Below are positions 1-64,000 of a DNA stretch of 64,000 nucleotides, one piece after another. The notes under the pieces were generated by a model. The model was not told the origin of the DNA, did no database searches, and saw nothing but the letters and a program-made list of their open reading frames with translations. Location of the stretch: contig CAZAOV010000007.1 in the NCBI GenBank assembly GCA_964486995.1, positions 699 through 64,698 of the forward strand, given 5' to 3'. A program made the position numbers and the translations under genes. Every line of letters starts with the position of its first letter. Within the stretch, counting starts at the first letter, position 1. Origin of the DNA: an uncultured Gammaproteobacteria bacterium. Its GTDB lineage: Bacteria > Patescibacteriota > Patescibacteriia > SG8-24.

Positions 1-17
1 TAATCGCACAAATAGAA

Positions 18-48
18 GCCGACTTGGCCAAGAGTCGGTTTTTGCTTT
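18..48 (+). terminator. Rho-independent terminator-like hairpin (GCCGACTTGGCCAAGAGTCGG plus T-run) for a gene upstream of the window
   Basis: GC-rich inverted repeat followed by TTTTTGCTTTTT, read directly from sequence. Confidence 0.4.
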
Positions 49-142
49 TTCTGCTAGATTTTCTTGCGCATATATTAAAGAGCAAGAGCACGAGAATAAG
101 GATGCGTCCTACGGGGTATATGGATAGCTTTTTTCATTTATA

Positions 143-181
143 GAACATTGCTTTTTAAAAAGAGAACCTTTCGGTTCTCTG
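143..181 (-). terminator. Terminator for minus-strand gene 187..843 (AGAGAACCGAAAGGTTCTCT plus T-run on the minus strand)
   Basis: Inverted repeat AGAGAACC/GGTTCTCT with a flanking A-run on the plus strand (a T-run on the minus strand), immediately downstream of the stop. Confidence 0.5.
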
Positions 182-186
182 TTGCT

Positions 187-810
187 TCACGGTAAGGGCG
201 GCGTGTACTTTGTCACCTCACCCATACGGCGCCCGATGGCACGAATTAGTTGGCTCATCATGTACACCGGCACGTCGAGGTAGGCGGTCTGCGGATGGTT
301 GAACATTTGCGACGCCTGCTTTCCCAGCATGAAATCGTGGCCATTCGATACGTTTATAATCAGGTCAATCAGATCGTCCAGATCAGCTTCGCGAATGCTT
401 TCGTACACCTCGTCTTCCTTGTCGTTAAGGAAGTGGTCGGCAATTAGCTGGTCTGCTTCACGTCGTTCGTGTGGCGTGGAGCCTTTGAACGACACTTCCT
501 CCAGTCGGTCGCTCATCAACACGAATAGATTGGCCAGATGTTCGATGACGTAGTCTGTGAAAATTAGGTCCACCGGATTCGGCGGTTTGCGCCCGCTGTT
601 TGCGAGCCTACTCATTCCGCTGGCCAGTAAATCCACTAGCCGCATCACTTCGTCAGACGACATGCTCGACTGCAGAAATCTGCCGACCAGTTTTTTGGCT
701 GCATCGATTCGTTCATTTTCAGGATTCGCCAGGTTGGTTGCCGTGCTGACAAGAATTGGAATCAGGTTCTGATAGTTGTATCCCACAGTATCTCCTGCGC
801 TAAAGAGCAT
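187..810 (-). CDS. Hypothetical cytoplasmic protein, paralog 1 of a tandem pair (shares a ...L(A/S)GM..L......P..P.D..FTD... core and a C-terminal G(H/R)R(L/M)G(D/E)(L/V)TKY motif with 1013..1609)
   Basis: ORF track 187..843. Alignment to the paralog suggests the real start is the ATG at ~810 (MLFSAG...) rather than the TTG at 843. No recognisable domain. Confidence 0.45.
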   Translation of the reverse strand: MLFSAGDTVGYNYQNLIPILVSTATNLANPENERIDAAKKLVGRFLQSSMSSDEVMRLVDLLASGMSRLANSGRKPPNPVDLIFTDYVIEHLANLFVLMSDRLEEVSFKGSTPHERREADQLIADHFLNDKEDEVYESIREADLDDLIDLIINVSNGHDFMLGKQASQMFNHPQTAYLDVPVYMMSQLIRAIGRRMGEVTKYTPPLP

Positions 811-1012
811 ATTTAGATTAGGGTCAGGTGGGGGTGGTGTCAATGTTTGAAGTGCGGGAGTTCGGGGATTCGGATAAACGAGGGATAAACGAATGGGTCA
901 TGTCCAACGAACAATAGTCCGCTCTCCTGCTTCCATACCTGGCATGTTATATCTCAGAGTCGAAGACTCTGTCCGCTCTAAAAAAAGAGAACCAGAAGTC
1001 CTCGCTTGTTAT

Positions 1013-1609
1013 CTAGTCGAATACTTTGCAGTACTTTGTCAGATCACCAAGTCGGTGACCCGCCGCGAAGTAGAACTGCGCCACGATTGCCATCGGGATG
1101 TCGAGCAGTGTGCTCTGGCCTTGCACCAGGTCATCGTCCGCTTCGTGCAGGTTTTCCGCGCTTTCGGCGAGCTTATCGATGAACCCGCTCATGGCCTTGA
1201 GGTCATGGTTCTTTATGTCGTTGATGAGATCCCGGCGGAAGTCGTCGATGCCCTGCTGGCGACGAAAATCCGCGATGATATCGCGGTCCTGCCGGGTCGC
1301 GCTGTGATCGGCGATTTTCTCGATGCGCTCGCCGATGGCGGTAAACACCGTCGCCACGCGCACCAACGGCTCGTCCGTGAATACGAAATCGTTCGGTCGA
1401 ACTGGTAGTCGCTTTTCATTTTTGAGCATCTTCATGCCCAGTGCCAGAGAATCGGTGATAACTGCGATGTCCGCGAAGTCAACGTAATCGCTCTGGATTT
1501 CCCGGGTCAACTTGTCGCCGGCAGCGACCCTCCGTGTCTCATCGAGCCGCGGGTCAAGCAGTTCCATAACCAAATCAGACATTCGTTCAGCAAACAGAGT
1601 AAACTGCAT
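1013..1609 (-). CDS. Hypothetical cytoplasmic protein, paralog 2 of the tandem pair
   Basis: 198 aa ORF with SD AGGAGTG upstream of the ATG. Clear similarity to 187..843, for example LALGMKMLKNEKRLPVRPNDFVFTDEPL vs LASGMSRLANSGRKPPNPVDLIFTDYVIEHL, and both end in ...LTKY/VTKY. Confidence 0.5.
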   Translation of the reverse strand: MQFTLFAERMSDLVMELLDPRLDETRRVAAGDKLTREIQSDYVDFADIAVITDSLALGMKMLKNEKRLPVRPNDFVFTDEPLVRVATVFTAIGERIEKIADHSATRQDRDIIADFRRQQGIDDFRRDLINDIKNHDLKAMSGFIDKLAESAENLHEADDDLVQGQSTLLDIPMAIVAQFYFAAGHRLGDLTKYCKVFD

Positions 1610-1917
1610 TTAGCACTCCTTTCTCTCTGAAATGAACAAGACAGCTTATTCTTAGTTTAGGCGGGACTTAGTGTCAATGTCTAAAGCAGATAATTGCAGA
1701 TTAGCGTTGAGCGTCTAGCGGAGAAGCGCAAGGGCAAAGCGGTATGCTCCAAGTGTTCTCTGTTGTTTTTTAGCTTACCTGCGCTCCTGTATTGCATCCT
1801 CGTTTTTATTGCGGTAATTGCCTTTTCATCTCTTCACACTTCACCGCTTTCGTGTTACTCTAGGTACGCTTTAGTAATGGCGGAATACACTTCTGCCGCT
1901 TCCAGTTTATATAATAT

Positions 1918-2574
1918 ATGAACATCACTTGGTACGGATATTCATGTTTCAAGATGGAATTCGGTGTGCGCAGCAGCGATAAAGTTTCGTTAGTGACCGA
2001 TCCATTCGAGAAAGAGGGAAGGAACGGTATGCCGCGTACGTTGTCGGCCGATATTGTCACGGTCAGTCATGACCATAAGCGACATAATAACGTCAAGGAC
2101 ATTGTTGGTGATCCGTTCATTATCGAAGGTCCGGGCGAATACGAGGTTAAAGACGTCATGGTGACCGGAGTTAAGGCTTGTCACGACGACAAGGATTGCA
2201 CGGTGCTGGGACCTAACACCATCTACTACATCATCGCCGATGGTTTGCATGTCGTGCACTTGGGTGACCTGAACCACAAGCTCAGCGAGAGCCAGTTCGC
2301 CCATATTCATAATACCGACATACTTTTCGTGCCGATTGGGGGGAAGGACACGCTCGATGCCAAGGCAGCGGTCGAGGTAATTGGCCAGTTCGAGCCGCGC
2401 ATCATCGTGCCAATGCACTACAAGTCCGGTCGGTGGGGCGCGGGCATGGATGGCCTAGATCCTTTCCTTAAGGTGTTGGGGGCGGCCACACCCGAGGTCG
2501 TAAATCGTCTCAAAATTACATCGCGTGACCTGCCACAAGAAGAGACCAAGATAGTCATAATCGAACCACAATGA
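1918..2574 (+). CDS. Metallo-beta-lactamase-fold metal-dependent hydrolase (UPF0173-like)
   Basis: N-terminus MNITWYGYSCFKME and an H/D-rich motif (VSHDHKRH, HLGDLNH, VPMHY) typical of MBL-fold hydrolases. Confidence 0.7.
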   Translation: MNITWYGYSCFKMEFGVRSSDKVSLVTDPFEKEGRNGMPRTLSADIVTVSHDHKRHNNVKDIVGDPFIIEGPGEYEVKDVMVTGVKACHDDKDCTVLGPNTIYYIIADGLHVVHLGDLNHKLSESQFAHIHNTDILFVPIGGKDTLDAKAAVEVIGQFEPRIIVPMHYKSGRWGAGMDGLDPFLKVLGAATPEVVNRLKITSRDLPQEETKIVIIEPQ

Positions 2575-2990
2575 CGAATCCAATGCCCTTACCAAATCCT
2601 GATAAAAATCCAGAGCGGTCGGATGAAGACAAGCGACGCAAGCAAGCCACATTGGCCATTGCGGTCATTACTGCTACGTCGTTTATAGTGGTGGCCTGGA
2701 TAATGTTTCTGCCGTTCCAGCTACAGAAGTTTAGTGTGCTAAGCGACGAGGAGATGGCGCGATGGCAAGAAATTCGCGAAGAAGCGAAGGGTAATGAAGG
2801 GGCTTCACTGCGCGAAGCCATGGATGGTTTGCGTGATTCGTATGACTCACTTGAGGGGCGGTATCAGGAAAGCAACAATATTGATTACGAAGCAGGGCGG
2901 GTCTCAGATGAGACCAGGGAAAAACTTAGACAAGCGATTGAGAAGTACCAGTCGCAAGGAGATACCGGCACAATTGCCGAAGAAGAATAG
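2571..2990 (+). CDS. Hypothetical single-pass membrane protein with an acidic coiled C-terminus
   Basis: ORF overlaps the upstream stop (ATGA). One TM segment (AIAVITATSFIVVAWIMFLPF). No recognisable domain. Confidence 0.4.
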   Translation: MTNPMPLPNPDKNPERSDEDKRRKQATLAIAVITATSFIVVAWIMFLPFQLQKFSVLSDEEMARWQEIREEAKGNEGASLREAMDGLRDSYDSLEGRYQESNNIDYEAGRVSDETREKLRQAIEKYQSQGDTGTIAEEE

Positions 2991-2999
2991 TGTATTGAT

Positions 3000-5648
3000 T
3001 TGAAACACATGCCAGCTAAGAAGGATAAAAAGGCTAAGAGGGGCAAGAAGCCTGATAAACCCAATAAGAAGACGCCAGCCAAGAAGGCTGGTGATTCGGC
3101 TAAGAAAGCTGATAATAAGGCCAAAGGCTCAGAAGTTCGGAAGACCGGAAAGGCAGAGAGTGCTCCGGCTCCGCGTAAAGAGACTCAGACAGCTTTGGCG
3201 ATTGATGGTCCGGTGGCGAGCAAGGTATTGGATCGGTCGATTAGTGCGGAGATGCAGGAGTCTTATTTGGATTATGCGATGACCGTGATTGTGAGTCGTG
3301 CTTTGCCGGATGTTCGTGATGGTCTGAAGCCGGTGCATCGCCGTATTCTATATGCGATGTGGAAGATTGGCCTCAAGCCGAGCGCCAAGTTCCGTAAGTC
3401 CGCGACCGTGGTTGGTGAAGTGCTTGGTAAGTATCATCCGCACGGTGACCAGGCGGTGTACGATTCGTTGGTGCGCATGGCACAGGATTTCAGCATGCGT
3501 CACATGCTGGTGCGCGGCCAAGGAAACTTTGGTTCCATGGACGGCGACTCAGCCGCGGCCATGCGTTATACCGAGTGCAAGCTGGCTGGCATTTCCGAGG
3601 AGGTTTTAACTGATATCGAAAAAGGTACCGTCGATTTTATTCCGAATTACGACGGTGAGCATAAGGAACCGACCGTGTTACCGGCCAAATTGCCGAACCT
3701 GTTGCTGAACGGAACGGTTGGTATCGCGGTGGGTATGGCGACCAGCATTCCGCCGCATAATCTCGAAGAATTATGCGATGCAATTTTGCATTTACTGGAC
3801 GACGGCGACGCTACAGTGCAGGACTTGATGAAATACGTGAAAGGTCCGGACTTCCCGACCGGCGGAATTATATATGACAGGCAGGCGATCGAGACTGCAT
3901 ATACCACCGGGCGGGGTGGTATCGTGGTGCGCGCCAAAACTGAAATCGTTGAACAGAAGGCCGGCAAGTATCGCATCGTAGTGAATGAGATTCCGTACAT
4001 GGTAAACAAGGCAACGCTACTCGAGAAAATCGCCACGCTCGTACAAACTAAAAAGATTGACGGCATCAAGGACCTGCGCGACGAGTCTTCTAAGGAAGGC
4101 GTGCGCGTCGTGATCGATCTGAAGAAAGATGCTTATCCAAAGAAGGTGCTGAACCGACTGTTCCAGATGACCTCGTTGCAGGATACCTTCCATGTTAATC
4201 TGATGTCTTTGGTGGACGGTATTCAGCCGCGCGTGCTGAACCTGAAGTTGGCGTTGGAGCAGTTTATTATTCATCGCAAGGAAGTTATTCGCCGTCGCAC
4301 TGAGTTTGATTTAGCCAAGGCTGAAGCTCGAGCACACGTGTTGGAAGGCTTGAAGATCGCTCTCAACATGCTGGATGCGGTCATTAAGACTATTCGTGCC
4401 TCGTATGATCGTGAGGAAGCCAAGGCGAACTTGATTAAGAAGTTCAAGCTGTCCGAGATCCAGGCCGACGCGATTCTGGATATGCGCCTGCAATCGCTTG
4501 CTAACTTGGAACGCAAGAAAGTCGAGGATGAGCTGAAGGAGAAGATGAAACTGATTAAGGATCTGCAGGCAATTCTCAAATCTCCGAACAAGGTCATTAA
4601 TATCATCAAGGACGAGACCGAAGAGTTACGCAAGAAATATGGCGAGCCGCGTCGTACGGCGGTGGTGCCGCATGGCGTCAAGGATTTTGCGGCCGAGGAT
4701 TTGATTCCGAATGAACCGACCATCGTGATTATCACCAAAGATGGTTACATAAAGCGCTTGCCTCCGGATACGTTCCGTACGCAGACTCGTGGAGGAAAAG
4801 GCATCGCTGGCCTGAAGACTAAGGAGGAAGACATCGTTTCCGAGCTGTTCTCGACCACTACGCATTCAGATATGTTTTTCTTCACGACGCGCGGCAGAGT
4901 ATTCAAGCTCAAGGCGTATGACGTGCCGCAGACCACGCGCACCTCGAAGGGTCAGGCCATGGTTAACTTTCTTCAGCTGTCGCCAAACGAATGGGTGACG
5001 GCGGTGCTGTCGAGCGAGAGTTTCGGCGACGAAAAATACCTGTTTATGGCGACCGAGAAGGGAAGGGTCAAGAAAACCGAAATTTCCGAGTTTAAGAATA
5101 TTCGCAGTAACGGTTTGATTGCTATCAATTTGAACGAGAATGACCGATTACGGTGGGTTAAGGCCACGACCGGCGAGGAGCATGTGATGATTATCACCAA
5201 GAAAGGCCAGGCGATTCGGTTCTCAGAAAAAGACGTGCGATCGATGGGTCGTGTTGCGGCCGGCGTGCGCGGCATTAAGTTCAAGGGAGATGATGTGGCG
5301 GTTGGTATGGACGTTATTCCGCCGAAACTGGCTGACGGTAAGTTGGACGTTTTGGTGGTTATGTCCAAAGGATACGGTAAGCGAACCGATGTCAACGATT
5401 ACCGCCTGCAGGGTCGCGGCGGTAGCGGCATTCGCACGGCTCGCGCCACCACCAAGACCGGCGATATCATCCGAGGCATGGTGGTGAACAGTGCCGATGA
5501 TTCGGACTTGATGTGCGTTTCGACCAAGGGGCAGATTATTCGCTTGCCACTTAACACGGTCAGCCGACTCGGACGCGACACGCAGGGCGTGAAGGTGATG
5601 ACGTTCAAGGAGACGGGGGATAGCGTGTCGTCGGTGACGCTCGTGTAA
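3000..5648 (+). CDS. gyrA: DNA gyrase subunit A, with a ~60 aa N-terminal lysine-rich (histone H1-like) extension
   Basis: [29 protein letters not shown] active-site region, catalytic Tyr context, and GyrA box QTRGGKG in the C-terminal beta-pinwheel. N-terminus is [43 protein letters not shown]. Confidence 0.95.
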
Positions 5649-5685
5649 TTATTATTCTGCGGCTATTGCCAAGCACTTAATTTAG

Positions 5686-6501
5686 ATGTCAGCAAAAGGA
5701 CGTTTCACAACTTTCTTCCGCACGCTCGCCAAGAGCTGCTATGACATGGAATTCTATCGAGAAGTCCGAACCAGGCCGTGGTCTGATGCTTTCAAGTACG
5801 CCGCGGTCTTTTTCGTTCTGATTACGTTCGCCATCGTACTGTCGGCGGCACCGGGTTCGTTTATGTTTTTGTCCGACGCGAAGAGCGAAATCCGAGATAA
5901 TATGCCAGACGGCACAGCGTTCGAGATAAAAAATAACATCTTTTCGACCACTCTGGAGCCAGCCACTGAGTTTGGTGGCGATGAATTTATTTTGATTATC
6001 GACGATACAATTTCCGGAAAGGATTTTCCGAAAGCGTTTGAGGACCGTATCGGTATTTTTATCGGACGCGACGCGGTATTTACTCAAGAGCCCGATAATA
6101 CGCGCGAAATCATGACATTTGAGGATGCGCCTGAGTTCGAGTTGACCAAACAGCAGATGTTGCAGTGGCTCAGTCGGTATGGCGCGCCAGTAATTGTGTT
6201 GATGCTGTGGCTAGTATGGCTATTCAGTTATTTTTTCTCGTTGCTGAGTGCATTGGTATCCATATTATTTATGTCGGTGATTTCATTGCTGGCTGGTCGG
6301 GCCTGGAAAGTTAACCTGAACTATAAACAGTGGCTGGCGGTAGGGTTTCATGCGATTACGTTGCCAACCATTTTGGATTTTCTGTTCACTTCATTTGGGT
6401 TGGATGTGCCGTTCCTGATGCCGGTGGTATTCTTTATGTTCATTTTTGCGGTGCTGTCGGATGAGCGGGCGCGACCGGTCAAACCAGAACCCGCCAAGTA
6501 A
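5686..6501 (+). CDS. Hypothetical polytopic membrane protein (DUF1189-like architecture)
   Basis: 271 aa, 4-5 predicted TM helices. Start uncertain because there is no SD (alternative ATG ~5746). Confidence 0.45.
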   Translation: MSAKGRFTTFFRTLAKSCYDMEFYREVRTRPWSDAFKYAAVFFVLITFAIVLSAAPGSFMFLSDAKSEIRDNMPDGTAFEIKNNIFSTTLEPATEFGGDEFILIIDDTISGKDFPKAFEDRIGIFIGRDAVFTQEPDNTREIMTFEDAPEFELTKQQMLQWLSRYGAPVIVLMLWLVWLFSYFFSLLSALVSILFMSVISLLAGRAWKVNLNYKQWLAVGFHAITLPTILDFLFTSFGLDVPFLMPVVFFMFIFAVLSDERARPVKPEPAK

Positions 6502-6510
6502 AGGAGGTGC

Positions 6511-6600
6511 CATCACGAAAAACCGCCAGACTTGTTTTAAGGGAGCAGCCTCGCTGTTGTCTAAAACAAGTCTGGCGGTTTTTGCGCAAGCTCGTGATGG
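6511..6600. repeat. Long hairpin, also a bidirectional terminator; copy 1 of hairpin family 1 (core CAGACTTGTTTTAAGG)
   Basis: AAAAACCGCCAGACTTGTTTTAAGG...CTAAAACAAGTCTGGCGGTTTTTG with outer arms CCATCACGA/TCGTGATGG. The same core recurs at 33197..33262 and partly at ~35780. Confidence 0.6.
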
Positions 6601-6678
6601 GCGGACGCCTCAAAGCGCACATAAAAAAGAGCCGCGACATAGTCACGGCTCTTCGCGATGATCGACACGCCGGCCGGA

Positions 6679-6960
6679 TCAGACAGCCGAAGCGAACGGC
6701 CAGCGTATGCGCTTGCATCGACGGCGTTCTAGTGCCGCCTTCGCCCGGGTCAGCTGATCGGCGTTCGGACAGATGACGTGCACCTGCACCGGTTTTGGCG
6801 CGTCGCTGGCTCTGCTCGCACGGACGCTGATTTTTATGCCCCGCGGCATCGTCAGATCGACGTTGTCCTCGTCGGGATGACCGAACATTGCGGCGAGAGA
6901 GCGGATTCGCCCTGTCGCCTCCTCGCGGCTTTCACAAAGAACGTACAATTCGTATGCCAT
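6679..6960 (-). CDS. Hypothetical small protein (93 aa)
   Basis: ATG start (MAYELYV...) preceded by a strong SD AAAGGAGGAGAG. No recognisable domain. Confidence 0.45.
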   Translation of the reverse strand: MAYELYVLCESREEATGRIRSLAAMFGHPDEDNVDLTMPRGIKISVRASRASDAPKPVQVHVICPNADQLTRAKAALERRRCKRIRWPFASAV

Positions 6961-7139
6961 GTCTCTCCTCCTTTTTGCTAGACAGACATTGCACAATAGC
7001 ATAAGTTAACTTCGTTGTCAAGCCTTCTAAGCTTTAAATTAGCCAAAATTAGACTTATGTGGGCTGTTGACAGTTCAGGTAAATAAGGATAATGTATGCG
7101 ACTGGTTCTTTGACCTCGGGTGTTAGAGAGGGGAGTAAG

Positions 7140-8225
7140 ATGGCTCAACTGCATATGAGAATTGCGGTCGTTGCGAGCCCAAATACGGGCTCGTTTCCAG
7201 TTTTTGAAAGGCAAATCGCGCCACTTCTGATGGGGCGGCCGGACACCAGGATTTCTCTTACTTCGAACGCCAGAGAGCTCGTCCAAGCCATGGATGACAT
7301 CTTTGAGTGGCAGCCAGATATCATTATCATCTGTGGTGGTGACGGTGCCATGCACGTTTGCCTGTCCGCGGTCGCGGATCGGTACCAAGGTGCACAGCGG
7401 GAGATTCCGCTGATTCTGATGCTGGCACTAGGCACCATGAACGACGGTGCCACCGCGCTCGGTGTGGCGCGCAATCCGGTTGGTTTGCTCCACCGCGTGC
7501 TCAAGAAGATTGATCAGGGCAAGGGTCTGAAGACACGCCTGTTCCGGCCGATGACCGTAAATGGCATGTGCGCGTTCCTGTACGGTTCCGGTTTGCCGGT
7601 GGCGTTTTTGCAACGCTACTATCGGGACAAGCCACCCGGCGCAATTGGTGGTCCGATCGGCAGTGGCATGACCGTCGGCACTGTTATTTGGTCCGAGATT
7701 CTTCTTGCGCTCGGTCTGGCTACGTCTGAAGGCTGGTTTCATCGCCTGCTCGAGATCGTCGGGCTACGCGAAGCCACGGGTCCGGTCAACCGCCTGCTCG
7801 AGGAATTTGGTCAGCTTGATGCGCGGGAATGGGGTGACAAGGACGTCACTATCAAAGTGGCTTCGCCGTACCATCCCGATGGCGCGGAGTTCGAGCGCTA
7901 CACGGGTTTGATGGCTACGGTCATCGATCAGGTCGGTATGGGCCTACGCGCGTTTCGAGATGCCATGAAGCACTCCGGCAGTTTCACGCTCCGCATCACC
8001 GATCTCGGCCTGGCCGAGATTCTGGCCGTGGCTCCCGCTATCCTCACCGGCATGCCGGTCGATGGTATCGAGGACCATGTTCTCAAGGAGGCCATCGTTC
8101 AATATAGCCGCCCGACCGTGCGCATGATTGATGGGGATCTTAAGGATCCGGCCAATGACTCTTCGCTTCATCCGACACGCGATGTATTGGGGATGGGACC
8201 TACGCTGGAAATTATCACCGGTTAA
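7140..8225 (+). CDS. Lipid kinase of the diacylglycerol-kinase catalytic-domain family (YegS/BmrU-like)
   Basis: DIIIICGGDGAMH motif resembling the DAGK_cat GGDG loop. Start chosen at MAQLHM with SD GAGAGGGGAG; the ORF track begins at 7092 inside the promoter. Confidence 0.55.
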   Translation: MAQLHMRIAVVASPNTGSFPVFERQIAPLLMGRPDTRISLTSNARELVQAMDDIFEWQPDIIIICGGDGAMHVCLSAVADRYQGAQREIPLILMLALGTMNDGATALGVARNPVGLLHRVLKKIDQGKGLKTRLFRPMTVNGMCAFLYGSGLPVAFLQRYYRDKPPGAIGGPIGSGMTVGTVIWSEILLALGLATSEGWFHRLLEIVGLREATGPVNRLLEEFGQLDAREWGDKDVTIKVASPYHPDGAEFERYTGLMATVIDQVGMGLRAFRDAMKHSGSFTLRITDLGLAEILAVAPAILTGMPVDGIEDHVLKEAIVQYSRPTVRMIDGDLKDPANDSSLHPTRDVLGMGPTLEIITG

Positions 8226-8246
8226 GGCGGCTGCGAACTATCGACC

Positions 8247-8272
8247 GCCCTCGTAAAGAGGGCAGTTTTTTT
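8247..8272 (+). terminator. Rho-independent terminator (GCCCTCGTAAAGAGGGC plus T7)
   Basis: Read from sequence downstream of the 7140..8225 stop. Confidence 0.6.
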
Positions 8273-8345
8273 GTCCCAGGAAACCTCGGGTGGAGCCTCA
8301 GCGGAATGCGTGGAGAGGGTCATTCCCATCTTCTATCCTCTACGC

Positions 8346-8374
8346 TTGACAGCGCAACCAATTTTAGTTATATT
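8346..8374 (+). promoter_or_regulatory. Sigma70-like promoter TTGACA-N17-TATATT upstream of rpmF
   Basis: Consensus -35 and near-consensus -10 with 17 bp spacing. Confidence 0.45.
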
Positions 8375-8426
8375 GAACCCGCTTTAGAGTCGAAACAGAT
8401 ACGATTCAGCCTTAAAAATGGTATAT

Positions 8427-8642
8427 ATGTCAGTCCCAGCACGACGACAAACTGCTTCAAAGAGAAAGCGCCGGAACTCACATTCTGGGCTTAAAAAAGC
8501 AAATTTGGCCGCTTGCCCCAAGTGCAAGCAGCCCAAGTTGCAGCACAAGGCCTGCGCCAACTGTGGCACATACTCCGGTCGCCAGGTTCTGCAACTAGAT
8601 AATCCGCTCGATAAGAAGGGTGGTAAATCAGGCAAGAAATAG
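8427..8642 (+). CDS. rpmF: 50S ribosomal protein L32
   Basis: MSVPARRQTASKRKRRNSH...CPKCKQPKLQHKACANCGTYSGRQV matches the zinc-ribbon L32 family. ORF track starts 9 nt earlier at 8418. Confidence 0.85.
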   Translation: MSVPARRQTASKRKRRNSHSGLKKANLAACPKCKQPKLQHKACANCGTYSGRQVLQLDNPLDKKGGKSGKK

Positions 8643-8877
8643 CATGAACGGCGCGTATTCATCCACGCGCCGCTTTGCATTGAGTGTCAAGAAACAATCC
8701 AAGTAGATGAGCATGCAAGTCTAGTAGTGCAGGGACACGTAAGATCTGAGCATAGAAGGCTAGCGTACTCGCACGCAGTGATTGATACGAATCAGGAGGT
8801 ATTCCTCGCCACTGCATTTCATGGGTAAAAGTACATATAAATGTATAATATAATCATAGACCTTTGGGCTAAACATT

Positions 8878-9411
8878 ATGTCAAATAGACATCTCGCTCG
8901 GACCATTTCCATGCAGACCCTGTATCAGTGGGATTTTAATGGTCAAAAAACTAAAAAAATTCCGGAGTATGTCAATTCCAATCTGAAGGATTTTGCGCCG
9001 GATTTTGACGACAAGGGATTTATCGCCGAACTGGTGGAGAACGTGGTGTCCAAGATTGAGGAAATCGACACCATCATCACCAAGTACGCACCAGACTGGC
9101 CGATTGACCAGATTACAAATGTTGATCGCAATATTTTGCGAATCGGCGTTTACGAGCTTAAGTTCTCCGACACAATTCCTTCCAAGGTGGCGATAAACGA
9201 AGCTATTGAATTAGCCAAGACGTTTGGGGGCGAATCGTCCGGTCGTTTCGTAAATGGCGTGCTCGGCGCGATTTACAAGGACATAATTGCCTCGGATGAG
9301 ATTAAAGAAGTCGATAAAGTTGAGAAACCGACCCGAAAAGAAAAAGAAGATACTGCCAAAGAAGAAGGGGAGAAGAAAGAAGCTACGTTGCCAGAGAAGA
9401 AAGAAGAATAA
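8878..9411 (+). CDS. nusB: Transcription antitermination factor NusB with a C-terminal K/E-rich tail
   Basis: [15 protein letters not shown]...[14 protein letters not shown]...[14 protein letters not shown] are hallmark NusB motifs. Confidence 0.85.
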
Positions 9412-9597
9412 ATTAACCATAAAGTTGAAAGCAGTGAAGAATAAGTCTTTAAATCTTTTAACCTTATAACCTCAATAATAATACTGCCCCGGCGGCCATG
9501 GCTGACGGCGAATCTTTAATCGCGATTCGCCATGAGCGATGGTTGTCCAAATTTCGTCGGGACGCTAGCGTATGGTCACTAGGCTGGCCATAAAGAT

Positions 9598-10296
9598 ATG
9601 GACAACATAAAAGATTTTTCGCCACTCGAGGAACGAGTCGGCATCAAGTTTGATAATCGCGAAGTTCTAACTCAAGCGTTTGTTCACCGTTCGTACCTGA
9701 ATGAGCATCCGGGATTTGAAATTGGGCATAACGAGCGTCTGGAGTTTCTGGGTGATGCAGTGTTAGAGCTCGCGGTTACGGAATATCTCTACGAAAAATA
9801 TCCTAATCCCGAAGGCGAGCTCACCAATTGGAGAGCCGCTTTAGTTAACGCCAAGTCGTTGGCTAAGGTGGCCGCCGAAGTGGGGCTTGAAGATTATTTG
9901 TATCTGTCGCACGGCGAAGCCAGAGACTCGGGCAGTAAAGCGCGCAACTATATTTTAGCTAACGCCATGGAAGCGTTTATTGGTGCCATATATATAGATA
10001 AAGGAATGGAGGTGGCCGCCGAATTCATAAATAAATACATCATCTCGATGCTGGCAGAGATTCTGGAGAAGAAGCTATACATCGATCCCAAGAGTCGATT
10101 CCAGGAGAGTGCGCAAGAGTTGGTTGGCGTTACTCCGAGTTATCGGGTAATCAAGGAAATTGGACCGGATCACGCCAAGGAATTTACGGTTGGAGTTTAC
10201 TTGAACGACGAGCTGGTGGCCGAGGGACTGGGCACTTCTAAGCAAGAGGCGCAGATCGCTGCCGCCGAAAATGCACTCAACGCTAAAAAATGGTAG
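9598..10296 (+). CDS. rnc: Ribonuclease III
   Basis: RNase III signature ERLEFLGDAVLELAVTEYLY plus a C-terminal dsRBD. Confidence 0.9.
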   Translation: MDNIKDFSPLEERVGIKFDNREVLTQAFVHRSYLNEHPGFEIGHNERLEFLGDAVLELAVTEYLYEKYPNPEGELTNWRAALVNAKSLAKVAAEVGLEDYLYLSHGEARDSGSKARNYILANAMEAFIGAIYIDKGMEVAAEFINKYIISMLAEILEKKLYIDPKSRFQESAQELVGVTPSYRVIKEIGPDHAKEFTVGVYLNDELVAEGLGTSKQEAQIAAAENALNAKKW

Positions 10297-11405
10297 AATG
10301 GGGACGTATGGAAACTCCCTTCAAGCCAAAGGCGCGTGAAGTCATAGATCGGCTGTTCGGAATCGCCGTTGATCAAGGCGCCTCTGACCTTCATCTGGTG
10401 GTTAACAGGCCGCCGATTTTGCGTATAGGTGGACAGCTCACGCCAGTTAATGGCGCAGCCGTATTGAATGCAGAGAACGTTAAGCAGTTATGTTTTTCAA
10501 TTTTGACGGATGTTGAGCGCGAACGTTTTATTACCGAAAAAGAATTAGATGTCGCGCATCAAATTCCGTCCGGCAAGCGCTTCCGAATTAATTTGCATTG
10601 GGAAAGGGAGCATGTTGCAATGGCGGCTCGAACTATTCCGTCAGACATTCCGTCCATGAAAGATTTGGATCTGCCGCCGGTGGCGCACCAAATGGTTAAT
10701 TATCCGCATGGCTTGGTGCTGGTAACCGGACCGACCGGCGCCGGTAAGTCCACGACATTGGCGTCCATGATCGACAGCATCATAGATACTAAACCGGTTA
10801 ATGTGATTACCCTAGAAGATCCGATAGAGTTTTTGTTCGAATCTAAGACCGCAGTGGTTCGTCAGCGTCAGTTTGGTCAGGATTTTATAAGTTTTGAGGA
10901 AGGCCTGAAGCATATTTTACGCCAGGATCCGGATGTGGTGATGGTTGGTGAAATGCGTGACATGTCAACGATTTCCACCACGCTTACTATTGCCGAAACC
11001 GGTCACCTGGTATTCGCCACGTTGCACACCTACAGTGCGGCACAGACTATCGATCGTATTATCGACGCCTTTCCGGCGCATCAGCAGAATCAGATCAGAA
11101 CCCAGTTAGCGTTAACATTACGGGCGATTATCTCACAGCAGATGTTGCCTCAGACGGGCGGTGGTCGCGTAGCCTCGCGCGAGATTCTGGTGAATAACTA
11201 TGCCATTGCAAATCTGATACGTGACGGTAAGGTACAGCAGATTAATAACGTACTGCAGACATCCGTCGCCGATGGCATGACCACTCTCAGGCAGGATCTG
11301 AAACGTTTGGTTGAAATGAATCTGATTTCCGAGAAGACTGCTAGTGAGCATATTATCGGTGAAGCGAAATTGAATGAGGATGAAGAAGACGGTAAGAAAA
11401 AGTAG
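10290..11405 (+). CDS. pilT: Type IV pilus retraction ATPase PilT
   Basis: N-terminal ASDLHL...PPILRIGGQL, Walker A GPTGAGKSTT, Asp/His boxes; ~370 aa is the typical PilT size. Confidence 0.9.
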   Translation: MVEWGRMETPFKPKAREVIDRLFGIAVDQGASDLHLVVNRPPILRIGGQLTPVNGAAVLNAENVKQLCFSILTDVERERFITEKELDVAHQIPSGKRFRINLHWEREHVAMAARTIPSDIPSMKDLDLPPVAHQMVNYPHGLVLVTGPTGAGKSTTLASMIDSIIDTKPVNVITLEDPIEFLFESKTAVVRQRQFGQDFISFEEGLKHILRQDPDVVMVGEMRDMSTISTTLTIAETGHLVFATLHTYSAAQTIDRIIDAFPAHQQNQIRTQLALTLRAIISQQMLPQTGGGRVASREILVNNYAIANLIRDGKVQQINNVLQTSVADGMTTLRQDLKRLVEMNLISEKTASEHIIGEAKLNEDEEDGKKK

Positions 11406-11614
11406 ATATTTAGGTAATTGACAAATAGCCTTAAATGGGCTATTTTTGGTTAGGTGTTAGCGCTTCCGATATGGGGCAAGCTGCACCGCGTCGCAAGAAA
11501 TCATTTGCTCACCGTACTTATCGGTACGGCTCGCTGCATGATTCCTTGCGCCACGGCACATCTTACCCCATCTCGAAACCGCTTCACGTACTCGGCAAGA
11601 GGTTTACATATTAA

Positions 11615-11688
11615 GCGGGCGTAGTTCAACGGATAGAACGGCGGTTACGGAACCGTTAACGGGGGTTCGATTCCGTCTCGGGCGCTTC
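11615..11688 (+). pseudogene. Degenerate tRNA-Arg copy (6-nt anticodon loop, unpaired 3' acceptor strand)
   Basis: Identical to the tRNA-Arg at 11837 except loop TACGGA (6 nt) and 3' end CCGTCTCGGGCG, which cannot pair with the 5' GCGGGCG. Confidence 0.5.
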
Positions 11689-11836
11689 CGATATGGGGCA
11701 AGCTGCACCGCGTCGCAAGAAATCATTTGCTCACCGTACTTATCGGTACGGCTCGCTGCATGATTCCTTGCGCCACGGCACATCTTACCCCATCTCGAAA
11801 CCGCTTCACGTACTCGGCAAGAGGTTTACATATTAA

Positions 11837-11911
11837 GCGGGCGTAGTTCAACGGATAGAACGGCGGTCTTCGGAACCGTTAATGGGGGTTCGATTCCCTC
11901 CGCCCGCACCA
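11837..11911 (+). tRNA. tRNA-Arg (anticodon TCG) with encoded CCA
   Basis: Manual cloverleaf: acceptor GCGGGCG/CGCCCGC, D-arm GTTC-AACGGATA-GAAC, anticodon stem GCGGT/ACCGT with loop CTTCGGA, T-arm GGGGG-TTCGATT-CCCTC, discriminator A, CCA; followed by terminator AAAAAACCAACCATTCGGTTGGTTTTTT. Confidence 0.85.
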
Positions 11912-12216
11912 TGAAAAAACCAACCATTCGGTTGGTTTTTTCATGCGCTGCCAGCATGCTTGAGCAAGAAGGAGGCTCTTTTATGAAGGTACGACCATAA
12001 ATCACTTCTACGAAAAGCTGTTTTTGCTCCGCGACCTGATGAATACGCAGACAGCGAAGGATGTTGCCAAGCAACGCCATGAATACACGGATTATTTCGT
12101 CAGCCAGTTTATGATTGAATCGTATGGCATGGAATAGGGCCAACCGCGACCGTACAGGTCGTATTTTTTATCCCAAACCTCTTTACAAGATTCAAAATAT
12201 ATGCTATAAATTGTTC

Positions 12217-12291
12217 GGGTCGGTAGCTCAACGGTAGAGCAAATGGCTCTTAACCATTAGGTTCAGGGTTCGAGTCCCTGTCGACCCACCA
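12217..12291 (+). tRNA. tRNA-Lys (anticodon CTT) with encoded CCA
   Basis: Acceptor GGGTCGG/TCGACCC, D-arm GCTC-AACGGTA-GAGC, anticodon stem AATGG/CCATT with loop CTCTTAA, T-arm CAGGG-TTCGAGT-CCCTG, CCA; followed by terminator GCCCCAGCCGAATAGGCTGGGGC-TTT. Confidence 0.85.
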
Positions 12292-12428
12292 GATATGGTG
12301 GCCCCAGCCGAATAGGCTGGGGCTTTCCGCTATTTAAGGGTCAACAGGGATGAGAAGGGCGGCGAGAGAATGCGTGCTGGTGAGCATTTGGTGCGTAGCT
12401 GCCCCAGTACCCGAGTCGGAGCGAGGGG

Positions 12429-12446
12429 GAGTCCCTGTCGACCCAC
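12429..12446 (+). repeat. 18 bp direct repeat of the tRNA-Lys 3' end (GAGTCCCTGTCGACCCAC), att-like, followed by a terminator hairpin
   Basis: Exact copy of tRNA-Lys positions 12272..12289, located ~140 bp downstream and followed by CAGCCCTACAGGCTG-T6. Confidence 0.55.
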
Positions 12447-12882
12447 AATATGCGAAAAACAGCCCTACAGGCTGTTTTTTCTTGTTTTCCAGAACGGGCG
12501 TCGCCTGTTTGATAGGCGAAATGCGCCACACTGGAGCGGTCTATCTCCCCACCGAACTCAACCAATATACCTTACTGTATGATCGAAATGCGCTGGCTGC
12601 TTGGCACATTTCATTCCGGCAGACGACCGCTTGACCTTGCAGATAGCAATTGTCAGGCGTGATTTGCATTATCAACGGAAAAAAAATGCCTTCGCGACGG
12701 AATTTATTGACGTCGAATATTTTATAAGCCTATAAATTAGGTCAATAATGACTTTATTTCGCAAGCGAAATCGCTAATATGATATAGAAAAGCGTTTCAA
12801 GAATGTTTTCACACTTAATTTAAGCTAAAAATCATGGTATAATATATATGTAATACATATCCCGATTAACAGGAGGGGGGAT

Positions 12883-15384
12883 ATGAGAATTTTCATCCAA
12901 TTTAGCTTCTTATTTGCCGAAATATTGCTCGCGGTCGTTGAGCTTGTCGTAGGTGCGTTGATTTTGCGCGAATTTTTGCGCAGGAGAAATCAACCGCACC
13001 TTTTTTATATGGCTATCAGTCTCATATTAATGGGGCTGGGGAATGTTAGCGGATTTACGGGCGACTTCTTATATTCATACGGCGCGGAGAATTATGCTCT
13101 TATTTTTACCGCAATCTTTTCTAATATAATTTTGTTGGGTTCGTTCTTTTTTGCGTGTGGCATCGTAAATCTCTATGCCACCAGAAAGAAGTTGTGGTAT
13201 GCGCTGACGGCAATACTCGCCGTGGCGTTTTTACTGTTTGGCAGAGTGGGGGTAGGGGAGGCTTTTGGCCAGATTATTCCGGCAGAATCCGTGAGTCAGT
13301 TCATGTCCGCCTATGGCTACTGGATTTTGGTGCATTTTGTTGCTTCGATGGTGATTTTTAAGGCATATGCAAAGAGTCGCCATAATAAACAACCGTGCGG
13401 GGAAGCTGATCGCATGTTGTTCATAGGAAGCGGCATGTCTATGTTTTCTGCAATTATCGCGATAGGTTTTCTATCTGTGCAGGCAACTCAATTTACTGCC
13501 CTGGTGTATTTAGTTTTAATAATCGGTTCGGCGTACAAATATCTCGGTGCAGTAGCAATTAAACATCCAGATAAGCAGATTCAGACAAAGCCTGGTCAAG
13601 CAGTAAGCGGATTCATGACGGCGAAGGTGCTAATAGCCTGCGGTCTATTCTTTGTTATTTTTTCCTTTGCCTTGGTGGCTACCGTAACGCAGTACTTCGT
13701 TCGAGGGTCAATTGATAAGCAACACAAATTTATTAAGCACACACTACAGCATGCGGCCGCCGAACAAATAAGGCAACAGCAGACTCTGCGCACAGTATCT
13801 GAGATGCTCGCATCTCACCATGGGAGCCTACAAGCGCTAAACGGAGATGGGTCTGCTTTGATCGAGCTAATCAGTTTTGTTCGTGAGGATAAAAATGTCG
13901 ATATTGATTTGGTAGACGAGAATGGGAGTGTAATCGCAAGCTCATACAGCAGAGATATTGGCGAGAATTTTTACGCTCGTGATATCGCAGTGGTTGCGAG
14001 TGCCCTTGAAGGAAAAACTAGCGTCAGCATCGATATGTTGCGGGGGCCAAATATGTGGTCAAATATCTCCGCCAGCCCCATTTTTGATGATTCAAGTCAG
14101 GTTAGGGGGGCGCTGGTCATATCTCAGCAACTAATCGCAAGAAATTTTACTCAATGCTTAAGTGAATTCGGGGCGGAAATTAGTGGGTGCGGGTTAATCT
14201 CGTCGCGGGACGAGCAGATTTATTCGTCAGGCCAATCGGTGGATGCATTAGCCATTAATCGATTCAGAAAATTAATTCAGATTGGCGGCAGTTTTGGAGA
14301 AGCTGACGACGATGAGCTTGGAAAATACTTTGTTAGTTCTTACGGCGATGATTTGGGGGAGGACGAGTTCTATTATGCGTTTACAGCAGATGAAGATCGA
14401 GATGCGGTCTTGTTGCGGATTATGTCAACTGTTGTATTGATTACGTTTCTATTTTTTGCGGCGTTTTCGTTCTTGCTGATTTTCGGCACAAGCCTGTTCC
14501 TCAAGCCGATAATGATATTGCGGCAGGCGGCTGTGCGGCTGTCTCGGGGAGAATTCGACCAAGTTCTAGAAAGATCTTCTGCGGATGAGATTGGTCAGTT
14601 GACGCAGGCCTTTAACGACATGACTGCGACCATACGGAAGCAAACTCGAAGCCTAAACGAAAAAATTCGCGAGCAACGGGATGCCTTGTCCCATACGGCG
14701 CATGAGATTCGAATACCGCTGAACATATTTCGTTGGTCATTAGAGATGCTTCGCTTCGGTGAGGTTGGGCCACTCAACAATGAGCAGATGGAGTTGGTGG
14801 AACAGATGAGCCAGACCAATAATCGAATCAGGAAGCTAGTCAACGAGCTGCTGGAAGTTTCGCGTCTCGAGCAGGGTGGGGTGAGTTTAGAATTGGCCGA
14901 TGTGCAGATAGAAAATCTAATCGATGAAACGGCGGGCAGTTTCTCGGTTCTTTTCCGCCAGAAAAAAATAGATTTTTATTGGCACCGACCGGATAATCAG
15001 CTTCCGCCGGTAAGGATTGACCGCGAGCGCATTATTCAGGTTTTGAATAATCTATTTAGTAACGCTGCCAAATTTACCAATGAAGAGGGGCATGTAGAAA
15101 TTTCCGTCAAGGAACAGCCCGTGTCTGGTCCAAGTGGTCAGAAAGGCAGGTTCATTCGGGTAACCGTCAAGGACAACGGTCAGGGAATTCCGAAGAACGA
15201 GCAAAAAAATATCTTCAGCAAATTTTATCGAGCCGCCAACGTCGTCAAAGCGGAGATACAGGGTACCGGGTTGGGTCTTTATCTATCAAAGAAATATGTT
15301 GAGATGCATGGCGGGGAAATATGGTTTGAGTCCAAAGAGAGTGAGGGGACGTCATTCCATATAACTCTTCCTGTGTCAGATTAA
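12883..15384 (+). CDS. Sensor histidine kinase: N-terminal ~7TM domain, extracytoplasmic sensor region, HAMP, HisKA, HATPase
   Basis: SD AGGAGGGGGG. Multiple TM helices in the first 270 aa, HAMP (LRQAAVRLSRGEFDQ), H-box HTAHEIRIPLN, G-boxes DNGQGIP / GTGLGLYLSKKYVEMHGGEIW. Confidence 0.9.
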   Translation: MRIFIQFSFLFAEILLAVVELVVGALILREFLRRRNQPHLFYMAISLILMGLGNVSGFTGDFLYSYGAENYALIFTAIFSNIILLGSFFFACGIVNLYATRKKLWYALTAILAVAFLLFGRVGVGEAFGQIIPAESVSQFMSAYGYWILVHFVASMVIFKAYAKSRHNKQPCGEADRMLFIGSGMSMFSAIIAIGFLSVQATQFTALVYLVLIIGSAYKYLGAVAIKHPDKQIQTKPGQAVSGFMTAKVLIACGLFFVIFSFALVATVTQYFVRGSIDKQHKFIKHTLQHAAAEQIRQQQTLRTVSEMLASHHGSLQALNGDGSALIELISFVREDKNVDIDLVDENGSVIASSYSRDIGENFYARDIAVVASALEGKTSVSIDMLRGPNMWSNISASPIFDDSSQVRGALVISQQLIARNFTQCLSEFGAEISGCGLISSRDEQIYSSGQSVDALAINRFRKLIQIGGSFGEADDDELGKYFVSSYGDDLGEDEFYYAFTADEDRDAVLLRIMSTVVLITFLFFAAFSFLLIFGTSLFLKPIMILRQAAVRLSRGEFDQVLERSSADEIGQLTQAFNDMTATIRKQTRSLNEKIREQRDALSHTAHEIRIPLNIFRWSLEMLRFGEVGPLNNEQMELVEQMSQTNNRIRKLVNELLEVSRLEQGGVSLELADVQIENLIDETAGSFSVLFRQKKIDFYWHRPDNQLPPVRIDRERIIQVLNNLFSNAAKFTNEEGHVEISVKEQPVSGPSGQKGRFIRVTVKDNGQGIPKNEQKNIFSKFYRAANVVKAEIQGTGLGLYLSKKYVEMHGGEIWFESKESEGTSFHITLPVSD

Positions 15385-15408
15385 TCGAATCAGATTTCAC
15401 GACTATCT

Positions 15409-15798
15409 ATGGCAGAAAGAACATCTAAACTTAAAAAAGTTTTAATCATAGAGGACGAGCCCGCTCTTCGAGATATTTATGCTACTAAATTGGAGGGTGA
15501 CGGATTTGAGGTTATTCAGGCCAGTGACGGGTCTCAGGGCTTGAACGCGGCGATTCAATATTTACCGGATATCATTTTGTTGGATGTAATTATGCCAGTA
15601 AAGGACGGCTTTGAGACATTGCAAGATTTAAAGCTTAACCCAACGACAAAAGACATTCCGGTCGTTATTTTATCCAATCTCGGTCAAAGCTATGAGGTTA
15701 AGCGCGGTATGGATTTGGGTGCGGAAGATTTTCTGACCAAAGCGAATTTGATTCCGGCGAAGATCGCCGAGAAAGTTAAAGCCATCCTTGAAAAATAA
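15409..15798 (+). CDS. Single-domain (receiver-only) response regulator, CheY/PilH-like
   Basis: KVLIIEDEP...DIILLDVIMPVKDGFE...KA; 129 aa with no output domain. Confidence 0.85.
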   Translation: MAERTSKLKKVLIIEDEPALRDIYATKLEGDGFEVIQASDGSQGLNAAIQYLPDIILLDVIMPVKDGFETLQDLKLNPTTKDIPVVILSNLGQSYEVKRGMDLGAEDFLTKANLIPAKIAEKVKAILEK

Positions 15799-15810
15799 AA
15801 TTTTTTTGAT

Positions 15811-16206
15811 ATGCCAGAAGGCGACGGAAAAATTGAGGTAATGATTGTCGAGGACGATATGTTCCTACGAAAGATTTTGGCGAATAAATTCGGTAGGGAG
15901 GGCTTTGAGGTGCGTACCGCAGCTAACGGTGAGGAAGCCATAAATATGTTACGCAAACAAATTCCGTCTTTGCTGGTGTTGGACTTGATAATGCCAAAGA
16001 TGAGCGGTTTTGATGTTTTGGCAGAGGTGCGGGCAGATTCGAAGATGGCAGATCTTCCGGTCGTTGTGCTTTCCAACCTCAGCCAGGAAGAGGACATAGC
16101 TCGAGTCAAGGAAATGGGGGCGCTGAGCTTCCTGTCCAAGGCCGATAATTCCATCAATTATATCGTGTCTCAAATAAAGGAAGAGTACGCCAAGATAGCT
16201 AAATAG
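15811..16206 (+). CDS. Single-domain (receiver-only) response regulator, CheY/PilG-like
   Basis: VMIVEDDMFLR...LLVLDLIMPKMSGFDVL...K; 131 aa with no output domain. Confidence 0.85.
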   Translation: MPEGDGKIEVMIVEDDMFLRKILANKFGREGFEVRTAANGEEAINMLRKQIPSLLVLDLIMPKMSGFDVLAEVRADSKMADLPVVVLSNLSQEEDIARVKEMGALSFLSKADNSINYIVSQIKEEYAKIAK

Positions 16207-17919
16207 ATGAATATCTCTGACGAACAACTAAAGAGTTTATTGCTAAGCTCGGGGGTCATCGAAGAGTCAGATTTTAAGGTTGCCGAAGAGGTGGTCAAGA
16301 AAACCGGTCTCCCGATTGAACAGGTGCTGATATCCAAGCGCCTGATTCCTGATGCGTATTTGGGTGAGTTGGTTGCCGAAAAGTTGGGGTTAAAATTTGT
16401 CGATTTGAAATCAATCGAAATACCGAACCACGTGTTACGCCTGATTCCTGAGCGAACCGCAAAAAGGAAGCGAGCCATTGCCTTCGGCGCCAGTCTTTCG
16501 AGTGGTTTGAAGTTGGCCATGGCTGATCCGAGCGATTTGGAATTCATTAGGAACATGGAGAAAAAAACCGGCTTGCGCGCTCAGGCTTATTTTGCTACTA
16601 AGGCCGGAATTAACCACGGGCTGGAGTCGTACACTAAGGATTTGGAAAGCGCGATTCGTAGCCTTGAGGAAAAATATGCCGCATTGACGACCGGTCGGCG
16701 GAAGGGCGGCGGCGCCGAAGAAGAAAGTAAGATTGTCAGCGTCGTTGATTTGATTATGGATTATGCGTATCAGAACGACGCCTCCGACGTTCACATCGAG
16801 CCACGCGAAGATTCAGTGATGGTTCGTTATCGTGTTGACGGCATTTTGCATGACGTAGCCATACTACCGCGGGAGTACCTGTCTGCCGTCGTCACTCGTA
16901 TCAAAATTCTGTCTCGGTTGCGTACGGACGAACACTTTGCCGCGCAGGACGGAAAATTTCAGGAGCGGGTAAACGGCAATCGTATCGATGTCCGTGTATC
17001 TATTATTCCAATTGTCGAGGGAGAAAAGGTGGTTATGCGCCTGCTGTCGGAAAGGGGAAAGACCTATGAGCTAGAAAGTCTGGGACTGACGGAGGGCGAG
17101 ATAAAGGTGATCCGCAAACACTCGCGTAAATCTTTCGGCATGATTTTGTCGACTGGTCCGACTGGCTCCGGTAAGACCACATCCCTGTACGCAATTTTAA
17201 ATGAGCTGAATACTCGTCACGTAAATATTGCCACCATCGAGGATCCAATTGAGTACGCCATGGAAGGAGCAAATCAAATCCAGGTCAATCCGAAGGCTGG
17301 TCTGACTTTCGCCTCCGGCCTGCGTTCTATCGTGCGTCAGGATCCGGATATCGTGATGGTAGGAGAGATTCGTGATCCAGAGACTGCAAGCATCGCGGTG
17401 AATGCCGCCATGACTGGGCACTTGGTGCTTTCAACTCTGCACACCAACGATGCGGCGACTGCCTTGCCGCGCTTTCGAGAAATGGAAATTGAACCGTTTT
17501 TGATCGCCTCAACGATTAACGTAATCGTTGCCCAGCGGTTGGTGCGACGTCTTTGTCCGAGATGCGTAATGAGCGAGGTGGTTCCAACGAGTGAATTGAG
17601 GAATCTTATTTCTGAAGACGTCATCAAGAAGTTTTTTGCGGGTAGCGACGGCAAGATTAGAAAAAGTGCCAACCTGTATCGCGGCAAAGGATGCGACAGC
17701 TGTAACCATTCCGGCTATAGCGGACGAATCGGCATATTTGAAATTCTGGAAATGTCCGAACCGATACGGCAACTGGTGATGGGGAACGCAAATTCGCAGA
17801 CCATACAGAATCAAGCGAAAGCCGATGGAATGGTTACCATGCTCGAGAACGGCATTCAAAAGGCGCTAGAAGGTGTGACCACTATCGACGAGGTGTTGCG
17901 TGTTACCGGCGAAACCTAA
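16207..17919 (+). CDS. pilB: Type IV pilus assembly ATPase PilB (GspE family) with an N-terminal GSPII domain
   Basis: Walker A STGPTGSGKTTSLY, Asp/His boxes, tetracysteine CPRC...CDSC zinc motif; 570 aa. Confidence 0.92.
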   Translation: MNISDEQLKSLLLSSGVIEESDFKVAEEVVKKTGLPIEQVLISKRLIPDAYLGELVAEKLGLKFVDLKSIEIPNHVLRLIPERTAKRKRAIAFGASLSSGLKLAMADPSDLEFIRNMEKKTGLRAQAYFATKAGINHGLESYTKDLESAIRSLEEKYAALTTGRRKGGGAEEESKIVSVVDLIMDYAYQNDASDVHIEPREDSVMVRYRVDGILHDVAILPREYLSAVVTRIKILSRLRTDEHFAAQDGKFQERVNGNRIDVRVSIIPIVEGEKVVMRLLSERGKTYELESLGLTEGEIKVIRKHSRKSFGMILSTGPTGSGKTTSLYAILNELNTRHVNIATIEDPIEYAMEGANQIQVNPKAGLTFASGLRSIVRQDPDIVMVGEIRDPETASIAVNAAMTGHLVLSTLHTNDAATALPRFREMEIEPFLIASTINVIVAQRLVRRLCPRCVMSEVVPTSELRNLISEDVIKKFFAGSDGKIRKSANLYRGKGCDSCNHSGYSGRIGIFEILEMSEPIRQLVMGNANSQTIQNQAKADGMVTMLENGIQKALEGVTTIDEVLRVTGET

Positions 17920-17945
17920 AGGCTAGAGACATAAATTCAGGAGGA

Positions 17946-19169
17946 ATGTCATTTAAATACACTGCCGCAAACAGAGAGGGCGAGGTTCTTCATGGGGAAT
18001 CTGATTTAGGTTCGCGCGATGCGGTTTTGGGACAAATCGAATCTCAGGGTTTGATTGCTATTTCGGTCGATGAAATTGCTGACAGGAAAGAAAAGAAAAA
18101 ATTGAGTGAAATTGGTTTTGGTCGCATCAGAAACGTTGACATACTGCTGTTCACCAAGCATCTGTCGGTGATGCTCAAGGCGGGCTTAACGCTATCCGGT
18201 GCGCTAAGGGCTCTGGTCGATCAGACCAAATCACCGAAGTTCAAAAAAGTTTTGGATAACGTTCGAGCGAGGGTTGAACGGGGTGAAGGTTTTTCTAATG
18301 CGTTAGAGAAGCACCATAAAGTATTTTCCCCGTTCTATGTGCATGTGGTTCGAGCCGGTGAGATATCCGGAACCCTGGAGGAAAATTTAGAGCATCTGGC
18401 CGGTCAGTACGTCAAGGATTACAACCTGCGCAAGCGTGTCCAATCTGCCATGCTGTACCCGGGAATTGTTTTTGGGGCAGCACTACTGATCGGTTTTTTC
18501 TTCGCCTCGTATGTCTTGCCGCAGGTGAATAGCATTTTCTCCGGATTGGGTGATATCGATTTGCCGTGGGTGACCGAATTGCTAATGGCCGTCTCTAATT
18601 TCATGAGTGATAATACGTTGATTTCATTCTTAATAATGGTTGGCGCGGTCGCATTCTTCTGGTGGCTATTGCACCAGAAGTTTATCCGTCCGACTACGCA
18701 CTGGCTGACTCTGCACTTGCCGATTGTCGGCGGAATTGCGAAGGAAGTGAATTTGGCGCGGTTTTCGTTGATTTTAGGGACCTTGCTTAAAAGCGGCAAC
18801 GATATCGTTCGTGCCCTCGAGATTACACGAGAAGTATTGGACAACATGTACTACAAGCGAGTTATTGCCGAAGCGCATCTAGAAATGCAGCGCGGAATAA
18901 ATCTTCGTGAAAGCCTTAAAAAAAACGAGGATCTGTTCCCGTCGGTGGTGACGCATATGATTGACGTTGGTGAGCAGTCTGGGGAGCTGGAGGAGGTGCT
19001 GAAGTATCTCGCCGAATTCTACGAACTGGAAATCGAATCAACGATGAAAAATTTATCATCCGTTTTGGAGCCGGTACTATTGCTTTTTATTGGTTTAGTG
19101 GCCATGGGGCTAGCCTATGCGATTCTCATTCCGATTTATAACTACATTTCGGCGATTAGTAGTATCTAA
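17946..19169 (+). CDS. pilC: Type IV pilus inner-membrane platform protein PilC (GspF family)
   Basis: SD AGGAGG. Two GspF repeats and 3 TM segments; 407 aa. Confidence 0.9.
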   Translation: MSFKYTAANREGEVLHGESDLGSRDAVLGQIESQGLIAISVDEIADRKEKKKLSEIGFGRIRNVDILLFTKHLSVMLKAGLTLSGALRALVDQTKSPKFKKVLDNVRARVERGEGFSNALEKHHKVFSPFYVHVVRAGEISGTLEENLEHLAGQYVKDYNLRKRVQSAMLYPGIVFGAALLIGFFFASYVLPQVNSIFSGLGDIDLPWVTELLMAVSNFMSDNTLISFLIMVGAVAFFWWLLHQKFIRPTTHWLTLHLPIVGGIAKEVNLARFSLILGTLLKSGNDIVRALEITREVLDNMYYKRVIAEAHLEMQRGINLRESLKKNEDLFPSVVTHMIDVGEQSGELEEVLKYLAEFYELEIESTMKNLSSVLEPVLLLFIGLVAMGLAYAILIPIYNYISAISSI

Positions 19170-19253
19170 AGTCGTGGGAGCATAGGAGAGTAGGAATGTC
19201 CTTAGGTTTAGATACATCAGTTTGCAGACCCGCAACAATAGGTAGCCGCACCT

Positions 19254-19769
19254 TTGGACGCTCATACGCTTCAACGCTCACATGTTTTTATGTTCAATCA
19301 GGTTTCAAAAAACGGCAAGCAATATTTTGGCTTCACGGTCATCGAGGTCATAATAGCTGTTGCTCTATTGTTGAGCGCAGCGGCTTTGTCGGTTCCGTTT
19401 ATGTCCAGCACCCTATCGAGGAATGAACTGGATGTGGCATTACAGCGGGCTGTTGACATGCTAAACGAGGCCCGTTCATCCGCCTTCAATGGACTCGGCG
19501 GCGGTGAATTTGGGGTGCGTTTTGAGTCTGGGGCAGTGGTCTTTTTTTCCGGCGACACTTATTCAGCGGTTGATCCAGATAACGTTGATTTTATCTTGCC
19601 TGGATTTGTGAGCATTACCGACATAAGCATCAGCGGCGGCGGATCCGAGATTGTTTTCGAGAGCGTTTCCGGCGCGCCGACACAAACCGGCTCCGTCGAA
19701 TTCACTGATTCTTCCGGCGAGACAAAAACCGTGTCGGTAAACACTCACGGCACGGTGAATTTGGAATAA
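19254..19769 (+). CDS. Prepilin-type (class III signal peptide) pseudopilin/minor pilin
   Basis: Leader ...KNGKQYFG followed by FTVIEVIIAVALLL (G-1, E+5, hydrophobic helix). The real start is probably the internal ATG (MFNQ..., ~19296). Confidence 0.7.
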   Translation: MDAHTLQRSHVFMFNQVSKNGKQYFGFTVIEVIIAVALLLSAAALSVPFMSSTLSRNELDVALQRAVDMLNEARSSAFNGLGGGEFGVRFESGAVVFFSGDTYSAVDPDNVDFILPGFVSITDISISGGGSEIVFESVSGAPTQTGSVEFTDSSGETKTVSVNTHGTVNLE

Positions 19770-19771
19770 CC

Positions 19772-22732
19772 ATGTTTGTTCACAGAAATAAAATTTCTGC
19801 ACGTTTCGCTCGTTCCGGCATTTCGGTAATCGAGGTGCTTTTGGCGATAGCGATTTTTGGGGTGTTGGCCGCAAGCCTGATGATTTTGGTATGGGAGCCT
19901 TTGGTGTCTTCGAGCAGTGCGGCTCAGCGCGTGCAGGCCGTATTGTTGGCCGAAGAGGGGTTAGACGCCGCACGCTCGATTCGTAATGCGGACTGGTTGG
20001 CGCTCATTGACGGCGATCACGGAATAGATATTACCGGTGGGACTTGGGTCTTTTCTGGTACCAGCGACACGGACGGAACTTACATTCGGGTGGTCACCGT
20101 TGAGCCGGTTAGCCGAGACGTCTCTGGAGACATAACCGACACGGGCGGCACGCTGGATGCGAGAACAAAAAAAGTGACTTCGACGGTCAGCTGGGATTCG
20201 CCGTTCGGTGGCGATAAGTCGTTGTCATTCTCTACTTTTTTCACTAACTGGAACGTCATTGATTGGACGCAGGAAACTGACACGGACTTTGCCGGCGGCA
20301 TCAATAACGGCACTATCGTTACCGGCTTCGGAGACGCTGCCTATATCGAACTAGGTGCCGGCGGAGGTTCTGGTACATGGGACGTTTGGACCAGCTCATC
20401 CGTCACCCACACCACAGATGGAGATTTTTCGGCCGGAACACCGACCGACGTTACCGTGACCGGTGACGGAATTGAATTGAGTTCCGGCGGAATCGGTTCA
20501 TGGTCGGATTACGGTCTCGGTCCGGTAAGCGGGTCGTTGTACGGCATCGACATGGTTAGTTCATCAGACGGTTGGGTGTGCGGAGCGGGAGGGGCAATGA
20601 TTTCTTGGGACGGCAGCAGTTGGTCTGGATCAGAAAGCGTGGCCGGAACTAACACATATGCCGTTGATATGGTGTCTTCGACCAATGGCCATGCCGCTGG
20701 CGAGTGGAGCCTGCTTTATTCTTACAACGGGTCTTCTTGGTCATACGAGGGTTTTGATGTCCTGCAGAATATTACGGCTATCGGCATGGTCGATGGCAGT
20801 GACGGCTGGGCGGGCAGCAGTGGCGGTCGCGTCTTGCGGTGGGACGGGGCAGATTGGAATTTCTTCACCGATATTGGCGCAGAAGAAGTCGGGGACATTT
20901 ATATGCTTAGCACCAGCGACGGTTGGTTGGTTGCGCAGAACGGGCGAATTGAACGGTGGGACGGCTCCTCTTGGTCCGCATTTACTTCACCTACCTCGTC
21001 CTATCTGCGGGCAATCGACATGATTGATGCCAATGACGGCTGGGTGGTGGGTGATTCAGGCACTATTATTCGTTGGAATGGTTCCAGCTGGTCATCAGTT
21101 TCGTCTCCGACTTCTGATGACCTTTATGGCATATCGGTCGTAGCGTCAGATGACGTGTGGGCAGTGGGCGAAAGCGGCCGCATAATCCACTGGGACGGCT
21201 CTAGTTGGTCGAGTGTTTCTTCACCGACCAGCGAAAATCTTTACGACATTGCCATGGTTTCAAATGCAGACGGCTGGGCCGTTGGAGCCAACGGGACCAT
21301 TTTACGATTCGAACTTTCGTACGCTTCACCGGGCATACTAGAATCATCCGTCATCAATAGCGGTAAAACCGGAACCAGCTGGAGCCAGGTTTCCTGGACC
21401 GAGTCTTTACCTGCCGGAACCGATGTTACGGTGGCGTTTCGTTCTGGTGATACGGCAACACCGGACGGTAGTTGGTCGTCTTGGGGTTCGGAGGTCACGA
21501 ATGAAACCGGCAGCGCCGTCACCTCGTCCAGCTCTCAATATCTGCAATACCGTGTCACCATGACCACCAGTTCAATCGACACTCCGCGACTGGAGGACAT
21601 TACGGTTACGTATGACGAAGTGACCAGTAGCGATTTGTACGGTGTTGGCGGCAGCGCGGTGGATGACGTGTGGACAGTGGGTGAGTCCGGAACCTTATTG
21701 AACTATGACGGTTCGTCCTGGTCCAGCTTCAGTTCGCCGACCGGAAACGACATAAATGCCGTGGACGTACTGGCGTTCAATGACGCTTGGGCGGCGGCGG
21801 ACAGTGAGCAGTTCTTGAATTGGGACGGTTCCGCCTGGACCATAGTCAGCGATATCGGCAGCGGAACACTGAACGATATTGACTTGATTACGTCTTCGTC
21901 CGGTTGGGCAGTCGGTTCGGGCGAGGAATTCTTTGAATATGATGGCTCGTCATGGTCCGAGCTGTTCGATTTGGGCGAAGATACGCCCCAAGCCGTGTTT
22001 ATGCTTTCCGCCGTCGAGGGCTGGGCAGCCGGATCAAGCGAAAAATTTTATCGGTATGATGGTTTGTCATGGGCCGATTTTTCTGATTTGGGCGGCGAAA
22101 CCATTTACGACATTTACATGATTAGTTCGTCCGAGGGCTGGGCAGTCGGTTCGGGCGGCAAGTTTTACCGCTGGAACGGAACCGCCTGGTTCGAGTATGT
22201 GGACGTCGGCGGGGCTACGCTATACGGAGTGATAATGATTTCTGCGGTCGAGGGCTGGGCAGTCGGTTCGGGCGGCGCCCTGTACGAATGGGACGGCAAC
22301 TCATGGTCGTCTGTCGTTTCCGGAGTGACTGAAGATCTATATGACGTGTCCATTGTTTCGACGTCGCCGACGATTGCCTGGGCGGTGGGTGCGAACGGAA
22401 CTCTATTGAGTTTAACTGCCGGAGGTTCAGGAACCAGCGGCACTTACGAATCCAGTATTCTGGATACGGACAGCACCGATTCAATTTGGGAAACCATGTA
22501 TTTCGATGTCGTGCTGCCCAACGATTCCACCGCTACTGTTGCCTTGCGTTCCGGCGATACGCCAACACCGGACGGTAGCTGGGCGTCATGGAGTTCAGAG
22601 ATTTCAGTCACCTCTGGCACAGCGGTTCCGGTTTCCGGCGCTCGGTACCTGCAGTACCGCGTTACTCTAGAGAAAAATACCAGCCCCGATTCCCCGGAAT
22701 TTCACGGCATCACCATTACCTATACGCAATGA
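19772..22732 (+). CDS. Giant pilin-like protein (986 aa): prepilin N-terminus, ~12 beta-propeller-like WDGSSW repeats, and a twice-repeated ~110 aa C-terminal module
   Basis: N-terminus RSG/ISVIEVLLAIAIFGVLAASLMIL. Repeated ...DGWAVG..G.I..WDGSSWS... units of ~50 aa. Duplicated module (L/F)RSGDT.TPDGSW.SW.....G......YLQYRV at aa ~520-640 and ~870-986. Overlaps the next gene (ATGA). Confidence 0.8.
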   Translation: MFVHRNKISARFARSGISVIEVLLAIAIFGVLAASLMILVWEPLVSSSSAAQRVQAVLLAEEGLDAARSIRNADWLALIDGDHGIDITGGTWVFSGTSDTDGTYIRVVTVEPVSRDVSGDITDTGGTLDARTKKVTSTVSWDSPFGGDKSLSFSTFFTNWNVIDWTQETDTDFAGGINNGTIVTGFGDAAYIELGAGGGSGTWDVWTSSSVTHTTDGDFSAGTPTDVTVTGDGIELSSGGIGSWSDYGLGPVSGSLYGIDMVSSSDGWVCGAGGAMISWDGSSWSGSESVAGTNTYAVDMVSSTNGHAAGEWSLLYSYNGSSWSYEGFDVLQNITAIGMVDGSDGWAGSSGGRVLRWDGADWNFFTDIGAEEVGDIYMLSTSDGWLVAQNGRIERWDGSSWSAFTSPTSSYLRAIDMIDANDGWVVGDSGTIIRWNGSSWSSVSSPTSDDLYGISVVASDDVWAVGESGRIIHWDGSSWSSVSSPTSENLYDIAMVSNADGWAVGANGTILRFELSYASPGILESSVINSGKTGTSWSQVSWTESLPAGTDVTVAFRSGDTATPDGSWSSWGSEVTNETGSAVTSSSSQYLQYRVTMTTSSIDTPRLEDITVTYDEVTSSDLYGVGGSAVDDVWTVGESGTLLNYDGSSWSSFSSPTGNDINAVDVLAFNDAWAAADSEQFLNWDGSAWTIVSDIGSGTLNDIDLITSSSGWAVGSGEEFFEYDGSSWSELFDLGEDTPQAVFMLSAVEGWAAGSSEKFYRYDGLSWADFSDLGGETIYDIYMISSSEGWAVGSGGKFYRWNGTAWFEYVDVGGATLYGVIMISAVEGWAVGSGGALYEWDGNSWSSVVSGVTEDLYDVSIVSTSPTIAWAVGANGTLLSLTAGGSGTSGTYESSILDTDSTDSIWETMYFDVVLPNDSTATVALRSGDTPTPDGSWASWSSEISVTSGTAVPVSGARYLQYRVTLEKNTSPDSPEFHGITITYTQ

Positions 22733-25700
22733 AGCGAGCCAAACAAAATAATAATCGCGGTATCGCCTTGCTGGAATTGATTATCTATCTGGGTCTGCTT
22801 GGCTTTGTACTTTCGGCAATGGTCATGTTTTCGGTCGAGTTTGCGGCCACCCACGCCAAGTCCGCGGCACTGGCCGAATCGGCGCGCAATACCAAGTTTG
22901 CAGTGACGAGAATCGCGTATGAGGTGCGTCGGGCCGAGTCCATCGACTACGACAACTCAACTCTCGATACCAGTCCGTCTGTCCTGACGCTTGAAACTTC
23001 CAATCCGTCCACCAATCCAACCGTTATTTCAGTGGTCGAAAATCAGCTGATGATGAGTCAGGGTGGGGGAGCGGATATTCCGCTCACGCCATCGCAAGTC
23101 GAGGTGGAGGATTTTACGATTATAAACGTGGCCGACACGACTCGCAGTCGGTCGATTCGGGTTGCGCTCACGTTGGGTATTGTCGAGTCGGGCAGCTTGG
23201 AAGAGTTTTCGGGAGTAACTTCCTACATGACTACGGTGCGGGTTTGGAAAGACGATGGCTATAACACCGAGGGCACACCACCGACTCCGACACCGACCTA
23301 TGGCCAGTCGGCATATCGCTTCTTTGCCAACGACGATTCCACTGATGTCGGCGCTCCGTTGGCGGCTCAAGATTCAGCCGCCGCACTTTCTTCCGATGGC
23401 AATCCGTTCCGTTTGCGTATGATGGTGGATGTTGATACCGCAACGGTGGCGACCAGCGCAGCCTCGTTCAAGCTGCAATTCGCGGAGAAGTCTGGCGCTT
23501 GCGATACCTATTTTGTTGGCGAGTCCTACGAAGACGTAACCGCGATTTCCGATATCGCCTATAACGACAACTCTCCCTCAGATGGCGTGGCGCTAAATGC
23601 CAACGCTAATGATCCGGTGCGAGCCGGCCGAACGTCCGTTGCGCAAACGTATGAGGAAGCCAATAATCTGACCAACTCGAATCAGATTTTGGCTGGTCAG
23701 ACCGGATTATGGGACTTTGCGCTAATTGACAACGACGGCACGGACGAAAAAGAATATTGTTTCCGTTTGGTGCACTCCAGCGATTCTCAGCTTAATGACT
23801 ATTCGGTCGTGCCGGAAATTTCCACGGCCGCTGGTTCCACCACCGATGTTTTCCGCGTCACCGAATATTACATTACCGCCGGAGAGTTTAGCGGGGACAC
23901 CTATGACCTTACGCTGGACCAGGCTTTGGCTTCCAACTATTTTACGATTATTCGCGGCAGCGACGGTAGCGGCACGGGCGGCGGCAATCGTGGCCCTGAT
24001 GAAAATTATGTTTCTTTGACCGCTGACCCGTTCGGAACGGGGGAACTGGTACCGTCTTCCGGTTCGGATGTACTGCAACTCACTCGCCATAATTCGGTTG
24101 ACGGTTGGCAGGGAGTGGTAACGGTAGCGGAGTGCCTAGGCAACTGTTCGACTTCCGGATTTGAATTACTGGACGTGCGTCGCGTGGTACATTCCGGCAC
24201 CTCTACCGGCGGCACAGAGACAGCAGGAGCCAGCTGGTCAGATATTGATCAAGTTATGCTGCTTGGCGGCTACAATGGCGCGGGCTGTGACAGTATCGAG
24301 ACCGATTCAGGCAGCCATCACAGCTGTCACGTTCGTCTTTGGCCGTCAGGCAGCAACCAAATATTTTGGACCAGAAATAGTTTGGGCGGTTTGATGACCG
24401 CAACTTCTACGGTACAGGTGCTGGAGTGGGGGAGCGACTGGACGGTGCAAAGACGCACGGTGACCGGAAGCTCCGGCGGCGACGGTGCCGATCAGTTGAC
24501 CGAGTATGATCGTACGGCCATCAGTTCGGTAAATCGTGACGCCACTTGGGTGTGGGGCACTGGGCATACGAGCGAAAGCGGAACTGGTGACAGCGCCGAA
24601 GCGTCGCTGATTACATTGGGTGACGGAGTTAACCTGAACTCGTCCGAATCTTGGGTGTCCGTCGGTCAAGAGGTCGATTGGGCAAACAAAGAATTCGAGG
24701 TGTATGCGCTGACTCATCCGAGCTTGATGGTTGATTACCGCTTCAAGCCGGACGGAAACGAGAGTGACCTGACCTATGATCAGGCGGTTAATTCGGCTAC
24801 GGCCGGCCTGCGGATGTCAGTGGCTTACAACGGGTCTGACGGTTCCGGCTCGCAGTACCCGCGGCCCATCTTCTCGACTCGGTATGCTTCCGATACATCT
24901 GTTCGTATGGAGCGCCGGCGTGTCGGCGCAGAATTCCCAGCTTGGATTCAGGGTATAGACTTTTCCAATATTATGGCTGGAGGTGGTCCGCCACCGAGTG
25001 CCACGTTGACTCAGTCGGCCTATCGTATATTCGATAACGACGATTCTACCGATGTGGGTGCACCCTTGGCAGCGCAAGATACAGCCGCCACCCTAACCGC
25101 AAATGAAAGTGAGTTTAGGCTTCGCTATTTGCTGGGTATCGACACGTTCGGGCTATCGATGTCAGGGGAGAGCCTTAAACTTCAGTACGCCACCAAGTCG
25201 GGTACGTGCGATACCGCATTTGCGGATGAAAGTTATGCTGACGTGACTGGCGCCACAGCCATTGCCTTCGCCGATAACTCGCCGTCCGATGGTGTCGCGC
25301 TGACCGAAAACGCGAACGACCCGGTGAGCGGTGGCCGAACAACGATCGCTCAAACATATGAAGAGAATAATAATCACACTAACACGACGGCTATCGCCAA
25401 CGGTGAGGCCGGGTTGTGGGATTTCGCCCTGGTTGACAACGACGGATTAAACGCCGCCGACTATTGTCTGCGTGTGGTGCGTTCTGACGGCAGTCTGCTC
25501 GACACCTATTCGGTTATCCCAGAAGTCTCAACGGTCTCCGGATGCGGAGTGATTTTTAGCGACGATTTCGAAGACGGCGATGCTTCTGACTGGGTACATA
25601 CTTGGGATAGCGGTGTCGATTGGAACGTGGTTGATGTCGGCGGAAACAATGTCTATGAAAACACCAGCTCAACCTACTCGCAGACCCAAGCCCCTTCATT

Positions 25701-28395
25701 TGGCGATGATGATTACGTTTATACGGGGCAGTTTACGATCAGCAATTATGGTATCCACGGATTTATTTTCCGTTATCAGGATGACAGTAATTTTTGGCGT
25801 CTAGTGTTTGAGTTTGGTCAGGTTCTGATTCGCGGTCAGGTGGGTGGGTCCTGGACAAATGCGGCCGGGCAGTCGGTAATCAATTGGTCTCCGACCGTCG
25901 GCACGACGTATAACATCAAGGTCAAAGCTGAAGGCAGTCAACTGGACGGAAAGTGGTGGGAAGACGGGACCGCCGAACCGGGTTCGTGGATGATTTCTGC
26001 CAATGACAGTCAGATATTGACTGGCTATGCGGGCGTGAGCAATCGTGACGGCACGCAGTTCGATAGTCTGTCCGTCACTACCTGCCTGACCGATCCGGTG
26101 ACTGGGTCGGTCACCGTAATTGACCCGAACGGCAATGATTCACTTATTGCTGGTTCGAACTATGAAATCCTGTGGAGCTCGTCGGACACTTCTGGCAATG
26201 TCGATATTGAATATTCGACCGACAATTTCGTTGCCGACATTAATTCGATTGCCAACAGCACGGCAGATGACGGAAGCTACTTTTGGACCGTTCCAAGCCT
26301 GGACAGTTCAACGGTGCGCGTGCGCATCAGCGACTCGGCCGATGCTGGCGTGACCGACACAAGCGACGCGGACTTCGAGATTTCCATGCCGCCGAGCGTC
26401 ACCGTAACCGACCCGAACGGCGGCGAGTCGCTCACTTCCGGTGACAGTTTTAATATCACCTGGATATCCATTAATTCCTCCGGATTCGTAGATATCGAGT
26501 ATTCAACCGACAATTTTGTTACCGATATAAATACGATAGTTGCCGGAACAGCCGATGACGGAATCCATGCCTGGAACGTGCCTGCTCTGGACAGTTCCAC
26601 CGTGCGCGTGCGCGTAACCGATGCGTTCTACGCCGGAATTGCAGATACGAGCGACGCGGACTTCAGCATCGCCACGCCGAGCACTGTCACGGTGACCGAC
26701 CCGAACGGCGGCGAGTCGCTCACTTCCGGTGACAGCTTTAATACCACCTGGACCTCCAACAACACCTCGGGCACGGTTGATATCGAATACTCCACCGACA
26801 ACTTTGTGTCCGATATCAATTCGATAGTTGTCGGAACCCTCGATGACGGTCTTTATGGCTGGACCGTTCCGAGTTTGGACAGCTCGACCGTACGCGTACG
26901 CGTTACCGACTCGGCCGATCCCGGCGTGACCGACACCAGCGACGCGGACTTCAGCATCGCCACGCCGAGCACTGTCACCGTGACCGACCCGAACGGCGGC
27001 GAGTCGTTAAACTCACAAGATTCATTCGACGTTACCTGGACCTCCAACAACACCTCGGGCACGGTTGATATCGAATACTCCACCGACAACTTTGTGTCCG
27101 ATATCAATTCGATAGTTGTCGGAACCCTCGATGACGGTCTTTATGGCTGGACCGTTCCGAGTTTGGACAGCTCGACCGTACGCGTACGCGTTACCGACTC
27201 GGCCGATCCCGGCGTGACCGACACCAGCGACGCGGACTTCAGCATCTCTACACAACCTACGTTCCGGGTAACCGAATACTACGTCACCAACAGTCAATTC
27301 AATCAGCAATCATACACCCTAACGCTCGACCAGGACTTAGAATCAAATTATTTTGTTATCGTCCGCGGCAGTGACGGTGACGGCAGCGGCAATGGCCATC
27401 GTGGTCCGGACGAGAACTACGCGGCATTGGCGGCTGACCCGTTTGGTACCGGTGATTTGAGCGATTCCGGTGCGTCAAACCAGATTGATCTTACCAGGCG
27501 GGGTGACACAGATGGCTGGCAGGGGGTAGTCACCGTAGTTGAATGCTTGGGCGACTGCGACTCGTCTGGCTTCGAACTGATTGGAGTCGAAGAGGTTACA
27601 CATTCTGGCAGTAGTACCGGCGGACAAGATACGTCCTCAGTTTCCTGGACCGACATCAATCAAATCATGCTGGTCGGCGGATTTTATGGCGCTGGCTGCA
27701 ACACCGATGAAAGCGACCATGTAGATCATGTCAGTTGCTTCGCCAAGATTTGGCCGGGCGGAACCAATGAAATTAATTGGTCCAGAGATGTCGGCGGCAA
27801 TAGTTCCCTGAGCACGGCCACCAGCACGGTCATGGTCATGGAGTGGGGGAGCGAATGGAACGTCCAGCGAGTTGATGTTGTCGGCAATAACGGCGGCAAC
27901 GGCGCGGACAGCACCGGCGAATACGACACGGCCAGCATCTCACCGGTGGCTCGGGTCAACACCTGGGTTTGGGGAACCGGTCACGTGGACGATGACGGTA
28001 TCGGCGATTCGGCCGAGGGGTCATTGGTTACGCTGGGCAACGGCGTGAACCAAAACGCCACCGAGTCGCAAGTAGCCGTAGGCAGTGAATACGGTGACGA
28101 CAAGGACTATGTGGTATATGCGCTAACGCACCCAGGCCTAGCGGTAGATTATTTCTTCAAGACCGACGGTCAAAGAGGCGATTTAACCAATGACGCGTCG
28201 GTTGATTCGGCGCCGGCCGGCAGTCGTATGGCGTTGGCCTATAACGGCTGTAACGGCACGGGACATGCTTATCCGAGGCCGATATTCTCGGCGCGATATT
28301 TATCGGACACGTTTATCCGCATGGAGCGGCTTCGGTCCGGTCAGGCATTTCCAGCTTGGATTCAGGGCATCGACTTTAGCGAGATAAAACATTAG
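22729..28395 (+). CDS. Giant pilin-like protein (~1888 aa): prepilin N-terminus; domains A-B, then A', a LamG/ConA-like domain, 4 tandem ~96 aa Ig-like repeats, and B'
   Basis: Start MKRAKQNNNRG/IALLELIIYLGLLGFV (class III signal). ORF track begins further upstream at 22588 inside the previous gene. Internal duplication of a ~190 aa domain (YRFFANDDSTDVGAPLAAQD... x2) and a ~370 aa domain (FRVTEYY...AWIQGIDFS x2). WRLVFEFGQVLIRG region consistent with a LamG-like fold. Confidence 0.8.
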   Translation: MKRAKQNNNRGIALLELIIYLGLLGFVLSAMVMFSVEFAATHAKSAALAESARNTKFAVTRIAYEVRRAESIDYDNSTLDTSPSVLTLETSNPSTNPTVISVVENQLMMSQGGGADIPLTPSQVEVEDFTIINVADTTRSRSIRVALTLGIVESGSLEEFSGVTSYMTTVRVWKDDGYNTEGTPPTPTPTYGQSAYRFFANDDSTDVGAPLAAQDSAAALSSDGNPFRLRMMVDVDTATVATSAASFKLQFAEKSGACDTYFVGESYEDVTAISDIAYNDNSPSDGVALNANANDPVRAGRTSVAQTYEEANNLTNSNQILAGQTGLWDFALIDNDGTDEKEYCFRLVHSSDSQLNDYSVVPEISTAAGSTTDVFRVTEYYITAGEFSGDTYDLTLDQALASNYFTIIRGSDGSGTGGGNRGPDENYVSLTADPFGTGELVPSSGSDVLQLTRHNSVDGWQGVVTVAECLGNCSTSGFELLDVRRVVHSGTSTGGTETAGASWSDIDQVMLLGGYNGAGCDSIETDSGSHHSCHVRLWPSGSNQIFWTRNSLGGLMTATSTVQVLEWGSDWTVQRRTVTGSSGGDGADQLTEYDRTAISSVNRDATWVWGTGHTSESGTGDSAEASLITLGDGVNLNSSESWVSVGQEVDWANKEFEVYALTHPSLMVDYRFKPDGNESDLTYDQAVNSATAGLRMSVAYNGSDGSGSQYPRPIFSTRYASDTSVRMERRRVGAEFPAWIQGIDFSNIMAGGGPPPSATLTQSAYRIFDNDDSTDVGAPLAAQDTAATLTANESEFRLRYLLGIDTFGLSMSGESLKLQYATKSGTCDTAFADESYADVTGATAIAFADNSPSDGVALTENANDPVSGGRTTIAQTYEENNNHTNTTAIANGEAGLWDFALVDNDGLNAADYCLRVVRSDGSLLDTYSVIPEVSTVSGCGVIFSDDFEDGDASDWVHTWDSGVDWNVVDVGGNNVYENTSSTYSQTQAPSFGDDDYVYTGQFTISNYGIHGFIFRYQDDSNFWRLVFEFGQVLIRGQVGGSWTNAAGQSVINWSPTVGTTYNIKVKAEGSQLDGKWWEDGTAEPGSWMISANDSQILTGYAGVSNRDGTQFDSLSVTTCLTDPVTGSVTVIDPNGNDSLIAGSNYEILWSSSDTSGNVDIEYSTDNFVADINSIANSTADDGSYFWTVPSLDSSTVRVRISDSADAGVTDTSDADFEISMPPSVTVTDPNGGESLTSGDSFNITWISINSSGFVDIEYSTDNFVTDINTIVAGTADDGIHAWNVPALDSSTVRVRVTDAFYAGIADTSDADFSIATPSTVTVTDPNGGESLTSGDSFNTTWTSNNTSGTVDIEYSTDNFVSDINSIVVGTLDDGLYGWTVPSLDSSTVRVRVTDSADPGVTDTSDADFSIATPSTVTVTDPNGGESLNSQDSFDVTWTSNNTSGTVDIEYSTDNFVSDINSIVVGTLDDGLYGWTVPSLDSSTVRVRVTDSADPGVTDTSDADFSISTQPTFRVTEYYVTNSQFNQQSYTLTLDQDLESNYFVIVRGSDGDGSGNGHRGPDENYAALAADPFGTGDLSDSGASNQIDLTRRGDTDGWQGVVTVVECLGDCDSSGFELIGVEEVTHSGSSTGGQDTSSVSWTDINQIMLVGGFYGAGCNTDESDHVDHVSCFAKIWPGGTNEINWSRDVGGNSSLSTATSTVMVMEWGSEWNVQRVDVVGNNGGNGADSTGEYDTASISPVARVNTWVWGTGHVDDDGIGDSAEGSLVTLGNGVNQNATESQVAVGSEYGDDKDYVVYALTHPGLAVDYFFKTDGQRGDLTNDASVDSAPAGSRMALAYNGCNGTGHAYPRPIFSARYLSDTFIRMERLRSGQAFPAWIQGIDFSEIKH
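26746..27240 (+). repeat. Near-identical ~288 bp tandem repeat inside the giant pilin (Ig-like repeats 3 and 4), ~210 bp of perfect nucleotide identity
   Basis: acctggacctccaacaacacctcgggcacggttgatatcgaatactccaccgac...gacttcagcatc occurs twice, 288 bp apart. Repeats 1-2 (26390..26690) are more diverged. Confidence 0.8.
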
Positions 28396-28397
28396 AT

Positions 28398-28820
28398 ATG
28401 ATAATTATCAAACCAGCGCAAAATACTGATAGGGGAGCCGTCGCTTTGATTACGGTAATTGTTTTAGGCTCGTTACTGCTTATACTCGGTCTGTCCGCTT
28501 CTTACGTTGGGCAGACAGAAATAATTATCGCCGGCCAGATGGACCGGGGTCAGCATGCTCGCACTCTAGCCGCTACATGTATTGAGGAAGCGCTGCATCG
28601 TCTCAAACTAGATGATGCATATGCAGGAGGAACGATTGATATTGATTCCGATTCTTGCGCAGTTACGATTATCGGCGCCGGTTCATCACGTACTATCACC
28701 AGCACGGCCATCTCGGGGGATTTTACCAAGAACATCGAAGTCATCGCTTCCCTAAGGCAAAATGCCGATACCGATGCCTCGGCATGGAACATAGATTCGT
28801 GGACTGAGTTAGACCCGTAA
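28398..28820 (+). CDS. PilX-N-like minor pilin
   Basis: N-terminus ...TDRGAVALITVIVLGSLLLILGLSASY resembles the PilX_N family (RGxALxxxLLLLxxLxxLG); 140 aa. Confidence 0.55.
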   Translation: MIIIKPAQNTDRGAVALITVIVLGSLLLILGLSASYVGQTEIIIAGQMDRGQHARTLAATCIEEALHRLKLDDAYAGGTIDIDSDSCAVTIIGAGSSRTITSTAISGDFTKNIEVIASLRQNADTDASAWNIDSWTELDP

Positions 28821-29086
28821 ATAGAAGATAAAAATGTCGTTTATCTCCCAAATCACCTGAGAGGCACAGAAGCGCAAAATAAAGACATTATAAAGCAGAG
28901 GGATGGTGGGGCGCGAGTTCACACACATAAGCTCTATCGCCTCTTTGCCCTCTGACCCTCAGGCTATTTTTTGCCAAGCTAAGCTATTACCGGTATCTAC
29001 ATACACACAGTTTATTTTAAATATGTTACTATAGTAGTGGCGAGCTATTTGATGCCAGTTTTTGGCACATAACGCCTTCATATTTT

Positions 29087-31732
29087 ATGTCCGGCAAGGC
29101 AGTTGGAATTGATATATCAGATCGCTCAATTGAGATGGTTTCCATGCGGGAAAAAAGCGCTGGAACCATTGATGGTGTGACACGAGCCGAACTACCTGCG
29201 GGGATAATTTCGCGAGGTAAGATTGAGGATTACGATGAGCTGTTGAAGCGAGTCAAGAGTCTTCTAGATGATTTATTTGGTGCTCGTCGTGGCAAGATTG
29301 ATGTGGGCATGGCCATGACAGAAACGATGGTCTATTCCAAAATATTCAGAATGCCGCAGGGGTTGGGCTACGATCATTATGCGAAAGCGCTGGAAATAGA
29401 GGCAATAGAGGAATTTCCGTATGACTTAACTTCGCAAGTGATTTCGAATTTTGTGCTGGTTCGGTCTGGAGAGAAAGAACGGGAATTTTTGTATGCCACC
29501 GTGGATGCGGATAAGGCTAAAGAATACGAACGCCTGCTGAACGAAGCTGGAGCTAACCCCGTTTTCTTTGAGCCTGAATCATCGGCTCTAGCCAGAGCGG
29601 CGGTGTCGCCAGAGCTATCATCGGACGCGCTTTTAGCTGATATCGGAGCGCGCACCACGATGCTGGTTGCCCTAGGAGTTAAAGGCGAGCCGGTGCTGAG
29701 TTCAGCAGTTCCTGTAGGTGGTGACATTTTGACTACAGAGATTGAGAAAAGACTCAACGTTACACTCGCGGAAGCGGAGGCAGTAAAGAGACGCAGTGGA
29801 TTTGACGCCAGCGTGGATGATGGGCGCGTCATGTTGATTCTGCAGAACCCGTTCGATGAAATAGCTAAAGAGATTAAGATAACCATCAATTATTATCACG
29901 AAAAGACTGGACGCGACATTAATAAGATAGTCTTGGCTGGCGGCACGTCGCTACTGCCCAAGGTTATGGATTACATGTCATCGCGCTTTGCGGACGTAGA
30001 AGTTTCTCGAGCCGATCCGCTAAAGAGGTTTGCGGTTAAACCGAACATAAAGCTACCACCAAAATTCAAACAAGAGGCCGTCTTATATTCGACGGCAGTC
30101 GGACTGGCAGTTCGTGCGGCGGGCTCGCGCGACCGTCCCGGTCCTAACTTACTACCGTCCGCTCGCGGCCACGGTCGCAAAAGCGGAGGGTTCATAAATT
30201 TCATTCGTTCTCTATTTAAAAAGCCCCTTCGTCCTATGTCACCAACCAAAAAGTCACCAAGAAAAAAAGCTTCACCCAAGAAGTCAATTAAGAAAAAGAC
30301 AGCTACCAAGAAGAAATCTTCTAAGCCCTCCTCGTCCAAGAAGGCTGCTATCGATTTTGATGCCAAAAAGGAGGAAATAAAAGAAGAGGAGGAGGTGGTT
30401 GAGACCACGGCCACGCAAGAGCCTGAAGAGGCGAAGGGCGATGCCGCGTCTGGTTTGAATGCAATCGTTGAGGCTGAAGATTCGGTCGATGCCGATGAGG
30501 GTATCGTTCCAGAACGAGATTTTGGTATGGGAGTTGGTGATATTTTGTCCGGTTCGTCAGAGAAAAAGGATGCCGACGAACAACTCGAGAGTGACGAGGC
30601 AGTAGATAAGGTTTCGATAGAATCGATTCTGCAGGGTCGGTCTAGTGGGGGAGCTGATGGCGTCTATGAGGACGATGAATATGGAACCGTTGAAGAGGAT
30701 CCACACCCGAAAAAGAGAAAGATTCGCTGGAGCGTAGCGATTCCGTTGGTGGTGTTCGTACTGGCCATCTTACTGGTCGCGGAAGGGGCTGGTTTGTTCG
30801 GTCGGGGCGGTTCGTCAAAGCTGTTCTCTGCAATTACGCCTTTCTTCGGAGGAGATGGAGGAAAGGAGCAAACGACTGAACCGGCTGAAACCGGACCGGT
30901 CGTTCCTTCGTTAATTTCCATGAACGTATTAATTTCCTCGGTCGAGGATGAGGAAGAAGTAGCAGTTTCGGTCGTTCCTTCGCGTATCATCGAAACTGAT
31001 GTGACCGCAACTGATTCTTTCCAGGCTACCGGCGAGGCTCCGGCTGAAGAGGCGCGTGCTGTGGGCACGATAACTGTGGTCAACGAAACATCGAACGACT
31101 ATCGCTTCGTCGCGACCACGCGCTTTTTGTCCACGGACGGCATATTGTTCCGCCTCAAGGAAGAGTCAGATATTCCGGCCAACAGCACGGCCGATGTTGA
31201 GGTGTATGCGGATGAAGTTGGTGCTTCCGGTGACATTGGTCCGTCCAGGTTCACTATTCCAGGTTTGGGCGGAGATTTGGAGCAGTACGTCTATGGACGA
31301 AGTCGAACCGCCATGACCGGTGGTAGCGGCACCGTGGCTGCAGTTAAGGAAGACGATATTGAAACCGCCCGCGCTACGCTGTTAGACCGTTTGTTTGATG
31401 AAGCGCGCGAAAATTTTAGGTCCATGATTTCGGCTGGGGAAATAGTACTTGATGATCTGATTACCTCTAATGAGTTGGACTCCACCCTGCCGGATATCGG
31501 GCAGGAAGGTACTGCGTTCGACGTGGCGCTCACAGTTCAGTTCAGCACCCTAGTGGTGCCAGAAGCGGATTTGCTGGCAAAACTAGGCGAGAAGCTTCTC
31601 GAAGAATTGCCAGAAAATGTAGTGCCGACCGACTATGAGCTGGGTGCGATGCTGTACACCGTCGAGGCATTCGACACTACCAGCGGTCGAGCAGAAATTC
31701 GCGCAGAAGCACCGGTCCAACGCATTCAATAA
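29087..31732 (+). CDS. pilM: PilM-PilN(-PilO-like) fusion: N-terminal actin-like PilM, K-rich linker, TM anchor, large extracytoplasmic C-terminal domain
   Basis: AVGIDISDRSIEMVS (PilM N-terminus), K-rich segment PTKKSPRKKASPKKSIKKK..., TM RWSVAIPLVVFVLAILLVAEGAGLFG, then a ~330 aa periplasmic-type domain. Confidence 0.8.
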   Translation: MSGKAVGIDISDRSIEMVSMREKSAGTIDGVTRAELPAGIISRGKIEDYDELLKRVKSLLDDLFGARRGKIDVGMAMTETMVYSKIFRMPQGLGYDHYAKALEIEAIEEFPYDLTSQVISNFVLVRSGEKEREFLYATVDADKAKEYERLLNEAGANPVFFEPESSALARAAVSPELSSDALLADIGARTTMLVALGVKGEPVLSSAVPVGGDILTTEIEKRLNVTLAEAEAVKRRSGFDASVDDGRVMLILQNPFDEIAKEIKITINYYHEKTGRDINKIVLAGGTSLLPKVMDYMSSRFADVEVSRADPLKRFAVKPNIKLPPKFKQEAVLYSTAVGLAVRAAGSRDRPGPNLLPSARGHGRKSGGFINFIRSLFKKPLRPMSPTKKSPRKKASPKKSIKKKTATKKKSSKPSSSKKAAIDFDAKKEEIKEEEEVVETTATQEPEEAKGDAASGLNAIVEAEDSVDADEGIVPERDFGMGVGDILSGSSEKKDADEQLESDEAVDKVSIESILQGRSSGGADGVYEDDEYGTVEEDPHPKKRKIRWSVAIPLVVFVLAILLVAEGAGLFGRGGSSKLFSAITPFFGGDGGKEQTTEPAETGPVVPSLISMNVLISSVEDEEEVAVSVVPSRIIETDVTATDSFQATGEAPAEEARAVGTITVVNETSNDYRFVATTRFLSTDGILFRLKEESDIPANSTADVEVYADEVGASGDIGPSRFTIPGLGGDLEQYVYGRSRTAMTGGSGTVAAVKEDDIETARATLLDRLFDEARENFRSMISAGEIVLDDLITSNELDSTLPDIGQEGTAFDVALTVQFSTLVVPEADLLAKLGEKLLEELPENVVPTDYELGAMLYTVEAFDTTSGRAEIRAEAPVQRIQ

Positions 31733-31809
31733 AACATAGATTATTAACTATCCATTAAGCAATTAATCGGGCATATAATTGTCCTGATGCTATAAATTAA
31801 ACAGTAAAT

Positions 31810-32400
31810 ATGAAGCGCAATAACAAAGGTTTTACCCTAGTCGAGCTCCTAATCGTCATCGGCATCATCGGTTTTCTGGCCGCAGCCATCTTGGTGGCGG
31901 TCGACCCGGTCAAGCGTATCCAGGACTCACGCAACTCCCAGCGCTGGTCAGAGGTCAACTCAATCCTGAACGCGGTGCTGAAGAAGCAGGTTGATGATCG
32001 GGCTCTGTATAACGGCGACTCAGCGGCACCCATCATCACCAGTGCCGACTATGCTCAGGTCATTGTCGAGGATGCAACCGATATAGTTTGTAATGTCGAG
32101 AGTACTCGACCCGGTTGCGATACAGCTTTGGATGTAAGCGCGGCGGACGCCGACTGCGTGGCGCAGCTTTTCGAAAATACTTCTCCGGGCACAGAACATC
32201 TTAATCCGACCTACTTGGCTGAAATGCCAACCGATCCCGGTGATGCCACCTGTCTGGATAGCGGAGACTGCACAGCGTTTGGTGACATTGTCATTGGTGA
32301 TTCGAATAGCGGTTATTATATCAAGCGAAGCACCGGCAACCGAATCGAGATTGGCGCATGTCAGCCGGAGCAGGGCGCTACCATCAGCGTCAAGCGATAG
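31810..32400 (+). CDS. pilA: Type IV major pilin (PilA-like), copy 1
   Basis: MKRNNKG/FTLVELLIVIGIIGFLAAAILVAV class III signal; 196 aa with 4 Cys in the C-terminal D-region; followed by terminator ATCCCGCTCCGTCTGAGCGGGAT-T5. Confidence 0.85.
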   Translation: MKRNNKGFTLVELLIVIGIIGFLAAAILVAVDPVKRIQDSRNSQRWSEVNSILNAVLKKQVDDRALYNGDSAAPIITSADYAQVIVEDATDIVCNVESTRPGCDTALDVSAADADCVAQLFENTSPGTEHLNPTYLAEMPTDPGDATCLDSGDCTAFGDIVIGDSNSGYYIKRSTGNRIEIGACQPEQGATISVKR

Positions 32401-32424
32401 CAATCAAATAGCGTGAATAAAAAA

Positions 32425-32453
32425 ATCCCGCTCCGTCTGAGCGGGATTTTTGT
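32425..32453 (+). terminator. Rho-independent terminator after pilin copy 1
   Basis: ATCCCGCTC-CGTCT-GAGCGGGAT followed by TTTTTGTTT. Confidence 0.65.
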
Positions 32454-32531
32454 TTACTTATGGTGTCGGACTGAAATAGATGCTAAAATATGAATACACC
32501 ATAAAGAAATCTCTCTAAACAAGATTTAAAT

Positions 32532-33137
32532 ATGAAGCGCAATAACAAAGGTTTTACCCTAGTCGAGCTCCTAATCGTCATCGGCATCATCGGTTTTCTG
32601 GCCGCAGCCATCTTGGTGGCGGTCGACCCGGTCAAGCGTATCCAGGACTCACGCAACTCCCAGCGCTGGTCAGAGGTCAACTCAATCCTGAACGCGGTGC
32701 TGAAGAAGCAGGTTGATGATCGGGCTCTGTATAATGGTGATACCGATGTCGCACCTGGCGATGGAGCCCAAATCATTACTCACGCCTCTAATGTGCAAGT
32801 CATCGTTTCGGACGTGACAGGTATAAGCTGTGACGCACCAGCAAATCGACCAGGCTGCAATCAGACAATGGATACCACGGCGGGAAGGAATTGCGTTGCT
32901 AAACTCTTTGATCCGGACACGGCCGATCAAGATGATGAGCATTTGAATCCGAACTATATGGCCGAGATGCCGCTCGATCCGGCCGAAAATGCCTGCGCCA
33001 GCGGCTGTACAACTCTTGGTAACTTAGCTATCGGAGATACCAACAGCGGCTACTACATTCACCGTACCACCGGCAACCGAATCGAGATTGGCGCCTGTCA
33101 GCCGGAGCAGTCGGCAACCATATCCGTGAAGCGCTAA
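32532..33137 (+). CDS. pilA: Type IV major pilin (PilA-like), copy 2: 5' 203 bp identical to copy 1, conserved 3' block, divergent middle
   Basis: Nucleotides 32532..32734 identical to 31810..32012. Shared 3' accggcaaccgaatcgagattggcgcNtgtcagccggagcag. Central ~120 codons homologous but highly diverged. Terminator CCCCGCCCTCACTGGGCGGGG-T4 at 33163..33188. Confidence 0.85.
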   Translation: MKRNNKGFTLVELLIVIGIIGFLAAAILVAVDPVKRIQDSRNSQRWSEVNSILNAVLKKQVDDRALYNGDTDVAPGDGAQIITHASNVQVIVSDVTGISCDAPANRPGCNQTMDTTAGRNCVAKLFDPDTADQDDEHLNPNYMAEMPLDPAENACASGCTTLGNLAIGDTNSGYYIHRTTGNRIEIGACQPEQSATISVKR

Positions 33138-33196
33138 GGCTGAACATCAAGCGGTAAACAAACCCCGCCCTCACTGGGCGGGGTTTTGTCTCGTTT

Positions 33197-33262
33197 AAAA
33201 ACTGTCAGACTTGTTTTAAGGCGGACGCGGAGCCGTCCCTTAAAACAAGTCTGACAGTTTTT
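33197..33262. repeat. Hairpin family 1, copy 2 (AAAACTGTCAGACTTGTTTTAAGGCGGAC ... GTCCCTTAAAACAAGTCTGACAGTTTTT)
   Basis: ~27 bp stem sharing the core CAGACTTGTTTTAAGG with the 6511..6600 hairpin. Confidence 0.6.
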
Positions 33263-33287
33263 CGGGCGTCTCTTTGCAGGCGTGCGC

Positions 33288-33548
33288 TTATTCCTCCCCC
33301 CTCAAGTCATCGCGCTCTTCCTGCAGTTGATTCAACCAAAATTCGTATTGTATGCCGACCTGATCTTGTCGCGCACGCAGTTCTTCAAATTCTTTGCGCA
33401 GCTGGACTTGTTCATCCAAAATCAGCCATGACCATCTCGCCACGCCGATTGAAATTGTTATGCTTATAACGGCGACTACTATCGCAATCATCGCAGAGTT
33501 AGAAAAACTTACTCGGTATTCATCATTATTTTTGTCGAATGGCCACAT
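33288..33548 (-). CDS. Small membrane-anchored coiled-coil protein (FtsB/DivIC-like architecture)
   Basis: One TM (IAIVVAVISITISIGVA) followed by a predicted coiled coil (LRKEFEELRARQDQ...). Identification by architecture only. Confidence 0.3.
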   Translation of the reverse strand: MWPFDKNNDEYRVSFSNSAMIAIVVAVISITISIGVARWSWLILDEQVQLRKEFEELRARQDQVGIQYEFWLNQLQEERDDLRGEE

Positions 33549-33687
33549 AGAAGTATTCAGTTATTTTCATAATCAAGTTTATTGGGAGAGAGCAGTTTTG
33601 GCAATGACGCCGTTGGTATCTGGACAAGGCCTGTCTTTACCGTATGGATAATCTGTAGTAACCTGCCCCATATAACGAAGCAAGATT

Positions 33688-35169
33688 ATGTCTGACAAAA
33701 AAGTAAATATCGCCAAGCGGTCGGAGGATTATTCCCGATGGTATCTAGACGTGGTTCGGGAGGCTGACTTGGCGGAGCATTCCGCCGTTAAGGGTTGTAT
33801 GATCATCAGACCGCATGGATATGCGCTTTGGGAGAATATGCAGGCGGTTTTGGATCGTCGTTTTAAGGAAACCGGTCATCAAAACGCATACTTTCCATTG
33901 TTTGTTCCGAAATCATTCCTGAGCCGAGAAGCATCACACGTGGAAGGTTTCGCCAAAGAGTGCGCCGTGGTTACCCATCATCGCCTGATTGATAATCCGG
34001 ACGGTGAGGGTGTAGTAGTTGATCCAAAATCCAAGCTAGAAGAAGAAGTCATAGTGCGCCCCACTTCGGAGACCATCATGTATGATGCCTATTCTCGTTG
34101 GGTGAATTCGTGGCGTGACCTGCCCATTCTGATTAATCAATGGGCCAATGTGGTGCGGTGGGAGTTGCGAACTAGGCTGTTTCTACGCACGACAGAGTTT
34201 TTGTGGCAGGAGGGACATACGGCTCACGCCACACATGACGAAGCCACCGAAGAAGCGTTGAAGATGCTTGATATCTATCGTGAATTTGCCGAAGAGTGGA
34301 TGGCCATGCCGGTCATCACAGGCAGTAAACCAGAACACGATAAGTTTCCCGGTGCTGTGGTTACGTATTGCATTGAGGCTATGATGCAAGACAGGAAAGC
34401 GTTGCAGGCCGGCACATCGCATGATTTAGGACAGAACTTTGCCAAGGCGTTTGACGTGAAGTTCACCGACCAAGATGGCGAGGAGAAATTCGTTTGGCAA
34501 ACTAGTTGGGGGGTCAGCACGCGCCTAATTGGCGGTTTGATTATGGCGCACAGTGACGATAAGGGTCTGCTTCTGCCGCCGAAACTTGCACCGATTAAAA
34601 TAGTGATTGTACCGATTGGTAAGGATGAGGAAATGAAGCCGGTCATGGATGTGGTCAATAAGATTAGTGCTCAATTGAACGAAAAGATTCAAGGCATAAA
34701 AGTTGACGATCGTGACAACTACGGTCCTGGTTTCAAGTTTACTGAATGGGAACGTAAGGGCGTGCCGGTACGTATTGAAATCGGTCCAAAGGATGTGGAG
34801 AAGGGGACGGCGGTTTTCGTGCGACGTGACACAGGTGAAAAAAGTTTTGTGAATCTGGATAAAATCATCGCAACGGCAGAAATAATGCTGTCCGACATAC
34901 AGTCCGACATGTTGGAACGTTCCCGCGAGTTCTTGTCAGACAATAGTCGTGATATTGACACCTATGACAAGTTCAAGGATTTTTTCTCCGGTGATGGCGG
35001 TTTCGCGCGCAGTCACTGGTGTGGTCGGGCTGAGTGCGACAAAAAAGCCCAGCAAGATACTAAGGCCAGCATCCGTTGTATTCCGTTCGACCAAAAAAAG
35101 GAGTCCGGAAAGTGCGTGGTATGCGGCGGCGAGTCCGAAGGTCGAGTAGTGTTTGCGAAGGCCTACTAA
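33688..35169 (+). CDS. proS: Prolyl-tRNA synthetase, archaeal/eukaryotic-type (class II, C-terminal zinc-binding domain)
   Basis: RSEDYSRWYLDVVREADL...GCMIIRPHGYALWE, class II motifs, C-terminal CGRAECDK...CVVCGG...FAKAY. Confidence 0.9.
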   Translation: MSDKKVNIAKRSEDYSRWYLDVVREADLAEHSAVKGCMIIRPHGYALWENMQAVLDRRFKETGHQNAYFPLFVPKSFLSREASHVEGFAKECAVVTHHRLIDNPDGEGVVVDPKSKLEEEVIVRPTSETIMYDAYSRWVNSWRDLPILINQWANVVRWELRTRLFLRTTEFLWQEGHTAHATHDEATEEALKMLDIYREFAEEWMAMPVITGSKPEHDKFPGAVVTYCIEAMMQDRKALQAGTSHDLGQNFAKAFDVKFTDQDGEEKFVWQTSWGVSTRLIGGLIMAHSDDKGLLLPPKLAPIKIVIVPIGKDEEMKPVMDVVNKISAQLNEKIQGIKVDDRDNYGPGFKFTEWERKGVPVRIEIGPKDVEKGTAVFVRRDTGEKSFVNLDKIIATAEIMLSDIQSDMLERSREFLSDNSRDIDTYDKFKDFFSGDGGFARSHWCGRAECDKKAQQDTKASIRCIPFDQKKESGKCVVCGGESEGRVVFAKAY

Positions 35170-35178
35170 GAGGATACA

Positions 35179-35205
35179 AAAAACCGTCCCAAGAGGGTCG
35201 GTTTT
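35179..35205. terminator. Bidirectional terminator between convergent proS and 35213..35707
   Basis: AAAACCGTCCCAAGAGGGTCGGTTTTT, with A/T runs on both sides. Confidence 0.55.
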
Positions 35206-35212
35206 TGAATAT

Positions 35213-35707
35213 TTAAGCGTATGATTCTAGACATTCATCGATTTCTCTGCGCAGTTCAGGGGAATCAAGTCTTGTGTCTAGCACCGCCTCTTTGATTCGC
35301 CAGTCGCGTTGAATCTGCGAGTGGCAATACAGCAATATCATGTCGATAACGTCTTGCCGTCGAATGGTGGGTGAGCGGGCGATGATTTGTCGCAGTGTTT
35401 CTTGTTTTAGTACATGGCCGGTTCGCCGCAGATGCGTCTGGTGGCTGAGCATTTCGGAGAGCGCGAATAGTTCACGATAGCTGAAATATTCATTTTTCAT
35501 TCGCCGCTTCAGTTCGGTCAGCGACATATGGTGTTGTTCGACCAACGCCAGATACGCGATTGCCAAATTGCTAATTATTGGCAGAAACAGCCGAATCATT
35601 CGGTTCGGCCAAGAGCGAACATGTGGAGGTGAATTTTTCGGCGGAATAAGCGGACGGACTTGGTTGACGTCCAGTTTGTCCTTGTCGGATAGCGGTTGAA
35701 TGTACAA
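35213..35707 (-). CDS. Hypothetical protein
   Basis: 164 aa ORF, no recognisable domain. Confidence 0.35.
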   Translation of the reverse strand: MYIQPLSDKDKLDVNQVRPLIPPKNSPPHVRSWPNRMIRLFLPIISNLAIAYLALVEQHHMSLTELKRRMKNEYFSYRELFALSEMLSHQTHLRRTGHVLKQETLRQIIARSPTIRRQDVIDMILLYCHSQIQRDWRIKEAVLDTRLDSPELRREIDECLESYA

Positions 35708-35852
35708 GTAATCCTCCTTGAAAGAACACCGACCATACTAGCGGAATTTTAATTTGCAATCAAGGGGTATTTAAGATGAAAAACTGTCAGACTTGTGAAA
35801 TAACAATCCAACCAAAAAGCCGAGCGGGCAAACTCGGCTATTTTCAGCTCAA

Positions 35853-36143
35853 TTACGCTTTACCTTTCAGTGCATCCTTCAATGCCTTACCAGCCTTGAA
35901 CTTTGGAACAGTAACTGGCGGAATTTGGATTTTTTCGCTCGGATTTTGCGGGTTCACACCCATGCGGCCTGCGCGTTGCTTCGCGGAAAAAGCGCCGAAA
36001 CCGGCAATGGTGACTTCGCCGCCTGCGACCAATGTTTCGGTGACGGTCTTGGTGAAGGCCTCGATGACTTCCTCAGCTTGCTTTTTGGAGATACCGACTT
36101 TCTCGGCGAGCACACTTACGAGCTCAGCTTTATTCATTTTCAT
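35853..36143 (-). CDS. hup: HU-family DNA-binding protein
   Basis: MNKAELVSVLAEKVGISKKQAEEVIEAF...GFGAFSAKQRAGRMGVNPQN...IPPVTVPKFKAGKALKDA, with terminator AGCCGAGTTTGCCCGCTCGGCT-T5 downstream on the minus strand. Confidence 0.85.
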   Translation of the reverse strand: MKMNKAELVSVLAEKVGISKKQAEEVIEAFTKTVTETLVAGGEVTIAGFGAFSAKQRAGRMGVNPQNPSEKIQIPPVTVPKFKAGKALKDALKGKA

Positions 36144-36155
36144 GTATATAGTTCT

Positions 36156-36956
36156 TTAAATTGTAACTTGTTTAGTTAAATGTTCGATCGCACTGCATTT
36201 TCCGTTTGAATCGATCTCGAGTATTAGCGCATTCACCACCGCCTCTCCAGACGTGGGCAACTCGTGCCGCACGGGAAGCTGGCTCATGAAATGACGCAAT
36301 ATAGGCTCACGATCAACGCCGATTACTCCATCGCTGAATCCACACATTCCAACATCCGTGATGTAGCCGGTGCCGTCGGGAAGAATACAGTCGTCGCGGG
36401 TAGCGACGTGGGTATGCGTTCCCCAAACGGCGGACGCCCGACCGTCAGCGTGCCAGCCGAAAGCTATTTTTTCGGATGTGGCTTCACCGTGGAAATCCAC
36501 CAGGATAACTGATGGGTTGCGATGCATGTTTTCCGCGAGGATTTTATCGAACAGACGGAATGGGTCTTCAGTGTGGATATCACTGAACACCCGTCCCAAA
36601 AAGTTTACCACAAGGACTGATTTTGCGCCAACGGTAAGCAATTTATAGCCCTCACCAGGAACACTTTTTGGGTAGTTGGCCGGTCGAATAATAATGTCGC
36701 GATATTTGGCGTCTGACAAAATTTCGTAGACCTCTTTGCGTCGCCAGATATGGTTGCCCGAGGTGAAGAATTCGATGCCCGCCTCGACCATCTCGTCGAT
36801 GGTGCGTGCGGAAACGCCTTTGCCTTGTGCTAGATTTTCGCAATTGCCAATTATTAAATCCGGCGAATGCTCAGAACGAAAGTCGGGAAGCGTCGCTTTG
36901 ACTGCTTCCCGACCGATTCGTCCTACTATGTCTGCAAAAAATAGGATTTTCATCAC
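36156..36956 (-). CDS. ymdB: YmdB-family metallophosphoesterase (2',3'-cyclic-nucleotide phosphodiesterase, TIGR00282-like)
   Basis: MKILFFADIVGRIGREAV...GNCENLAQGKG...FTSGNHIW...DFHGEATSEK; sits immediately downstream of rny as in Bacillus. Confidence 0.8.
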   Translation of the reverse strand: MMKILFFADIVGRIGREAVKATLPDFRSEHSPDLIIGNCENLAQGKGVSARTIDEMVEAGIEFFTSGNHIWRRKEVYEILSDAKYRDIIIRPANYPKSVPGEGYKLLTVGAKSVLVVNFLGRVFSDIHTEDPFRLFDKILAENMHRNPSVILVDFHGEATSEKIAFGWHADGRASAVWGTHTHVATRDDCILPDGTGYITDVGMCGFSDGVIGVDREPILRHFMSQLPVRHELPTSGEAVVNALILEIDSNGKCSAIEHLTKQVTI

Positions 36957-37073
36957 GTAGTTATAAGTGTGCCGTCTGCGTAGAGAATGACTGCAGATTT
37001 TGTCCTGGTCTCTCGCTTCAAGCGGTCGTTTGGTGATGTGTGGAGGTAGTGGTAAGCCTCGTGATTACAGTGT

Positions 37074-38606
37074 TTATCTGGCGTATTCAACCACTCGAGT
37101 TTCGCGAATCACGTTCACCTTAACCTCACCCGGATACGTCAGCTCGGATTCAATCTTAGCGGCGATGTCCTTGGCCAAGCGATATGCGGCAAAGTCATCC
37201 ACTGCTTTCGGTTCAACAAACACGCGAACCTCGCGACCGGCTTGAATGGCGTAGCTCTTCTCGACACCCGGAAAAGCAGATGCGGTTTTTTCGAGCTCTT
37301 CTAATCGCTGGATATAGTGTTCGTAAGTAGTTTTTCGAGCGCCCGGACGAGCACCGGAAATCGCATCGGCGGTCTTAACCAGAATGGCTTCCAGAGTATT
37401 AGGATTATCCTCGTGATGACCAAGCGACTGATAACAAAGTTCTTCCGGAAGATTGAATTTCTTCATGATGTTATATCCGATCTCTGGATGCGCACCTTGA
37501 ACATCGTGATCAACCGCCTTACCGATATCGTGCAAGACACCGCCGCGCTTGCAAATCGTTACGTCAGCACCTATTTCTTGCGCGAGCAGGGTGGCAATTT
37601 GTGCGACTTCTATCGAGTGCCGCAACACGTTTTGGCCATAGCTGGTGCGGTACTTTAGGCGCCCCAGAATCTGTATGAGCTTCGGATCAAACGCCGTCAG
37701 CGGGATGCCCAGTTCGTACAGAGCATCCTCACCGGCCTTCTTTATGTCTTTGGCCAGATGTTTCTTGGCGTGCTCTACGGCATCTTCAATCTTAGTTGGA
37801 TGAATGCGGCCGTCTTCAATCAGTCGCTCCAGCGCGAGCTTGGCAACTTGGCGTCGAATCGGCGAAAAGCCGGAAACCGTAATAGATTCAGGAGTATCAT
37901 CGACGATAATTTCCGTACCGGTTAGATTCTCCAAAGCCTTAATATTACGACCCTCCTTACCGATGATGCGGCCCTTCATGTCATCGTTCGGGAGCACTAC
38001 GCTTGTAGTGGTGGTATCAACGCAGTGCGATGACGCTACGCGCTGAATCACCATGGACAGCATATGCCGCGCTTTTTCTTCCAGTTCATCATTGTGGGTG
38101 CGCGACAATTTGTGCATGCGGCTGACGAACGATTCACTCATTATGTTTTCGGCGTTCTTCAGCACCACGCTCTTGGCTTCTTCCAAGGACAGTCCGGCGA
38201 TTTGTTCCAGCTTGGCGATTTGCTCTTCACGCTTCCGGATCAGGTCCTTTTTGATTTCTTCAATTTTTTCGTTCTTGGAGAATAGTTCATCCTGCCGCTT
38301 CTGCAGTTCGCCCATGCGGCGTTGATAATCGTTTTCGCCCTTCTCCAGTTTGGCTTGAATCGTCCGTAATTCCTTACGGCGATTTTCGTCTTCGCGCTTC
38401 GATTCCTCGATTAGCTTTAGGGCCTTTTCTTTGCCCTCGATGACTTTTTGCTGGTGTTTGGTTTCAGCATCTTTAATTATTTTCTCTGCTTGCGCCTCGG
38501 CGGAATCAACCTGTCCGAGCGCAATTTTTTTGCGGAGCACATAGCCGATGCCTGCACCGATGGCTAGGCCGACTGCACCTCCGTATAGCGCTACTAGTAA
38601 CCACAT
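37074..38606 (-). CDS. rny: Ribonuclease Y
   Basis: N-terminal TM (LLVALYGGAVGLAIGAGIGY), long coiled coil, KH domain (GRIIGKEGRNIKALE), HD domain (LRHSIEVAQIA...HDIGKA). Confidence 0.9.
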   Translation of the reverse strand: MWLLVALYGGAVGLAIGAGIGYVLRKKIALGQVDSAEAQAEKIIKDAETKHQQKVIEGKEKALKLIEESKREDENRRKELRTIQAKLEKGENDYQRRMGELQKRQDELFSKNEKIEEIKKDLIRKREEQIAKLEQIAGLSLEEAKSVVLKNAENIMSESFVSRMHKLSRTHNDELEEKARHMLSMVIQRVASSHCVDTTTTSVVLPNDDMKGRIIGKEGRNIKALENLTGTEIIVDDTPESITVSGFSPIRRQVAKLALERLIEDGRIHPTKIEDAVEHAKKHLAKDIKKAGEDALYELGIPLTAFDPKLIQILGRLKYRTSYGQNVLRHSIEVAQIATLLAQEIGADVTICKRGGVLHDIGKAVDHDVQGAHPEIGYNIMKKFNLPEELCYQSLGHHEDNPNTLEAILVKTADAISGARPGARKTTYEHYIQRLEELEKTASAFPGVEKSYAIQAGREVRVFVEPKAVDDFAAYRLAKDIAAKIESELTYPGEVKVNVIRETRVVEYAR

Positions 38607-39087
38607 AAAAACCTCGTCAAACCTACGAGGTCGGATTCTATGCGAACTGGTTTTTACAGCAAAATGTCGACGCAGAGCGTCGTCTTAGCGCATCAAATCT
38701 GAATTTGCGCTTAATAGCATCGTTTTTTCAGTCGCCTACAGCGACCGTTGCTAGTTGAGACCGACCTTAGTCGGTGCTCGGCTGTTTATACCAAATGGCC
38801 ATCAAAGAGTGACTCGAGTCCGATCTTCCGAATACCAGTATTGTTCAGTAATTATCCCCGGTCTTGAAGTCATCTGCCTTGCCGTCGGCCGTCGCACTAA
38901 ATCCCACCCGTAGGCGGTTATTGATTCGTGGCTTTAGAATATCACATTCATTCGCAGTTGGCAAGATATATATATGTATATGCAGGGCGGTTTGGTAATA
39001 TTTTGGCGCGGAAGTTTGGGAGACGCATTAATGTGCCCCACTAATCGGACGTTCTGAATATATGAAAAGCGGTAGTTTCAGGAATTT

Positions 39088-39816
39088 CTATGTCAGATTG
39101 TCGGTCCAATTGTTTGAATCCAAATCGTCCAGCGATACCGCATTCTTCACCCTTAAATCACCGATTTTAGTCCGGCGTAATTCGGTCAGGTAAGCTCCGC
39201 AACCCAAAGCATGACCGATATCATGCGCCAGCGTGCGGACGTATGTGCCCGAGCCGCAATGCACTTTAAATTGAGCGCGGGAAACCCGGTTTTCTTGAGG
39301 CCAGGTTTCCATCAGCTCCAGAGAGTGAATCGAAATTAGCACGGGCTCGCGCTCTACCTCTTCACCCTTTCGCGCCAACTCGTATAATTTCTTGCCTTTG
39401 ATTTTTTTAGCTGAATACATCGGCGGCACCTGCTTAATCTGTCCGACAAAAGCCTTCATTGCTTTGGCCAGTTGTTCGCGAGAAGGCAGGGTAACATCCG
39501 GCATCTCGGTAATTACCCCGTCCTTGTCTTGAGAATCCGATACCGCGCCAAGTCGCATCATCGCCTCATATTCTTTATCTTTACCGATAAATTCACCCAG
39601 CTGCTTAGTCGCATTACGCCCCACCGCAACCACCAGAAGACCCGTAGCGAACGGATCCAGGGTCCCGCCATGCCCGACTTTCCGAATGCCGGTCGCGCGC
39701 CGCACCGCATCCACCACGTCATGTGAAGTGATGCCAGCAGGCTTATCGATTAACAGAAAACCAGACTCCATAATAATTAACTGCTCATCTTCAATTAGTT
39801 GTCTGAGCCTAAGCAT
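39088..39816 (-). CDS. truB: tRNA pseudouridine(55) synthase TruB
   Basis: LLIDKPAGITSHDVVDAVRR...GHGGTLDPFATGLLVVAVG catalytic-Asp motif. Confidence 0.9.
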   Translation of the reverse strand: MLRLRQLIEDEQLIIMESGFLLIDKPAGITSHDVVDAVRRATGIRKVGHGGTLDPFATGLLVVAVGRNATKQLGEFIGKDKEYEAMMRLGAVSDSQDKDGVITEMPDVTLPSREQLAKAMKAFVGQIKQVPPMYSAKKIKGKKLYELARKGEEVEREPVLISIHSLELMETWPQENRVSRAQFKVHCGSGTYVRTLAHDIGHALGCGAYLTELRRTKIGDLRVKNAVSLDDLDSNNWTDNLT

Positions 39817-40046
39817 ACCCTAAAGTAACTGTCACTATCCACTATAATGTCGTGTTTTAGCTAAAAGCAATGGCAAAGACTGCCTGACTCCGCTCCGCAT
39901 AGACATTCTTTGCGTGGGTTATGTATTGACGTGCTTGCCGAGCCTTGGGGCGCGCGGTGGTTCGGACACGCTGAACGCCGCTATTCGCTTGACTGCTTAT
40001 TATCGAGTTGATAATTTATCTCCTCGGCAGAATTTAGGGGAAGCAA

Positions 40047-40670
40047 ATGGCACAATGCAAAACCTGCTGCAATAAAGGCTATATCGGACTTAAGGCACAT
40101 GAGTGCTTAGGTGGGATGCCGTCGAATGATCGACCGTGTCCGGATTGCTCGGGCTCCGCGTGCGGTGATGCCTCGGACAAATACCGACTGGTGAAGCTGG
40201 GGGGCTATAGGACATCAATCGATCTGCGCACACAGCTCAACCGTGCACATTGCAAAATGAATTTTATGGCTCAGGACGTGTTAGGCAACAATGTTACGGT
40301 TGATATAGCTCCGCGCATCATAGATGTTCATCTGAATTTTCTTTCGTTGGCTGACCTCGGCATGTCCGGTAACTGTAAATACAACAATATCAATGATGTG
40401 ATATTGGCCGGACGCGAAAAGGGATCGCGATTTTTGCCACATGAAGTGGTGCCGCAGTTTCGGCTGAAGCATCGCCAACCTATCCCGTGGCGCTGGCTCA
40501 TTTTCGGCACCCCGACGTTTAGATATAATGGGAATCTCTGCGTGTTCATCATCACGAACAATGCCGAGGGGTACTCCCTGCGGGTGGTACAAGCTAGCTC
40601 GTTCTTGCTGAGTCGATATTCGCCGAACAACCATTCACCGAACGAGGTGATGACGGCATGGCGAAATTAA
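40047..40670 (+). CDS. Cys-rich protein, paralog 1: N-terminal CxxCCxKGYIGLKxHE...DRPCPDCSG zinc-knuckle (DnaJ CR-like CxxCxGxG x2) plus a unique ~165 aa C-terminal domain
   Basis: SD AGGGGAAG. N-terminus MAQCKTCCNKGYIGLKAHECLGGMPSNDRPCPDCSGSACG. No known family recognised. Confidence 0.5.
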   Translation: MAQCKTCCNKGYIGLKAHECLGGMPSNDRPCPDCSGSACGDASDKYRLVKLGGYRTSIDLRTQLNRAHCKMNFMAQDVLGNNVTVDIAPRIIDVHLNFLSLADLGMSGNCKYNNINDVILAGREKGSRFLPHEVVPQFRLKHRQPIPWRWLIFGTPTFRYNGNLCVFIITNNAEGYSLRVVQASSFLLSRYSPNNHSPNEVMTAWRN

Positions 40671-40839
40671 AGCACTAAAACCGCACCCTAGATGTGCGGT
40701 TTTTATATTTCTGGAAACTCCATGGGCTACAGCTGAATCCATGAAGGAGATTATTTAATTCGGTCGCATTGACAGCGGTATAATTTTAGTATAAATTAAC
40801 GAGTTATCCGTTTGTCCTTTTTTTGAGGTGGAGAGTGAA

Positions 40840-41448
40840 ATGTCTGCATGTGAAAGATGTTGTGGTAAGGGCTATATTGGACTGAAGCGGCATGAGACCG
40901 TCTTTGGTCCCCCGACCGACCGGCCATGTCCGGATTGCTCCGGAATCGCTAGCAGTCAAGCGGAGTCATGGTTCCCTCGCTGGAAAACGGTCATAATGTT
41001 TCGGCGATGCGATACCGAACTGCTGTACGATGATCTGGTGCGGTTGACCGGTTGCTACGTTTCGCCCAACGCACGGCGGTGGCTGCAGTCGTTGTCGTTA
41101 ACGCCCTATATGAATTCGATAAATGCGGTTCGGGTGACATCGGCTGAGCTCGGTTTTAACACCCGCTTCGTCACCACCGAAATGATTTACGACCGTGCCC
41201 GAGAGCTGGGGCTGGAGCTGTGCGATGGAGACCTGGCGGCCGAACTGCGGCTCGACTATGATGACCAGCCCACCGGAGAAACACTGCTGATTGCCATGAC
41301 ACCGATGGTTTTGCTCGCTACCGATTCGTTCGTTCTGGCTCTGCGAAACCATTCGGGCGAGCTGCAGCTAAGCTCCGACACGTGTTCGATGTCGTCCGTC
41401 TGGACACTCGATACGGAATGGGTGTTCGTGAAGCCTGGGAATAAGTAA
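40840..41448 (+). CDS. Cys-rich protein, paralog 2: same N-terminal zinc-knuckle module, unrelated C-terminal domain
   Basis: SD GAGGTGGAGAG before the ATG at 40840 (ORF track starts at a GTG at 40828). N-terminus MSACERCCGKGYIGLKRHETVFGPPTDRPCPDCSGIAS. Confidence 0.5.
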   Translation: MSACERCCGKGYIGLKRHETVFGPPTDRPCPDCSGIASSQAESWFPRWKTVIMFRRCDTELLYDDLVRLTGCYVSPNARRWLQSLSLTPYMNSINAVRVTSAELGFNTRFVTTEMIYDRARELGLELCDGDLAAELRLDYDDQPTGETLLIAMTPMVLLATDSFVLALRNHSGELQLSSDTCSMSSVWTLDTEWVFVKPGNK

Positions 41449-41533
41449 CAGTTAATGCTCGCGTAGTTACGCGAGCTTTTTCATTCCCCGAAAATTGACG
41501 TTTTAACGCGCATGCGCTATCATCCGCAGTGCT

Positions 41534-43525
41534 ATGAATATTACCGAGTTAGCTAGAAGAGTCCGCACCAACCCAGACGAGTTGAGGGAAAAACTCCCCC
41601 AGCTCGGCTTTGATATTGGCGCTAAGGCAATCAAGGTGGACGATCGGTTGGTCGGTAAGATCATCTACAAGTGGAACGAGATGAAAAAGCTCGAGCGCTT
41701 GAATGCCAAGTATCGCAAAGAGGAGAAGATTAAGGCTGAGGCGGTGGAGAAGGTTAAGGAGGTGTCTTTGCCGTCTGCGATTACAGTGCGGGATTTCGCC
41801 ACTAGGCTGGGTCTGCCGGTGAATATCGTGATTCAGGAGTTGATGAAAAACGGCATTCTGGCATCGCTCAATCAGCAGATTGATTTTGATACGGCCATGA
41901 TTTTGGCTGAGGATTTAGGATACAACGTGATGCGAGAGGATACAGAGGTTGAAGAAGGTAAGATGACCGCGGAAGAAATGAAAGAACTGCTTAGCGAGGA
42001 AGATGAGGGTAAGTTGGAGCCGCGTCCGCCTGTGGTTGTGGTGATGGGTCATGTTGATCACGGTAAGACTGCGCTTCTGGACGCGATTCGTCGAACTAAT
42101 GTTATTGAAGGCGAGGCCGGTGGTATCACACAGCATGTCGGTGCCTATCAGGCGGAACGCATGGGGCGGCAGATTACGTGTATCGATACTCCGGGACATG
42201 AAGCATTTACCGTCATGCGTTCGCGCGGTGCTCGTGTGGCTGATATCGCGATATTAGTCGTGGCGGCGGACGACGGCGTGCAGCCGCAGACCGACGAGGT
42301 GATTGAAATTATTCGTGCAGCCAAACTGCCATTTATCGTGGCGGTCAATAAGATAGACAAACCAGAGGCCGACGTACAGAAAACTTTGACTCAACTGTCC
42401 GAGCGCAAGATTATTCCAGAGGCTTGGGGTGGAGATGTTGTAGTGGCGGAGATTTCAGCCAAGCACAATCAGGGCATTGATGAGTTGCTGGAAATGGTAT
42501 TGCTGGTGGCTGACATGAATAAAGACAAGATTTCCGCCAATCCCAACCGTAACGCCATAGGTACGGTAATCGAATCGCATGTCGATAAGGGCGAAGGTCC
42601 GGTAGCGACTGTTTTGGTACAGTCCGGCACGCTCAAGACCAACCAGAAGCTCTGCATGAACAACGAAATGTACGGCAGTGTGCGTGCCATGAAGAACTGG
42701 AAGGGTGAAGCGGTTAAAGAGGCCCCTCCTGGAACTCCAGTTAGGATTCTCGGTTTTAAAGTCGCTCCATCGGTTGGTGACATAGTTCAGGTTCCGAGCA
42801 GGAGCTGTGACATAAAGAAGGTCAAGAAACAATATGCCATGGAACGTCGCGGTACGGTATCGCAGAGTTCGGGCACAGAGGAAGAGGAAGTTGAAGGCAT
42901 CAAGAAGCTCAATGTCGTGCTCCGTGCCGATGTGTTGGGCTCACTCGAAGCTATCGCCGGTTCGCTCGAAAAGATGCGCACTCCGGAAGTGATGGTTGAG
43001 ATTGTCTCGCGTGGTTTAGGAAACGTAACCGAATCTGATGTCGTGCAGGCTGAAGCGACCGATGCGGTGGTACTGGCATTTAACGTTCATCCGACAAAAG
43101 AAGCCAATGCATCGGCACGGGACAAAAACGTGGAAGTCGTGGAAGAGAAAGTCATTTACCACATGTTTGATAACATCAAGGAGCGGTTGCAGGCAATGTT
43201 TCCGCCCGAAATTATTCGCACTGATGTTGGTAAGGCCGATATTTTGAAGGTTTTTCGCGCAGATAAAGCCGGTCAGATTGTTGGCGCGCGCATAACAGAG
43301 GGGTACGTCAACGTTGGCATAAATGTGGTATTATACCGAGGCGAGCAGCCAATTGATGAGGGTAAGGTAGTCATGCTGCAATCTGGCAAAAACGAAGTAA
43401 AAGAGTGCAAGCAAGGACAGGAGTTCGGTATCAAGATTACGTGCAAGACCACTGTTTTGGCCGGCGACCGCATGGAGTTCTTTACGGAGGAAAGGAAAGA
43501 AAGAAAGCTGCGACTGCCGAGTTAA
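41534..43525 (+). CDS. infB: Translation initiation factor IF-2
   Basis: G-domain [19 protein letters not shown]...DTPGHEAF...NKID, and a C-terminal beta-barrel domain. Confidence 0.95.
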
Positions 43526-43823
43526 TCATATTCAGTTCCACGCCATCCGGCGCGGGTCGCGGCAGCATATCAAGGGGAGGGGAGACAAGAGTCTATCTGC
43601 AACCCAAAATTTATTGGAAGATTTATTTTTTGTTTGATATCGCCTTATCTGTTGTCGGGGCAGATTGCCACCCCTTTCGACAGTTTCAGCAATTTCACAT
43701 AAATAGAGCTTTTCTGATAAATGTTGGGTCACAAACGGACTCTTAGTAAGTGGTAAGACCACGGTTTCAGGATTCGTTAGGATCGCGAAGTCCGGCTTTA
43801 TCACTTTTTGTATCGCTAAATAT

Positions 43824-44150
43824 ATGGCTATCACATTCACCGCCGAAAATTTTAAAAAAGAGGTTCTTGAATCTGAAGGTCCGGTCTTGGTCGATTTTTG
43901 GGCACCGTGGTGTGGTCCGTGCCGAATGATGAGTCCGATTATCGATGAGCTCGCAGAGGAATTCAAGGATAGGGGTGTGACAATCGGTAAGCTTAACGTG
44001 GACGAGGGTCAAGCCGTGGCTTCTCAGTTCGACATAATGAGCATTCCTACTTTAATCCTGTTTAATAACGGCGCTGCCGTTGAACAGATGGTCGGCATGC
44101 AGTCCAAGGATGCCCTAAAAGCCAAGCTTACAAAACTTATAGAAGCTTAG
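43824..44150 (+). CDS. trxA: Thioredoxin
   Basis: WAPWCGPCRMMSPI active site; 108 aa. Confidence 0.9.
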   Translation: MAITFTAENFKKEVLESEGPVLVDFWAPWCGPCRMMSPIIDELAEEFKDRGVTIGKLNVDEGQAVASQFDIMSIPTLILFNNGAAVEQMVGMQSKDALKAKLTKLIEA

Positions 44151-44154
44151 TCAT

Positions 44155-45081
44155 ATGCGAAAGGTAATCATTATTGGCTCAGGTTGCGCCGGGTATCCAG
44201 CGGCCATTTATACTGCCCGAGCTGGTCTTGAGCCTCTGGTATTGACCGGTGAAAGAATTGGCGGCTGGTTGGCCACATCCAATGAAGTCGAAAATTACCC
44301 CGGCTTTCCAGAAGATAACATAGACGGCCCGACCATCATGGAAAAAATGAAGGAGCAGGCCGAAAAGTTTGGTGCCGAGGTGCGAATTGACCGAGTTGCC
44401 GAGGTGGACTTGTCGTCCCGGCCGTTTAAAATTACGGTCGGTGATGAGGTGCTGGAAACAGAATCCCTTATAGTCTCTACCGGCACGTCAGCCCGCCGCT
44501 TGGGTGTTTCGGGTGAGGACCGGCTTTGGTCCAGGGGTGTGCATGTCTGCGCCACCTGCGATGCGCCTTTTTACCGGGATAAGGATATTGTGGTTGTTGG
44601 CGGAGGTGATACGGCCATGGAGGAGGCCCTATTCCTGTCAAAGTTCGCCCGAAGGATTCGTATTTTGGCGCGCAATAATGAAGGAGGGCTGAAAGCGTCT
44701 AAACCTTTATTGGATCGGGCAATCAAAGAAGAAAAAATTGATATTCTCTACAATACAGAAGTGACTGAAATTCTAGGCGAGAACAAGATTTCCGGTATAA
44801 AATTGATTAACAATAAGACAAATGAGGAACGGGAAGAAAAGATTGAAGGTCTTTTTTTGGCGGCTGGTCACATACCGAATACCGATATTTTCAAAGGCAA
44901 GCTCGATTTGAATGAGCAGGGATATATTTTAACCGAGCCGGACTCTACCAAAACTAGCGTGGAGGGTGTATTTGCTGCCGGTGACGTGATGGACTGGCGA
45001 TATCGACAAGCCGTAACCGCCGCTGGGTTTGGCTGTATGGCGGCACTAGAGGCGCAACGATATTTAGAAGAAAAAGAATAG
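44155..45081 (+). CDS. trxB: Thioredoxin-disulfide reductase
   Basis: GSGCAGYPAAIY FAD motif, redox-active CATCD, NADPH motif GGGDTAMEEA. Confidence 0.9.
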   Translation: MRKVIIIGSGCAGYPAAIYTARAGLEPLVLTGERIGGWLATSNEVENYPGFPEDNIDGPTIMEKMKEQAEKFGAEVRIDRVAEVDLSSRPFKITVGDEVLETESLIVSTGTSARRLGVSGEDRLWSRGVHVCATCDAPFYRDKDIVVVGGGDTAMEEALFLSKFARRIRILARNNEGGLKASKPLLDRAIKEEKIDILYNTEVTEILGENKISGIKLINNKTNEEREEKIEGLFLAAGHIPNTDIFKGKLDLNEQGYILTEPDSTKTSVEGVFAAGDVMDWRYRQAVTAAGFGCMAALEAQRYLEEKE

Positions 45082-45187
45082 ACAAGGCAAAAATATAAAA
45101 AACAGGCATACCGTTCCGGCATTATCATTTGATTATTACGCCCCTAATGCGGGGCGTTTTAAGTTGCAGTCGCGGCGGAAAGGTGTA

Positions 45188-46456
45188 ATGTTTAGAAACT
45201 ACAGAATTAATCGATATCTTATGTCAGTTTTTCAAAACGCATTGAAGCAGTTAGAGGTGGCAGCCGCAGTGGCGGCGCCGGATGGGGCGACCGTGGAGGC
45301 GTTGCGTCAACCCAAGAGATTGTTCGAGGTGTCGTTTCCGGTTCGTATGGACGATGGTTCGACGCGTATTTTTACCGGGTATCGCGTGCAACATGATGAT
45401 TCGCGCGGGCCGTTTAAGGGAGGGATCCGTTTTCATTCGCAGACCGATCTCGACGAAGTGAAAGCTCTCGCATTCTGGATGGCGATTAAATGCGCGGTGG
45501 TTGGTGTGCCATTTGGCGGGGCAAAAGGCGGTGTAACCGTTGACCCGAAGCATCTTTCGGAAGGGGAGTTGGAGCGGTTGTCGCGTGGGTACTTCCGAGC
45601 AATTGCGCCGTTCATTGGGCTGGACGTGGATGTACCGGCACCGGACGTAAACACTAATCCGAAGACCATGGCGTGGTTCATGGATGAATATGCACGATTT
45701 GTCGGGAAGCAGGTGCCGGGTATTGTGACCGGCAAGCCACTTGCAGTCGGTGGTTCGCGCGGGCGCATGTCTGCGACCGGCCAGGGCGGCCTGTTCGTTC
45801 TGGATGAACACTTGAAGAAAGAGGATCGCAAGGCGGCGACCACCTCGGTGACCATTCAGGGATTCGGCAACGCCGGTCAGCACTTCGCGCGGCTCGCGTC
45901 TGAGAGGGGATACAAGATAGTGGCGGTATCTGATTCGCGGGGGGCGATAGTGAACACCGACGGGCTCGACGTGCAGGCGCTTATCGAACACAAGCATAAG
46001 AGCGGTGGTGTGGCTGGTTTCGCCGGCGGTCAGCAGGCCGAACCGGCGCGAATTCTGGAGACCGAGTGCGACGTGATTGTACCGGCTGCGCTCGAGAATC
46101 AGCTCACCGTTGATAACGCCTCGAAGATTCAGGCGACCATTGTGCTGGAGCTCGCCAACGGTCCGACCACGCCGGAAGCGGATACGATTTTCGCCGAGCG
46201 CGGTGTGGTGGTGATTCCGGACGTGCTGGCGAACGCCGGCGGTGTGGCGGTGTCGTATTTCGAGTGGGTGCAGAATCGCGAAGGTCATTATTGGTCCTAC
46301 GGTGACGTGCATGCACAGTTGGAGAAGCGTATGACCGAGGCATATGCCGATGTGCGTGGTGAGGTAGATGCACTTGGTGTCACTTTGCGCCAAGCAGCGT
46401 TTATAATGGCGATCAGACGGATTGCTGAGGCCAAGGAAGCACGGGGTTGGCAATAG
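45188..46456 (+). CDS. gdhA: Glutamate dehydrogenase (Glu/Leu/Phe/Val dehydrogenase family)
   Basis: KGGIRFH...VPFGGAKGG catalytic-lysine region, Rossmann GFGNAGQ. Start chosen at MFRNY, which has an SD-like GGAAAGGTG upstream; the ORF track starts at 45164 and 45221 is an alternative. Confidence 0.85.
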   Translation: MFRNYRINRYLMSVFQNALKQLEVAAAVAAPDGATVEALRQPKRLFEVSFPVRMDDGSTRIFTGYRVQHDDSRGPFKGGIRFHSQTDLDEVKALAFWMAIKCAVVGVPFGGAKGGVTVDPKHLSEGELERLSRGYFRAIAPFIGLDVDVPAPDVNTNPKTMAWFMDEYARFVGKQVPGIVTGKPLAVGGSRGRMSATGQGGLFVLDEHLKKEDRKAATTSVTIQGFGNAGQHFARLASERGYKIVAVSDSRGAIVNTDGLDVQALIEHKHKSGGVAGFAGGQQAEPARILETECDVIVPAALENQLTVDNASKIQATIVLELANGPTTPEADTIFAERGVVVIPDVLANAGGVAVSYFEWVQNREGHYWSYGDVHAQLEKRMTEAYADVRGEVDALGVTLRQAAFIMAIRRIAEAKEARGWQ

Positions 46457-46513
46457 GGAAATTAAAAAGACCTTCTGATGGGGGTCTTTTTTTTGTTTGG
46501 TTGTGTTTGTTAG

Positions 46514-46554
46514 CACTGCCTGTCTGTACTTGAGAAAGTACAGACAGGCAGTGC
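46514..46554. repeat. Hairpin family 2, copy 1: perfect 18 bp stem GCACTGCCTGTCTGTACT-TGAGAA-AGTACAGACAGGCAGTGC
   Basis: Shares the core GCCTGTCT(G/A)TACTT with the 60428..60471 hairpin and, in degenerate form, with 53451..53485. Confidence 0.6.
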
Positions 46555-46637
46555 GAAACTTGTTGTTTTATTCCGAAGACGTTAGTTGTCAAGGTTAAAT
46601 AATAAAAATACACCAGCATTACGCTAGTGTTTTTTTG

Positions 46638-47060
46638 TTACGCGTTGATTTCGGCTTTCAGACCGGCTTCGGTCATTAGACGATGCAGCTCGATGGACGC
46701 ATCTGTGACAGATTTCTCCTGGTTTTGTCGCCGCATTTCTGGGTTGGTGACGACCAGAAAATGCGAATCGACACCAGCTTTCCAGAGGAAACACAGAGTG
46801 TGCCAGCACTGCTCGTCGGAGAAAGTGACGGTGGCGAAACTACCTGGCCCGAATTTTACCTCGTAGTTCTTGTGGTTCGTTCCGAAGCCCTCGCACTGAA
46901 TTCGCAGCGTGTCCCCGGTTGCTTCAGCCGCAATGATTTCGCATTGCCAGCGAGGCATATCCATGAACATCCGCTGAACGGTCCAGCCCTTGTTTCGGAG
47001 CAGGGCTGCGAGTTCCATCGCCAGATCCGCCTCTAGTTCATGTGTGATTTCTCTGGGCAT
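46638..47060 (-). CDS. Hypothetical protein
   Basis: 140 aa ORF with SD AGGAGA; no recognisable domain. Confidence 0.4.
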   Translation of the reverse strand: MPREITHELEADLAMELAALLRNKGWTVQRMFMDMPRWQCEIIAAEATGDTLRIQCEGFGTNHKNYEVKFGPGSFATVTFSDEQCWHTLCFLWKAGVDSHFLVVTNPEMRRQNQEKSVTDASIELHRLMTEAGLKAEINA

Positions 47061-47263
47061 GATTATCTCCTGTGGTTGTAGTCGTGTCGCCCAAATGATT
47101 TGCTAGATTAGCATGCCAGCACAGACGAGTCAAGCATGGCAAATGTGGCGGAAACTCGAGGGGCAGGCTCTGCAGTCATACTTATATTTAGCCGCAATGA
47201 AGACAAAAAGACCTCAATAAATTGAGGTCTGGCTTGCTTCCGGTATGCGGGGGCGATGCGTCA

Positions 47264-48166
47264 TCATCTAGACCGTCGGGTACGACGGCGTGGCGGGGGG
47301 TTCCAGGTATAGCGCGGATGCGGACTAAGTGGCATCACCACACCGAATCGGCTCATTAACAGCCATTCATGCTTGTCGATGCCGAGCGGAGCGGCGGCGA
47401 TTCGCGCCTCCAGTCGGAATCCAGCGCCCAGTTCCACATCCAAACCCAAGGTAAAGAAAACCGTCCGTATCGTGAGGTCGTATTCAGAACTGGGCATAGC
47501 ATCGGCGAGCCGGAGCAAAGCTTCAATGCCCGGATCGGTAATTCCGATATGCAGTGCGCGTGGCAGGTGCACGTAGCGAAGCGACATCAACGGTCTCCAG
47601 CGACCCAACAACCCGCGTAACGTGAGACCAACATCGACACGATGCCACTCGTCCGTTAGGTTAACCGCCGCATTGGCCTCGTCGAGGGGAATGCCGATAT
47701 CAGCCGCAATACCGTCAAATTGGAGCGAGGCGATTTCCGGCTCGTCCGAACCGAACGGCAGTGTGACTTCGGCATAAATCGAAAAGTCTAAATAGCGCCG
47801 TTTCAGCAGCAGCACCGTAGTTCGCGCTTCAAAATATCCTCGCCACGGCATCTCAATCGTCGCGTAGAACTGCGCGTCGCGCGGCGTGAACAAATCCATG
47901 GTGGTGCGTGACAGCCCGAGCCCCATATCGATGGTGAGCCTAGAGCGCACCGACAACCGCAGCAACCACGATAGTCGCAGCTGCGTCAGGTCGATGTCGT
48001 CCGAGCCACCCAGAGTCAAATCAACTTCTTCGAGTAGCCACAGGTGCGGGCGCTGGCCCCACTCCTGAACGATTTCCGGCGTATCCGAGTCGGATGCTTC
48101 CTGAGCTTGTGCCGCACCCGCGCTCATTAATATGGTCGCCAGACTTACAGCGGCCAAACAACGCAT
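47264..48166 (-). CDS. Secreted hypothetical protein, paralog 1 of a tandem pair (signal peptide, beta-rich, possible barrel)
   Basis: SD AGGAGG. Signal peptide MRCLAAVSLATILMSAGAAQA. Shares WRG, (V/L)T(V/L)RG(F/L)(I/L)GRWRP(F/L) and YVH(M/L)P motifs with 48311..49221. Minus-strand terminator at 47202..47226. Confidence 0.55.
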   Translation of the reverse strand: MRCLAAVSLATILMSAGAAQAQEASDSDTPEIVQEWGQRPHLWLLEEVDLTLGGSDDIDLTQLRLSWLLRLSVRSRLTIDMGLGLSRTTMDLFTPRDAQFYATIEMPWRGYFEARTTVLLLKRRYLDFSIYAEVTLPFGSDEPEIASLQFDGIAADIGIPLDEANAAVNLTDEWHRVDVGLTLRGLLGRWRPLMSLRYVHLPRALHIGITDPGIEALLRLADAMPSSEYDLTIRTVFFTLGLDVELGAGFRLEARIAAAPLGIDKHEWLLMSRFGVVMPLSPHPRYTWNPPPRRRTRRSR

Positions 48167-48310
48167 AGTTCCTCCTGCTGAAAGAGCAAATTAACTTATC
48201 AATTTAGTCGGGCAGAGTCAATGAGGGGGGGTTGCAAGTTGCAGGTCACGGGTGCTTTTTCTTGTTTTTTAGTTTAAAAAAGCCGCTGACAAAAATCGGC
48301 GGCTGTTGTT

Positions 48311-49221
48311 TTACCTGCGGCCAATCTCCGGCGGGTCAATCCAGTTGTGGCGTGCCTGTGCGGTGAGCGGGATTTCGAGTACCATTCGGCCGACGAACAC
48401 CCATCCGCCATCGAGAGTTGGTGTGGCAGCCACGCGGAGTTCGATTTCGAAACCGTAGCCCAGTTCCACCTCGAAACCGATGGCGTAGTACGGATACATG
48501 AAGCTGGCATCAAACGAGCCGTTGAGTTCCGGCGCGAGCAAATCCACGAAAGACTGCAGGGTGGGGTCGAGGTTCAGCTCCAGGCGTCCGGGCATATGCA
48601 CGTACTTAATGTCGATGAATGGTCGCCAGCGACCGATGAAGCCGCGAACGGTCACACCGAATTCGGCACGATACCAACGATGGCGGACATCTACCCAGCT
48701 GCGGATGTCCTCGATGTCCATCAGACCGAGCAGTGACATCTCGTCGAAGAACTCAGCTGACTGCAGATTGGCCTCGCCGCTGCCAATCGGGAAATAAATT
48801 TCGCTGAACAGCGAAATGTCCCAATGCGGCCAGCGATACAGCACCATGCGCGCGCCACCTCCGACAATACCGCGCCACGGCACCTCGAGTTCGGCGTTTA
48901 GCGCCGCGCCTTCAGGCTCGAACAGGTGAATCTCATGGTGAATTACACCCAAAGCGAGATCGATGGTCAGACGATCGAAGAATGTGGCCCGCAATCGACC
49001 GGTCAAACCGATGTCGTAATAGTTGCAGTTTGCGTCCTCGCTCATGGTGGAATCTAACTGCAGCGCCATCGAAAGATTGAGTCGCTGTGCGCGCCAGTCC
49101 TCATCGGTATCGCCGCACGCAGTTGATTCGACTACGCAATCTATGGTGTCAGCATCTTCGGCCAGCGCTGAACCGGCCTGCAGAAAAACGAAAATTGCAC
49201 CCAGGATCGCAAGACGGTGCA
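48311..49221 (-). CDS. Secreted hypothetical protein, paralog 2 of the tandem pair
   Basis: SD AAGGAGG before MHRLAILGAIFVFLQAGSALA. ORF track extends to 49267. Minus-strand terminator AGCCGCCGATTTTTGTCAGCGGCT-T6 at ~48262..48292. Confidence 0.55.
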
Positions 49222-49618
49222 TTTGCGAACCTCCTTTATAAGGCCAATTCGCACCAACGAACCCCAATGCTACCTAACTTGATGTTTCAAAGGGCGTCAA
49301 GTGCTAAGGGATAAAGACGACATTCTGGACCGGCTGCACCACGCAGGCTGTTTCAGGTGGTCGCATATTAAATAGCGAAGCTGTGGCTTTCCTGCCGGTA
49401 CGCGGGCTGCGTTTACGTCAGGCAGGAACTTGGTGTCGCAACCGAACCGTGAATTTTGGGAGGGGTGGAACTGTAAAGAGTCAGCCTGAAGTTACTCATA
49501 AGTTTCATAAATGCATGAAGGACATTTAATGCAGGCTCCGCCTTTTAGACCAATTTAACAAACACTCTTCAAAATACCTCACCTAATCGTTATAATTGAA
49601 TCGTAATTAAGCCAGTTT

Positions 49619-50059
49619 ATGCTCAACCCCATGCGTCCTTGGCGTTATCTCATCAATCTGTTAAGGTCAGTGTTCGCAGTAGGCATTTTAGCCGGGGCGA
49701 TTCTTTTTTCTGCGGCTTATCCGTTTTCTGACGCCACGCCAGAACATTTAGCGCTAGCGGCGTTGTTGATTGGTACGGTAGCTGCACTGACGGCGATTCT
49801 GAAGAAAGTGCGCTTGACGATTTGGATGTCGCTGACATTTATCGCGTATATTGCTGGCATGGTTTACGCATTGGATTTGCTATACACGCCGGATGTGACT
49901 GACGGTTATGGTGCTGCTGTGATGACCGTGACGGTATTCGTTATACACGGTTTCGTAGTTGGTGCATTTATCGAGTTGGTGACCTGGATTCATCGAGTGA
50001 CCGGGCGTCTCATCGAAAAAATTAAAGAGAGAACAGCGCTTAAGCTAGAAGAAGAATGA
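49619..50059 (+). CDS. Hypothetical polytopic membrane protein
   Basis: 146 aa, 4 predicted TM segments; overlaps the leuS start (ATGA). Confidence 0.4.
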   Translation: MLNPMRPWRYLINLLRSVFAVGILAGAILFSAAYPFSDATPEHLALAALLIGTVAALTAILKKVRLTIWMSLTFIAYIAGMVYALDLLYTPDVTDGYGAAVMTVTVFVIHGFVVGAFIELVTWIHRVTGRLIEKIKERTALKLEEE

Positions 50060-52491
50060 GTAAGTACGATTTCAAGTCCATCGAACGCAAATGGCAGGAC
50101 GAGTGGGCCAAACAAAATCTTTATGGCACGGAAGAAAATTCTTCAAAGAAGAATTTTTACGTTTTAGACATGTTTCCATACCCGTCGGGTAATGGGCTGC
50201 ATGTCGGACATGTCGAAGGCTACACTGCGACCGATATTTTGGCGCGCAAGCGGCGGATGGATGGTTATAACGTTCTGCATCCCATGGGGTGGGACGCGTT
50301 TGGTTTGCCGGCCGAGAACTATGCGATTAAGACCGGCGTGCATCCGCGCGAGAGCACCGAGGGAAATATTGATAATTATAGGCGCCAGCTGAAGTCGTGT
50401 GGCTTTTCTTACGATTGGACACGCGAGATTTCTACCGCCGACCCGGCCTATTATCGCTGGACACAGTGGTTGTTTTTGTTTTTTTACAAGAAGGGTTTGG
50501 CGTACAAGGGCAAGGCGCCAGTGAACTGGTGCGATTCTTGTGCGACGGTTTTGGCGAACGAACAGGTTGAGAATGACGGCACCTGCGAGCGTTGCGGTAC
50601 CGAAGTGGTGCAGAAAGACCTGGAGCAGTGGTTTTTGCGTGTGACTGACTATGCCGACCGTCTGCTTGAGGATTTGGATGGGTTGGACTGGCCGGAGAAG
50701 ATCAAACATATGCAGGTGAATTGGATTGGGCGATCCGAGGGGGTTGAAATTGTTTTTGAGGGGACAGGAGGGCAGGGCGGTAAAGAAGCAAAGAAATTTT
50801 GTGTCCCGGTTTTTACCACTCGAGCGGACACGCTTTTTGGGGTGTCGTGTGTGGTTTTGGCACCGGAGCATAGTTTGGTGCGAGAAATTACGACCGAAGA
50901 ACGGCGCGCCGAGGTGGAGGCATATATAAAGAAGGCGCAAGGCAAGTCCGAGCTGGAGCGTACCGGCACCAACCTCGATAAGTCTGGCGTACCGACCGGA
51001 GCTTTTGTGAGGCATCCGTTTACCGGTGATGACGTGCCGGTTTGGATTGCGGATTATGCGCTGGTGAACTACGGCACTGGAGCAGTAATGTGCGTCCCGG
51101 CGCATGATCAGCGCGATTTTGAGTTTGCAAAAAAGTTTGAGTTGCCAATTACCGAGGTGGTACGACCAGAGAACGGTGAGCCCGAAGCAGGTGCGGCATT
51201 TACAGAGAAGGGGAGACTGCTTAAATCCGGAGAATTCACCGGCTTGCATTCTACTGAGGCAATAAATCGGATAGCTGAGGAATTAGAAAAGAAAGATCTG
51301 GGTAAGAAGACAGTTAATTATCATTTGCGTGATTGGTTGATTTCTCGGCAGAGATTCTGGGGGGCGCCGATTCCGATTGTTTATTGCGACAAGTGCGGCG
51401 AGCAGCCGGTACCAGAGGAGCATTTACCGGTGCTGTTGCCGGACGATGTTGATTTTCGTCCGACTGGCGAGTCACCGTTGGCGCTGTCCGAGTCCTTTCA
51501 TGAGGTGAAATGTCCAAAGTGCGGCGGTGCGGCACGGCGCGAGTCCGATACCATGGATACGTTCGTTGATTCGAGCTGGTATTTTTTGCGCTTTTGTTCG
51601 CCGCATGACGGCGAGCGCGCTTTTTCTTCGCATGGCGTGGCGCGGTGGTGTCCGATTGATCTATATGTTGGTGGCGCCGAGCATGCAGTATTGCATCTGC
51701 TGTACGCACGATTTTTTATCAAGGTGCTGTTCGACGAGGGGTTGCTTGGGTTCGGGGAACCGTTCACTAAGTTGATTAATCCGGGAATCGTTCTCGGTTA
51801 TAACAGCGAGAAGATGTCCAAGTCCAAGGGCAACGTGGTGAATCCAGATGATGTGGTCGAGGAATGGGGTGCGGACGTACTGCGGCTGTATGAAATGTTC
51901 ATGGGCGAATTTACGGACGTAAAGCCATGGGATCCGAAGGGAATCAAGGGCGTGGCGCGTTTCTTGGATCGGGTATGGCTGCAGGTGCATGATGTGGTTC
52001 ACGCCGAAGATCGCGCCGAGGCCGATGAAGATTTGACGCGACTGCTGCACAAGACCATCAAGAAAGTCGGCGATGACATTGATGCGTTTAAATTTAATAC
52101 CGCCATTTCGCAACTCATGATTCTGCTTAATGAATGGAGCAAAAGCGCCACAGGTGGACGTGACATGGCCGATAAGTTTGTCACTCTGCTCGCACCGTTT
52201 GCGCCGCACTTGACCGAGGACTTATGGCACACGCTCGGACATGATACAAGTGTACATTTGGAGCTGTGGCCCGAAGCGCAAGCCAGCTTGATGAAAGACG
52301 ATGAGGTCGAAGTGGTTGTTCAGGTGAACGGCAAGGTCCGTGATCACATCACCGCGGTAGCAGACATCGAAACTGAGGAGCTAAAGATGATGGCTCTGCA
52401 GTCCGATGCGGTTCGCCGGAACTTAGAGGGGATGGAGGTGAAGAAGGTGATTGTGGTGAAGGGGAAGTTGGTTAATATAGTCGCGGAGTAA
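50056..52491 (+). CDS. leuS: Leucyl-tRNA synthetase
   Basis: PYPSGNGLHVGHVEGY HIGH motif, KMSKS, CP1 editing domain, zinc cysteines. Confidence 0.95.
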   Translation: MSKYDFKSIERKWQDEWAKQNLYGTEENSSKKNFYVLDMFPYPSGNGLHVGHVEGYTATDILARKRRMDGYNVLHPMGWDAFGLPAENYAIKTGVHPRESTEGNIDNYRRQLKSCGFSYDWTREISTADPAYYRWTQWLFLFFYKKGLAYKGKAPVNWCDSCATVLANEQVENDGTCERCGTEVVQKDLEQWFLRVTDYADRLLEDLDGLDWPEKIKHMQVNWIGRSEGVEIVFEGTGGQGGKEAKKFCVPVFTTRADTLFGVSCVVLAPEHSLVREITTEERRAEVEAYIKKAQGKSELERTGTNLDKSGVPTGAFVRHPFTGDDVPVWIADYALVNYGTGAVMCVPAHDQRDFEFAKKFELPITEVVRPENGEPEAGAAFTEKGRLLKSGEFTGLHSTEAINRIAEELEKKDLGKKTVNYHLRDWLISRQRFWGAPIPIVYCDKCGEQPVPEEHLPVLLPDDVDFRPTGESPLALSESFHEVKCPKCGGAARRESDTMDTFVDSSWYFLRFCSPHDGERAFSSHGVARWCPIDLYVGGAEHAVLHLLYARFFIKVLFDEGLLGFGEPFTKLINPGIVLGYNSEKMSKSKGNVVNPDDVVEEWGADVLRLYEMFMGEFTDVKPWDPKGIKGVARFLDRVWLQVHDVVHAEDRAEADEDLTRLLHKTIKKVGDDIDAFKFNTAISQLMILLNEWSKSATGGRDMADKFVTLLAPFAPHLTEDLWHTLGHDTSVHLELWPEAQASLMKDDEVEVVVQVNGKVRDHITAVADIETEELKMMALQSDAVRRNLEGMEVKKVIVVKGKLVNIVAE

Positions 52492-52512
52492 GTGATAGTA
52501 TAGTTTTTTGGG

Positions 52513-52583
52513 TGCCGAAGTGTGGAGGTATAGAAGTGTAGTAGGACGGTCACTTAGGGTGGGCGACCTACTACACTTCTATA
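52513..52583. repeat. Very long hairpin (24 bp stem GTGGAGGTATAGAAGTGTAGTAGG / CCTACTACACTTCTATACTTCCAC, 18 nt loop) downstream of leuS
   Basis: Read directly; one G-U position in the stem. Lies between leuS and the 52612 gene. Confidence 0.6.
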
Positions 52584-52611
52584 CTTCCACGCATCTACAC
52601 TAGATAAATAT

Positions 52612-53325
52612 ATGGCTGAAAGATGCAATAATTTTCTAAATGCCTTTGATGGCTGGACACTGGATTGGAACACGGTGTTCGGTTTAGGTTTCGAAAGCGC
52701 ACCCAAGGATTGGGTGACCGTTTATCGCGAGTGTTCAATCGATGAACTGGCGCGTATCGCCCGCGAAGGTTTGCGTGTGCCCGAGGCAGATCAGCGACAT
52801 CCGGATAATCGTCAAGAGATGGAATTGCTCGACAAGTTTCGTCCGAAGCATTTGGAGAAAACCGGCATAAGTAGGCTAAAGGCGATTTATGCAGTGCCTA
52901 CACCGGAGACGCCGCGGTTCGCGTATAAACGGGAGCGGGCGATATTGGAAATGAAAGTCGATGCGAACGATGGATATGTCGGCGACATGGATTTTATAAC
53001 TGCGCTGATTCCATTTATCAATGCGCACGGTCGCGGGGTGGAACAGTACCACGGTGCGTTTCGTCGCTACTGGGATTCGGTGATTCCTCTCAAGATGTTT
53101 TACCAGAATTATGGCTTTCTCGAGACCGACGGCGGCGCTAACTGGGTCCGCAAGCGCGGCGCGCCGACACGCTTACCAGAATCATATTTCATGCCCGAGA
53201 TAATGCTCATGACACCGGTCGTCAGCAAACAGCATGTGCGAATAATTCGTTGGGAACCGGGTGCGGACGATTTTAAATCCCGCGAATGGTGGAATGACAG
53301 CGAAGAGGTTTGGGGAGAAGTATAG
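52612..53325 (+). CDS. Hypothetical protein (237 aa, W/Y-rich, no TM)
   Basis: ORF followed by terminator AGACGCCGGTCAGCGTCT-T6; no recognisable domain. Confidence 0.4.
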   Translation: MAERCNNFLNAFDGWTLDWNTVFGLGFESAPKDWVTVYRECSIDELARIAREGLRVPEADQRHPDNRQEMELLDKFRPKHLEKTGISRLKAIYAVPTPETPRFAYKRERAILEMKVDANDGYVGDMDFITALIPFINAHGRGVEQYHGAFRRYWDSVIPLKMFYQNYGFLETDGGANWVRKRGAPTRLPESYFMPEIMLMTPVVSKQHVRIIRWEPGADDFKSREWWNDSEEVWGEV

Positions 53326-53536
53326 TGAAAAAGACGCCGGTCAGCGTCTTTTTTGTATTGGGTTGAAATTGGGCCACGTCTTTTATCTTATATTTTTAAG
53401 GCGGAAAAACCGGTCGGGTCTTTAGCTTAATCTGTCGTCATGTCTTAAACGCCTGTACTTTTTGCCCCCTAGTACAGACAGTCTATTTTTTGTGTGGTTG
53501 CGTGATTTGGTGTGGTTGTGGTAAGAGAGGGGCGCT

Positions 53537-55087
53537 ATGTGGGAGTGGCTGCTCGAAAAATTGGGGCAGCTAGCGCAGTCTCGTTCGCGGACGTTCTTGG
53601 TGTGGTTGGTGGCTTTTTTGGCGGGCGTGGCGGTGCATGCTTTTTATGAACGTCCGATGGGCGGCGTCGCGGTTATGACGGCGGTCGTTGTCGGTGCGGC
53701 GGTCTTTAGTTTGATTGCCCGTCTAGATAGGCGGGTAGTTTTAATTTGTACAGCTATAGCTTTGGCGGCGATAGGTTGTTGGCGCTACGACACGGTTTGG
53801 CGTTCTTCAGCCTATGCGACTCCGCCGCCGACAGTAGTCGGCGAGCATTTTGAAGGAATAATAATCGGTTACGTGCGCGAGCGGGAACGGAATACCCTGC
53901 TTACAGTTCAAACTGAATTTGGTTTAGCACGGTTGTATGTACGCACGCCCCTTACATATAAATATGGCGATCAAATTCGTTGGGGGTGTCGTCCGAGGCT
54001 GGTTTCTGCGGATGACGATGGCTGGCATGATCGGTTGCTGCTGGATGGGGTGCGGTGGACTTGCAGTGTTTATGATAGCCCGGTGCTGATTAAGACCCCC
54101 CTCTCCCAGGGGGTAAGGCCGGGGTGGGAGGACTCAGATTCAAGCGCGAACCCCAATACCATAAGGAGTAACGGGTTAAAAGACGTGATTTACCGATTGA
54201 AACGCGGGGTAGTCGCTTCGGTCCAGCGCATTCTCCCCGAACCAGAAGCGTCATTCTTGCTCGGCCTGCTCATCGGCGTTAAAGACGGTCTGCCCGAAGA
54301 GTTGACCGAGTCATTCCGCAATACCGGCACTACACATATCCTCGCGGTGTCCGGCTATAACGTGACTCAACTCATCAACGTCGGCGTGCTCCTGCTGGCG
54401 TTGATTCTGGTACCGCGCCGGAAATCCGCCGCTGTCATGGCGGTCGCGGTAATAATATTCGCCTGTGTGGTCGGTGGCGACGCTTCGGTGATTCGTGCCG
54501 CCGTCATGGGGTGTGTCGGCATTCTCGCCACGTTGTACCGGCGACGCTACAGTGGGGCGCGCGCTCTACTCGCCGCCGCCGCTTTGATGCTAGCGGTGAA
54601 TCCGCTCGTGCTGAAACATGACGTCGGATTTCAGCTGTCGTTCGTGGCGGTGTGGGGTCTGCATGCTTTGGCGCCGGGTCTACTTGGCTTGTTTCCGTCC
54701 CGTTGGCGCAACGTGGCGGTACGTATCTTGTGCGAAACCGGCTCGGCTACGCTCGCCACCGCACCAGTCATATTGTATTCGTTCGGTCGATTGCCTGCGG
54801 TTGGCTTGCTCGCCAACCTGCTGATACTGCCTCTCATCCCCTGGGCCATGCTGTTCGGTGCGCTGGCCGCAACCATCGGTTTGGTCAGCGTGTCGTTAGC
54901 TTTGGTGCCCGCGCTAATCGCGGCGTGGATTATGCTTGCGGTGGAGTTTGTCGCCATTTCGCTTGCGCGGCACGTTCCGCTCGCACTCGAAGTTCAGGTC
55001 GGGGCGGTCACGGTGGGGTTGTTGTATGTCTGGCTGATAATACTGGCGTTCGCTTTAGCGCGACGGGGATATGAAAAAAAGTCGTAA
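53537..55087 (+). CDS. comEC: ComEC/Rec2 DNA-uptake channel, membrane (DUF4131 plus competence) domains
   Basis: Polytopic membrane protein with THILAVSGYNV (the ComEC AISGLHV-type motif). Confidence 0.8.
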   Translation: MWEWLLEKLGQLAQSRSRTFLVWLVAFLAGVAVHAFYERPMGGVAVMTAVVVGAAVFSLIARLDRRVVLICTAIALAAIGCWRYDTVWRSSAYATPPPTVVGEHFEGIIIGYVRERERNTLLTVQTEFGLARLYVRTPLTYKYGDQIRWGCRPRLVSADDDGWHDRLLLDGVRWTCSVYDSPVLIKTPLSQGVRPGWEDSDSSANPNTIRSNGLKDVIYRLKRGVVASVQRILPEPEASFLLGLLIGVKDGLPEELTESFRNTGTTHILAVSGYNVTQLINVGVLLLALILVPRRKSAAVMAVAVIIFACVVGGDASVIRAAVMGCVGILATLYRRRYSGARALLAAAALMLAVNPLVLKHDVGFQLSFVAVWGLHALAPGLLGLFPSRWRNVAVRILCETGSATLATAPVILYSFGRLPAVGLLANLLILPLIPWAMLFGALAATIGLVSVSLALVPALIAAWIMLAVEFVAISLARHVPLALEVQVGAVTVGLLYVWLIILAFALARRGYEKKS

Positions 55088-56006
55088 AGGCAAAGGTTCA
55101 AGGGGGCAGGGGCTTTCGCTGTGTTTACGTTCGGTGTTTAGGCTTAGGCCTCTGCTGATCGGAGCGGTGTTTTTGTCGATGGTGTTTTTACCGGCGACTT
55201 GGGCCTGGCCGGAGACGCATGGTGCGGATTCCACTCTGCATTTTTTCGCCGTCGGTCAGGGCGATTCTTCGCTGGTGCAATGCGGGCGTACGCAGGCGCT
55301 GATCGATGGCGGACCGAATCGCGCGGTAATGCGGAAACTCGGGCGCTCCATGCCGTTTACCGATCGCCGTATCGAGTATGTCATTCTTTCGCATCCGGAC
55401 AACGATCATATTTTCGGACTGTTCGAAGTGTTGGAGCGCTATGAAATCGGGCATTTAATCATGTCCGAGTTTGCGGTCGAGCATGAAGTCGGCCGACAGT
55501 TGATGGACCTGGCTCAGGGACGCGGTACCGAGGTGTTGCTCGTAGAAACCGGCGACACTATTCAACTCGGGCAGTGCGGTGAATTCGAGGTGCTGTGGCC
55601 GGACCGCAACAGCGAGCATCTGGCGCTCAACGGCCGTGGTTATGTTAATGATTTGTCCCTGGTGCTGGAGTTTCATGCCAACGACGATCGACCGCTTGCC
55701 CTGTTTACCGGCGACATAAACGCCGAGGTCGAGGAGACGCTAGTCGCCGACTGCGCACTGCAGGAAGTGCAGATTCTAAAAATACCGCACCACGGCAGTT
55801 CGCATTCTTCTCATTATCGGTTTCTCCGAACGCTCAATCCAGAACATGCCGTGATTCAGGTCGGTGAAAACAATTATGGCCAGCCATCCAAGACCGTCTT
55901 GTTCCGTCTTGAGAAGATTGGCGCACAAGTCAGCCGCAACGACACAGACGGAGATATAGTATTTTCTGTTCAGTCTGACGGTTCGTTTGCGCTTATTTCG
56001 AATTGA
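55071..56006 (+). CDS. comEC: ComEC C-terminal metallo-beta-lactamase domain, encoded as a separate ORF that overlaps the upstream ORF in a different frame
   Basis: FFAVGQGDSSLV...HPDNDHIFGL...KIPHHGSSHS MBL motifs; 17-nt overlap with 53537..55087. Confidence 0.75.
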   Translation: MKKSRKGKGSRGQGLSLCLRSVFRLRPLLIGAVFLSMVFLPATWAWPETHGADSTLHFFAVGQGDSSLVQCGRTQALIDGGPNRAVMRKLGRSMPFTDRRIEYVILSHPDNDHIFGLFEVLERYEIGHLIMSEFAVEHEVGRQLMDLAQGRGTEVLLVETGDTIQLGQCGEFEVLWPDRNSEHLALNGRGYVNDLSLVLEFHANDDRPLALFTGDINAEVEETLVADCALQEVQILKIPHHGSSHSSHYRFLRTLNPEHAVIQVGENNYGQPSKTVLFRLEKIGAQVSRNDTDGDIVFSVQSDGSFALISN

Positions 56007-56465
56007 CAAATAAATAATACCTTTCTGATTCAGGCTGGCTCACCGCTCATTTTATAGAGGAATTTGACATGGCGACGACGGAAACAGAAAACCACGTGCG
56101 GAATCTGAGGTTCCGGAGATTCAGATTTTCTGAGCGCCTGCAGTGCGAGTTCACGTTCGGTTTGGCATGTCGATGCATACTTCACTGCCTCATCAAATGA
56201 AGCGGGTCAACGAACCTGGACTGGGCATTATCGCCATGGGCGACGGGTCAGAACGGACGGTTCATTATTGAGCTGTTTTCACGGAGTGTGAGAGCCTACT
56301 CAGCCCAAGGGGGTGTATTAGTCTTGATATAATACGCCAGACGTTATACTATTTCGGCACAAATGGGTGGGGCATTGCAAGAACGCCAATACCTAACCCA
56401 TGCGAGGGATTCCTGCTTAGGCAGGGGTCCGAGCCACCTATTTTTAAACTTAAAAACTATCTCAT

Positions 56466-56963
56466 ATGATAGAACGAACACTCGTTCTGCTTAAACCGGA
56501 TTCCCTGGATCGCGGCATCGTCGGAGAAATCATCACTCGTTTTGAGCGTGTCGGCGCTAATATCGTCGGTCTTAAATTGTTGGTTTCAGAGAAAGACACC
56601 GCTGGTCAGCATTACACCGACGATTTGGCTCGGCGCCGCGGCGAGAACGTACGTAAAATGATGATTAACATGCTTACCTCTGGTCCGATTGTGGCCATGT
56701 GTGTGGAGGGCGTAGAGATTATCGAGCAGGTGCGCAAGATGGTCGGTGCGACTGAACCCAAGTCCGCCGCGCCGGGGACCATTCGCGGTGATTATGCGCA
56801 CGTTTCCTATAGTCATGCCGACGAAAAGGAAATCGCAGTGTTCAACCTGATTCATGCGTCCGATGCGCCTGAGTCCGCCGAAACCGAAATTGCGGTCTGG
56901 TTCAAACCGGAAGAACTCTGGAATCGGGAATCATCCTATACCAAGTTCACCATTGAGAAATAG
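56466..56963 (+). CDS. ndk: Nucleoside diphosphate kinase
   Basis: ERTLVLLKPDSLDRGIVGEII...NLIHASDAPESAETEIAVWF (catalytic His); terminator AGAGGGGCC-CGAT-GGCCTCTCT-T4 follows. Confidence 0.9.
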   Translation: MIERTLVLLKPDSLDRGIVGEIITRFERVGANIVGLKLLVSEKDTAGQHYTDDLARRRGENVRKMMINMLTSGPIVAMCVEGVEIIEQVRKMVGATEPKSAAPGTIRGDYAHVSYSHADEKEIAVFNLIHASDAPESAETEIAVWFKPEELWNRESSYTKFTIEK

Positions 56964-57143
56964 ATTATAGAACGAAAGAGGGGCCCGATGGCCTCTCTTT
57001 TAATTACTTGCAAGCCTCTCGGCGTCAGCCCGGGGATATTTATCGGTTACCGTTATCCTTTCCGTCCTGGGTGATGATATCCTGCTTGCCAAGCAGGTAT
57101 TGTGATGATAATGTTCCGTTTGGTCTTTTCAAAGGAGATAACC

Positions 57144-57584
57144 ATGATTCGACTGGCGGTCCTGGCTGTACTGATGCTATTTGCATTCTCCTGCAACTGG
57201 TTCATGCCTGAGGGGCAAGTGATTAACGATGCCGAGGAATCACTTTCCTGTTCACAGCAGCCTGAGCAGGGTTGCGTTCGGTATATGTTCGTGCCGACCG
57301 AAACTGATTCGCGTGAACGACTGGCGCGCTGCTTGAGCTCGCGTGGCGTCATCCTCTATACCACCAGCTGGTGCCCGGCTTGCGACCGGCAGAAGGCTCT
57401 GTTCGGCCGACATGTCGAGCATCTCAATGAGGTGGATTGCGGTGAGCAAGGACGGCGTTGTGAAGATGCTCAGATTCGCAGTGTCCCCACTTGGACTTTT
57501 CGGGACGGTCAACGTCATGTGGGGCTGCTGTCCTTGCGGCAACTGGCTCGGCGTGCCGGTTGCTCAATCCGTGGTTTGAGGTAG
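57144..57584 (+). CDS. Exported thioredoxin-fold CxxC protein (VKOR-partner Trx-like type), paralog 1; possible lipoprotein
   Basis: SD AAGGAG. Signal MIRLAVLAVLMLFAFSC, active site TSWCPACDRQK, conserved C-terminal C...C...SVPTWTF.DG. Confidence 0.7.
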   Translation: MIRLAVLAVLMLFAFSCNWFMPEGQVINDAEESLSCSQQPEQGCVRYMFVPTETDSRERLARCLSSRGVILYTTSWCPACDRQKALFGRHVEHLNEVDCGEQGRRCEDAQIRSVPTWTFRDGQRHVGLLSLRQLARRAGCSIRGLR

Positions 57585-58018
57585 TAAAAACTCCGCTCTT
57601 CACTGGGGCGGTTTTTTGGTTCAAATTATTTATGTCGCTCGGCGATTAACAAATAACACCGGCCCTCCGGGCGATGGTGGGCATTATCCACACAGCTCGC
57701 TTGCTCGCTCATGGGGGCGGTGTTAACGTCATTAAAGCTTGTCGTGAGCGTGAACAGTTACGCACAGGTGTCCCGTGTCAGTACAACTTGAACCAGCAGC
57801 ACCGGTGGTCGGGGCAATACCCATCCGGTGCTTTTTATTTTTTTGGTAGAAGTGTATAAGAGTAAAAGACTTGAAGAAGGGCAGTAGGGCACACGCAGGC
57901 AACCGCAAACTAACCCGCCTACAATCCTGCTCCCATGCTATAGGAATTTTATTAATGTTATCGACCCGAAAATATTACTGGGGTAAACTAAATAAGCGAG
58001 AACAATCGTTAAGAATAT

Positions 58019-58492
58019 ATGAATAGCAAACGCAAGCCGAATCAGCAGCCGATTATGTTTCGAACATATCTCATTGCTGTTTTGATAGTTGTGTCCGGGG
58101 TATATGGAGCGTATCGGCTGGCGGTCAAAGATGAGGCAGAACCGGCACCAGTCGATGACGTGGCTAAGCTCGCAGACTGCCTAACAGAAAGCGGCGCCAA
58201 ACTGTACGGTACTTTTTGGTGTCCTCACTGCAATGATCAAAAGGACGCGTTTGGCGCAAACATCGGTCGGGTGACCTACATTGAATGTACTGTTGATGGT
58301 CAACGTAACGTCATGTCTGAGGAGTGCAAAGAGGCTCAAATCAGGGGCTTTCCGACTTGGATTTTCGGTGACGGAACTCAGGTGAGTGGCAAACAGCCAT
58401 TCAGGGAGCTGGCTGCTCGTAGTGGATGTGATTGGAAGCCAGGTGAAACCGAATTCAAACCGACGGTTGACGTTGTTGAAGTGGACATATAA
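58019..58492 (+). CDS. Exported thioredoxin-fold CxxC protein, paralog 2 (signal-anchor TM)
   Basis: TM FRTYLIAVLIVVSGVYGAY; GTFWCPHCNDQK; ...ECKEAQIRGFPTWIFGDG. Confidence 0.7.
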   Translation: MNSKRKPNQQPIMFRTYLIAVLIVVSGVYGAYRLAVKDEAEPAPVDDVAKLADCLTESGAKLYGTFWCPHCNDQKDAFGANIGRVTYIECTVDGQRNVMSEECKEAQIRGFPTWIFGDGTQVSGKQPFRELAARSGCDWKPGETEFKPTVDVVEVDI

Positions 58493-58561
58493 GGTAATAA
58501 ACCGCTCTAAATTTTATCGTTTAAACCGAGTGAGTGCTCGGTTTTTGCATGGAGGTGTTCA

Positions 58562-59116
58562 GTGCGGTATTTGATGATGTTTTTTCTGTTTCTTTCTGTC
58601 TCGGCTTGCGAGCCCGGTGCCGAAGATTCGGCTGTAGATGCGGGTTTTGATGGCAATGCTGAAGCTGATGTGCTGGATGACGGAGATGTCGAGCCAGATG
58701 CCGTCGAGGATTTGGATGCGGACACGGAAGAAGATACCGCACCGAATTGCGAGGCTCTCGATCAGGATTCTGAGGATGTGCATGTGCTGGCCTGCTGCCT
58801 GGCTGATCGAGGCGCGGTACTCTACCACACGTCTTGGTGCTCGTTTTGCTACATCCAGCAGCGTATGTTCGGGGAGTATTTTGAACTGCTGAATCATGTC
58901 GATTGCTGGGATGAGCACGGCGAGATACCTGAGTGTACCGAAATGGGCGTTGAAGCGTATCCGTCTTGGACGTTCGTGGTGTACGACGAGCAGACCGGCG
59001 AAGCCACTGACGACTTTTTCTTGGTGTCCGGGTTGTTGCATTTTTCCGTGCTGGCTGATTATTCCGGCTGCTACTGGCCAGAGACGGAAAGGGAACATAA
59101 TTCAGGAAAAGAGTAA
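58562..59116 (+). CDS. Exported thioredoxin-fold CxxC protein, paralog 3; lipoprotein with an acidic N-terminal linker
   Basis: GTG start after GGAGGTG. Lipobox LSVSAC. D/E-rich region. HTSWCSFCYIQQ; ...ECTEMGVEAYPSWTF. Confidence 0.65.
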   Translation: MRYLMMFFLFLSVSACEPGAEDSAVDAGFDGNAEADVLDDGDVEPDAVEDLDADTEEDTAPNCEALDQDSEDVHVLACCLADRGAVLYHTSWCSFCYIQQRMFGEYFELLNHVDCWDEHGEIPECTEMGVEAYPSWTFVVYDEQTGEATDDFFLVSGLLHFSVLADYSGCYWPETEREHNSGKE

Positions 59117-59226
59117 TCATAAAACCGAGCAATTTTGCTCGGTTTTTCTGTGTCTGGATTTTTTTATCCACAAGTCGAACCTGTTATCGTCTGTGGATAT
59201 AATTTCTGTCTGTTTATACTGAATAC

Positions 59227-59937
59227 ATGACCGATAACATAGGAAAAATCGTCCTTCTGCAGACTCGGGATTCTCTTGAATCATCTGAACGCGAGGTGCG
59301 GGCGGTGCTGAATACCACCTGCCTGGCGCCGGACAGGCTGCGGGCGGTTAATATTCTCCGGGGCGACCATACCGTCACACCTTTGGTTGGTGCTGCCGCT
59401 CTAATAATAGGCGGCTCCGGCTATTCAGTTTTTGAGGATATGCCCAAGCTCGACGAGCTGGTCGAAGTGGTGGTTGAGGCGCGCGAACGCGGCGTGCCCA
59501 TGTTCGGTATTTGTTTCGGCATTCAGTTAATCGCTCATGCATTTGGTGGGCACGTGGTTCGCGATTACGGCAATCGTGAACGCGGCACGTTTGATATCGA
59601 GCTCACTGATAAGGGAAAGCTGGATCCGTTGTTCTGCTCTTTGCCTATGCGTTTTCCGACACAGCAATCGCATCAAGACAAAGTCGTTTTGTTGCCGGAA
59701 GACGCGCGCTTGCTTGCTTCGTCCGAACGTTGCGCAGTGCAAGCGTTTGCAATGCCCGGCCGGATTTATGGCGTACAGTTTCATCCGGAGCGCACCAAGG
59801 AGGAAATGGAAGCGATCTTCACTCATCGCACTCACGAAATGGCGAACACTGTGGATGTAGTCTCGCCAGGCGGCGTGCCATTCCGCGAATCACCACACGC
59901 CTCGTCGATACTACGACGCTTTGTCGAAACGCTCTAG
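59227..59937 (+). CDS. Class I glutamine amidotransferase-like protein
   Basis: GICFGIQLIAHAFGG (nucleophile Cys elbow) ... VQFHPE catalytic His/Glu. Confidence 0.65.
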   Translation: MTDNIGKIVLLQTRDSLESSEREVRAVLNTTCLAPDRLRAVNILRGDHTVTPLVGAAALIIGGSGYSVFEDMPKLDELVEVVVEARERGVPMFGICFGIQLIAHAFGGHVVRDYGNRERGTFDIELTDKGKLDPLFCSLPMRFPTQQSHQDKVVLLPEDARLLASSERCAVQAFAMPGRIYGVQFHPERTKEEMEAIFTHRTHEMANTVDVVSPGGVPFRESPHASSILRRFVETL

Positions 59938-60308
59938 CTTCAGGCGTACAGGGTTATGGTTCCGGGATAGAGTCAAAATTATAACCCTTTTTATGGAGCG
60001 GCACTGACAATAGAATTGTGATCCCCTACTCACAATGATATACTCCAAATGCCCCTCGCAGCGGAAAAGTTTTGGGACAAATTTTTGGCTAGGGAACCTT
60101 TATTCTCTTATCCTGTGGGGTAGGGGAGCGGGTTCCAGCGGTCGAGCCGATTCGGCGGCCGAAGTGCGGAGTGCAAGCTCTGCGCCCGAGGCTGCCGAGG
60201 CGGCAAACAGTCACCCCAACGGGTGCTGTACGGCCCGACTGGGTAATAGCCAAAACTTGCCTGCTCGTGGGGCAACCAAAAACGCCGGCATTCGCTGGCG
60301 TTTTTGCA

Positions 60309-60382
60309 TGGTCGGGCTGGAGAGAATCGAACTCTCGACTCACGCACCCCATGCGCGTGTATTACCATTATACTACAGCCCG
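60309..60382 (-). tRNA. tRNA-Pro (anticodon GGG) with encoded CCA
   Basis: Manual fold of the reverse complement: acceptor CGGGCTG/CAGCCCG, D-arm GTAT-AATGGTA-ATAC, anticodon stem CGCGC/GCGTG with loop ATGGGGT, T-arm GAGAG-TTCGATT-CTCTC, discriminator A, CCA. Confidence 0.8.
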
Positions 60383-60427
60383 GCTTAGCAGTGATTAAAC
60401 ACTTTCAGCCTAAATAAATCAAGGTGG

Positions 60428-60471
60428 TTTTTTGCCTGTCTATACTTTTCCAAGTATAGACAGGCAAAAAA
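60428..60471. repeat. Hairpin family 2, copy 2: perfect 20 bp stem TTTTTTGCCTGTCTATACTT-TTCC-AAGTATAGACAGGCAAAAAA
   Basis: Shares the core with 46514..46554; lies between tRNA-Pro and the rpmB terminator. Confidence 0.6.
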
Positions 60472-60508
60472 CCGCCCTAGCTAGCGGCGGTTTTTGTTGA
60501 TTCATTCC

Positions 60509-60706
60509 TTAGGCCGTCTGCGGCACCTTTTGCTCCTGCTTCTTGGTTAGTGTCTTTAGGCAACGGGTGCAAACCTTCGCCTTAACACCTTCAATTCGCT
60601 TGGTCTGGAGATTAACGTGCTGCTCACGCTTGGTGGCAACATTGGAATGACTGCGGTTGTTCGCGCGGTTGGAGCCGCGGCCGCAAGCATCACAAATTCG
60701 CGACAT
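60509..60706 (-). CDS. rpmB: 50S ribosomal protein L28
   Basis: MSRICDACGRGSNRANNRSHSNVATKREQHVNLQ... matches L28. The ORF track extends upstream to 60880, but the L28 start is the internal Met. Terminator AAAAACCGCC-GCTAGCTAG-GGCGGTTTTTT on the minus strand. Confidence 0.85.
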   Translation of the reverse strand: MSRICDACGRGSNRANNRSHSNVATKREQHVNLQTKRIEGVKAKVCTRCLKTLTKKQEQKVPQTA

Positions 60707-60788
60707 AATTTCAGGGTTTTTCATTAACGGCGGTAGAATAGCACGCCTGCCTATTTTTGGCAAGAACCGCACCTTAAACCGTTGACAT

Positions 60789-61505
60789 TTGACTCTCGAC
60801 ACGCGATGTATTAAATGTAACAATGTTTTTACTGCTGAAACCGTAATTAATAGATTTGTGGACTTCACTTTCATCATCATTTCATTGCTCGCCTTATACG
60901 TATCACTTACGGTACATGAGTTTAGTCATGCGCTTTTGGCGTTCGTACAAGGCGATACTACAGCACAGCGAATGGGGCGGCTCACGCTCAACCCACTCTC
61001 GCACATCGATCCAATCGGTACAGTACTGGTGCCGCTACTGGGCGCGATGTCCGGTTTTCCGCTTATCGGTTGGGCTAAGCCGGTGCCGTTTAATCCTTAC
61101 AACCTGAGTAAGGGCGGCAAGTGGGGTTCGGTTTATGTGGCGCTCGCCGGTCCAATTTCCAATTTTATCATGGCACTGGTGTTTCTGGTGCTGTTGCGCA
61201 TCATGGTGTCGGTACTGCACATGAGTTTTGACAATCTGTTCGTGATGTTCCTCACCTTGCTCGTGATGATTAATGTCGTGTTGGGGATCTTCAATTTGAT
61301 TCCGGTGCCGCCGCTAGACGGCAGCAAATTAATGCACGCCCTACTCGATGACCCGAAATATCGCAATTTTCTCATCACTATGGAGACGCGCGGACCGATG
61401 ATTCTGATGGTGCTCATCTTGGTTGATTTCATGTTGCCGGTTTCCATTTTGGGTACAGTGTTTCACACAGCGCTTAGCGTGGTGTTCAGGTTGGGTGGAC
61501 TTTAA
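60789..61505 (+). CDS. M50-family (site-2 protease-like) intramembrane zinc metalloprotease
   Basis: HEFSHAL HExxH motif within a TM helix, plus further TM helices. The real start is probably the in-frame GTG near 60858 (VDFTFIIISLLAL...). Confidence 0.6.
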   Translation: MTLDTRCIKCNNVFTAETVINRFVDFTFIIISLLALYVSLTVHEFSHALLAFVQGDTTAQRMGRLTLNPLSHIDPIGTVLVPLLGAMSGFPLIGWAKPVPFNPYNLSKGGKWGSVYVALAGPISNFIMALVFLVLLRIMVSVLHMSFDNLFVMFLTLLVMINVVLGIFNLIPVPPLDGSKLMHALLDDPKYRNFLITMETRGPMILMVLILVDFMLPVSILGTVFHTALSVVFRLGGL

Positions 61506-61539
61506 AAAATTGTAGGGGCAGAGCCTGTCTCTGCCCGGT

Positions 61540-61941
61540 TTGGCAAGCGCGTACTTCCATGGGCAGAGGCGGGCCCTGCCGCCCCCCTGCATTGGAGGAA
61601 ATATGAACTGCGATGGACGGTCACTGGGTCGGCATATTCGTTCTCTAATCAAAGAGGCACAGGAAGTATTCCTCTGGAATCATCTTGCGCTCGGCGTGAC
61701 CGTGCGTGCAGACGATAAGGACGGCGAATTAATTTCGGTTCGTTTTGCCGGCAAAACTCGTCAGGAAATGCGCGCCGAATTACTCGACGCCATGGTTGAG
61801 CTCATGGATCGGCATCCAGCAGAGAATTTTAGTTTCCGAGTTGATATCGACTATGGCGATTTCGGCAACACACTTCTCGGCACCTGGTCGCAGGCCATGT
61901 ATTATTCCGTTAAGCCTTGGTGGGCGCACTCGAACCGTTAA
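61540..61941 (+). CDS. Hypothetical protein (likely start MNCDGRSL ~61603)
   Basis: ORF followed by terminator CACCT-ATTACG-AGGTG-GTTTTCTTTTT. Confidence 0.4.
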   Translation: MASAYFHGQRRALPPPCIGGNMNCDGRSLGRHIRSLIKEAQEVFLWNHLALGVTVRADDKDGELISVRFAGKTRQEMRAELLDAMVELMDRHPAENFSFRVDIDYGDFGNTLLGTWSQAMYYSVKPWWAHSNR

Positions 61942-62033
61942 CGCACATACCACCTATTACGAGGTGGTTTTCTTTTTGCCGATTTAGATGATAACGTCCG
62001 AAAGACAATCGCACTTTCAAAAAGGAGTCTCGA

Positions 62034-63347
62034 ATGCAGTTTCCGATACCGAAGGTAGCGACGCTGTCGAACGGTATCCGCGTCGTGCTGATGTGCAGTA
62101 CCGACACCGCAGCGGTTAAGGTGAAGGCGCAATACGTCGTGGGTTCGCGGCATGAGCCGGATACCCACTCTGGTATCTCGCATTTTATCGAGCATATGGT
62201 TTGGAGGGGGTGCGCCAAGTGGCCTGAGGGCCAGGACTTGTACCGTGCGCTCGACGCGCTCGGTGCGGAATCTAACGCATATACCGACCGCGAGGATACG
62301 GCGTACTGGATAAAACTGCTCGGTGATCAATTGCCGTTTGCGATTGAAGTGCTGGCCGATATATTAATTCGGCCACGTTTCAATGCGCAGCATATGGAAA
62401 CCGAACGCTCGGTCATTCTGTCCGAGGCTCAAGGCCGGCGTGATGACAAGACCATTCGGTGCTATGACTTGATGTATAACAGCATGTACCCGATGAGTGG
62501 GCTCGGCGGGAATATCATCGGCTCTGACGAAACGATTAACTCGATTGACAGACGCATATTGCGGAGCTATTGGAGACAGCATTACGTCGCCGACAACATG
62601 ATAATGGTGTTGAGCGGTCGATTCGACGAGAGTCAGGCTGTTCAGTTGTTTGAAAGTCATTTCGGCGGACAGGCAGTGCGACAGTCGGGTCGGCCTATGT
62701 TGGCGAATGATTCTGCCTCGCAACGACCGCCAGTTTCGCTCGCTGGACCGCATTTCGCGATGCTGAGACAAGAAGAAGCTCAACAGGCGTATATATCAAT
62801 CGGTTTCGAGTCGTTTGGTCGTGAACATCAGCTGGCTCCAGCGATGATGGTGCTCAGCAATATCATGGGCGACACCATGAGTTCGCGGCTTTGCATTCGT
62901 GTTCGCGATGACGCGGGAATGGCTTACTCGATCTATTCGTATCCGAGCCTGCATCGCGGCACGGGGCAGTTCGTTATCGAGGCTGGGTTGGACATGGGGC
63001 GGTTGCACGAAGCGGTTGAATTGATTCTGACCGAATTGGCTGATGTGCGGCAAAACGGCGTTACCGGGGCGGAGCTCGATGCGGCGAAGGCTAATTTACG
63101 CGGCAGTATGGCCCTCGGCTACGAAAGCGCACATGACGTGGCGGATCATTATGCCGAAGAGCTGCTGCTGTCTGACAGGCCGGAGACTCTGAACGATGAG
63201 CTGTCCAATTTCGAGGCCGTGACCGAGGAAGACGTTCAGCAAGTTGCGGATCAACTGTTCCGCGCGAGTCGTTTGCATGCCGGAGTGGTTAGTCCGTTTG
63301 ATGATTCGACGCGATTGAATGAGTTGAGCAGGATTCTCGGCAGCTAA
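62034..63347 (+). CDS. M16-family (pitrilysin/insulinase-like) zinc peptidase
   Basis: SD AAGGAG. Inverted zinc motif HFIEHMVWRG (HxxEH); 437 aa with two M16 halves. Confidence 0.8.
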   Translation: MQFPIPKVATLSNGIRVVLMCSTDTAAVKVKAQYVVGSRHEPDTHSGISHFIEHMVWRGCAKWPEGQDLYRALDALGAESNAYTDREDTAYWIKLLGDQLPFAIEVLADILIRPRFNAQHMETERSVILSEAQGRRDDKTIRCYDLMYNSMYPMSGLGGNIIGSDETINSIDRRILRSYWRQHYVADNMIMVLSGRFDESQAVQLFESHFGGQAVRQSGRPMLANDSASQRPPVSLAGPHFAMLRQEEAQQAYISIGFESFGREHQLAPAMMVLSNIMGDTMSSRLCIRVRDDAGMAYSIYSYPSLHRGTGQFVIEAGLDMGRLHEAVELILTELADVRQNGVTGAELDAAKANLRGSMALGYESAHDVADHYAEELLLSDRPETLNDELSNFEAVTEEDVQQVADQLFRASRLHAGVVSPFDDSTRLNELSRILGS

Positions 63348-63474
63348 AATTAGCGGTCTTTATGGCCGTTTTTTGTCTGTGCACACCAAGGAGCGCTTTG
63401 GGATTTTGCGTCCGGACATCGACGACGAGTGAATTAAAAACGGCCTCTATGCGAGGTCGTTTTTTACCCATCGA

Positions 63475-64000
63475 TTATTGAAATTTCACCGGAATAGTCA
63501 GCACGTCATCGTTCTCCGGAAATCCCGATGGATTGTCGCGCAGCAAACGGAGGTCACCGGTGTCGGTTGTCGGTTGCGCAAATTCGAGTTCGGCCACAAA
63601 CGGCACGAACTCCTCGGTCATCCATTCGTCCTGCGCATACGCAGTGCCGGTTGCCAGCTCATTTCCGTCCGCGTCAAGTAATCGTACCGGAAAGTCTGCC
63701 TCGAAGAACCAATACCCGCGAGCTTCACCTTCGATAAGCAGTGGACTTCGCACCACAGCGTTCGGTCGCGGGAAGTCGCAGCGGATTAATTCGATTTTAT
63801 TCATCTCGTTACCGATGTCTTCGGTGAACGTCCGGCCGTCCGTTGAACGACATCGGCGCGGATAGCTTTCCATTACCAAATTACCGGCGGCAACGCATGA
63901 CGTGAAGTCGGTAATTTTTTCTGCGGTTGGTGTTCCCCTCGGTTCAGCTTGCCGCAAAAATAAAAACGAACCGACCGCCACGACGACCAGGATTACGGTA
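63475..64000 (-). CDS. Gmad2 immunoglobulin-like domain protein, N-terminus truncated by the window edge
   Basis: C-terminal region PLLIEGEARGYWFFEADFPVRLLDADGNELATGTAYAQDEWMTEEFVPF fits the Gmad2 Ig-like domain. The reading frame stays open with a hydrophobic TM-like segment up to position 64000. Confidence 0.55.
   Translation of the reverse strand, partial: TVILVVVAVGSFLFLRQAEPRGTPTAEKITDFTSCVAAGNLVMESYPRRCRSTDGRTFTEDIGNEMNKIELIRCDFPRPNAVVRSPLLIEGEARGYWFFEADFPVRLLDADGNELATGTAYAQDEWMTEEFVPFVAELEFAQPTTDTGDLRLLRDNPSGFPENDDVLTIPVKFQ

Follow-up and report, generated by a model that had tools for sequence, protein, structure and literature searches.

Background

Patescibacteria live attached to other microbes, and type IV pili (T4P) are their best-supported host-binding organelles. 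Modular pilins occur widely, and exposure at the tip of the pilus is presumed for them; the largest one in the survey of Raynaud et al. 2021 has 860 aa (PMC8179133). In Streptococcus sanguinis PilB (vWA) and PilC (ConA-like lectin), one non-pilus module is grafted onto a pilin module (PMC8179133, PMC9934059). The minor pilins of the Saccharibacterium TM7x that carry jelly-roll (PilX1) or beta-propeller (PilX2) modules are candidate host-binding adhesins, proposed to act as lectin-like proteins at the tip, and deletion of pilX2 halves host binding (PMC11623550). Periscope Proteins and fibrillar adhesins such as SasG, Rib, Sgo_0707 and CdrA project a distal module on a tandem Ig-like stalk, and the DNA identity between adjacent repeats has been proposed to permit recombination within the gene and changes in the number of repeats (PMC8201768, PMC9210967).

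Giant pilin 2, encoded by an uncultured ultrasmall bacterium (Patescibacteria), has features of each of these systems. Like PilB and PilC of S. sanguinis, it consists of a pilin module with grafted modules, is encoded among minor pilins, includes one ConA-like module and has a presumed role as a tip-exposed adhesin (PMC8179133, PMC9934059). Unlike these single-module proteins, it has nine extra modules in 1,888 aa, its modules A and B lack a database signature, and its host is an uncultured Patescibacterium. With TM7x it shares a Patescibacteria T4P locus that encodes large minor pilins with accessory domains (PMC11623550); giant pilin 1 (BNR/propeller-like) and giant pilin 2 (jelly roll) mirror PilX2 and PilX1, respectively, the likeness being one of module type. 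PilX1 and PilX2 are, however, much smaller and are without predicted PilD signal peptides, whereas giant pilin 2 has the G/E+5 motif, and the repeat array of giant pilin 2 has no described counterpart in them. The tandem Ig-like stalk with its distal module recalls SasG, Rib, Sgo_0707 and CdrA, but those proteins have their anchor in the cell wall or the outer membrane instead of a pilus, and their arrays comprise many units of very high identity while giant pilin 2 has two homogenised units only. A large modular adhesin presented by a minor-pilin tip complex is also the arrangement of the PilY1/PilC tip adhesins of diderm T4P. The defining feature of PilY1, which is not itself a pilin, is the IPR008707 propeller domain; a Pfam scan found no propeller domain of this type in giant pilin 2.

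Giant pilin 2 is described here as a large but ordinary case of the known modular pilus adhesins, and the current understanding of these proteins stands. The reading favoured below is that it is a modular minor-pilin adhesin of the pilus tip in which two adjacent stalk repeats, R3 and R4, have undergone recent intragenic recombination, most likely gene conversion; we give this reading a probability of about 0.65.

A type IV pilus locus with two giant pilins

The window (the whole stretch of DNA analysed, 64 kb) contains a T4P locus with the following genes.

16207-17919, + strand: PilB-like extension ATPase (Pfam T2SSE, E = 2e-126)
17946-19169, + strand: PilC-like platform protein (Pfam T2SSF, E = 4e-57)
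19254-19769, + strand: GspH-like minor pilin, 171 aa, upstream of giant pilin 2
19772-22732, + strand: giant pilin 1, pilin-like, 986 aa, BNR/propeller-like repeats, upstream of giant pilin 2
22729..28395, + strand: giant pilin 2 CDS, 1,888 aa, probable modular type IV minor pilin
28398..28820, + strand: pilin-like protein of 140 aa without Glu5, N-terminus ...TDRG followed by AVALITVIVLGSLLL; fourth consecutive pilin-like gene
29087..31732, + strand: PilM-fusion assembly protein (Pfam PilM_2, E = 4e-30; TIGR01175)
31810..33137, + strand: two tandem candidate major pilins, 196 and 201 aa (TIGR02532 above cutoff)

Giant pilin 2 therefore lies between PilB/PilC and PilM, and a PilT-like ATPase and two small pilins are encoded nearby. 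The synteny of the locus is kept in two other Patescibacteria genomes (L001 and L002), where the 140-aa pilin-like gene also occupies the same position. No prepilin peptidase gene was identified within the 64-kb window. The reading frame of giant pilin 2 is open on the + strand from 22588 to 28395; the ATG at 22729, which gives the 1,888-aa protein, shares bases with the stop codon that ends the 986-aa pilin-like ORF upstream (ATGA). A single record of the exact 1,888-aa protein exists, from an NCBI contig 64,895 bp long.

Pilin identity of the N-terminus

The N-terminus of giant pilin 2 reads MKRAKQNNNRG followed by IALLELIIYLGLLGF. The leader MKRAKQNNNRG precedes a mature N-terminus IALLE... 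with Glu at +5 and then a hydrophobic helix. These are the features of a class III signal peptide: a short, basic leader with Gly at its end, a hydrophobic residue at +1, Glu at +5 and a helix of ~20 aa (MKRAKQNNNRG, then IALLELIIYLGLLGFVLSAMV). The N_methyl model PF07963 gives E = 0.004 and 17.0 bits, below its cutoff of 21.2, and TIGR02532 and NCBIfam models do not match giant pilin 2 at E <= 0.01. N-methylation models are very short, and divergent minor pilins frequently score under the cutoff. Between the pilin module and the N-terminus of P0002, the syntenic orthologue, identity is 47%, and another protein that carries module B (P0012) bears the JGI name prepilin-type protein. The combination of a pilin module with an Ig-like PF10342 array and the ConA-like module L agrees with the modular pilin as defined by Raynaud et al. 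2021.

Since its gene comes third in a row of four pilin-like genes within a conserved T4P operon, giant pilin 2 is most likely a modular minor pilin, and an adhesin, at the tip of a type IV pilus. Anchorage in the pilus would be provided by the small N-terminal pilin module, and A, B, A', a lectin-type ConA-like jelly roll, the four-repeat stalk and, at the far end, B' would follow outwards. Tip location, adhesion and ligand are assigned purely by analogy; the protein may bind a glycan or a host surface, and the number of its repeats may still be changing.

Modules A and B

The modules of giant pilin 2 other than the stalk are as follows.

22729..23298, + strand: pilin module, aa 1-190, read from the sequence
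23305..23841, + strand: module A, aa 193-371, beta-sandwich, no Pfam family, 61% identical to A'
23851..24978, + strand: module B, aa 375-750, all-beta, ~375 aa, no Pfam family, 60% identical to B'
25012..25548, + strand: module A', aa 762-940, predicted beta-sandwich
25549..26109, + strand: module L, aa 941-1127, probable ConA-like jelly roll of the DUF1080 / 3-keto-disaccharide hydrolase type, by transitive homology
27262..28395, + strand: module B', aa 1512-1888, C-terminal (distal), with stop codon, predicted all-beta

The first-pass annotation had proposed a pilin N-terminus followed by A, B, A', a LamG-like domain, four Ig-like repeats and B'. Self-comparison and Pfam confirm this order, and the Gly-IALLE motif with its hydrophobic helix agrees with the pilin N-terminus.

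Modules A and B are abundant, well conserved and confidently foldable, and are without annotation. Module A is present in 1-10 copies in each of >100 giant proteins; module B is common to giant proteins of Acidobacteriota at ~60% identity, and both occur also in non-pilin proteins of other phyla. The structure predicted for A' is a beta-sandwich (pLDDT 95.6, pTM 0.90) whose best matches in the PDB are generic E-set / Ig-like sandwiches with TM <= 0.43. That predicted for B' is all-beta (pLDDT 91.3, pTM 0.92), without a close fold in the PDB or BFVD (TM <= 0.31). Module B has no match among Pfam or PDB sequences and, judging from the model, may represent a new fold of ~375 aa. Once described, modules A and B would allow hundreds of giant surface proteins from several phyla to be better annotated.

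It had been claimed that the protein is built from internally duplicated domains. Segment BLASTP bears out the duplication itself, with 61% identity between A (aa 193-371) and A' (aa 762-940; E = 5e-78) and 60% between B (aa 375-750) and B' (aa 1512-1888; E = 2e-152), but a recent origin of these pairs does not hold. The members of each pair are as diverged from one another (~60% identity) as from the same modules in other genomes, even of other phyla. A recent internal duplication was rejected because the other copy ranks only 2nd-7th closest, behind modules of other genomes; B and B' form a sister pair in NJ trees, but on long branches only. A/A' and B/B' are thus old duplicates.

The ConA-like module L

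Module L was expected to be LamG-like. A direct match to Pfam families, LamG (PF02210, PF13385) included, is not found at E <= 10 for the segment 25591-26109, and a word-indexed homologue search with module L alone gave no match. An exhaustive search of representatives, on the other hand, yields 507 homologues. In this search, against 1.8 billion proteins, L aligns to residues 92-250 of the protein P0241 with E = 4.4e-8, and residues 94-261 of P0241 match PF06439 with 63.3 bits (cutoff 26.8), along with weaker matches to Laminin_G. PF06439 was matched in only 2 of the 10 L homologues that were scanned. By transitive homology through P0241, module L belongs to the ConA-like lectin/glucanase superfamily, so that the earlier assignment stands at the superfamily level, though not as a direct Pfam match.

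The Ig-like repeat array

Between modules L and B' lies an array of tandem repeats.

26110..27261, + strand: four tandem Ig-like repeats of 288 bp / 96 aa (Tandem Repeats Finder, repeat search, Pfam PF10342)
26110-26397, 26398-26685, 26686-26973 and 26974-27261, + strand: repeat units R1, R2, R3 and R4, in register
26746..26958, + strand: identical tract, copy 1 (R3, unit positions 61-273), 213 bp
27034..27246, + strand: identical tract, copy 2 (R4, unit positions 61-273), 213 bp
27007..27033, + strand: non-homogenised patch of R4 (unit nt 34-60, unit residues 12-20), 18/27 mismatches to R3

Tandem Repeats Finder detects the 288-bp periodicity over 26299-27246. The four-repeat segment matches PF10342 (Kre9/KNH-like Ig-like domain) with 42.8 bits in 4 stretches (cutoff 24.6), while a lone unit reaches 17.4 bits and stays under the cutoff; the repeat profile has no match in the PDB. 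Short Pro/Thr-rich linkers (ATPST, MPPS) occur in the array, which is only suggestive of an elongated, rod-like stalk.

R3 and R4 are 90.3% identical and R2 and R3 79.9%, the remaining pairs being at 66-72%. At lag 288 the longest stretch of exact identity measures 213 bp (26746-26958 = 27034-27246), and a run of this length has a probability of ~2e-21 by chance at 80% background identity. Within the core of the unit 0/213 nt differ between R3 and R4, as against 28/75 nt in the flanks (Fisher p = 5e-19), and the identity extends to synonymous sites. The initial description of the array is therefore upheld in each of its elements, namely four 96-aa Ig-like repeats (288-bp units in register, 42.8 bits to PF10342), the R3/R4 identity at a 288-bp period, and the divergence of R1 and R2 (66-80% for unit pairs other than R3/R4); the exact extent of the identity is 213 bp and it ends at 27246 rather than 27240.

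Origin of the identical tract

The 213-bp identity probably marks recent recombination inside the gene. R3 is a mosaic: its positions 1-60 are R2-like (4 mismatches), 61-273 equal R4 and 274-288 equal R2. The 27-nt patch of R4 (27007..27033) has 18 mismatches to R3 (binomial p = 6e-6 against a 25% background), and all the amino acids that it shares with R3 are differently coded. As R3 has R2-like flanks around an R4 core while R4 retains the recoded patch, gene conversion fits the pattern of mismatches better than a simple duplication. In such an event, a conversion tract would have overwritten the core of one stalk unit with that of its neighbour, by very recent homologous recombination, and for this reason R3 and R4 would be evolving in concert. 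Slipped-strand change, which had been put forward for the repeat, is not an expected mechanism for 288-bp units.

It is less probable, though not by any means far-fetched, that R3 was born as a new unit by unequal crossing-over in a three-unit array R1-R2-R4, that is, by a gain in copy number. The tail of R3 (274-288) is that of R2 and its core that of R4, as expected if misaligned R4 and R2 had crossed over within the segment that they share (253-273), and the number of Ig-like repeats varies among distant orthologues (zero in P0002, one in P0003, four in giant pilin 2). Such a birth predicts, however, that positions 1-273 of R3 equal those of R4, whereas 18 of the 27 nt at 34-60 differ and R3 matches R2 there. 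A second, short conversion event would then be needed, which makes this scenario no simpler than conversion alone.

Somewhat more doubtful is the view that the identity, and possibly the number of units, is an artefact of assembly, created by a short-read assembler that went twice, or not often enough, through a collapsed 213-bp node, or that popped bubbles separating two copies alike but not identical. Giant pilin 2 is carried by one assembly only, on which both the identity and the four-unit count rest. The warning given with the first-pass annotation, that such repeats may collapse, is well founded: the 213-bp exact repeat is longer than any usual assembly k-mer, so the count of four units is a lower bound only, and perfect identity and copy number could both depend on the assembly. 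A 213-bp core that forms one looped node of the graph would, if passed twice, give 100% identity by construction. The protein is known from a single contig, the related gene P0003 is cut at a contig end, and, over the whole window, there are three perfect local repeats (186-213 bp). Against this, the R3-to-R4 junction is unique, with R3/R4-specific bases up to unit position 252, 41 shared ones and then the R4-specific head. This junction requires a spanning k-mer of ~47 or more in the reads, so that, unless a very small k was used, two or more cores must be real. The head of R3 moreover has SNPs of its own (positions 6, 9, 51 and 59), and the orthologous gene of an independent MAG contains a repeat of this kind. 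Genes like giant pilin 2 are where short-read MAG assemblies are least reliable, which should serve as a warning to annotators.

Copy number and plasticity

The 213 bp of the tract are long enough for unequal recombination to add or remove one 96-aa unit in frame, and variation in the copy number or length of the array is plausible from its sequence. Gain or loss of a unit would alter the distance of B' from the pilus tip. It had been suggested that the length of a surface fibre would vary. This is not expected, because it is the polymerising major pilin that determines how long a fibre becomes; a different number of units would instead shift the reach of B' on a single tip subunit.

The modules of the orthologue P0002 are arranged as N-A5-B, and its gene contains an independent perfect repeat of 800 bp (lag 1107), on contig JAYEJB010000064.1. 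Because its module content differs and it has this repeat, the gene family is regarded as prone to recombination. Relatives of giant pilin 2 above ~60% identity were absent from the collections searched, and a comparison of the L-plus-repeat region with genome and metagenome contigs returned only distant Ig-repeat proteins of other phyla (26-51% identity).

The plasticity of the family, together with tandem folded domains, high DNA identity and a distal module as in the logic of Periscope Proteins (PMC8201768), might suggest programmed, high-frequency variation in length, in which frequent switching tunes the projection of the terminal binding module. We regard this as improbable since the definition of Periscope Proteins calls for long, highly identical repeats that differ in number between related strains (PMC8201768), whereas in giant pilin 2 near-identity is limited to two of the four units and to 74% of the unit length, and the other pairs are at 66-80%.

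Diversity-generating retroelements (DGRs) are common in Patescibacteria. That the identity is held by selection at the nucleotide level (an embedded RNA or DNA element), or that the copies are the template and variable region of a DGR, is nonetheless very improbable, as the mismatches between units are without adenine specificity (a DGR target was rejected for the lack of adenine bias in the mismatch spectrum of the repeat copies), the differences lie at the unit edges with none in a C-terminal variable region, and the tract codes in frame for a protein core and has no separate feature.

Possible relation to host recognition

With nine grafted modules, and with orthologues whose module content varies greatly and which bear fresh recombination scars, giant pilin 2 is a reasonable candidate for a determinant of host specificity. 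A broader and rather speculative idea is that the giant tip pilins of Patescibacteria serve a recombination-driven recognition of hosts, in which conversion and unequal crossing-over reshuffle and resize portable binding modules, A and B among them. Were this so, host range could change fast in these obligate episymbionts, and the tandem pair of major pilins in the same locus would vary by the same mechanism. The two candidate major pilin genes of that pair (31810..33137) have a 208-bp identical 5' end in common.

Gene, leader and module layout

The plus-strand reading frame that ends with the stop at 28395 has been open since 22588. Its ATG at 22729 is part of an ATGA in which the 986-aa ORF ahead of it also terminates, and translation from this ATG gives giant pilin 2, a protein of 1,888 aa with the N-terminus MKRAKQNNNRG/IALLELIIYLGLLGF. 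The leader is of the prepilin type, with Gly at -1, Glu at +5 and a hydrophobic helix next. Segment-wise BLASTP upheld the modular architecture proposed in the first-pass annotation, with 61% identity between A and A' and 60% between B and B'.

Modules of giant pilin 2 (22729-28395, plus strand), by segment-wise BLASTP
N, aa 1-190: pilin N-terminus
A, aa 193-371, 23305-23841
B, aa 375-750, 23851-24978
A', aa 762-940, 25012-25548: second copy of A
L, aa 941-1127: jelly-roll module
R1-R4, aa 1128-1511: Ig-like repeats
B', aa 1512-1888, 27262-28392: second copy of B

In Pfam, the R1-R4 block is assigned to PF10342 (Kre9/KNH-like Ig-like domain; 42.8 bits, cutoff 24.6), with the match split into four stretches. 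Module L, for which an exhaustive search found 507 homologues, is by transitive homology a ConA-like jelly roll, because the region of a homologous protein (P0241) aligned to it (E = 4e-8) is bona fide PF06439 (3-keto-disaccharide hydrolase/DUF1080), Laminin_G matches being weaker. Its designation as LamG-like holds at the superfamily level only; at the Pfam level it fails, L having no direct match there.

The identical tract in R3 and R4

A periodicity of 288 bp was detected by Tandem Repeats Finder from 26299 to 27246, and a repeat search found four units, in register with one another, at 26110, 26398, 26686 and 26974. Nucleotide identity is 90% between R3 and R4, 80% between R2 and R3, and 66-72% for the remaining unit pairs. 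At lag 288, exact identity extends over at most 213 bp (26746-26958 = 27034-27246). R3 and R4 differ at none of the 213 nt of this core and at 28 of the 75 nt elsewhere (Fisher p = 5e-19); at a background identity of 80%, such a run has a probability of ~2e-21. The identical tract noticed on first reading is exact and far beyond chance. Synonymous sites within it are identical too, so the identity reflects recency, not protein-level constraint.

Closest unit to each part of R3 (unit positions)
1-60: R2, 4 mismatches
61-273: R4, 0 mismatches (54 versus R2)
274-288: R2, 0 mismatches (9 versus R4)

R3 therefore reads as a mosaic. R4 matches R2 and R3 at unit positions 1-33 as well, and then, at positions 34-60, carries 17-20 mismatches in 27 nt against each other unit. 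All amino acids that this patch has in common with R3 differ in codon (e.g. Leu CTC/TTA, Ser AGC/TCA; p = 6e-6 versus a 25% background). The peptide encoded by the patch (27007-27033, 27 nt) is near that of R2/R3 (LNSQDSFDV versus LTSGDSFNT). It would be either left over from a far older unit or imported from elsewhere.

The simplest account of the tract is gene conversion between neighbouring units, which would have left the short old R4 patch untouched. One unequal crossover in a three-unit array is a less likely origin of R3: it accounts for the tail and the core, but wrongly predicts identity at unit positions 34-60. Slipped-strand mispairing, one of the two mechanisms first suggested for copy-number change, is not expected with units of 288 bp; the expected mechanism is homologous recombination across the 213-bp tract. 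Mechanistically this is nothing unusual: neighbouring repeats of a surface adhesin evolving in concert.

A single NCBI contig carries the protein, which is a singleton. Because 213 bp exceeds the usual assembly k-mers, the core is a single assembly-graph node passed twice, which by itself makes the copies 100% identical, and the copy number, read from how often the node is passed, is a minimum. Sequence at the junction of R3 with R4 is unique (R3/R4-specific bases to unit position 252, 41 shared bases, then the R4-specific head), so that, judging from the contig, the sampled DNA must have held at least two cores unless k was below ~47.

Modules A and B

A and B have no sequence match in Pfam, NCBIfam or PDB, profiles included. 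The A' model (pLDDT 95.6) is a beta-sandwich for which Foldseek returns only generic E-set sandwiches (TM <= 0.43); the B' model (pLDDT 91.3, pTM 0.92) is all-beta, and a fold search of PDB and viral models gave none above TM 0.31. In a domain census of 120 homologues, module A occurs in 1-10 copies per protein in >100 giant proteins from many lineages. Proteins with this ~180-aa module (P0005-P0120) include DUF6701/MshQ-like proteins of Betaproteobacteria and others labelled Elusimicrobia, Nitrospiria and Aenigmatarchaeota; its motif is QSAYRxF.N.DSTDVG...FRLR...KLQ...NDP...TYEE.NNF...WDF.L...YCFR.

Module B is found in ~30 Acidobacteriota C25-peptidase-like proteins of 2,500-3,100 aa, at 50-65% identity to Patescibacteria pilin B, which makes it as similar to these copies as to B' inside giant pilin 2. 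Such cross-phylum conservation is unusually high for an unannotated extracellular module. In the ~375-aa module (P0007-P0044), four Cys are conserved, and many Trp, Gly and Arg residues are invariant.

A/A' and B/B' are old duplicates, because a copy's counterpart within giant pilin 2 ranks only 2nd to 7th among its closest relatives and B and B', sisters in NJ trees, have long branches. Recent internal duplication of either pair is rejected on the ranking and the trees. Unannotated and confidently folding, the two modules are among the by-products most worth keeping.

The pilin locus and its plasticity

Four pilin-like genes follow one another, giant pilin 2 being the third.

The pilin-like quartet
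Gene 1: 171 aa, GspH-like
Gene 2, 19772-22732: giant pilin 1, 986 aa, BNR/propeller-like repeats
Gene 3: giant pilin 2, 1,888 aa
Gene 4: 140 aa, pilin-like N-terminus without Glu5

PilB and PilC lie upstream of the quartet, a PilM-fusion protein and two small pilins downstream; still further upstream come genes for a PilT-like ATPase and for a histidine kinase accompanied by two response regulators. The genes around the locus have housekeeping roles (RNase III, ProRS, YmdB, RNase Y, TruB, IF-2). Those best homologues of giant pilin 2 that are named come from Patescibacteria, and the locus is syntenic with two others from that group, L001 (GCA_034716415.1; flanking proteins 55-83% identical) and L002 (GCA_043804985.1). 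Giant pilin 1 has a pilin-like N-terminus with weak GspI/PilV matches and diverged 39-aa (117-nt) BNR/Ycf48-like propeller units. Its L001 orthologue has 1,400 aa versus 986 aa here, so giant pilin 1 is also length-variable between genomes.

The giant pilin 2 family is plastic in its domain order.

Architectures of related proteins
P0002 (syntenic orthologue): N-A5-B, without L or an Ig-like repeat
P0003 (cut by contig end): ...A-L-R1-A (inserted LamG domain)-B
P0012: pilin-B-other

The P0002 gene contains an 800-bp perfect in-frame repeat (10736-11535 and 11843-12642 of L001, JAYEJB010000064.1) at lag 1107, equal to two A units. No other long perfect repeat occurs in the 24-kb L001 locus; this one is either an independent, recent event (duplication or conversion) or a product of the assembly. 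In the window, two tandem small pilin genes (31810-32400, 196 aa; 32532-33137, 201 aa), candidate major pilins, have identical 208-bp 5' ends (31805-32012 and 32527-32734) covering 5 nt upstream and codons 1-68. Their C-terminus is conserved and their middle divergent, for 73% aa identity over the whole protein. The pattern suggests either gene conversion or a recent duplication in which an exposed region varies; the corresponding L001 pair has no such common tract. Together the 800-bp repeat and the 208-bp tract show that the locus is recombination-prone, and the evidence for Patescibacteria tip pilins as intragenic recombination hot spots is a by-product worth keeping.

Probable function

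The best-supported reading is that giant pilin 2 would be a tip-located modular minor pilin adhesin. Four minor pilins beside assembly genes are the usual arrangement of a pilus-priming tip complex (GspH-K, FimU-PilVWX), and a pilin to which 1,700 aa of further domains are attached could hardly be placed other than at the tip. A and A' would form beta-sandwiches, L a lectin-type jelly roll and the four Ig-like units a stalk, with B and B' as uncharacterised conserved modules, B' being distal.

For modular pilins as a class, the case for tip placement has been made before (PMC8179133). The modular-pilin concept comes from S. sanguinis PilB and PilC (PMC8179133, PMC9934059), and giant pilin 2 matches PilC in having a ConA-like module. 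At 1,888 aa, with nine modules beyond the pilin part, it is unusually large for this known kind, the largest case in a 2021 survey having 860 aa. It also matches, as a minor pilin with accessory domains, the TM7x (Saccharibacterium) proteins PilX1 and PilX2, which are lectin-like; without pilX2, host binding falls by half (PMC11623550). Giant pilin 1 resembles the propeller-bearing PilX2 in concept.

The length variation first proposed corresponds to the concept of Periscope Proteins, whose tandem domains are so nearly identical that recombination within the gene can occur and the stalk can vary (PMC8201768). Giant pilin 2 shows such identity in part, since only two of the four units are homogenised, and no close relatives were found in the genome or metagenome collections searched. 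If repeat number changes, the distance to which B' extends beyond the pilus tip would be altered, not the length of the surface fibre as first supposed. The observation itself is confirmed and its interpretation, overall, partly supported.

Elsewhere in the window, a 186-bp perfect direct repeat (11460-11645 and 11682-11867, lag 222) comprises sequence upstream of tRNA-Arg(TCG) (11837-11911) and the first ~31 nt of the tRNA itself. The 11460-11645 copy terminates in a tRNA-like stub (11615 to ~11690) called as a tRNA by neither ARAGORN nor Rfam.

Follow-up and report, generated by a model that had tools for sequence, protein, structure and literature searches.

What is a protein that begins like a type IV prepilin and continues with hundreds of residues of WDGSSW-type repeats, and what might it do for the cell that makes it? 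This question is raised by the second gene in the minor-pilin block of a pilus operon from a Patescibacteria (CPR) bacterium. We call its product giant pilin 1. The whole 64-kb stretch of DNA that was analysed, including this gene, is referred to as the window.

Cultivated Patescibacteria are obligate epibionts, and their host recognition is poorly understood. To our knowledge, functional data on this recognition come solely from a propeller-bearing minor pilin of one Saccharibacterium. That protein, PilX2 of Nanosynbacter lyticus TM7x, has a seven-bladed propeller at its C-terminus; by genetic evidence, it is required for efficient host binding and not for filament extrusion (PMC11623550). 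Modular pilins in general are widespread, and many of them come from CPR bacteria (Raynaud et al. 2021, PMC8179133). Two examples from Streptococcus sanguinis, both acting as adhesins, are PilB, which carries a vWA module, and PilC, which carries a lectin module (PMC8179133).

Results

Gene and domain layout

The open reading frame of giant pilin 1 is single, uninterrupted and real, and its ATG lies 2 nt past the stop codon of the upstream minor-pilin gene (Table 1). The protein is a pilin anchor followed by two units of about 370 amino acid residues, each composed of a propeller and a jelly-roll of about 100 residues. The propeller and jelly-roll region occupies the C-terminal ~820 residues. 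The composition is acidic, with few Lys and Arg residues (K 0.8%, R 2.5%, D 8.5%, E 4.4%).

Table 1. Giant pilin 1, its domains and the pilus-related genes of the window (a slash marks a predicted prepilin cleavage site; AF2, AlphaFold2)
Feature	Position	Strand	Remarks
Giant pilin 1, whole gene (probable modular minor type IV pilin)	19772-22732	+	986 aa plus stop
Class III (prepilin) leader, aa 1-16	19772-19819	+	Basic, Gly16 last; predicted PilD cleavage G16/I17
Pilin module, aa 17-165	19820-20266	+	AF2 model; weak profile matches to PDB pilin helices
Linker or stalk, aa 166-247	20267-20512	+	Two short beta units, one TDxDFxxGT motif each; sequence and AF2 model
Propeller 1, aa 248-520	20513-21331	+	39-aa register, AF2 model, PDB Ycf48, Pfam PSII_BNR
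Jelly-roll module 1, aa 521-613 (RSGDT...YLQYRV)	21332-21610	+	Module HMM 126 bits, aa 517-615; AF2 model
Propeller 2, aa 614-886	21611-22429	+	39-aa register, AF2 model, alignment of halves
Jelly-roll module 2, aa 887-986, C-terminal	22430-22729	+	Module HMM 109.6 bits, aa 888-985
First minor pilin, GspH-like, G/FTVIE	19254-19769	+	Probable start ATG at 19290
Third minor pilin (giant pilin 2), 1888 aa, G/IALLE	22729-28395	+	ATG overlaps giant pilin 1 stop
Fourth pilin-like protein, 140 aa	28398-28820	+	Without Glu+5 (like GspK/PilX); orthologue in locus L002
PilB extension ATPase	16207-17919	+	
PilC platform protein	17946-19169	+	
PilM-fusion protein	29087-31732	+	
Two major-pilin paralogues	31810-32400 and 32532-33137	+	N_methyl
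PilT-type retraction ATPase	10290-11405	+	
ComEC	53537-55087 plus 55071-56006		In window

Prepilin N-terminus and pilin module

The N-terminus reads MFVHRNKISARFARSG/ISVIEVLLAIAIFGVLAASL and has the features by which type IV pilins are recognised in sequence, namely a basic leader, Gly at position -1, Glu at position +5 and a run of about 21 hydrophobic residues. The predicted prepilin peptidase site is RSG/ISVIE, with the hydrophobic stretch after it. In an alignment of 19 homologues, Gly-1 and Glu+5 were each at least 90% conserved. Together with the pilus-operon setting, this conservation bears out, at the level of sequence, the prepilin N-terminus claimed from the bare sequence, and the cleavage motif that was to be looked for is present, with cleavage predicted.

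General models responded poorly to this region. Pfam N_methyl scored 16.3 bits on giant pilin 1, under its threshold of 21.2, and NCBIfam TIGR02532 gave no match. The GspI/PilV equivalog models TIGR01707 and TIGR02523, whose cut-offs are 44 and 52 bits, reached 18.7 bits and matched the N-terminal helix only. A profile of the N-terminus searched against the PDB gave weak matches to pilin helices (geopilin, E = 0.003; PilA, E = 0.03). In the AF2 model, a 55-residue helix (residues 19-73) is followed by the strands of an antiparallel beta-sheet (residues 81-158), with pLDDT values of 80-90. As modelled, giant pilin 1 has the pilin 'lollipop' fold, in which a long N-terminal helix packs on an antiparallel beta-sheet.

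Propeller repeats

Giant pilin 1 contains 12 matches to [WY][DN]G..W, preceded by GWAVG-like strands, so that the count of about 12 WDGSSW-type repeats in an earlier, sequence-only reading of this DNA was right. The spacing of about 50 residues given there was wrong; the blade period is exactly 39 residues. The signature blades form two sets of six (residues 279-474 and 645-840), and a degenerate seventh blade that keeps the register closes each set, so that the protein has 14 blades. The unit of propeller plus module is duplicated as a whole with an offset of 369 residues, and residues 241-616 align with residues 610-986 at 36% identity (E = 7e-70). Judged by sequence, the repeats are far beyond chance.

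The sequence-only reading had compared the repeats to BNR or Ycf48-like blades. Pfam PSII_BNR (PF14870) scored 36.2 bits on giant pilin 1 against a gathering score of 27, and a sequence profile search of the PDB matched residues 249-521 to Ycf48 (E = 1e-15). The Ycf48 half of the comparison thus held, whereas the Pfam BNR and Sortilin-Vps10 models had no match at E <= 0.01. The AF2 model of the whole protein has two seven-bladed propellers (pLDDT 86.1); its pTM is just 0.48, and the model therefore gives no prediction of how the domains lie relative to one another. In Foldseek, the best matches of the whole model were tandem seven-bladed propellers, among them those of BT4663, PorZ and Aip1 (E ~1e-18), and the non-propeller fold that modelling might have revealed was not seen. 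Both the score and the 7+7 blades of the model place the repeats in the Ycf48/PSII_BNR propeller family.

Jelly-roll module

The motif RSGDT occurs at residues 557 and 926, and YLQYRV at residues 590 and 959. A module of about 110 residues had been described as present twice, in the middle and at the C-terminus; the two copies are there, and they are not a separate duplication, since the entire propeller-module unit is doubled. The AF2 model of the module alone had a pLDDT of 92.9. Foldseek matched this model weakly to the jelly-rolls of PirA, Asp1-3, the PNGase C-terminal domain, CBM35 and CBM6 (E of at least 0.17, TM 0.5-0.6). Pfam gave nothing significant for the module even at E <= 10 (best, CBM27, E = 0.047), and the PDB sequence profile search with it gave no matches. 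On these results, the assignment of the module goes no further than a CBM-like sandwich of the jelly-roll type.

Similar modules were also said to occur in giant pilin 2, which we could not confirm. A module profile of 28 sequences gave an hhalign probability of 0.4% against this protein, and no hmmsearch match at E <= 0.01. BLASTP of giant pilin 1 segments against giant pilin 2 with composition correction off gave many weak matches, the best of them with the N-terminal/linker segment (E = 4e-8). As both profile comparisons of the module were negative, we rejected these matches as shared modules; they arise because both proteins have a common S/T/G/D-rich composition.

Type IV pilus operon

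The operon has the order HK-RR-RR-PilB-PilC, four minor pilins, PilM fusion and two major pilins, and type IV pilus assembly genes thus accompany giant pilin 1 in the window, which fits a type IV pilin. Giant pilin 1 is the second of the four minor pilins and follows the GspH-like gene. The order of the block resembles GspH-I-J-K or FimU-PilV-PilW-PilX. At two homologous loci (L001 and L002), the gene order is shared and the counterpart of giant pilin 1 has the same operon position. Neither a Pfam search of every ORF with 150 aa or more nor a scan for the motif GxGD[VF]K found a prepilin peptidase gene in the window; the sole match of the motif was antisense to giant pilin 2.

ComEC is also encoded in the window, and the pilus encoded by this operon might serve DNA uptake instead.

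Homologues and exchangeable heads

The homologues of giant pilin 1 are pilins of Patescibacteria, and their propeller units number from one to three. Top homologues about 590 residues long have about 6 blade signatures and 1 module, those of about 1000 residues have about 11-12 signatures and 2 modules, and those of about 1400 residues have about 18 signatures and 3 modules. The carrier pilin alone (residues ~14-160) matches pilins throughout Patescibacteria. In a genome scan with a 5-sequence alignment as query, ORFs with the carrier module ranged from 131 to about 2000 aa. Elsewhere the carrier is bare, or bears LVIVD propellers, LamG+CBM4_9 lectin domains or InlB B-repeats. The same propeller family is also found in proteins with Sec-type N-termini, in which the prepilin motif is absent. 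Giant pilin 1 combines a pilin module with domains that are not pilus-specific, as modular type IV pilins do. The combination of a conserved carrier and an exchangeable head suggests that the head sets the binding specificity.

Discussion

We consider that giant pilin 1 is probably (at a probability of roughly 0.6) a minor type IV pilus subunit of modular build, likely to be located at the tip, which presents a ligand-binding head for attachment to a host or a surface. A prepilin peptidase encoded outside the window would cut after Gly16, and the hydrophobic helix would then dock with the three remaining minor pilins in a priming complex that would become the pilus tip. With the complex in this place, we propose, the propeller/jelly-roll head of ~85 kDa would sit at the far end of the pilus and act as an adhesin that binds a ligand. 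The likeliest ligand would be a glycan or a protein exposed on the cell surface of a host bacterium or on a substrate, and retraction by PilT could draw the cell to the bound target. We know of no Ycf48-like propeller for which adhesin activity has been established.

The size of the head, with ~820 residues, is very big for passage with a thin filament, and the adjoining gene encodes a still bigger protein. These sizes, as well as the N-methyl HMM score under threshold, would fit a membrane-anchored surface receptor or binding protein that is not a pilus subunit, in which the class III signal peptide and the pilin-like helix only tether the propellers to the cell membrane or to a short pseudopilus-like stub; archaeal sugar-binding proteins with class III signal peptides offer a parallel. 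We regard this reading as unlikely, because the gene lies within a complete pilus operon and has a fixed place among its minor-pilin genes, in distant relatives too, and because Glu+5, which is important for pilin-pilin packing, is conserved. In addition, characterised modular pilins with bulky heads do enter pili (PMC8179133), and TM7x PilX2 acts as a pilus-associated adhesin (PMC11623550).

The acidity of giant pilin 1 and its scarcity of Lys and Arg make it ill-suited to DNA binding, and neither a DNA-binding domain nor a DNA-binding family match was found. Orthologous carriers with LamG and CBM4_9 lectin-type modules point to glycans, and in TM7x the propeller pilin and the pilus were without effect on competence (PMC11623550). 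It is thus improbable, in our estimation, that the pilus is mainly a competence (DNA-uptake) pilus, with a head that has extracellular DNA or some other nutrient polymer as its ligand and not a host cell, despite the ComEC and PilT genes in the window and the weak ComGE-like N-terminal matches of some minor pilins. The metabolism of CPR bacteria also speaks for such a pilus, since they are without nucleotide synthesis and are thought to be DNA scavengers. Catalytic propellers have to be considered as well, for glycosidases with a propeller fold exist, and the WDGSSW signature (D-G-x-x-W), as read from the sequence, resembles an Asp-box (D-x-G-x-T-W) shortened by one residue. The catalogue of modular pilins also includes enzymatic modules (PMC8179133). 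However, no BNR, sialidase, GH74 or glycoside hydrolase family matched at E <= 0.01, the nearest sequence relatives of solved structure are the non-enzymatic Ycf48 scaffold proteins, and the invariant blade residues are the structural Trp and Gly. A BNR/sialidase- or GH74-like glycosidase on a pilin, degrading polymers of the host surface beyond binding them, is therefore very improbable.

The preferred reading, a minor pilin with an adhesive head, agrees with several known systems. Giant pilin 1 is built like PilB and PilC of S. sanguinis, in which a pilin module preceded by a class III signal peptide is joined through a linker to bulky domains that are not pilus-specific; by analogy, a ligand-binding role as a minor pilin at the pilus may be expected. 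Unlike in those proteins, the head consists of two tandem Ycf48-like seven-bladed propellers with a jelly-roll on each, and there are one to three head units among the homologues. Like TM7x PilX2, giant pilin 1 would be a Patescibacteria type IV minor pilin with a seven-bladed propeller, and we propose the same behaviour for it. The one propeller of PilX2 is made of RCC1 repeats and is PLL-lectin-like, and PilX2 is without a predicted PilD signal peptide; giant pilin 1 differs in its clear G/E+5 motif, in its two propellers, which are Ycf48-like, and in its jelly-roll modules. The adhesin-like architecture named in the sequence-only reading is thus supported; to call it unusual for the pilin class was an overstatement, considering how widespread modular pilins are (PMC8179133) and that Saccharibacteria have a propeller minor pilin (PMC11623550).

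Among proteins outside the pilin class, PilY1/PilC of Pseudomonas and Neisseria, a propeller adhesin held at the pilus tip via a minor-pilin complex, is a functional analogue. PilY1 is not a pilin and docks on minor pilins by its own propeller, whereas the propellers of giant pilin 1 are fused straight to a pilin. Identity with this tip adhesin was rejected, as giant pilin 1 has no Pfam match to the PilY1/PilC family and has a pilin N-terminus. The photosystem II assembly factor Ycf48/HCF136 (PF14870; PDB 5ojp, 2xbg) is, judged by sequence, of one seven-bladed propeller family with giant pilin 1, but the organism studied here is non-photosynthetic, and the propellers of giant pilin 1 are in tandem and pilin-fused. 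A Ycf48 orthologue is ruled out by the NCBIfam equivalog NF010237 (37 bits against a cut-off of 326). The sensor domain of the hybrid two-component protein BT4663 (4a2l), which binds glycans, and PorZ (5m11) likewise have two seven-bladed propellers with a small beta-sandwich after them; this similarity is one of fold only, at 10-12% identity, and their N-terminal anchors and cellular contexts are different.

A literature search on Ycf48 and pilins found nothing relevant. IPR028203 is presumably the Ycf48-like domain. Dataset S1 of the modular pilin survey lists one protein with the architecture IPR012902-IPR028203 (PMC8179133).

The principle that a functional module is grafted on a pilin is already established, and therefore the advance made here is incremental, not conceptual. 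The head of giant pilin 1 is a tandem array of Ycf48-like propellers, and the number of units varies between relatives. Giant pilin 1 and its relatives have a conserved carrier pilin with very different heads across the radiation, and they are concrete, sequence-defined candidates for host specificity in uncultivated lineages. More speculatively, the place of the second minor pilin in the pilus operons of Patescibacteria could be a cassette-like specificity locus. A conserved carrier there would be fitted with exchangeable heads, be they Ycf48-like propellers in one to three units, LVIVD propellers, lectin domains or InlB repeats, and the head would fix the host of the epibiont as phage receptor-binding proteins fix host range. 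In this genome, on the same tentative view, the adjacent minor pilins of 986 and 1888 aa might jointly form a tip complex of >300 kDa.

The jelly-roll module is present in many proteins without a pilin N-terminus, and this work reveals it as a very common extracellular domain of ~100 aa that is without a Pfam model.

Results

Repeats of giant pilin 1

Giant pilin 1 is a single open reading frame, and its ATG follows the stop of the upstream gene after 2 nt. The N-terminus, MFVHRNKISARFARSG/ISVIEVLLAIAIFGVLAASL (slashes mark predicted cleavage sites here and in the table), has a basic leader of 16 residues ending in Gly, a Glu at +5, and then about 21 hydrophobic residues. A regular-expression scan for W/Y-D/N-G-x-x-W counted 12 signatures, the number estimated in the sequence-only reading. 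They form two sets of six with a period of exactly 39 aa, not the ~50 aa given there. When the protein was laid out in the 39-aa register, each set was followed by a seventh blade that keeps the GWAVG strand and has lost the signature, making 14 blades in total. RSGDT (aa 557 and 926) and YLQYRV (aa 590 and 959), the motifs of the ~100-aa module after each propeller, do occur twice, both with an offset of 369 aa. However, residues 241-616 and 610-986 were aligned over their full length (36% identity, E = 7e-70); thus, the duplicated unit is the whole propeller plus module of ~370 aa, not the module alone as had been proposed.

In the linker (aa 166-247; window 20267-20512), a TDxDFxxGT beta unit occurs twice. 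In most homologues, Q-T-D-W-S-G-G-x-G-Q stands in its place, and this motif recurs close to the N-terminus in many giant non-pilin proteins that have the module.

Features of the pilus gene region (window nucleotides) and of giant pilin 1 (aa)
Feature	Position	Strand	Remarks
PilT	10290-11405		
tRNA-Arg(tcg)	11837-11911	+	
tRNA-Lys(ctt)	12217-12291	+	
Histidine kinase, two response regulators			between tRNAs and PilB
PilB, PilC			between response regulators and GspH-like pilin
GspH-like pilin			G/FTVIE; directly upstream of giant pilin 1
Giant pilin 1	19772-22732	+	986 aa
Giant pilin 2	22729-28395	+	1888 aa; G/IALLE; ATG overlaps giant pilin 1 stop
Pilin-like protein	28398-28820	+	140 aa; RG/AVALITVIVLG, without Glu+5
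PilM fusion	29087-31732	+	881 aa
Two pilins	31810-32400; 32532-33137	+	~200 aa each; strong N_methyl matches
ComEC	53537-55087; 55071-56006	+	apparently split; two overlapping ORFs
N-terminal helix	aa 19-73		AlphaFold2 model
Beta-sheet	up to ~aa 160		AlphaFold2 model
Two short beta units	up to ~aa 246		AlphaFold2 model
First propeller	aa 256-517		AlphaFold2 model; 28 strands, seven four-stranded blades
First small sandwich	to aa 615		AlphaFold2 model
Second seven-blade set	aa 622-883		AlphaFold2 model
Second sandwich	after aa 883		AlphaFold2 model
Signature set 1	aa 279, 318, 357, 396, 435, 474		regular-expression scan
Signature set 2	aa 645, 684, 723, 762, 801, 840		regular-expression scan

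Domain families and predicted structure

Among the families suggested earlier, PSII_BNR (Ycf48) was matched in Pfam by giant pilin 1 with 36.2 bits (gathering score 27), and BNR and Sortilin gave no Pfam match; N_methyl was sub-threshold (16.3 vs 21.2 bits). With a profile of 29 full-length homologues, aa 249-521 matched crystal structures of Ycf48 (E = 1e-15). The AlphaFold2 model based on the same homologues (mean pLDDT 86.1, pTM 0.48) bore out the proposed propeller array as two seven-blade sets, and Foldseek matched it to tandem seven-bladed propeller proteins in the PDB at E ~1e-18; the matches included the BT4663 sensor domain, PorZ, Aip1, and Utp21.

The module predicted by itself gave a confident model (pLDDT 92.9), for which Foldseek found no significant structural neighbour; the best were jelly-roll/CBM-like (E >= 0.17, TM 0.5-0.6). 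Its sequence had no match in Pfam or PDB, and no Pfam model for it was found even among proteins built from three or four copies. A profile search with the module matched 11,599 representative proteins (E <= 1e-3; 4,472 at E <= 1e-10). Many of them are 2000-6500 aa long and have several copies, and among the 130 best matches a pilin-like N-terminus was mostly absent. The jelly-roll is thus an extracellular domain with a very wide distribution.

Homologues and exchangeable heads

The protein search with giant pilin 1 gave 912 matches, with a highest identity of 42%. The named top matches were from Patescibacteria (Uhrbacteria, Buchananbacteria, and 'Patescibacteria group'), and several homologues are already annotated in databases as 'prepilin-type N-terminal cleavage/methylation domain-containing protein'. 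Almost every one of the ~60 best matches starts with G-x-S-[LIV]-[LIV]-E, and across 19 aligned N-terminal domains Gly-1 and Glu+5 each reach a conservation of 90% or more. The top homologues fall into three sizes: ~590 aa with ~6 blade signatures and one module, ~1000 aa with ~11-12 signatures and two modules, and ~1400 aa with ~18 signatures and three modules; thus, the number of units varies among relatives. More distant matches (those named were from Chloroflexia, Anaerolineae, and Actinobacteria) combine a Sec-type N-terminus with ~12 blade signatures and have neither prepilin motif nor module; the propeller is therefore a general extracellular domain grafted onto a pilin.

In species-representative genomes, 124 relatives were identified, and 80 loci were kept. 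The match extends along the propellers in only about 14 of these; the others match residues ~14-160 only, the carrier pilin, and come from Saccharibacteria, Paceibacterota, Uhr-, Magasanik-, Falkow-, Peri-, Dojka-, Wolfe-, and Doudnabacteria, among others. The reading frames with carrier-pilin matches range from 131 to ~2000 aa, and those sampled bear LVIVD propellers, LamG and CBM4_9 lectin-type domains, or InlB B-repeats. Several of the non-Ycf48 orthologues nevertheless terminate in the ~100-aa jelly-roll found in giant pilin 1. The head is exchangeable among carrier-pilin orthologues.

Pilus operon and neighbouring genes

Giant pilin 1 sits within a type IV pilus operon, whose order is the same in two homologue loci, L001 and L002. 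In L002, the flanking housekeeping genes are also syntenic, and the propeller pilin is a 1405-aa protein with three units. The minor pilins form a block of four genes: the GspH-like pilin, giant pilin 1 (GspI/PilV matches sub-threshold), the third pilin (giant pilin 2), and the pilin without Glu+5, which has a 149-aa orthologue at the equivalent position in L002. Glu+5 is likewise absent from GspK/PilX-type minor pilins, and the block resembles in its order the canonical sets GspH-I-J-K or FimU-PilV-PilW-PilX. These sets prime type IV filament assembly and finish at the filament tip; the four-gene block may have the same tip-priming role.

Giant pilin 2 had no match in Pfam or NCBIfam. The similar modules that the sequence-only reading had placed in it were not recovered with a profile of 28 module sequences (hhalign probability 0.4%; no hmmsearch match). 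Internal duplications link aa 182-369 with 751-938 and aa 370-748 with 1507-1886 (about 60% identity each), and four tandem 96-aa repeats span aa 1127-1516. As the counterpart in L002 has only 186 aa, the third minor pilin of the window's lineage has gained ~1650 aa of extra domains.

The PilM match is limited to residues 7-344 of the fusion protein (938 aa in L002), and the remaining ~540 aa, which could be assigned to no family, may be fused PilN/PilO-like parts. The two N_methyl pilins, presumably the major subunits, are tandem paralogues with identical first 70 residues, near-identical C-termini, and a divergent central region, a possible sign of antigenic or functional variation or of a heteropolymeric pilus. 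Both tRNAs lie in the 1.4 kb that separate pilT from the histidine kinase, a stretch free of ORFs. The window encodes no prepilin peptidase.

Discussion

Giant pilin 1 belongs to the modular minor pilins of type IV pili: it has the signal-peptide motif, a pilin-type model, and a conserved operon position, and carries two units made of a seven-bladed Ycf48-like propeller and then a jelly-roll. The modular-pilin principle is already published, and so is the nearest functional example, a CPR minor pilin that bears a propeller; our literature search found no description of Ycf48-like propeller pilins. More than 1,200 modular pilins with 264 architectures, many from CPR, have been catalogued, including one entry of the form IPR012902-IPR028203, and the modular pilins PilB and PilC of S. 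sanguinis act as adhesins (PMC8179133). In TM7x, efficient binding to the host requires PilX2, a minor pilin that has a seven-bladed propeller at its C-terminus, whereas the extrusion of filaments does not (PMC11623550). Based on these two precedents, giant pilin 1 would be cleaved by PilD and incorporated together with the other minor pilins at the tip of the pilus, where its propeller/jelly-roll head would be a ligand-binding adhesin for attachment to a host or surface; PilT-driven retraction would accompany this attachment.

Three other explanations are less well supported. The protein could be a membrane-anchored surface protein outside the pilus. The head could bind DNA for competence; one ComEC frame has the Competence domain and the other the metallo-beta-lactamase domain, and ComEC together with PilT suggests that the organism is able to take up DNA. 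However, giant pilin 1 is acidic and poor in Lys/Arg. The propeller could also be catalytic, but giant pilin 1 matched no glycosidase family in Pfam.

The second minor-pilin slot may be a cassette-like host-specificity locus across Patescibacteria, a possibility compatible with the diversity of lengths and modules seen here.

Several loci (L007, L008, L011-L013, L015, L028, and others) have this Patescibacteria-type pilin operon under the record title 'uncultured Gammaproteobacteria bacterium', and the record of L006 is titled Vicinamibacterales; the probable cause is mislabelling or mis-binning of MAG contigs.

Follow-up and report, generated by a model that had tools for sequence, protein, structure and literature searches.

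The tandem flagellin genes flaA and flaB of Campylobacter, paralogs encoding subunits of a surface filament, evolve in concert by interlocus gene conversion, and in Neisseria the cys2 region anchors pilin recombination. Patescibacteria are host-dependent ultrasmall bacteria in which pili are the best candidates for finding the host, holding it and taking up DNA, and almost nothing is known about their pilus subunits outside Saccharibacteria. The Saccharibacteria representative TM7x has the major pilins PilA1 and PilA2 along with large minor pilins, one of them bearing a beta-propeller (PMC11623550); literature searches brought up no report of gene conversion, or of tandem pilins, in members of Patescibacteria. 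Antigenic variation of the Neisseria pilin requires a G4 structure and an sRNA (PMC13463697), and it is the single complete gene that is converted by partial pilS genes, the moving part being the variable region (PMC2188307). In Streptococcus sanguinis the alpha-1 sequence is the same in the two major pilins, PilE1 and PilE2, which co-polymerise stochastically to give a single heteropolymeric pilus (PMC10628169); heteropolymeric or alternative pili have so far been documented structurally in bacteria only for this species.

The locus analyzed here lies in a 64-kb window (the whole stretch of DNA under study) from a metagenome-derived contig, the host genome being that of a Uhrbacteria/Parcubacteria-like member of Patescibacteria. 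Pfam scans revealed a complete type IV pilus operon on the forward strand (12883..31732) that ends in two pilin genes. It encodes, on the same strand, the PilB ATPase (16207-17919; T2SSE, 421.9 bits), the PilC platform protein (17946-19169; T2SSF, 192 bits), a GspH-like minor pilin (19254-19769) and an 881-aa PilM fusion protein (29087-31732; PilM_2, 105.2 bits), as well as a histidine kinase, two response regulators, a 140-aa ORF, a 986-aa prepilin with beta-propeller (BNR) repeats and a 1935-aa prepilin-like giant protein. A PilT-like ATPase is encoded at 10290-11405 (T2SSE, 142.6 bits). The prepilin-like N-terminus detected by TBLASTN at 22729 is unrelated to the two pilin copies, and a prepilin peptidase was not found among the window ORFs scanned; its gene is presumably located elsewhere in the genome.

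The first of the two genes (pilin A, 31810..32400, forward strand) encodes a 196-aa type IV prepilin with the residues G-1, F+1 and E+5, and the second one (pilin B, 32532..33137, forward strand) encodes a type IV prepilin of 201 aa that differs in its globular domain but has the leader and alpha-1 helix of pilin A; residues 1-70 are the same in both proteins. Both begin with MKRNNKG/FTLVELL, that is, a short basic leader peptide of 7 aa (MKRNNKG) with Gly at position -1, followed by a hydrophobic residue at +1 and Glu at +5, and both score above the PF07963 cutoff of 21.2 bits in the Pfam scan (36.1 bits for pilin A and 36.0 bits for pilin B). In the alignment of the pilin family G7, F8 and E12 are invariant, and all 36 invariant columns are kept by both proteins. 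Conservation of the cysteines, asserted in an earlier note on this DNA, holds for all six, which align between pilin A (positions 94, 103, 116, 148, 154 and 184) and pilin B (100, 109, 121, 155, 159 and 189), four of them being invariant across the family. The AlphaFold2 model of pilin A is predicted to resemble a lollipop, with a helix at residues 10-62 followed by four beta strands (mean pLDDT 78.8); a comparison of the modelled globular domain with solved pilin structures gave no match. The fraction of Gly, Ala, Ser and Thr (GAST) is modestly elevated in the pilins (0.31-0.32) relative to the cytoplasmic and membrane pilus proteins PilB and PilC (0.25-0.28). Together with the size of the proteins, the position of the genes at the operon end with a terminator of their own and the abundance of the family, this composition suggests that both are major-type pilins.

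Upstream of pilin A there are promoter-like elements on the forward strand (31772..31796), a perfect TATAAT within CATATAAT (31772-31779) and TGCTATAAA (31788-31796), and motif comparison identified TGCTAAAAT (32481..32489, forward strand) as an extended -10-like element ahead of pilin B. The TGCTAWAWT motif represented by the latter is found 75-93 nt upstream of family pilins in five other genomes (L080, L081, L007, L004 and L005), while related TGCTATAWT elements, to be compared with the region upstream of pilin A, precede family pilins in other genomes. A strict two-hexamer scan for sigma-70 promoters in the pilin region yielded no full promoter, only -10-like matches. Each copy does have its own intrinsic terminator, as had been proposed. 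The terminator of pilin A (32421..32451, forward strand) consists of a 13-bp stem followed by a T-run (dG -23.6 kcal/mol, z -7.4), and its CCGCTC/GAGCGG stem is similar to the terminators that follow the single pilin of L080 and L081; that of pilin B (33160..33186, forward strand) is likewise a strong hairpin with a T-run (dG -24.0 kcal/mol, z -4.5). Given the invariant columns, the PF07963 matches, the terminators, the -10-like elements and a middle region in which pN is far below pS, both genes look functional. Between pilin B and a convergent gene of 85 aa there is a perfect palindrome of 66 nt (33197..33262; dG -44.3 kcal/mol, z -8.6), A-rich ahead of the stem and T-rich behind it, with a second occurrence at 6518-6583; it is probably a bidirectional terminator or a REP-like element. 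The Rfam scan of the window retrieved only three tRNAs, none of them in the pilin region.

Comparison of the two genes revealed an identical tract of 208 nt (31805..32012 and 32527..32734, both on the forward strand). It is composed of TAAAT, the 5 nt preceding the ATG, and the first 203 coding nucleotides, which specify the leader MKRNNKG and the alpha-1 helix to codon 68; the identity ends abruptly at the third base of this codon (AAC/AAT). The perfect 203-bp identity with immediate divergence described previously is thus confirmed, and extends 5 nt further upstream. When the 143 differences between the genes were shuffled across the 579 aligned sites, no run of at least 203 identical positions was obtained in 20000 permutations, the longest one being 54. 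The rate of synonymous differences (pS) between pilins A and B is 0.02 in codons 1-68 and 0.86 in the middle; of the same-amino-acid codons, only 1 of 61 differs within the first 62 mature codons, which make up the 5' part, as opposed to 39 of 72 elsewhere (p=1.6e-12).

The same 62 codons are far from constant between genomes. Compared with the nearest relatives (L080, L081, L007, L001 and L002), they have pS of 0.55-0.92 and pN of 0.01-0.05, and the N-terminal part is synonymously saturated against every other genome (pS about 0.55-0.92). Across 761 pairs drawn from different genomes, the share of same-amino-acid codons that differ has a median of 0.49 in the N-terminal part, against 0.53 in the remainder of the gene. 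Because orthologs diverge freely there at synonymous positions, no nucleotide-level constraint acts on the 5' part, and selection on mRNA or codon usage could be rejected as the cause of the identity. Since the synonymous differences have been lost in precisely the part that is saturated with respect to other genomes, the two genes are best described as old paralogs with a recently converted 5' region.

The globular-domain core (32013..32331 in pilin A, forward strand) had been characterized as homologous but heavily substituted, in agreement with the values obtained here for the comparison with pilin B (pN 0.30 at the above pS). After codon 68 the two proteins are 57% identical. The nearest relatives of the pilin A core, P0002 and P0003, are 59-63% identical to it, and the nearest database relatives of the globular part of pilin B (P0002, P0003 and P0014) reach 68-69%, more than pilin A does; for each copy, the single pilins of other genomes are at least as similar to its globular part as the neighbouring copy is. 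Saturation of the globular synonymous sites, together with the finding that neither globular domain has the other as its closest relative, shows that A and B are old paralogs.

These data bear on the suggestion that the genes were duplicated in tandem very recently and that diversifying selection then rapidly changed the middle. Such an event would leave behind two adjacent genes with perfect identity at the 5' end, but positive selection does not raise synonymous change, and a middle at synonymous saturation therefore refutes it; moreover, pilin B is nearer to its database relatives than to pilin A in the globular part, the sequences diverge again beyond the shared block near the 3' end (see below), and neither the upstream nor the downstream regions of the two genes are related in sequence. 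As divergence affects not only the middle but also the final 27 nt and both flanks, a recent duplication of the whole gene was rejected, and we leave this scenario practically no probability. The dN/dS ratio of the central region, a check recommended in the earlier note, is about 0.1-0.2 for crude pairs of close relatives, which speaks for purifying selection on the middle and against both neutral drift and pervasive positive selection.

A second region of high similarity is located near the 3' ends, where the two genes share a block of 42 nt (32332..32373 and 33069..33110, both on the forward strand) with the sequence ACCGGCAACCGAATCGAGATTGGCGC[A/C]TGTCAGCCGGAGCAG, a single base being different. 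The block encodes TGNRIEIGACQPEQ, including the last Cys, and has no occurrence in the window beyond these two copies. Within it 1 of 14 same-amino-acid codons differs, compared with 13 of 18 among the conserved codons on either side (Fisher test, p=3e-4), and a run-length permutation for the non-5' part of the genes yielded p=2e-4; hence, the shared block reported earlier does exist and is more than a chance similarity. Other genomes encoding the same 14 residues are 3-7 nt away from the copies in the window; relative to L001 there are only 3-5 differences, codon bias making the block fairly similar across some genomes. Past the block, in the last 27 nt, 5 of 7 same-amino-acid codons differ between A and B. 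On weaker evidence than that for the 5' tract, the block is probably a second short conversion tract of about 42 nt.

The combination of conserved ends and a divergent core had been interpreted in the earlier note as the expected product of gene conversion between pilin copies. Non-reciprocal recombination is upheld by the synonymous sites of the 5' tract and the 3' block, but the pattern of conserved ends and a variable middle is not in itself a signature of conversion, as it holds at the protein level throughout the family in unrelated genomes. Found across the whole family, the pattern is due to purifying selection, which acts on the assembly helix and on the C-terminal strand, and a cue of this kind needs testing at synonymous sites before recombination is invoked.

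As the variable region is enclosed exactly by the two near-identical tracts, these could also have served as homology arms, by means of which a variable globular cassette was swapped between the tandem copies or replaced by alleles acquired from other strains through natural transformation; the mosaic would then record an imported middle and not homogenised ends. The non-sister position of A and B in trees of the globular part, the variable number of copies at this site among relatives (1, 2 or 4) and the presence of ComEC-type competence genes in the window (53537-56006) are all consistent with such exchange. However, a recent whole-gene duplicate with only its middle replaced is not seen, because the last 27 nt are diverged and the intergenic regions are unrelated. 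Nor was a close donor found: no protein more than 70% identical to either globular part was found among the 5.8 billion searched, the search with the globular part of pilin B gave nothing above 69%, revealing no recent horizontal donor, and a metagenome scan with pilin A retrieved only four real relatives with 58-70% identity. Exact and near-exact relatives, and with them same-species or strain-level variants, were absent from the collections and metagenomes searched; exact-sequence look-ups of both pilins and of P0001, the database copy, led to no recorded contig, and both pilins are singletons in a cluster look-up. We regard exchange of the core as unlikely.

Phylogenetic trees were built separately for the two parts of the genes. 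The tree of N-terminal nucleotide sequences groups A and B as sisters with 100% bootstrap support, and likewise the two copies of the syntenic locus in L082 (82%). In the tree of the globular part neither A and B nor the L082 pair are sisters; the deep nodes of this tree have low bootstrap support. The two pilins of L082 have fewer synonymous differences in the N-terminal part than in the rest (p=1.8e-4), with an exact run of 69 nt; a similar deficit is observed in L005 (p from 1.7e-3 to 6e-6), with an exact run of 104 nt, and the N-terminal part is likewise significantly low in synonymous differences in L012, L011 and L038. Homogenisation of 5' ends thus appears to recur, in a weaker form, in several genomes carrying this pilin family.

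Recurrence in independent assemblies is also relevant to the question of whether the tandem was created by the assembly itself, either by stitching together two strain alleles of a single pilin gene or by collapsing 5' ends that actually differ. The assembly is of the metagenome type, both proteins are singletons on one contig of 64,895 bp, and the repeat exceeds typical short-read k-mers, so the perfect identity of the 208-nt repeat could partly be an effect of consensus or collapse. On the other hand, the 3' end of pilin A is joined to the 5' end of pilin B by a unique spacer of 131 nt that carries a terminator and a -10 element, which is not what an allele bubble yields; tandem arrays of 2-4 family pilins occupy the same site in many independent assemblies, and in several of these the weaker 5' homogenisation is seen as well. 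An artefact is, in our opinion, improbable.

The preferred explanation, which we consider probable, is that A and B are old paralogs whose 5' end was recently overwritten by conversion, and that both are functional, separately terminated genes for pilins with an identical helix and different surfaces. Homologous recombination between the copies, in the form of intrachromosomal conversion or paired unequal exchanges, would have replaced one 5' end very recently. The converted tract would start 5 nt ahead of the ATG and end at codon 68, exactly the stretch that is alignable and conserved, and a second, shorter tract of about 42 nt would cover the conserved C-terminal strand. With an identical leader and alpha-1 helix the two proteins would be cut by one and the same prepilin peptidase and would fit into a common filament core, each presenting a surface of its own; they may be mixed in one heteropolymeric pilus or assembled into alternative filaments. 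Being identical direct repeats of 208 nt, the two tracts would favour unequal crossing-over within the array, in agreement with the 1, 2 or 4 copies at the syntenic site of the relatives.

Such conversion is inferred to be of the ordinary repair type, with no programmed system for antigen switching. The latter had been put forward in the earlier note by analogy with pilE/pilS, where one expressed pilin is rewritten repeatedly by high-frequency conversion initiated by a G4 structure and an sRNA. Conversion between pilin copies did occur here, and the short conserved block around a Cys resembles the cys2 region of Neisseria. Still, both copies are full length and possess a start codon, a leader, a -10-like element and a terminator, TBLASTN searches with A and B detected no truncated or silent copies in the 64-kb window, and the G4 motif, (G3+N1-7)x4, is absent from both strands of the window. 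Furthermore, the tract corresponds to the constant region, which the pilS donors lack (PMC2188307). As the hallmarks of the system are absent from the window and the homogenised part is the constant region, the opposite of a transfer of variable cassettes, the analogy with antigenic variation finds no support, and we assign it a very low probability.

A wider reading, speculative and with only a small chance of being correct, is that the operon end constitutes a copy-number-variable array of pilin cassettes in which the conserved 5' segment and the 3' block act as portable recombination anchors. Recombination within the array, or with DNA acquired by pilus- and ComEC-mediated uptake, would then add, delete, homogenise and swap surface domains. 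If this is true, the array would allow the pilus surface to change at the population level (host range, escape from phages or grazers) in a genome that needs no silent cassettes, and a deletion between the 208-nt repeats would turn a pilus of A and B into one of B alone in a single step. Conversion of the 5' end between old paralogs, preferred above, makes the locus a statistically strong case of tandem major-type pilins that have an identical helix via recurrent conversion and deeply diverged surfaces, and suggests that heteropolymeric or alternative pili may be common in monoderm-like lineages. The result is confirmatory, solid but unsurprising, and does not by itself open a long-standing question.

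Each of the known systems shares some features with this locus. The operon resembles that of TM7x in belonging to Patescibacteria pili with small major and large minor pilins, the 986-aa prepilin with BNR repeats being analogous to the propeller-bearing one; however, PilA1 and PilA2 are encoded in different loci and form two filaments with separate machineries, whereas pilins A and B are adjacent, have an identical N-terminus and are served by one machinery. Neisseria pilE/pilS shares with the pilin locus a non-reciprocal transfer of the RecA type between copies and short conserved blocks bordering variable sequence, but it features one expressed gene and many promoterless, 5'-truncated silent cassettes instead of two complete genes between which the constant region was transferred. 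Comparable in evolutionary mode is the Campylobacter flaA/flaB pair, also tandem paralogs with segments homogenised within a genome, diverging orthologs and incongruent segment trees; it represents another protein family and another filament, and the pilins are homogenised only in the assembly domain and one short 3' patch, while their antigenic core stays deeply diverged. In function, A and B are likely to correspond to PilE1 and PilE2 of S. sanguinis, in that the assembly helix is identical in both pilins of the pair and the surface is not. In both cases there are two major-type genes per pilus locus, with identical alpha-1 and differing globular surface, and the family profile matches the PilE1 chain 8pfb_G (positions 9-112, E=1.3e-4). 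The differences are that PilE1 and PilE2 are extensively identical throughout, whereas the globular parts of A and B have diverged to synonymous saturation, and that co-polymerisation has been seen in the pilus of S. sanguinis, a monoderm, whereas for pilins A and B, which belong to an uncultured Patescibacterium, it is a prediction.

Pilin A (31810..32400, 196 aa) and the adjoining pilin B (32532..33137, 201 aa), both on the plus strand, share an N-terminus composed of a short basic leader with a final Gly, MKRNNKG, followed by FTLVELLIVIGIIGFLAAA with Phe+1 and Glu+5. In both proteins the prepilin N-terminal methylation motif PF07963 scores 36 bits (Pfam cutoff 21.2), and all six cysteines of one align with those of the other. 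The AlphaFold2 model of pilin A, computed from a 34-sequence family alignment, is a classic pilin lollipop, helix 10-62 being followed by beta strands (mean pLDDT 78.8); comparison of its globular head with solved structures gave no convincing match. Both proteins are type IV pilins by every available sequence-level test and are candidate major pilins. Nearly all of their 748 homologs at E<=1e-3 are from MAGs of Patescibacteria, under the names Uhrbacteria, Parcubacteria or 'Patescibacteria group'. Six contigs with pilins of this Patescibacteria-specific family (loci L004, L005, L011, L014, L017 and L018) belong to MAGs with the labels Vicinamibacterales, Acutalibacteraceae, Gammaproteobacteria and Binatia, and are probably mis-binned Patescibacteria. 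Some family members have 260-340 aa (L010, 4766-5704; L015, 2488-3225; L016, L017, L018), and the family profile matches their globular part two or three times, which suggests an internally duplicated head on a single alpha-1 helix.

The pilin genes are the last of a type IV pilus operon that is complete and lies on their strand; it starts with a histidine kinase and two response regulators and continues with PilB (16207-17919), PilC (17946-19169), a GspH-like minor pilin, a 986-aa prepilin (19772-22732), a giant prepilin-like ORF (22588-28395, listed as 1935 aa) and an 881-aa PilM fusion protein (29087-31732). The 986-aa protein has a weak prepilin motif, BNR/beta-propeller repeats and 117-nt DNA repeats (21668-22308), and is reminiscent of PilX2 of Saccharibacteria TM7x, a beta-propeller-bearing minor pilin that mediates host binding (PMC11623550). 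The giant ORF has no Pfam match and contains four internal 288-nt repeats (26110-27273); tblastn shows a prepilin-like N-terminus at 22729-22839, placing the start near 22729, and the product may be a pilus-tip protein of giant size. The C-terminal fusion partner of PilM has about 500 aa and is joined by a low-complexity, K/S/E-rich linker; the fusion is also found in L082 (938 aa; 2060-4876) and L083 (895 aa), and in the closest relatives PilM is split into two overlapping ORFs, of 388 and 484 aa in L080 (312-2919) and of 300+ aa (cut by the contig end) and 503 aa in L081 (20-2420). A small gene of 85-87 aa with no Pfam match (33288-33548, minus strand) is convergent to pilin B, and its position is kept in all syntenic relatives (L080-L084). 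Elsewhere in the window are a PilT-like ATPase (10290-11405) and ComEC-type competence genes (53537-56006), the latter as two overlapping ORFs with a Competence domain (53537-55087) and a metallo-beta-lactamase domain (55071-56006), which may point to a split gene or a frameshift.

Positions 31805-32012 and 32527-32734 are identical over 208 nt, comprising the first 203 coding bases and five bases upstream, and the identity stops abruptly, with divergence from codon 68. The longest identical run in 20000 shuffles of the 143 differences over 579 aligned sites was 54. All parts of the observation made in the earlier note hold, namely identical 5' ends, a shared 3' block, aligned cysteines and a terminator per gene. 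Its reading of conserved ends around a divergent core as a product of conversion is a different matter, as the same pattern is seen family-wide in proteins and is uninformative on conversion: the 34 aligned sequences, drawn from many genomes, vary at residues 69-165 but hardly at all over residues 7-68 and the C-terminal NSGYYI..GNRIEIGAC..VKR, where the polymerisation helix and the C-terminal strand are under ordinary purifying selection.

Conversion between the copies is borne out at synonymous sites, where differences have nearly gone from the 208-nt tract, unlike the rest of the genes. The proportions of synonymous (pS) and nonsynonymous (pN) differences between A and B are 0.02 and 0 for codons 1-68, 0.86 (saturated) and 0.30 for codons 69-176, and 0.49 and 0.11 for the remaining C-terminal codons. 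Where A and B encode an identical residue, the codon differs at 1 of 61 N-terminal positions and at 39 of 72 in the remainder of the genes (Fisher p=1.6e-12). Compared with the nearest relatives, the same 62 N-terminal codons have pS 0.55-0.92 and pN 0.01-0.05, and when pilins of different genomes are paired (761 pairs), codons for a shared amino acid differ at a median fraction of 0.49 N-terminally and of 0.53 in the remainder; the N-terminal codons are thus free of nucleotide-level constraint. Since they are synonymously diverged between genomes, the 5' identity is recent and recombinational. The 42-nt 3' block ACCGGCAACCGAATCGAGATTGGCGC[A/C]TGTCAGCCGGAGCAG, found only at 32332-32373 and 33069-33110, forms another island, though a weaker one: 1 of its 14 codons differs, versus 13 of 18 equally conserved flanking codons (p=3e-4; run-length permutation p=2e-4), while some other genomes show 3-7 differences from the block, codon bias already giving fair similarity there.

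The two intact paralogs diverged long ago, and both tracts lack the synonymous divergence expected for that age. The globular parts of A and B are 57% identical, whereas the database relatives P0002 and P0003 share 59-63% with the middle of A, and with B 61-64% in the middle and 68-69% across everything after the helix; neither globular part is closer to its neighbour than to pilins of other genomes. A and B are sisters in the N-terminal nucleotide tree (bootstrap 100%) but not in the globular-part neighbour-joining tree, which we read as a star rather than resolved orthology because its deep nodes are weakly supported. The A terminator stem (CCGCTC/GAGCGG) resembles the terminators 3' of the single pilin in L080 and L081, while the globular part slightly closer to those pilins is that of B. 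Upstream of A and B, in the 131-nt spacer and downstream, the sequences are mutually unrelated; therefore, recent duplication of the whole unit in tandem is excluded. The alternative offered in the earlier note, a very recent duplication followed by diversifying selection, is refuted because synonymous sites in the middle are saturated. In close relatives the crude dN/dS there is roughly 0.1-0.2 (pN 0.09 and pS 0.62 for L080/L081; 0.14 and 0.51 for the L001 pair), and the pilin heads are under purifying selection overall.

The number of pilins at the site varies. L080 and L081, the two relatives nearest to the window, share the synteny of the site and have one each, in the order PilM, ~500-aa protein, pilin, 85-aa gene (minus strand), ProRS, HU; the syntenic loci L082 and L083 have two, and L084 has four pilin-like genes, three of them matched by the family-model scan. 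Other loci carry two to four copies. Tandem arrays being common in independent assemblies, and a unique spacer linking A to B, an assembly artefact is an unlikely source of the arrangement. In L082 synonymous differences are fewer N-terminally (13/55 vs 43/76 in the rest, p=1.8e-4; exact run 69 nt), and its two copies group as sisters in the tree of N-terminal sequences (82%), which the globular tree does not reproduce. The three copies of L005 show the same deficit (p=1.7e-3 to 6e-6), with an exact run of 104 nt from the mature N-terminus onward, and L012, L011 and L038 also have significantly fewer N-terminal synonymous differences; the deficit is absent from L001, L010 and L013. Because the signature recurs in several arrays, 5' homogenisation is a repeated process in the family; its weaker form elsewhere marks older or partial homogenisation, and the window's is the most recent among the cases found.

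Tandem paralogs of a surface filament have here had their assembly domain homogenised by ordinary interlocus gene conversion (concerted evolution). The 208-nt tract extends as far as the sequence is conserved and alignable, from 5 nt before the ATG to the end of the conserved helix. RecA-type intrachromosomal conversion, or an equivalent pair of unequal exchanges, would have copied one 5' end onto the other, and a separate short patch may have been converted in the C-terminal strand. Exchange of cassettes via the conserved blocks, possibly through transformation, is improbable: it leaves the diverged 3' terminus and flanks unexplained, and neither a donor nor a chimeric variant was found. The 208-nt direct repeats, 722 nt apart, are also a substrate on which unequal crossing-over can delete or add copies, in keeping with the varying number of pilins at the site. 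The contig's second perfect repeat of >180 nt is a 222-nt tandem duplication (11460-11681 and 11682-11903, within 11460-11911; 186 nt perfectly identical); tRNA-Arg(TCG) (11837-11911) ends the second copy, and the first holds a degenerate, tRNA-like counterpart whose anticodon loop is shorter and whose acceptor 3' strand is non-complementary, called by neither ARAGORN nor Rfam.

Separate transcription of A and B is plausible from the signals around them. Strong hairpins with T-runs follow A (32421-32451, dG -23.6 kcal/mol) and B (33160-33186, dG -24.0 kcal/mol). TATAAT precedes A (31774-31779), and an extended -10-like element upstream of B, TGCTAAAAT (32481-32489), matches the TGCTATAWT that precedes pilins of the family in other genomes; no full promoter came out of a strict two-hexamer scan. 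A palindromic element (AAAAACYGYCAGACTTGTTTTAAGG ... CCTTAAAACAAGTCTGRCRGTTTTT) is repeated between convergent genes at 33197-33262 (3' of pilin B, folding at -44 kcal/mol), 6518-6583 and 35778-35796; it resembles either a bidirectional terminator or a family of REP-like repeats. The corresponding position in L080 is occupied by a long palindrome unrelated to it.

The pair is a robust, tidy example from an understudied phylum, of moderate-to-low surprise. Antigenic variation of the pilE/pilS type, proposed in the earlier note, is not supported. In Neisseria the variable part of one complete gene is converted by partial genes, and a G4 and an sRNA are required (PMC2188307, PMC13463697). Pilins A and B are not of that kind: both genes are complete, the 64-kb window contains no silent or truncated copies and no G4 motifs, and the tract moved here is the constant region. 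The functional arrangement most resembling theirs is that of the Streptococcus sanguinis major pilins PilE1 and PilE2, which share the same alpha-1 sequence and assemble stochastically into a single heteropolymeric pilus, for which a mosaic surface was proposed (PMC10628169). By analogy, an identical leader and alpha-1 would let one prepilin peptidase cut both A and B and make them, despite their different heads, interchangeable in the filament core, in a putative co-assembly of the two.

Follow-up and report, generated by a model that had tools for sequence, protein, structure and literature searches.

What do three neighboring genes for exported CxxC proteins do in a stretch of DNA from an uncultured Patescibacteria (CPR) bacterium that encodes no recognizable redox partner for them, and do the three do the same thing? 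The genes (P1, P2, and P3) lie in the window, i.e., the whole 64-kb stretch that was analyzed, where they are arranged with terminator-like hairpins as follows.

57144..57584, plus strand: P1, 146 aa, predicted lipoprotein with a VKOR-type thioredoxin-like (Trx-like) domain, active site WCPAC; AGGAG ribosome-binding site 5' of the ORF.
57593..57620, plus strand: intrinsic-terminator-like hairpin with T-run, 3' of P1 (terminator scan and direct sequence reading).
58019..58492, plus strand: P2, 157 aa, predicted signal-anchored VKOR-type Trx-like protein, active site WCPHC; canonical family member.
58526..58546, plus strand: terminator-like hairpin CCGAG-TGAGTG-CTCGG with TTTTT in the P2-P3 gap (direct reading; not returned by the consensus terminator scan).
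58562..59116, plus strand: P3, 184 aa, predicted lipoprotein with an acidic linker and a Trx-like domain with a beta-hairpin insertion, active site WCSFC; GGAGG ribosome-binding site, GTG start.
59125..59147, plus strand: terminator-like hairpin CCGAGC-AATTTT-GCTCGG with TTTTT, 3' of P3 (direct reading).

All three are real genes, as a preliminary description of this DNA had it: plus-strand ORFs stand at exactly these positions, and identical products are found in a public protein collection, all from one 64,895-bp NCBI contig. The proteins share 32-34% pairwise identity (P1 versus P3, E 2e-18). Most likely, P1-P3 are exported thioredoxin-like enzymes of an unnamed but widespread family that make or repair disulfides in secreted proteins. 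Our main reading, with a probability of roughly 0.7, is that they are extracytoplasmic thiol:disulfide oxidoreductases belonging to a stand-alone, membrane-tethered family homologous to the Trx-like domain that cyanobacteria and plants have fused to VKOR.

Sequence and fold comparisons agreed with the earlier assignment to the VKOR-type Trx-like family. In phmmer searches, the best PDB match of each protein was the Trx-like domain of Synechococcus VKOR (P1: 3kp8, E 1.1e-9; P2: 3kp9/3kp8, E 7.3e-22; P3: 3kp8, E 1.5e-8), with the P2 alignment to the full-length chain 3kp9 extending over the transmembrane (TM) helix and the next PDB families appearing only at E 5e-4 or worse. Because P1, P2, and P3 each independently matched this domain best, the family resemblance is not a matter of chance. 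P1 was assigned by sequence, and P2 and P3 by sequence and fold: the AF2 model of P2 (pLDDT 88.6) superimposed on 3kp8 with a TM-score of 0.92, an rmsd of 1.2 Å, and 40% identity in Foldseek, and that of P3 (domain pLDDT above 93) with a TM-score of 0.80, with generic thioredoxins far behind (E about 1e-3). Both models showed a contiguous domain of about 95 residues lacking the alpha-helical insert of DsbA, and none of the three proteins matched Pfam DSBA (PF01323) or Thioredoxin_4, so P1-P3 would work like DsbA but fall outside the DsbA family. Membership in the thioredoxin superfamily is clear, but membership in the Thioredoxin family is not, with scores for PF00085 and PF13098 below the cut-offs of 23.5 and 27 (P1, 19.7-20.3 bits; P2, 12.6-18.6 bits; P3, no match). 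At 50% identity, the stand-alone family falls into about 5,800 clusters, and neither Pfam nor NCBIfam has a model for it.

The active sites WCPAC, WCPHC, and WCSFC conform to the WC(P/S)xC pattern noted earlier, and in all three proteins the CxxC at the start of helix 1 is accompanied by a cis-Pro loop (x-P-T/S-W). The C-terminal block that had been ascribed to all three was only partly recovered: P2 has its E-C element, whereas P1 and P3 have D-C, and the F.DG motif is absent from P3, where the beta-hairpin insertion stands in its place. In P2 numbering, C54, W67, C68, C71, C90, C103, P112, W114, and C137 were invariant in 29/29 aligned family members, P1-P3 among them, which means that four cysteines beyond the CxxC are fully conserved in this alignment. 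In a larger set of 163 CxxC-bearing domains, taken from the top 149 family representatives, C54 and C137 were either both there or both missing (six-Cys pattern in 115, four-Cys pattern in 44), as expected for structural disulfides in an oxidizing compartment. The dipeptides PA, SF, and PY reappear in multi-domain family members.

P1, P2, and P3 are all predicted to reside on the non-cytoplasmic side of the membrane, and the secretion signals described earlier were recognizable in each, signal peptides and lipoboxes being assigned by eye and hydropathy. P2 has a basic N-tail and a single TM helix (residues ~13-36 by hydropathy, 10-36 in the AF2 helix) that would act as a signal anchor. P3 begins with MRYLMMFFLFLSVSA before C; its lipobox, V-S-A-C, is classical, and the D/E-rich linker behind it is probably disordered (low-confidence AF2 pLDDT of about 50-60); P3 and its orthologs (VSAC, LSAC, LAAC, VSAC) fit the lipobox pattern [LVI][ASTVI][GAS]C. 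The N-terminus of P1, MIRLAVLAVLMLFAFS before C, is a short hydrophobic, signal-like segment with an atypical lipobox, A-F-S-C, which together with those of its orthologs (AASC in locus L088, FSSC in L092) fits the same pattern loosely; the cysteine and the residues NWF after it are also present in the L088 ortholog. The name "glutaredoxin," given by JGI to two homologs, would instead make P1-P3 cytoplasmic glutaredoxin-like reductases, as might matches to the glutaredoxin and YruB-type models of Pfam and NCBIfam, all of them sub-threshold. We consider this extremely improbable, since every family member has an N-terminal TM helix or a signal/lipobox, the two extra conserved Cys pairs fit an oxidizing compartment, the domain that P1-P3 specifically match best is extracytoplasmic, and all glutaredoxin scores, like those for thioredoxin, remained under the curated cut-offs (13-17 bits versus 22.9, and 15-26 versus 88-129, for PF00462 and NCBIfam GlrX_YruB and GRX_bact).

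To understand the relationship among the three paralogs, related loci were compared. The triad is kept, in whole or in part, in seven of them, with P1-P2-P3 or P2-P3 conserved in L001, L086/87/89, L088, L090, L091, and L092 and with active sites that are specific to each paralog. The P2 orthologs (50-72% identity) all carry CPHC; the P1 orthologs (L088, L090, L091, and L092) carry CGAC or, in one case, CGPC; and the P3 orthologs (L001, L086/87/89, L088, and L090) carry CTYC, CPFC, or CSFC, following the pattern C[SPT][FY]C. In the family tree, P1 and P3 each make up a long-branched clade of their own, and a k-mer search with P1 returned one ortholog, which was already known. Three copies are unusual for this family: all but one of 80 genome loci have a single copy, and the exception, L049, has a second, non-adjacent one. 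The three tandem genes are diverged, as the preliminary description stated, but they are separate orthologous lineages, each with its own CxxC, rather than recent duplicates that have drifted apart. Its suggestion of substrate specialization needs to be broadened in the same way, because separate conserved lineages with their own CxxC dipeptides make a difference in redox role (oxidase on one side, isomerase/reductase-like on the other) at least as likely as a difference in substrates. The paralog-specific motifs suggest one general oxidase and two specialized enzymes.

The same motifs raise the question of whether P1-P3, or at least P1 and P3, might be part of a reducing pathway. A CcdA/DsbD-type transporter, supplied by cytoplasmic thioredoxin and thioredoxin reductase, would then hold them in the reduced state, and their task would be to undo or rearrange incorrect disulfides or to shield surface thiols. 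Such a pathway is used by ResA, CcmG, and DsbC. The CGAC of P1 orthologs and the CGPC of one of them, the latter being the classical reducing thioredoxin motif, are compatible with it, and the C-x-[FY]-C of P3 is reminiscent of the sites of DsbC (CGYC) and DsbG (CPYC). A thioredoxin-reductase-like gene is also present in the window (44155-45081); however, it lies 12 kb away and has an ordinary housekeeping function in the cytoplasm, the window yielded no CcdA/DsbD gene, and every P2 ortholog has the strongly oxidizing CPHC. We therefore regard a reducing pathway as quite unlikely and an oxidizing system centered on P2 as the better account.

As for a membrane oxidase, the window has none, in line with the preliminary description. 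Neither VKOR nor DsbB turned up in any six-frame ORF of the 64 kb when iterated profile searches were started from human VKORC1, a VKOR fusion protein, and E. coli DsbB; in related loci, the same searches recovered 20 genes for VKOR and 32 for DsbB. Among about 50 ORFs of the window annotated with Pfam, none was a VKOR, DsbB, DsbA, or CcdA/DsbD gene, and no multi-pass ORF with a CxxC was present in the window. Likewise, the 10-kb flanks of the syntenic loci of the P1-P3 lineage contained no DsbB, VKOR, DsbA, or CcdA. Multi-TM proteins encoded between MBL and NDK in two of these loci (L001 and L088) were considered as novel partners and rejected, as they carry no Cys motifs and do not occur in the window.

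A neighborhood survey of 80 loci from species-representative genomes showed what usually accompanies the family. DsbB stood beside the family gene in 32 loci, mostly CPR-labelled, and VKOR in 20 (adjacent or fused in 15), mainly Acidobacteriota-labelled with some archaeal ones. DsbB or VKOR was immediately adjacent or fused, on the same strand throughout, in 46 loci and lay within 10 kb in 6 more; the remaining 28, like the P1-P3 window, had neither in their flanks. Pfam confirmed the identity of the neighbors tested (DsbB, 6/6; VKOR, 1/1), and the DsbB neighbors retain the CxxC, a second Cys pair, and an Arg four residues past the CxxC, the spacing of C44/R48 in E. coli. CPR homologs of DsbB gave more than 2,600 matches, although among the 120 of these that were listed, none was tied by locus-tag prefix to the relevant assemblies. 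The earlier label "VKOR-partner type" is therefore right about the domain and too narrow about the partner: since DsbB is the usual neighbor in CPR-labelled loci (32 versus 20 of 80), the missing partner is as likely DsbB as VKOR, and, as no VKOR occurs in the window or syntenic loci, a VKOR link is not a property of the P1-P3 locus.

The triad might also work with neither enzyme, its members taking their oxidation directly from oxygen, from oxidants that are small molecules or come from a host, or from each other, with P2 as donor and P1 and P3 as relay or isomerase in a self-contained system of an organism without a quinone pool. Such an arrangement would fit the lack of a partner gene in the window and syntenic loci, the 28 partner-free family loci, and the presence of three copies here as compared with one almost everywhere else in the survey. 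Electron-transport components are generally reported to be lacking in CPR bacteria, which raises the question of the terminal acceptor and would also favor such an arrangement (PMC5220378). However, about two thirds of the related loci have a quinone-type oxidase nearby, and the DsbB homologs of CPR bacteria are very numerous. CPR genomes are roughly 1 Mb in size, and absence from 64 kb says little about a genome of that size. Moreover, no DsbA-like enzyme is known to turn over efficiently unless it has an oxidase dedicated to it. A partner-free triad is thus unlikely, and re-oxidation by a DsbB or VKOR homolog encoded elsewhere remains our preferred reading.

The intergenic region before P2 contains a further conserved element.

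57683..57842, plus strand: conserved non-coding block 5' of P2 (nucleotide conservation across 7 distinct syntenic loci).

This block (nhmmer E 1e-30 to 1e-43 across syntenic loci) consists, in order, of a TTATCCACA box, TTGCnn (-35-like), a 17-nt variable spacer, TGnTAACGT (extended -10-like), and the invariant GCTTGTCGTGAGCG, after which about 100 nt close with a hairpin and U-run, resembling a terminated leader. The stretch 57737..57836 may be either a P2 leader that allows read-through or a small RNA in its own right. The promoter-like block and the ~100-nt leader precede every P2 ortholog, and the leader terminator stem shows 3 compensatory pairs. The 5' half of the block also precedes the Trx gene of L006 and L008, and a metagenome scan with the leader motif returned only L089, a duplicate of L086/87. 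Rfam gave no credible match for the P1-P2 intergenic block at the gathering threshold or at an E of 1 or less. RNA and alignment folding gave no sign of a riboswitch-like aptamer, the structures supported being the terminator hairpin and one 5' stem of 4 bp (z-score -0.45). Perfect DnaA-box sequences prompted us to consider oriC, which is unlikely, as the cumulative GC skew shows a monotonic rise over the whole window and the larger ORFs to either side are mostly encoded on the plus strand. It is a speculative, quite improbable extension of the partner-free idea that the lineage has no DsbB or VKOR at all, that the triad forms a self-contained, quinone-independent module of three differently poised Trx-like proteins relaying disulfides among themselves or to an external oxidant, and that the TTATCCACA-box promoter and its leader are an undescribed regulatory element tuning that module.

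Possible substrates are encoded in the same window, where the preliminary description had correctly noted Cys-containing pilins.

31810..32400 and 32532..33137, plus strand: two tandem type IV pilin genes (Pfam N_methyl; six Cys each in the exported globular part).

These six-Cys pilins are candidate substrates of P1-P3, no more; their genes lie 25 kb from P1-P3, and no linkage of P1-P3 to the T4P locus is evident. The folding of CPR pilins by thiol-disulfide oxidoreductases with VKOR has already been proposed by Meheust et al. 2019 (PMC6744442).

In the model that we infer for catalytic direction, partner, substrates, and division of labor, P2 would be tethered by its N-terminal helix at the outer face of the membrane and, with its invariant CPHC (the DsbA dipeptide), would serve as the general disulfide donor. 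By oxidizing Cys pairs in proteins as they leave Sec, possibly with the six-Cys pilins encoded on this contig among them, it would itself become reduced. Reduced P2 would then be re-oxidized by a quinone-linked membrane enzyme, either a DsbB or a VKOR homolog, whose gene is not next to P2 in this lineage and would have to lie elsewhere in the genome. P1 and P3 would be paralogs held by a lipid anchor, in which the fold and both structural Cys pairs persist and the CxxC dipeptide has changed; most likely, their redox potentials are shifted, and they may act as specialized oxidases or as isomerase/reductase-like proofreaders.

For the locus itself, the gain is mainly one of good annotation, turning three "hypothetical" or "glutaredoxin" genes into exported disulfide oxidoreductases of a defined structural type. 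More broadly, the Trx-like module of VKOR fusions emerges as a protein that very commonly stands alone in CPR bacteria, DPANN archaea, and Acidobacteriota, that lacks a curated model, and that is partnered by DsbB or by VKOR, two quinone-dependent oxidases unrelated to each other. These pairings matter for the folding of surface proteins (pili and adhesins) and for the electron acceptor used in it by ultra-small, largely non-respiring organisms, and in the conserved three-paralog arrangement nature provides a compact system in which to study how the CxxC dipeptide determines function. What is new here is the size of this family without a model and its DsbB/VKOR neighborhoods, the conserved triad, and the conserved promoter-like block and leader of P2.

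Among known systems, the Trx-like domain of Synechococcus sp. VKOR (PDB 3KP8; full-length 3KP9 and 4NV2/5/6) is the closest sequence match of P1-P3 and the closest fold match of P2 and P3. It shares with P2 and P3 the minimal Trx fold without helical insert, with all three the cis-Pro motif (F/Y-P-T-W) and the C90/C103-equivalent Cys pair, and with P2 also WCPHC and the preceding TM helix. It differs in being covalently fused to a four-helix VKOR core, whereas P1-P3 are encoded by separate genes with no VKOR nearby, and in having His and Tyr where the window proteins have the C54/C137 pair; P1 and P3 also differ from it as predicted lipoproteins with non-CPHC sites. Arabidopsis LTO1, a VKOR fused to a Trx-like domain of the same family in the thylakoid lumen, has a WCSHC-type CxxC and catalyzes disulfide formation on the non-cytoplasmic side of the membrane but, unlike P1-P3, is a fused eukaryotic plastid protein.

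The pairs of DsbA/MdbA/BdbD with DsbB/BdbC or VKOR have the same predicted job as P1-P3, and E. coli DsbA has the CPHC of P2; in relatives, the family gene adjoins DsbB or VKOR on the same strand, like dsbA-like genes of Gram-positive bacteria. Closest in organism and proposed pilin-folding role are the CPR thiol-disulfide oxidoreductase fam000318 and VKOR fam000898; fam000318 was described as a membrane-anchored, MdbA-like (DsbA-type) CxxC protein that is frequently adjacent to VKOR, with no mention of DsbB adjacency in Meheust et al. 2019 (PMC6744442). DsbC/DsbG and ResA/CcmG are possible functional analogues of P1 and P3, being exported proteins with a Trx fold and non-DsbA dipeptides (C-G/P-x-C and C-x-Y/F-C). 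Unlike DsbC, however, P1 and P3 have no dimerization domain, no CcdA/DsbD gene was seen in their window, and their homology is to the VKOR-type domain.

The three neighboring exported thioredoxin (Trx)-like paralogs of the window, P1, P2, and P3, were recovered by independent gene calling where the preliminary description had placed them: a public protein collection holds exactly these three products, all from one 64,895-bp NCBI contig.

57144-57584 (+), P1, open reading frame (ORF) of 146 aa
58019-58492 (+), P2, ORF of 157 aa
58562-59116 (+), P3, ORF of 184 aa

P1 begins with a short hydrophobic signal ending in A-F-S-C, P2 with a basic tail and a single transmembrane (TM) helix (helix 10-36 in the AF2 model), and P3 with the classical lipobox V-S-A-C and, after it, an acidic segment of about 50 residues that was modeled with low confidence. 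The active sites are WCPAC (P1), WCPHC (P2), and WCSFC (P3), and pairwise identity among the three proteins is 32-34%. P1 and P3 have good Shine-Dalgarno sequences (AGGAG and GGAGG, respectively), and a hairpin with a T-run lies 3′ of each of the three genes, which may therefore be transcribed separately. The C-terminal block ascribed to all three proteins was essentially as described, except that E-C occurs in P2 only (D-C in P1 and P3) and that a β-hairpin insertion takes the place of F.DG in P3.

Searches of Pfam and NCBIfam gave only sub-threshold thioredoxin/glutaredoxin matches for P1 and P2 and no match for P3. Among all PDB sequences, the best match of each protein was the Trx-like domain of the Synechococcus VKOR homolog (3kp8/3kp9/4nv2; E = 7e-22 for P2, 1e-9 for P1, and 1.5e-8 for P3), generic thioredoxins and glutaredoxins being weaker by orders of magnitude, and the alignment of P2 with the full-length chain 3kp9 extended over the TM helix lying ahead of the domain in VKOR. 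The AF2 model of P2 (pLDDT, 88.6) superposed on 3kp8 with a TM-score of 0.92, a root mean square deviation of 1.2 Å, and 40% identity, and that of P3 (domain pLDDT, >93) with a TM-score of 0.80; the second-best folds for both were ordinary thioredoxins (E of about 1e-3). The original assignment to the VKOR-type Trx-like domain was thus correct, on the PDB sequence matches of P1-P3 and the fold matches of P2 and P3. That the three are instead cytoplasmic glutaredoxins is very improbable, since both the export signals and this specific homology contradict it.

An exhaustive profile search returned 5,846 cluster representatives (50% identity) of this family at E ≤1e-3 and 527 at ≤1e-30. Most of the top 150 representatives are stand-alone proteins of 120-190 aa; two to five tandem domain copies occur in 42 of the top 149, and other fusions join the domain to VKOR (P0120, Pfam PF07884), SurA/PPIase, rhodanese, or DUF192. 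Multi-domain or fused members include P0028 and P0029 (5 domains each), P0156, P0094, and P0168; some domains in members with two to five Trx-like units lack CxxC. CPYC/CPAC and CSFC/CR[FY]C are frequent pairings in the tandem modules and resemble the motifs of P1 and P3. The variant dipeptides PA, PY, and SF are seen again in multi-domain members elsewhere.

A scan of species-representative genomes yielded 80 loci from Patescibacteria (CPR), DPANN archaea, Acidobacteriota, and one cyanobacterium, a set biased to WC[PS]HC because the scan pattern demanded it; some labels of TPA metagenome-assembled genomes in the locus set ("Gammaproteobacteria," for example) can probably not be relied on. When all six-frame ORFs of these loci were searched locally with iterated profiles, a DsbB homolog turned up within 10 kb in 32, mostly CPR-labeled (31 immediately adjacent, downstream on the same strand), and a VKOR homolog in 20, mainly Acidobacteriota-labeled with some archaeal (15 adjacent or fused). 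Neither was found within the available flanks (≤10 kb) in 28, so that one third of the family loci are "orphans," as in the window. Stand-alone Trx-like genes with a partner are exemplified by L082:9977-10931, L012:9908-10875, and L061:9767-10701, among L006-L085. All six neighbors run against Pfam for DsbB scored above its cut-off, and the single one checked for VKOR was likewise confirmed. Both Cys pairs are retained in the CPR DsbB homologs, as is an Arg at four residues past CxxC, the same spacing as for Arg48, the quinone-site Arg of E. coli DsbB. These neighbor counts indicate that the usual redox partners of the small Trx-like protein are two unrelated membrane quinone reductases, DsbB in some loci and VKOR in others. 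The label "VKOR-partner type" is too narrow. The papers searched contained no account of DsbB pairing with a stand-alone Trx-like gene; one small redox module thus serves two unrelated membrane oxidases. Multi-pass membrane proteins with Cys pairs or CxxC also adjoin the Trx-like gene at L022:9337-9867 (+), L032:2130-2690 (-), and L025:10347-11669 (+), or are fused to it (P0101, residues 1-150); they match neither Pfam VKOR nor Pfam DsbB and are candidates for a third partner type.

The window itself contains no gene for VKOR, DsbB, a DsbA-like protein, or CcdA. In agreement with the preliminary description as regards VKOR and DsbB, profile searches gave no match in any window ORF, the same searches having found 52 partners elsewhere, and Pfam annotation of about 50 ORFs gave other functions only (housekeeping, type IV pilus system, ComEC, NDK, GATase, and M50 protease), with a thioredoxin-reductase-like gene among those annotated. 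No multi-pass window ORF carries CxxC. The closest relatives, for which NCBI uses the name "Patescibacteria group bacterium," are syntenic with the window (...LeuRS-ComEC-MBL-NDK-[P1]-P2-P3-GATase-L28-M50-M16) and have no DsbB or VKOR gene within 10 kb. A triad that works without DsbB or VKOR would agree with this absence; we consider it unlikely. P2, with the DsbA dipeptide, would act as a general oxidase on the outward-facing side of the membrane and would have to be re-oxidized; the most economical candidate for this is a DsbB or VKOR whose gene lies in another part of the genome. Most electron-transport genes are generally considered absent from CPR bacteria (PMC5220378), which bears on the terminal acceptor that a CPR DsbB or VKOR could use. 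P1 and P3, both predicted lipoproteins, probably have altered redox potentials because their dipeptides are altered, and would be specialized oxidases or isomerase/reductase-like enzymes; a reducing role for both, fed by CcdA, is improbable.

Plausible clients of this putative oxidative pathway are two tandem six-Cys pilins (31810-32400 and 32532-33137), encoded 25 kb away from the triad, together with further exported proteins of the contig that contain Cys, which matches a published suggestion for CPR (PMC6744442). The pilins belong to a larger system, and two further paralog pairs, both lacking Pfam matches, occur in the window.

10290-11405, 16207-19169, and 19254-33137, type IV pilus system: PilT-like ATPase, PilB, PilC, PilM fusion protein (881 aa), the two tandem six-Cys pilins, and several pilin-like ORFs
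12883-16206, histidine kinase and two single-domain response regulators preceding the pilus system
22588-28395, within the pilus system, 1,935-aa protein with one N-terminal TM helix, 15 Cys, and no Pfam domain
40047-40670 (+) and 40828-41448 (+), adjacent paralogs (27% identity; E, 2e-16) with 9-10 Cys and an N-terminal double CxxC, zinc-ribbon-like motif
47264-48166 (-) and 48311-49267 (-), adjacent paralogs of 300 and 318 aa (29% identity; E, 5e-49), each with a signal peptide

The triad is conserved in whole or in part in related loci: P1-P2-P3 is present in L088 and L090, P1-P2 followed by the contig end in L092, inverted P1 followed by P2 in L091, and P2-P3 in L001 and L086/87/89 (one locus). 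In L001 (9304-9661), the P1 gene is absent between NDK and the leader block, either lost or never gained, and the triad is thus not obligatory. The P2 motif is CPHC in all seven loci, whereas that of P1 is CPAC, CGAC (three loci), or CGPC and that of P3 is CSFC (two loci), CPFC, or CTYC (two loci), P3 always retaining its lipobox and acidic linker. A rough neighbor-joining tree placed P2 within the main CP(S)HC clade and P1 and P3 in two separate long-branched clades; nearly all other genome loci have a single copy. Because a k-mer search with P1 matched only the L088 ortholog, P1 seems, within the reach of that method, to have a narrow distribution. The preliminary interpretation holds for the most part, but the proposed substrate specialization of the three copies should be widened to include functional specialization, each paralog having its own dipeptide signature.

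Between P1 and P2 lies a block whose nucleotide sequence is conserved ahead of every P2 ortholog; across the seven distinct syntenic loci it is better preserved than the coding DNA on either side.

57683-57842 (+), leader block in the window
L088:9821-9981, leader block
L001:9662-9822, leader block
L087:158-322, leader block
L090:1044-1207, leader block
L091:1659-1810, leader block
L092:965-1124, leader block

Its 5′ element is an invariant TTATCCACA, the E. coli DnaA-box consensus, followed after 8 nt by TTGCnn, a 17-nt unconserved spacer, TGnTAACGT, and, about 7 nt later, an invariant GCTTGTCGTGAGCG; about 85 more nt end in a hairpin and U-run. The transcript-like stretch of about 100 nt ends in an intrinsic terminator, the stem of which has three compensatory pairs, the only covariation in the block. 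The P2 start codon lies no more than about 25 nt past the U-run in L088, L087, and L092; in the window and L001 the distance is about 170-185 nt. In L006 and L008, which are more distant, the Trx gene likewise has the 5′ half (box, -35, -10, and CTTGTCGTGAGCG) in front of it. Rfam gave no family match for the block, and an aptamer-like structure found no support. The only two perfect copies of TTATCCACA in the 64-kb window (chance expectation, about 0.5) lie on either side of the P2-P3 pair, at 57684-57692 and 59164-59172 (+); the latter pairs with an inverted near-copy at 59192-59200 (-) in front of the GATase gene, as also in L090. GC skew gave no sign of a replication origin. The layout is that of a promoter plus leader, and we interpret the block as a regulated promoter, conserved and followed by a terminated leader, or as a small RNA.

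When P1-P3 were aligned with 26 homologs, no variation was seen in W-C-x-x-C, the cis-Pro motif P-T/S-W, or four more cysteines (C54, C90, C103, and C137 in P2 numbering). Of the 163 domains with CxxC in the top 149 representatives, 115 have both C54 and C137 and 44 have neither, a co-occurrence that indirectly suggests a second structural disulfide. The Synechococcus VKOR Trx-like domain shares C90 and C103 with this family but has His and Tyr in place of C54 and C137. P1-P3 add new, unnamed members to a known type of system, extracytoplasmic oxidative protein folding.
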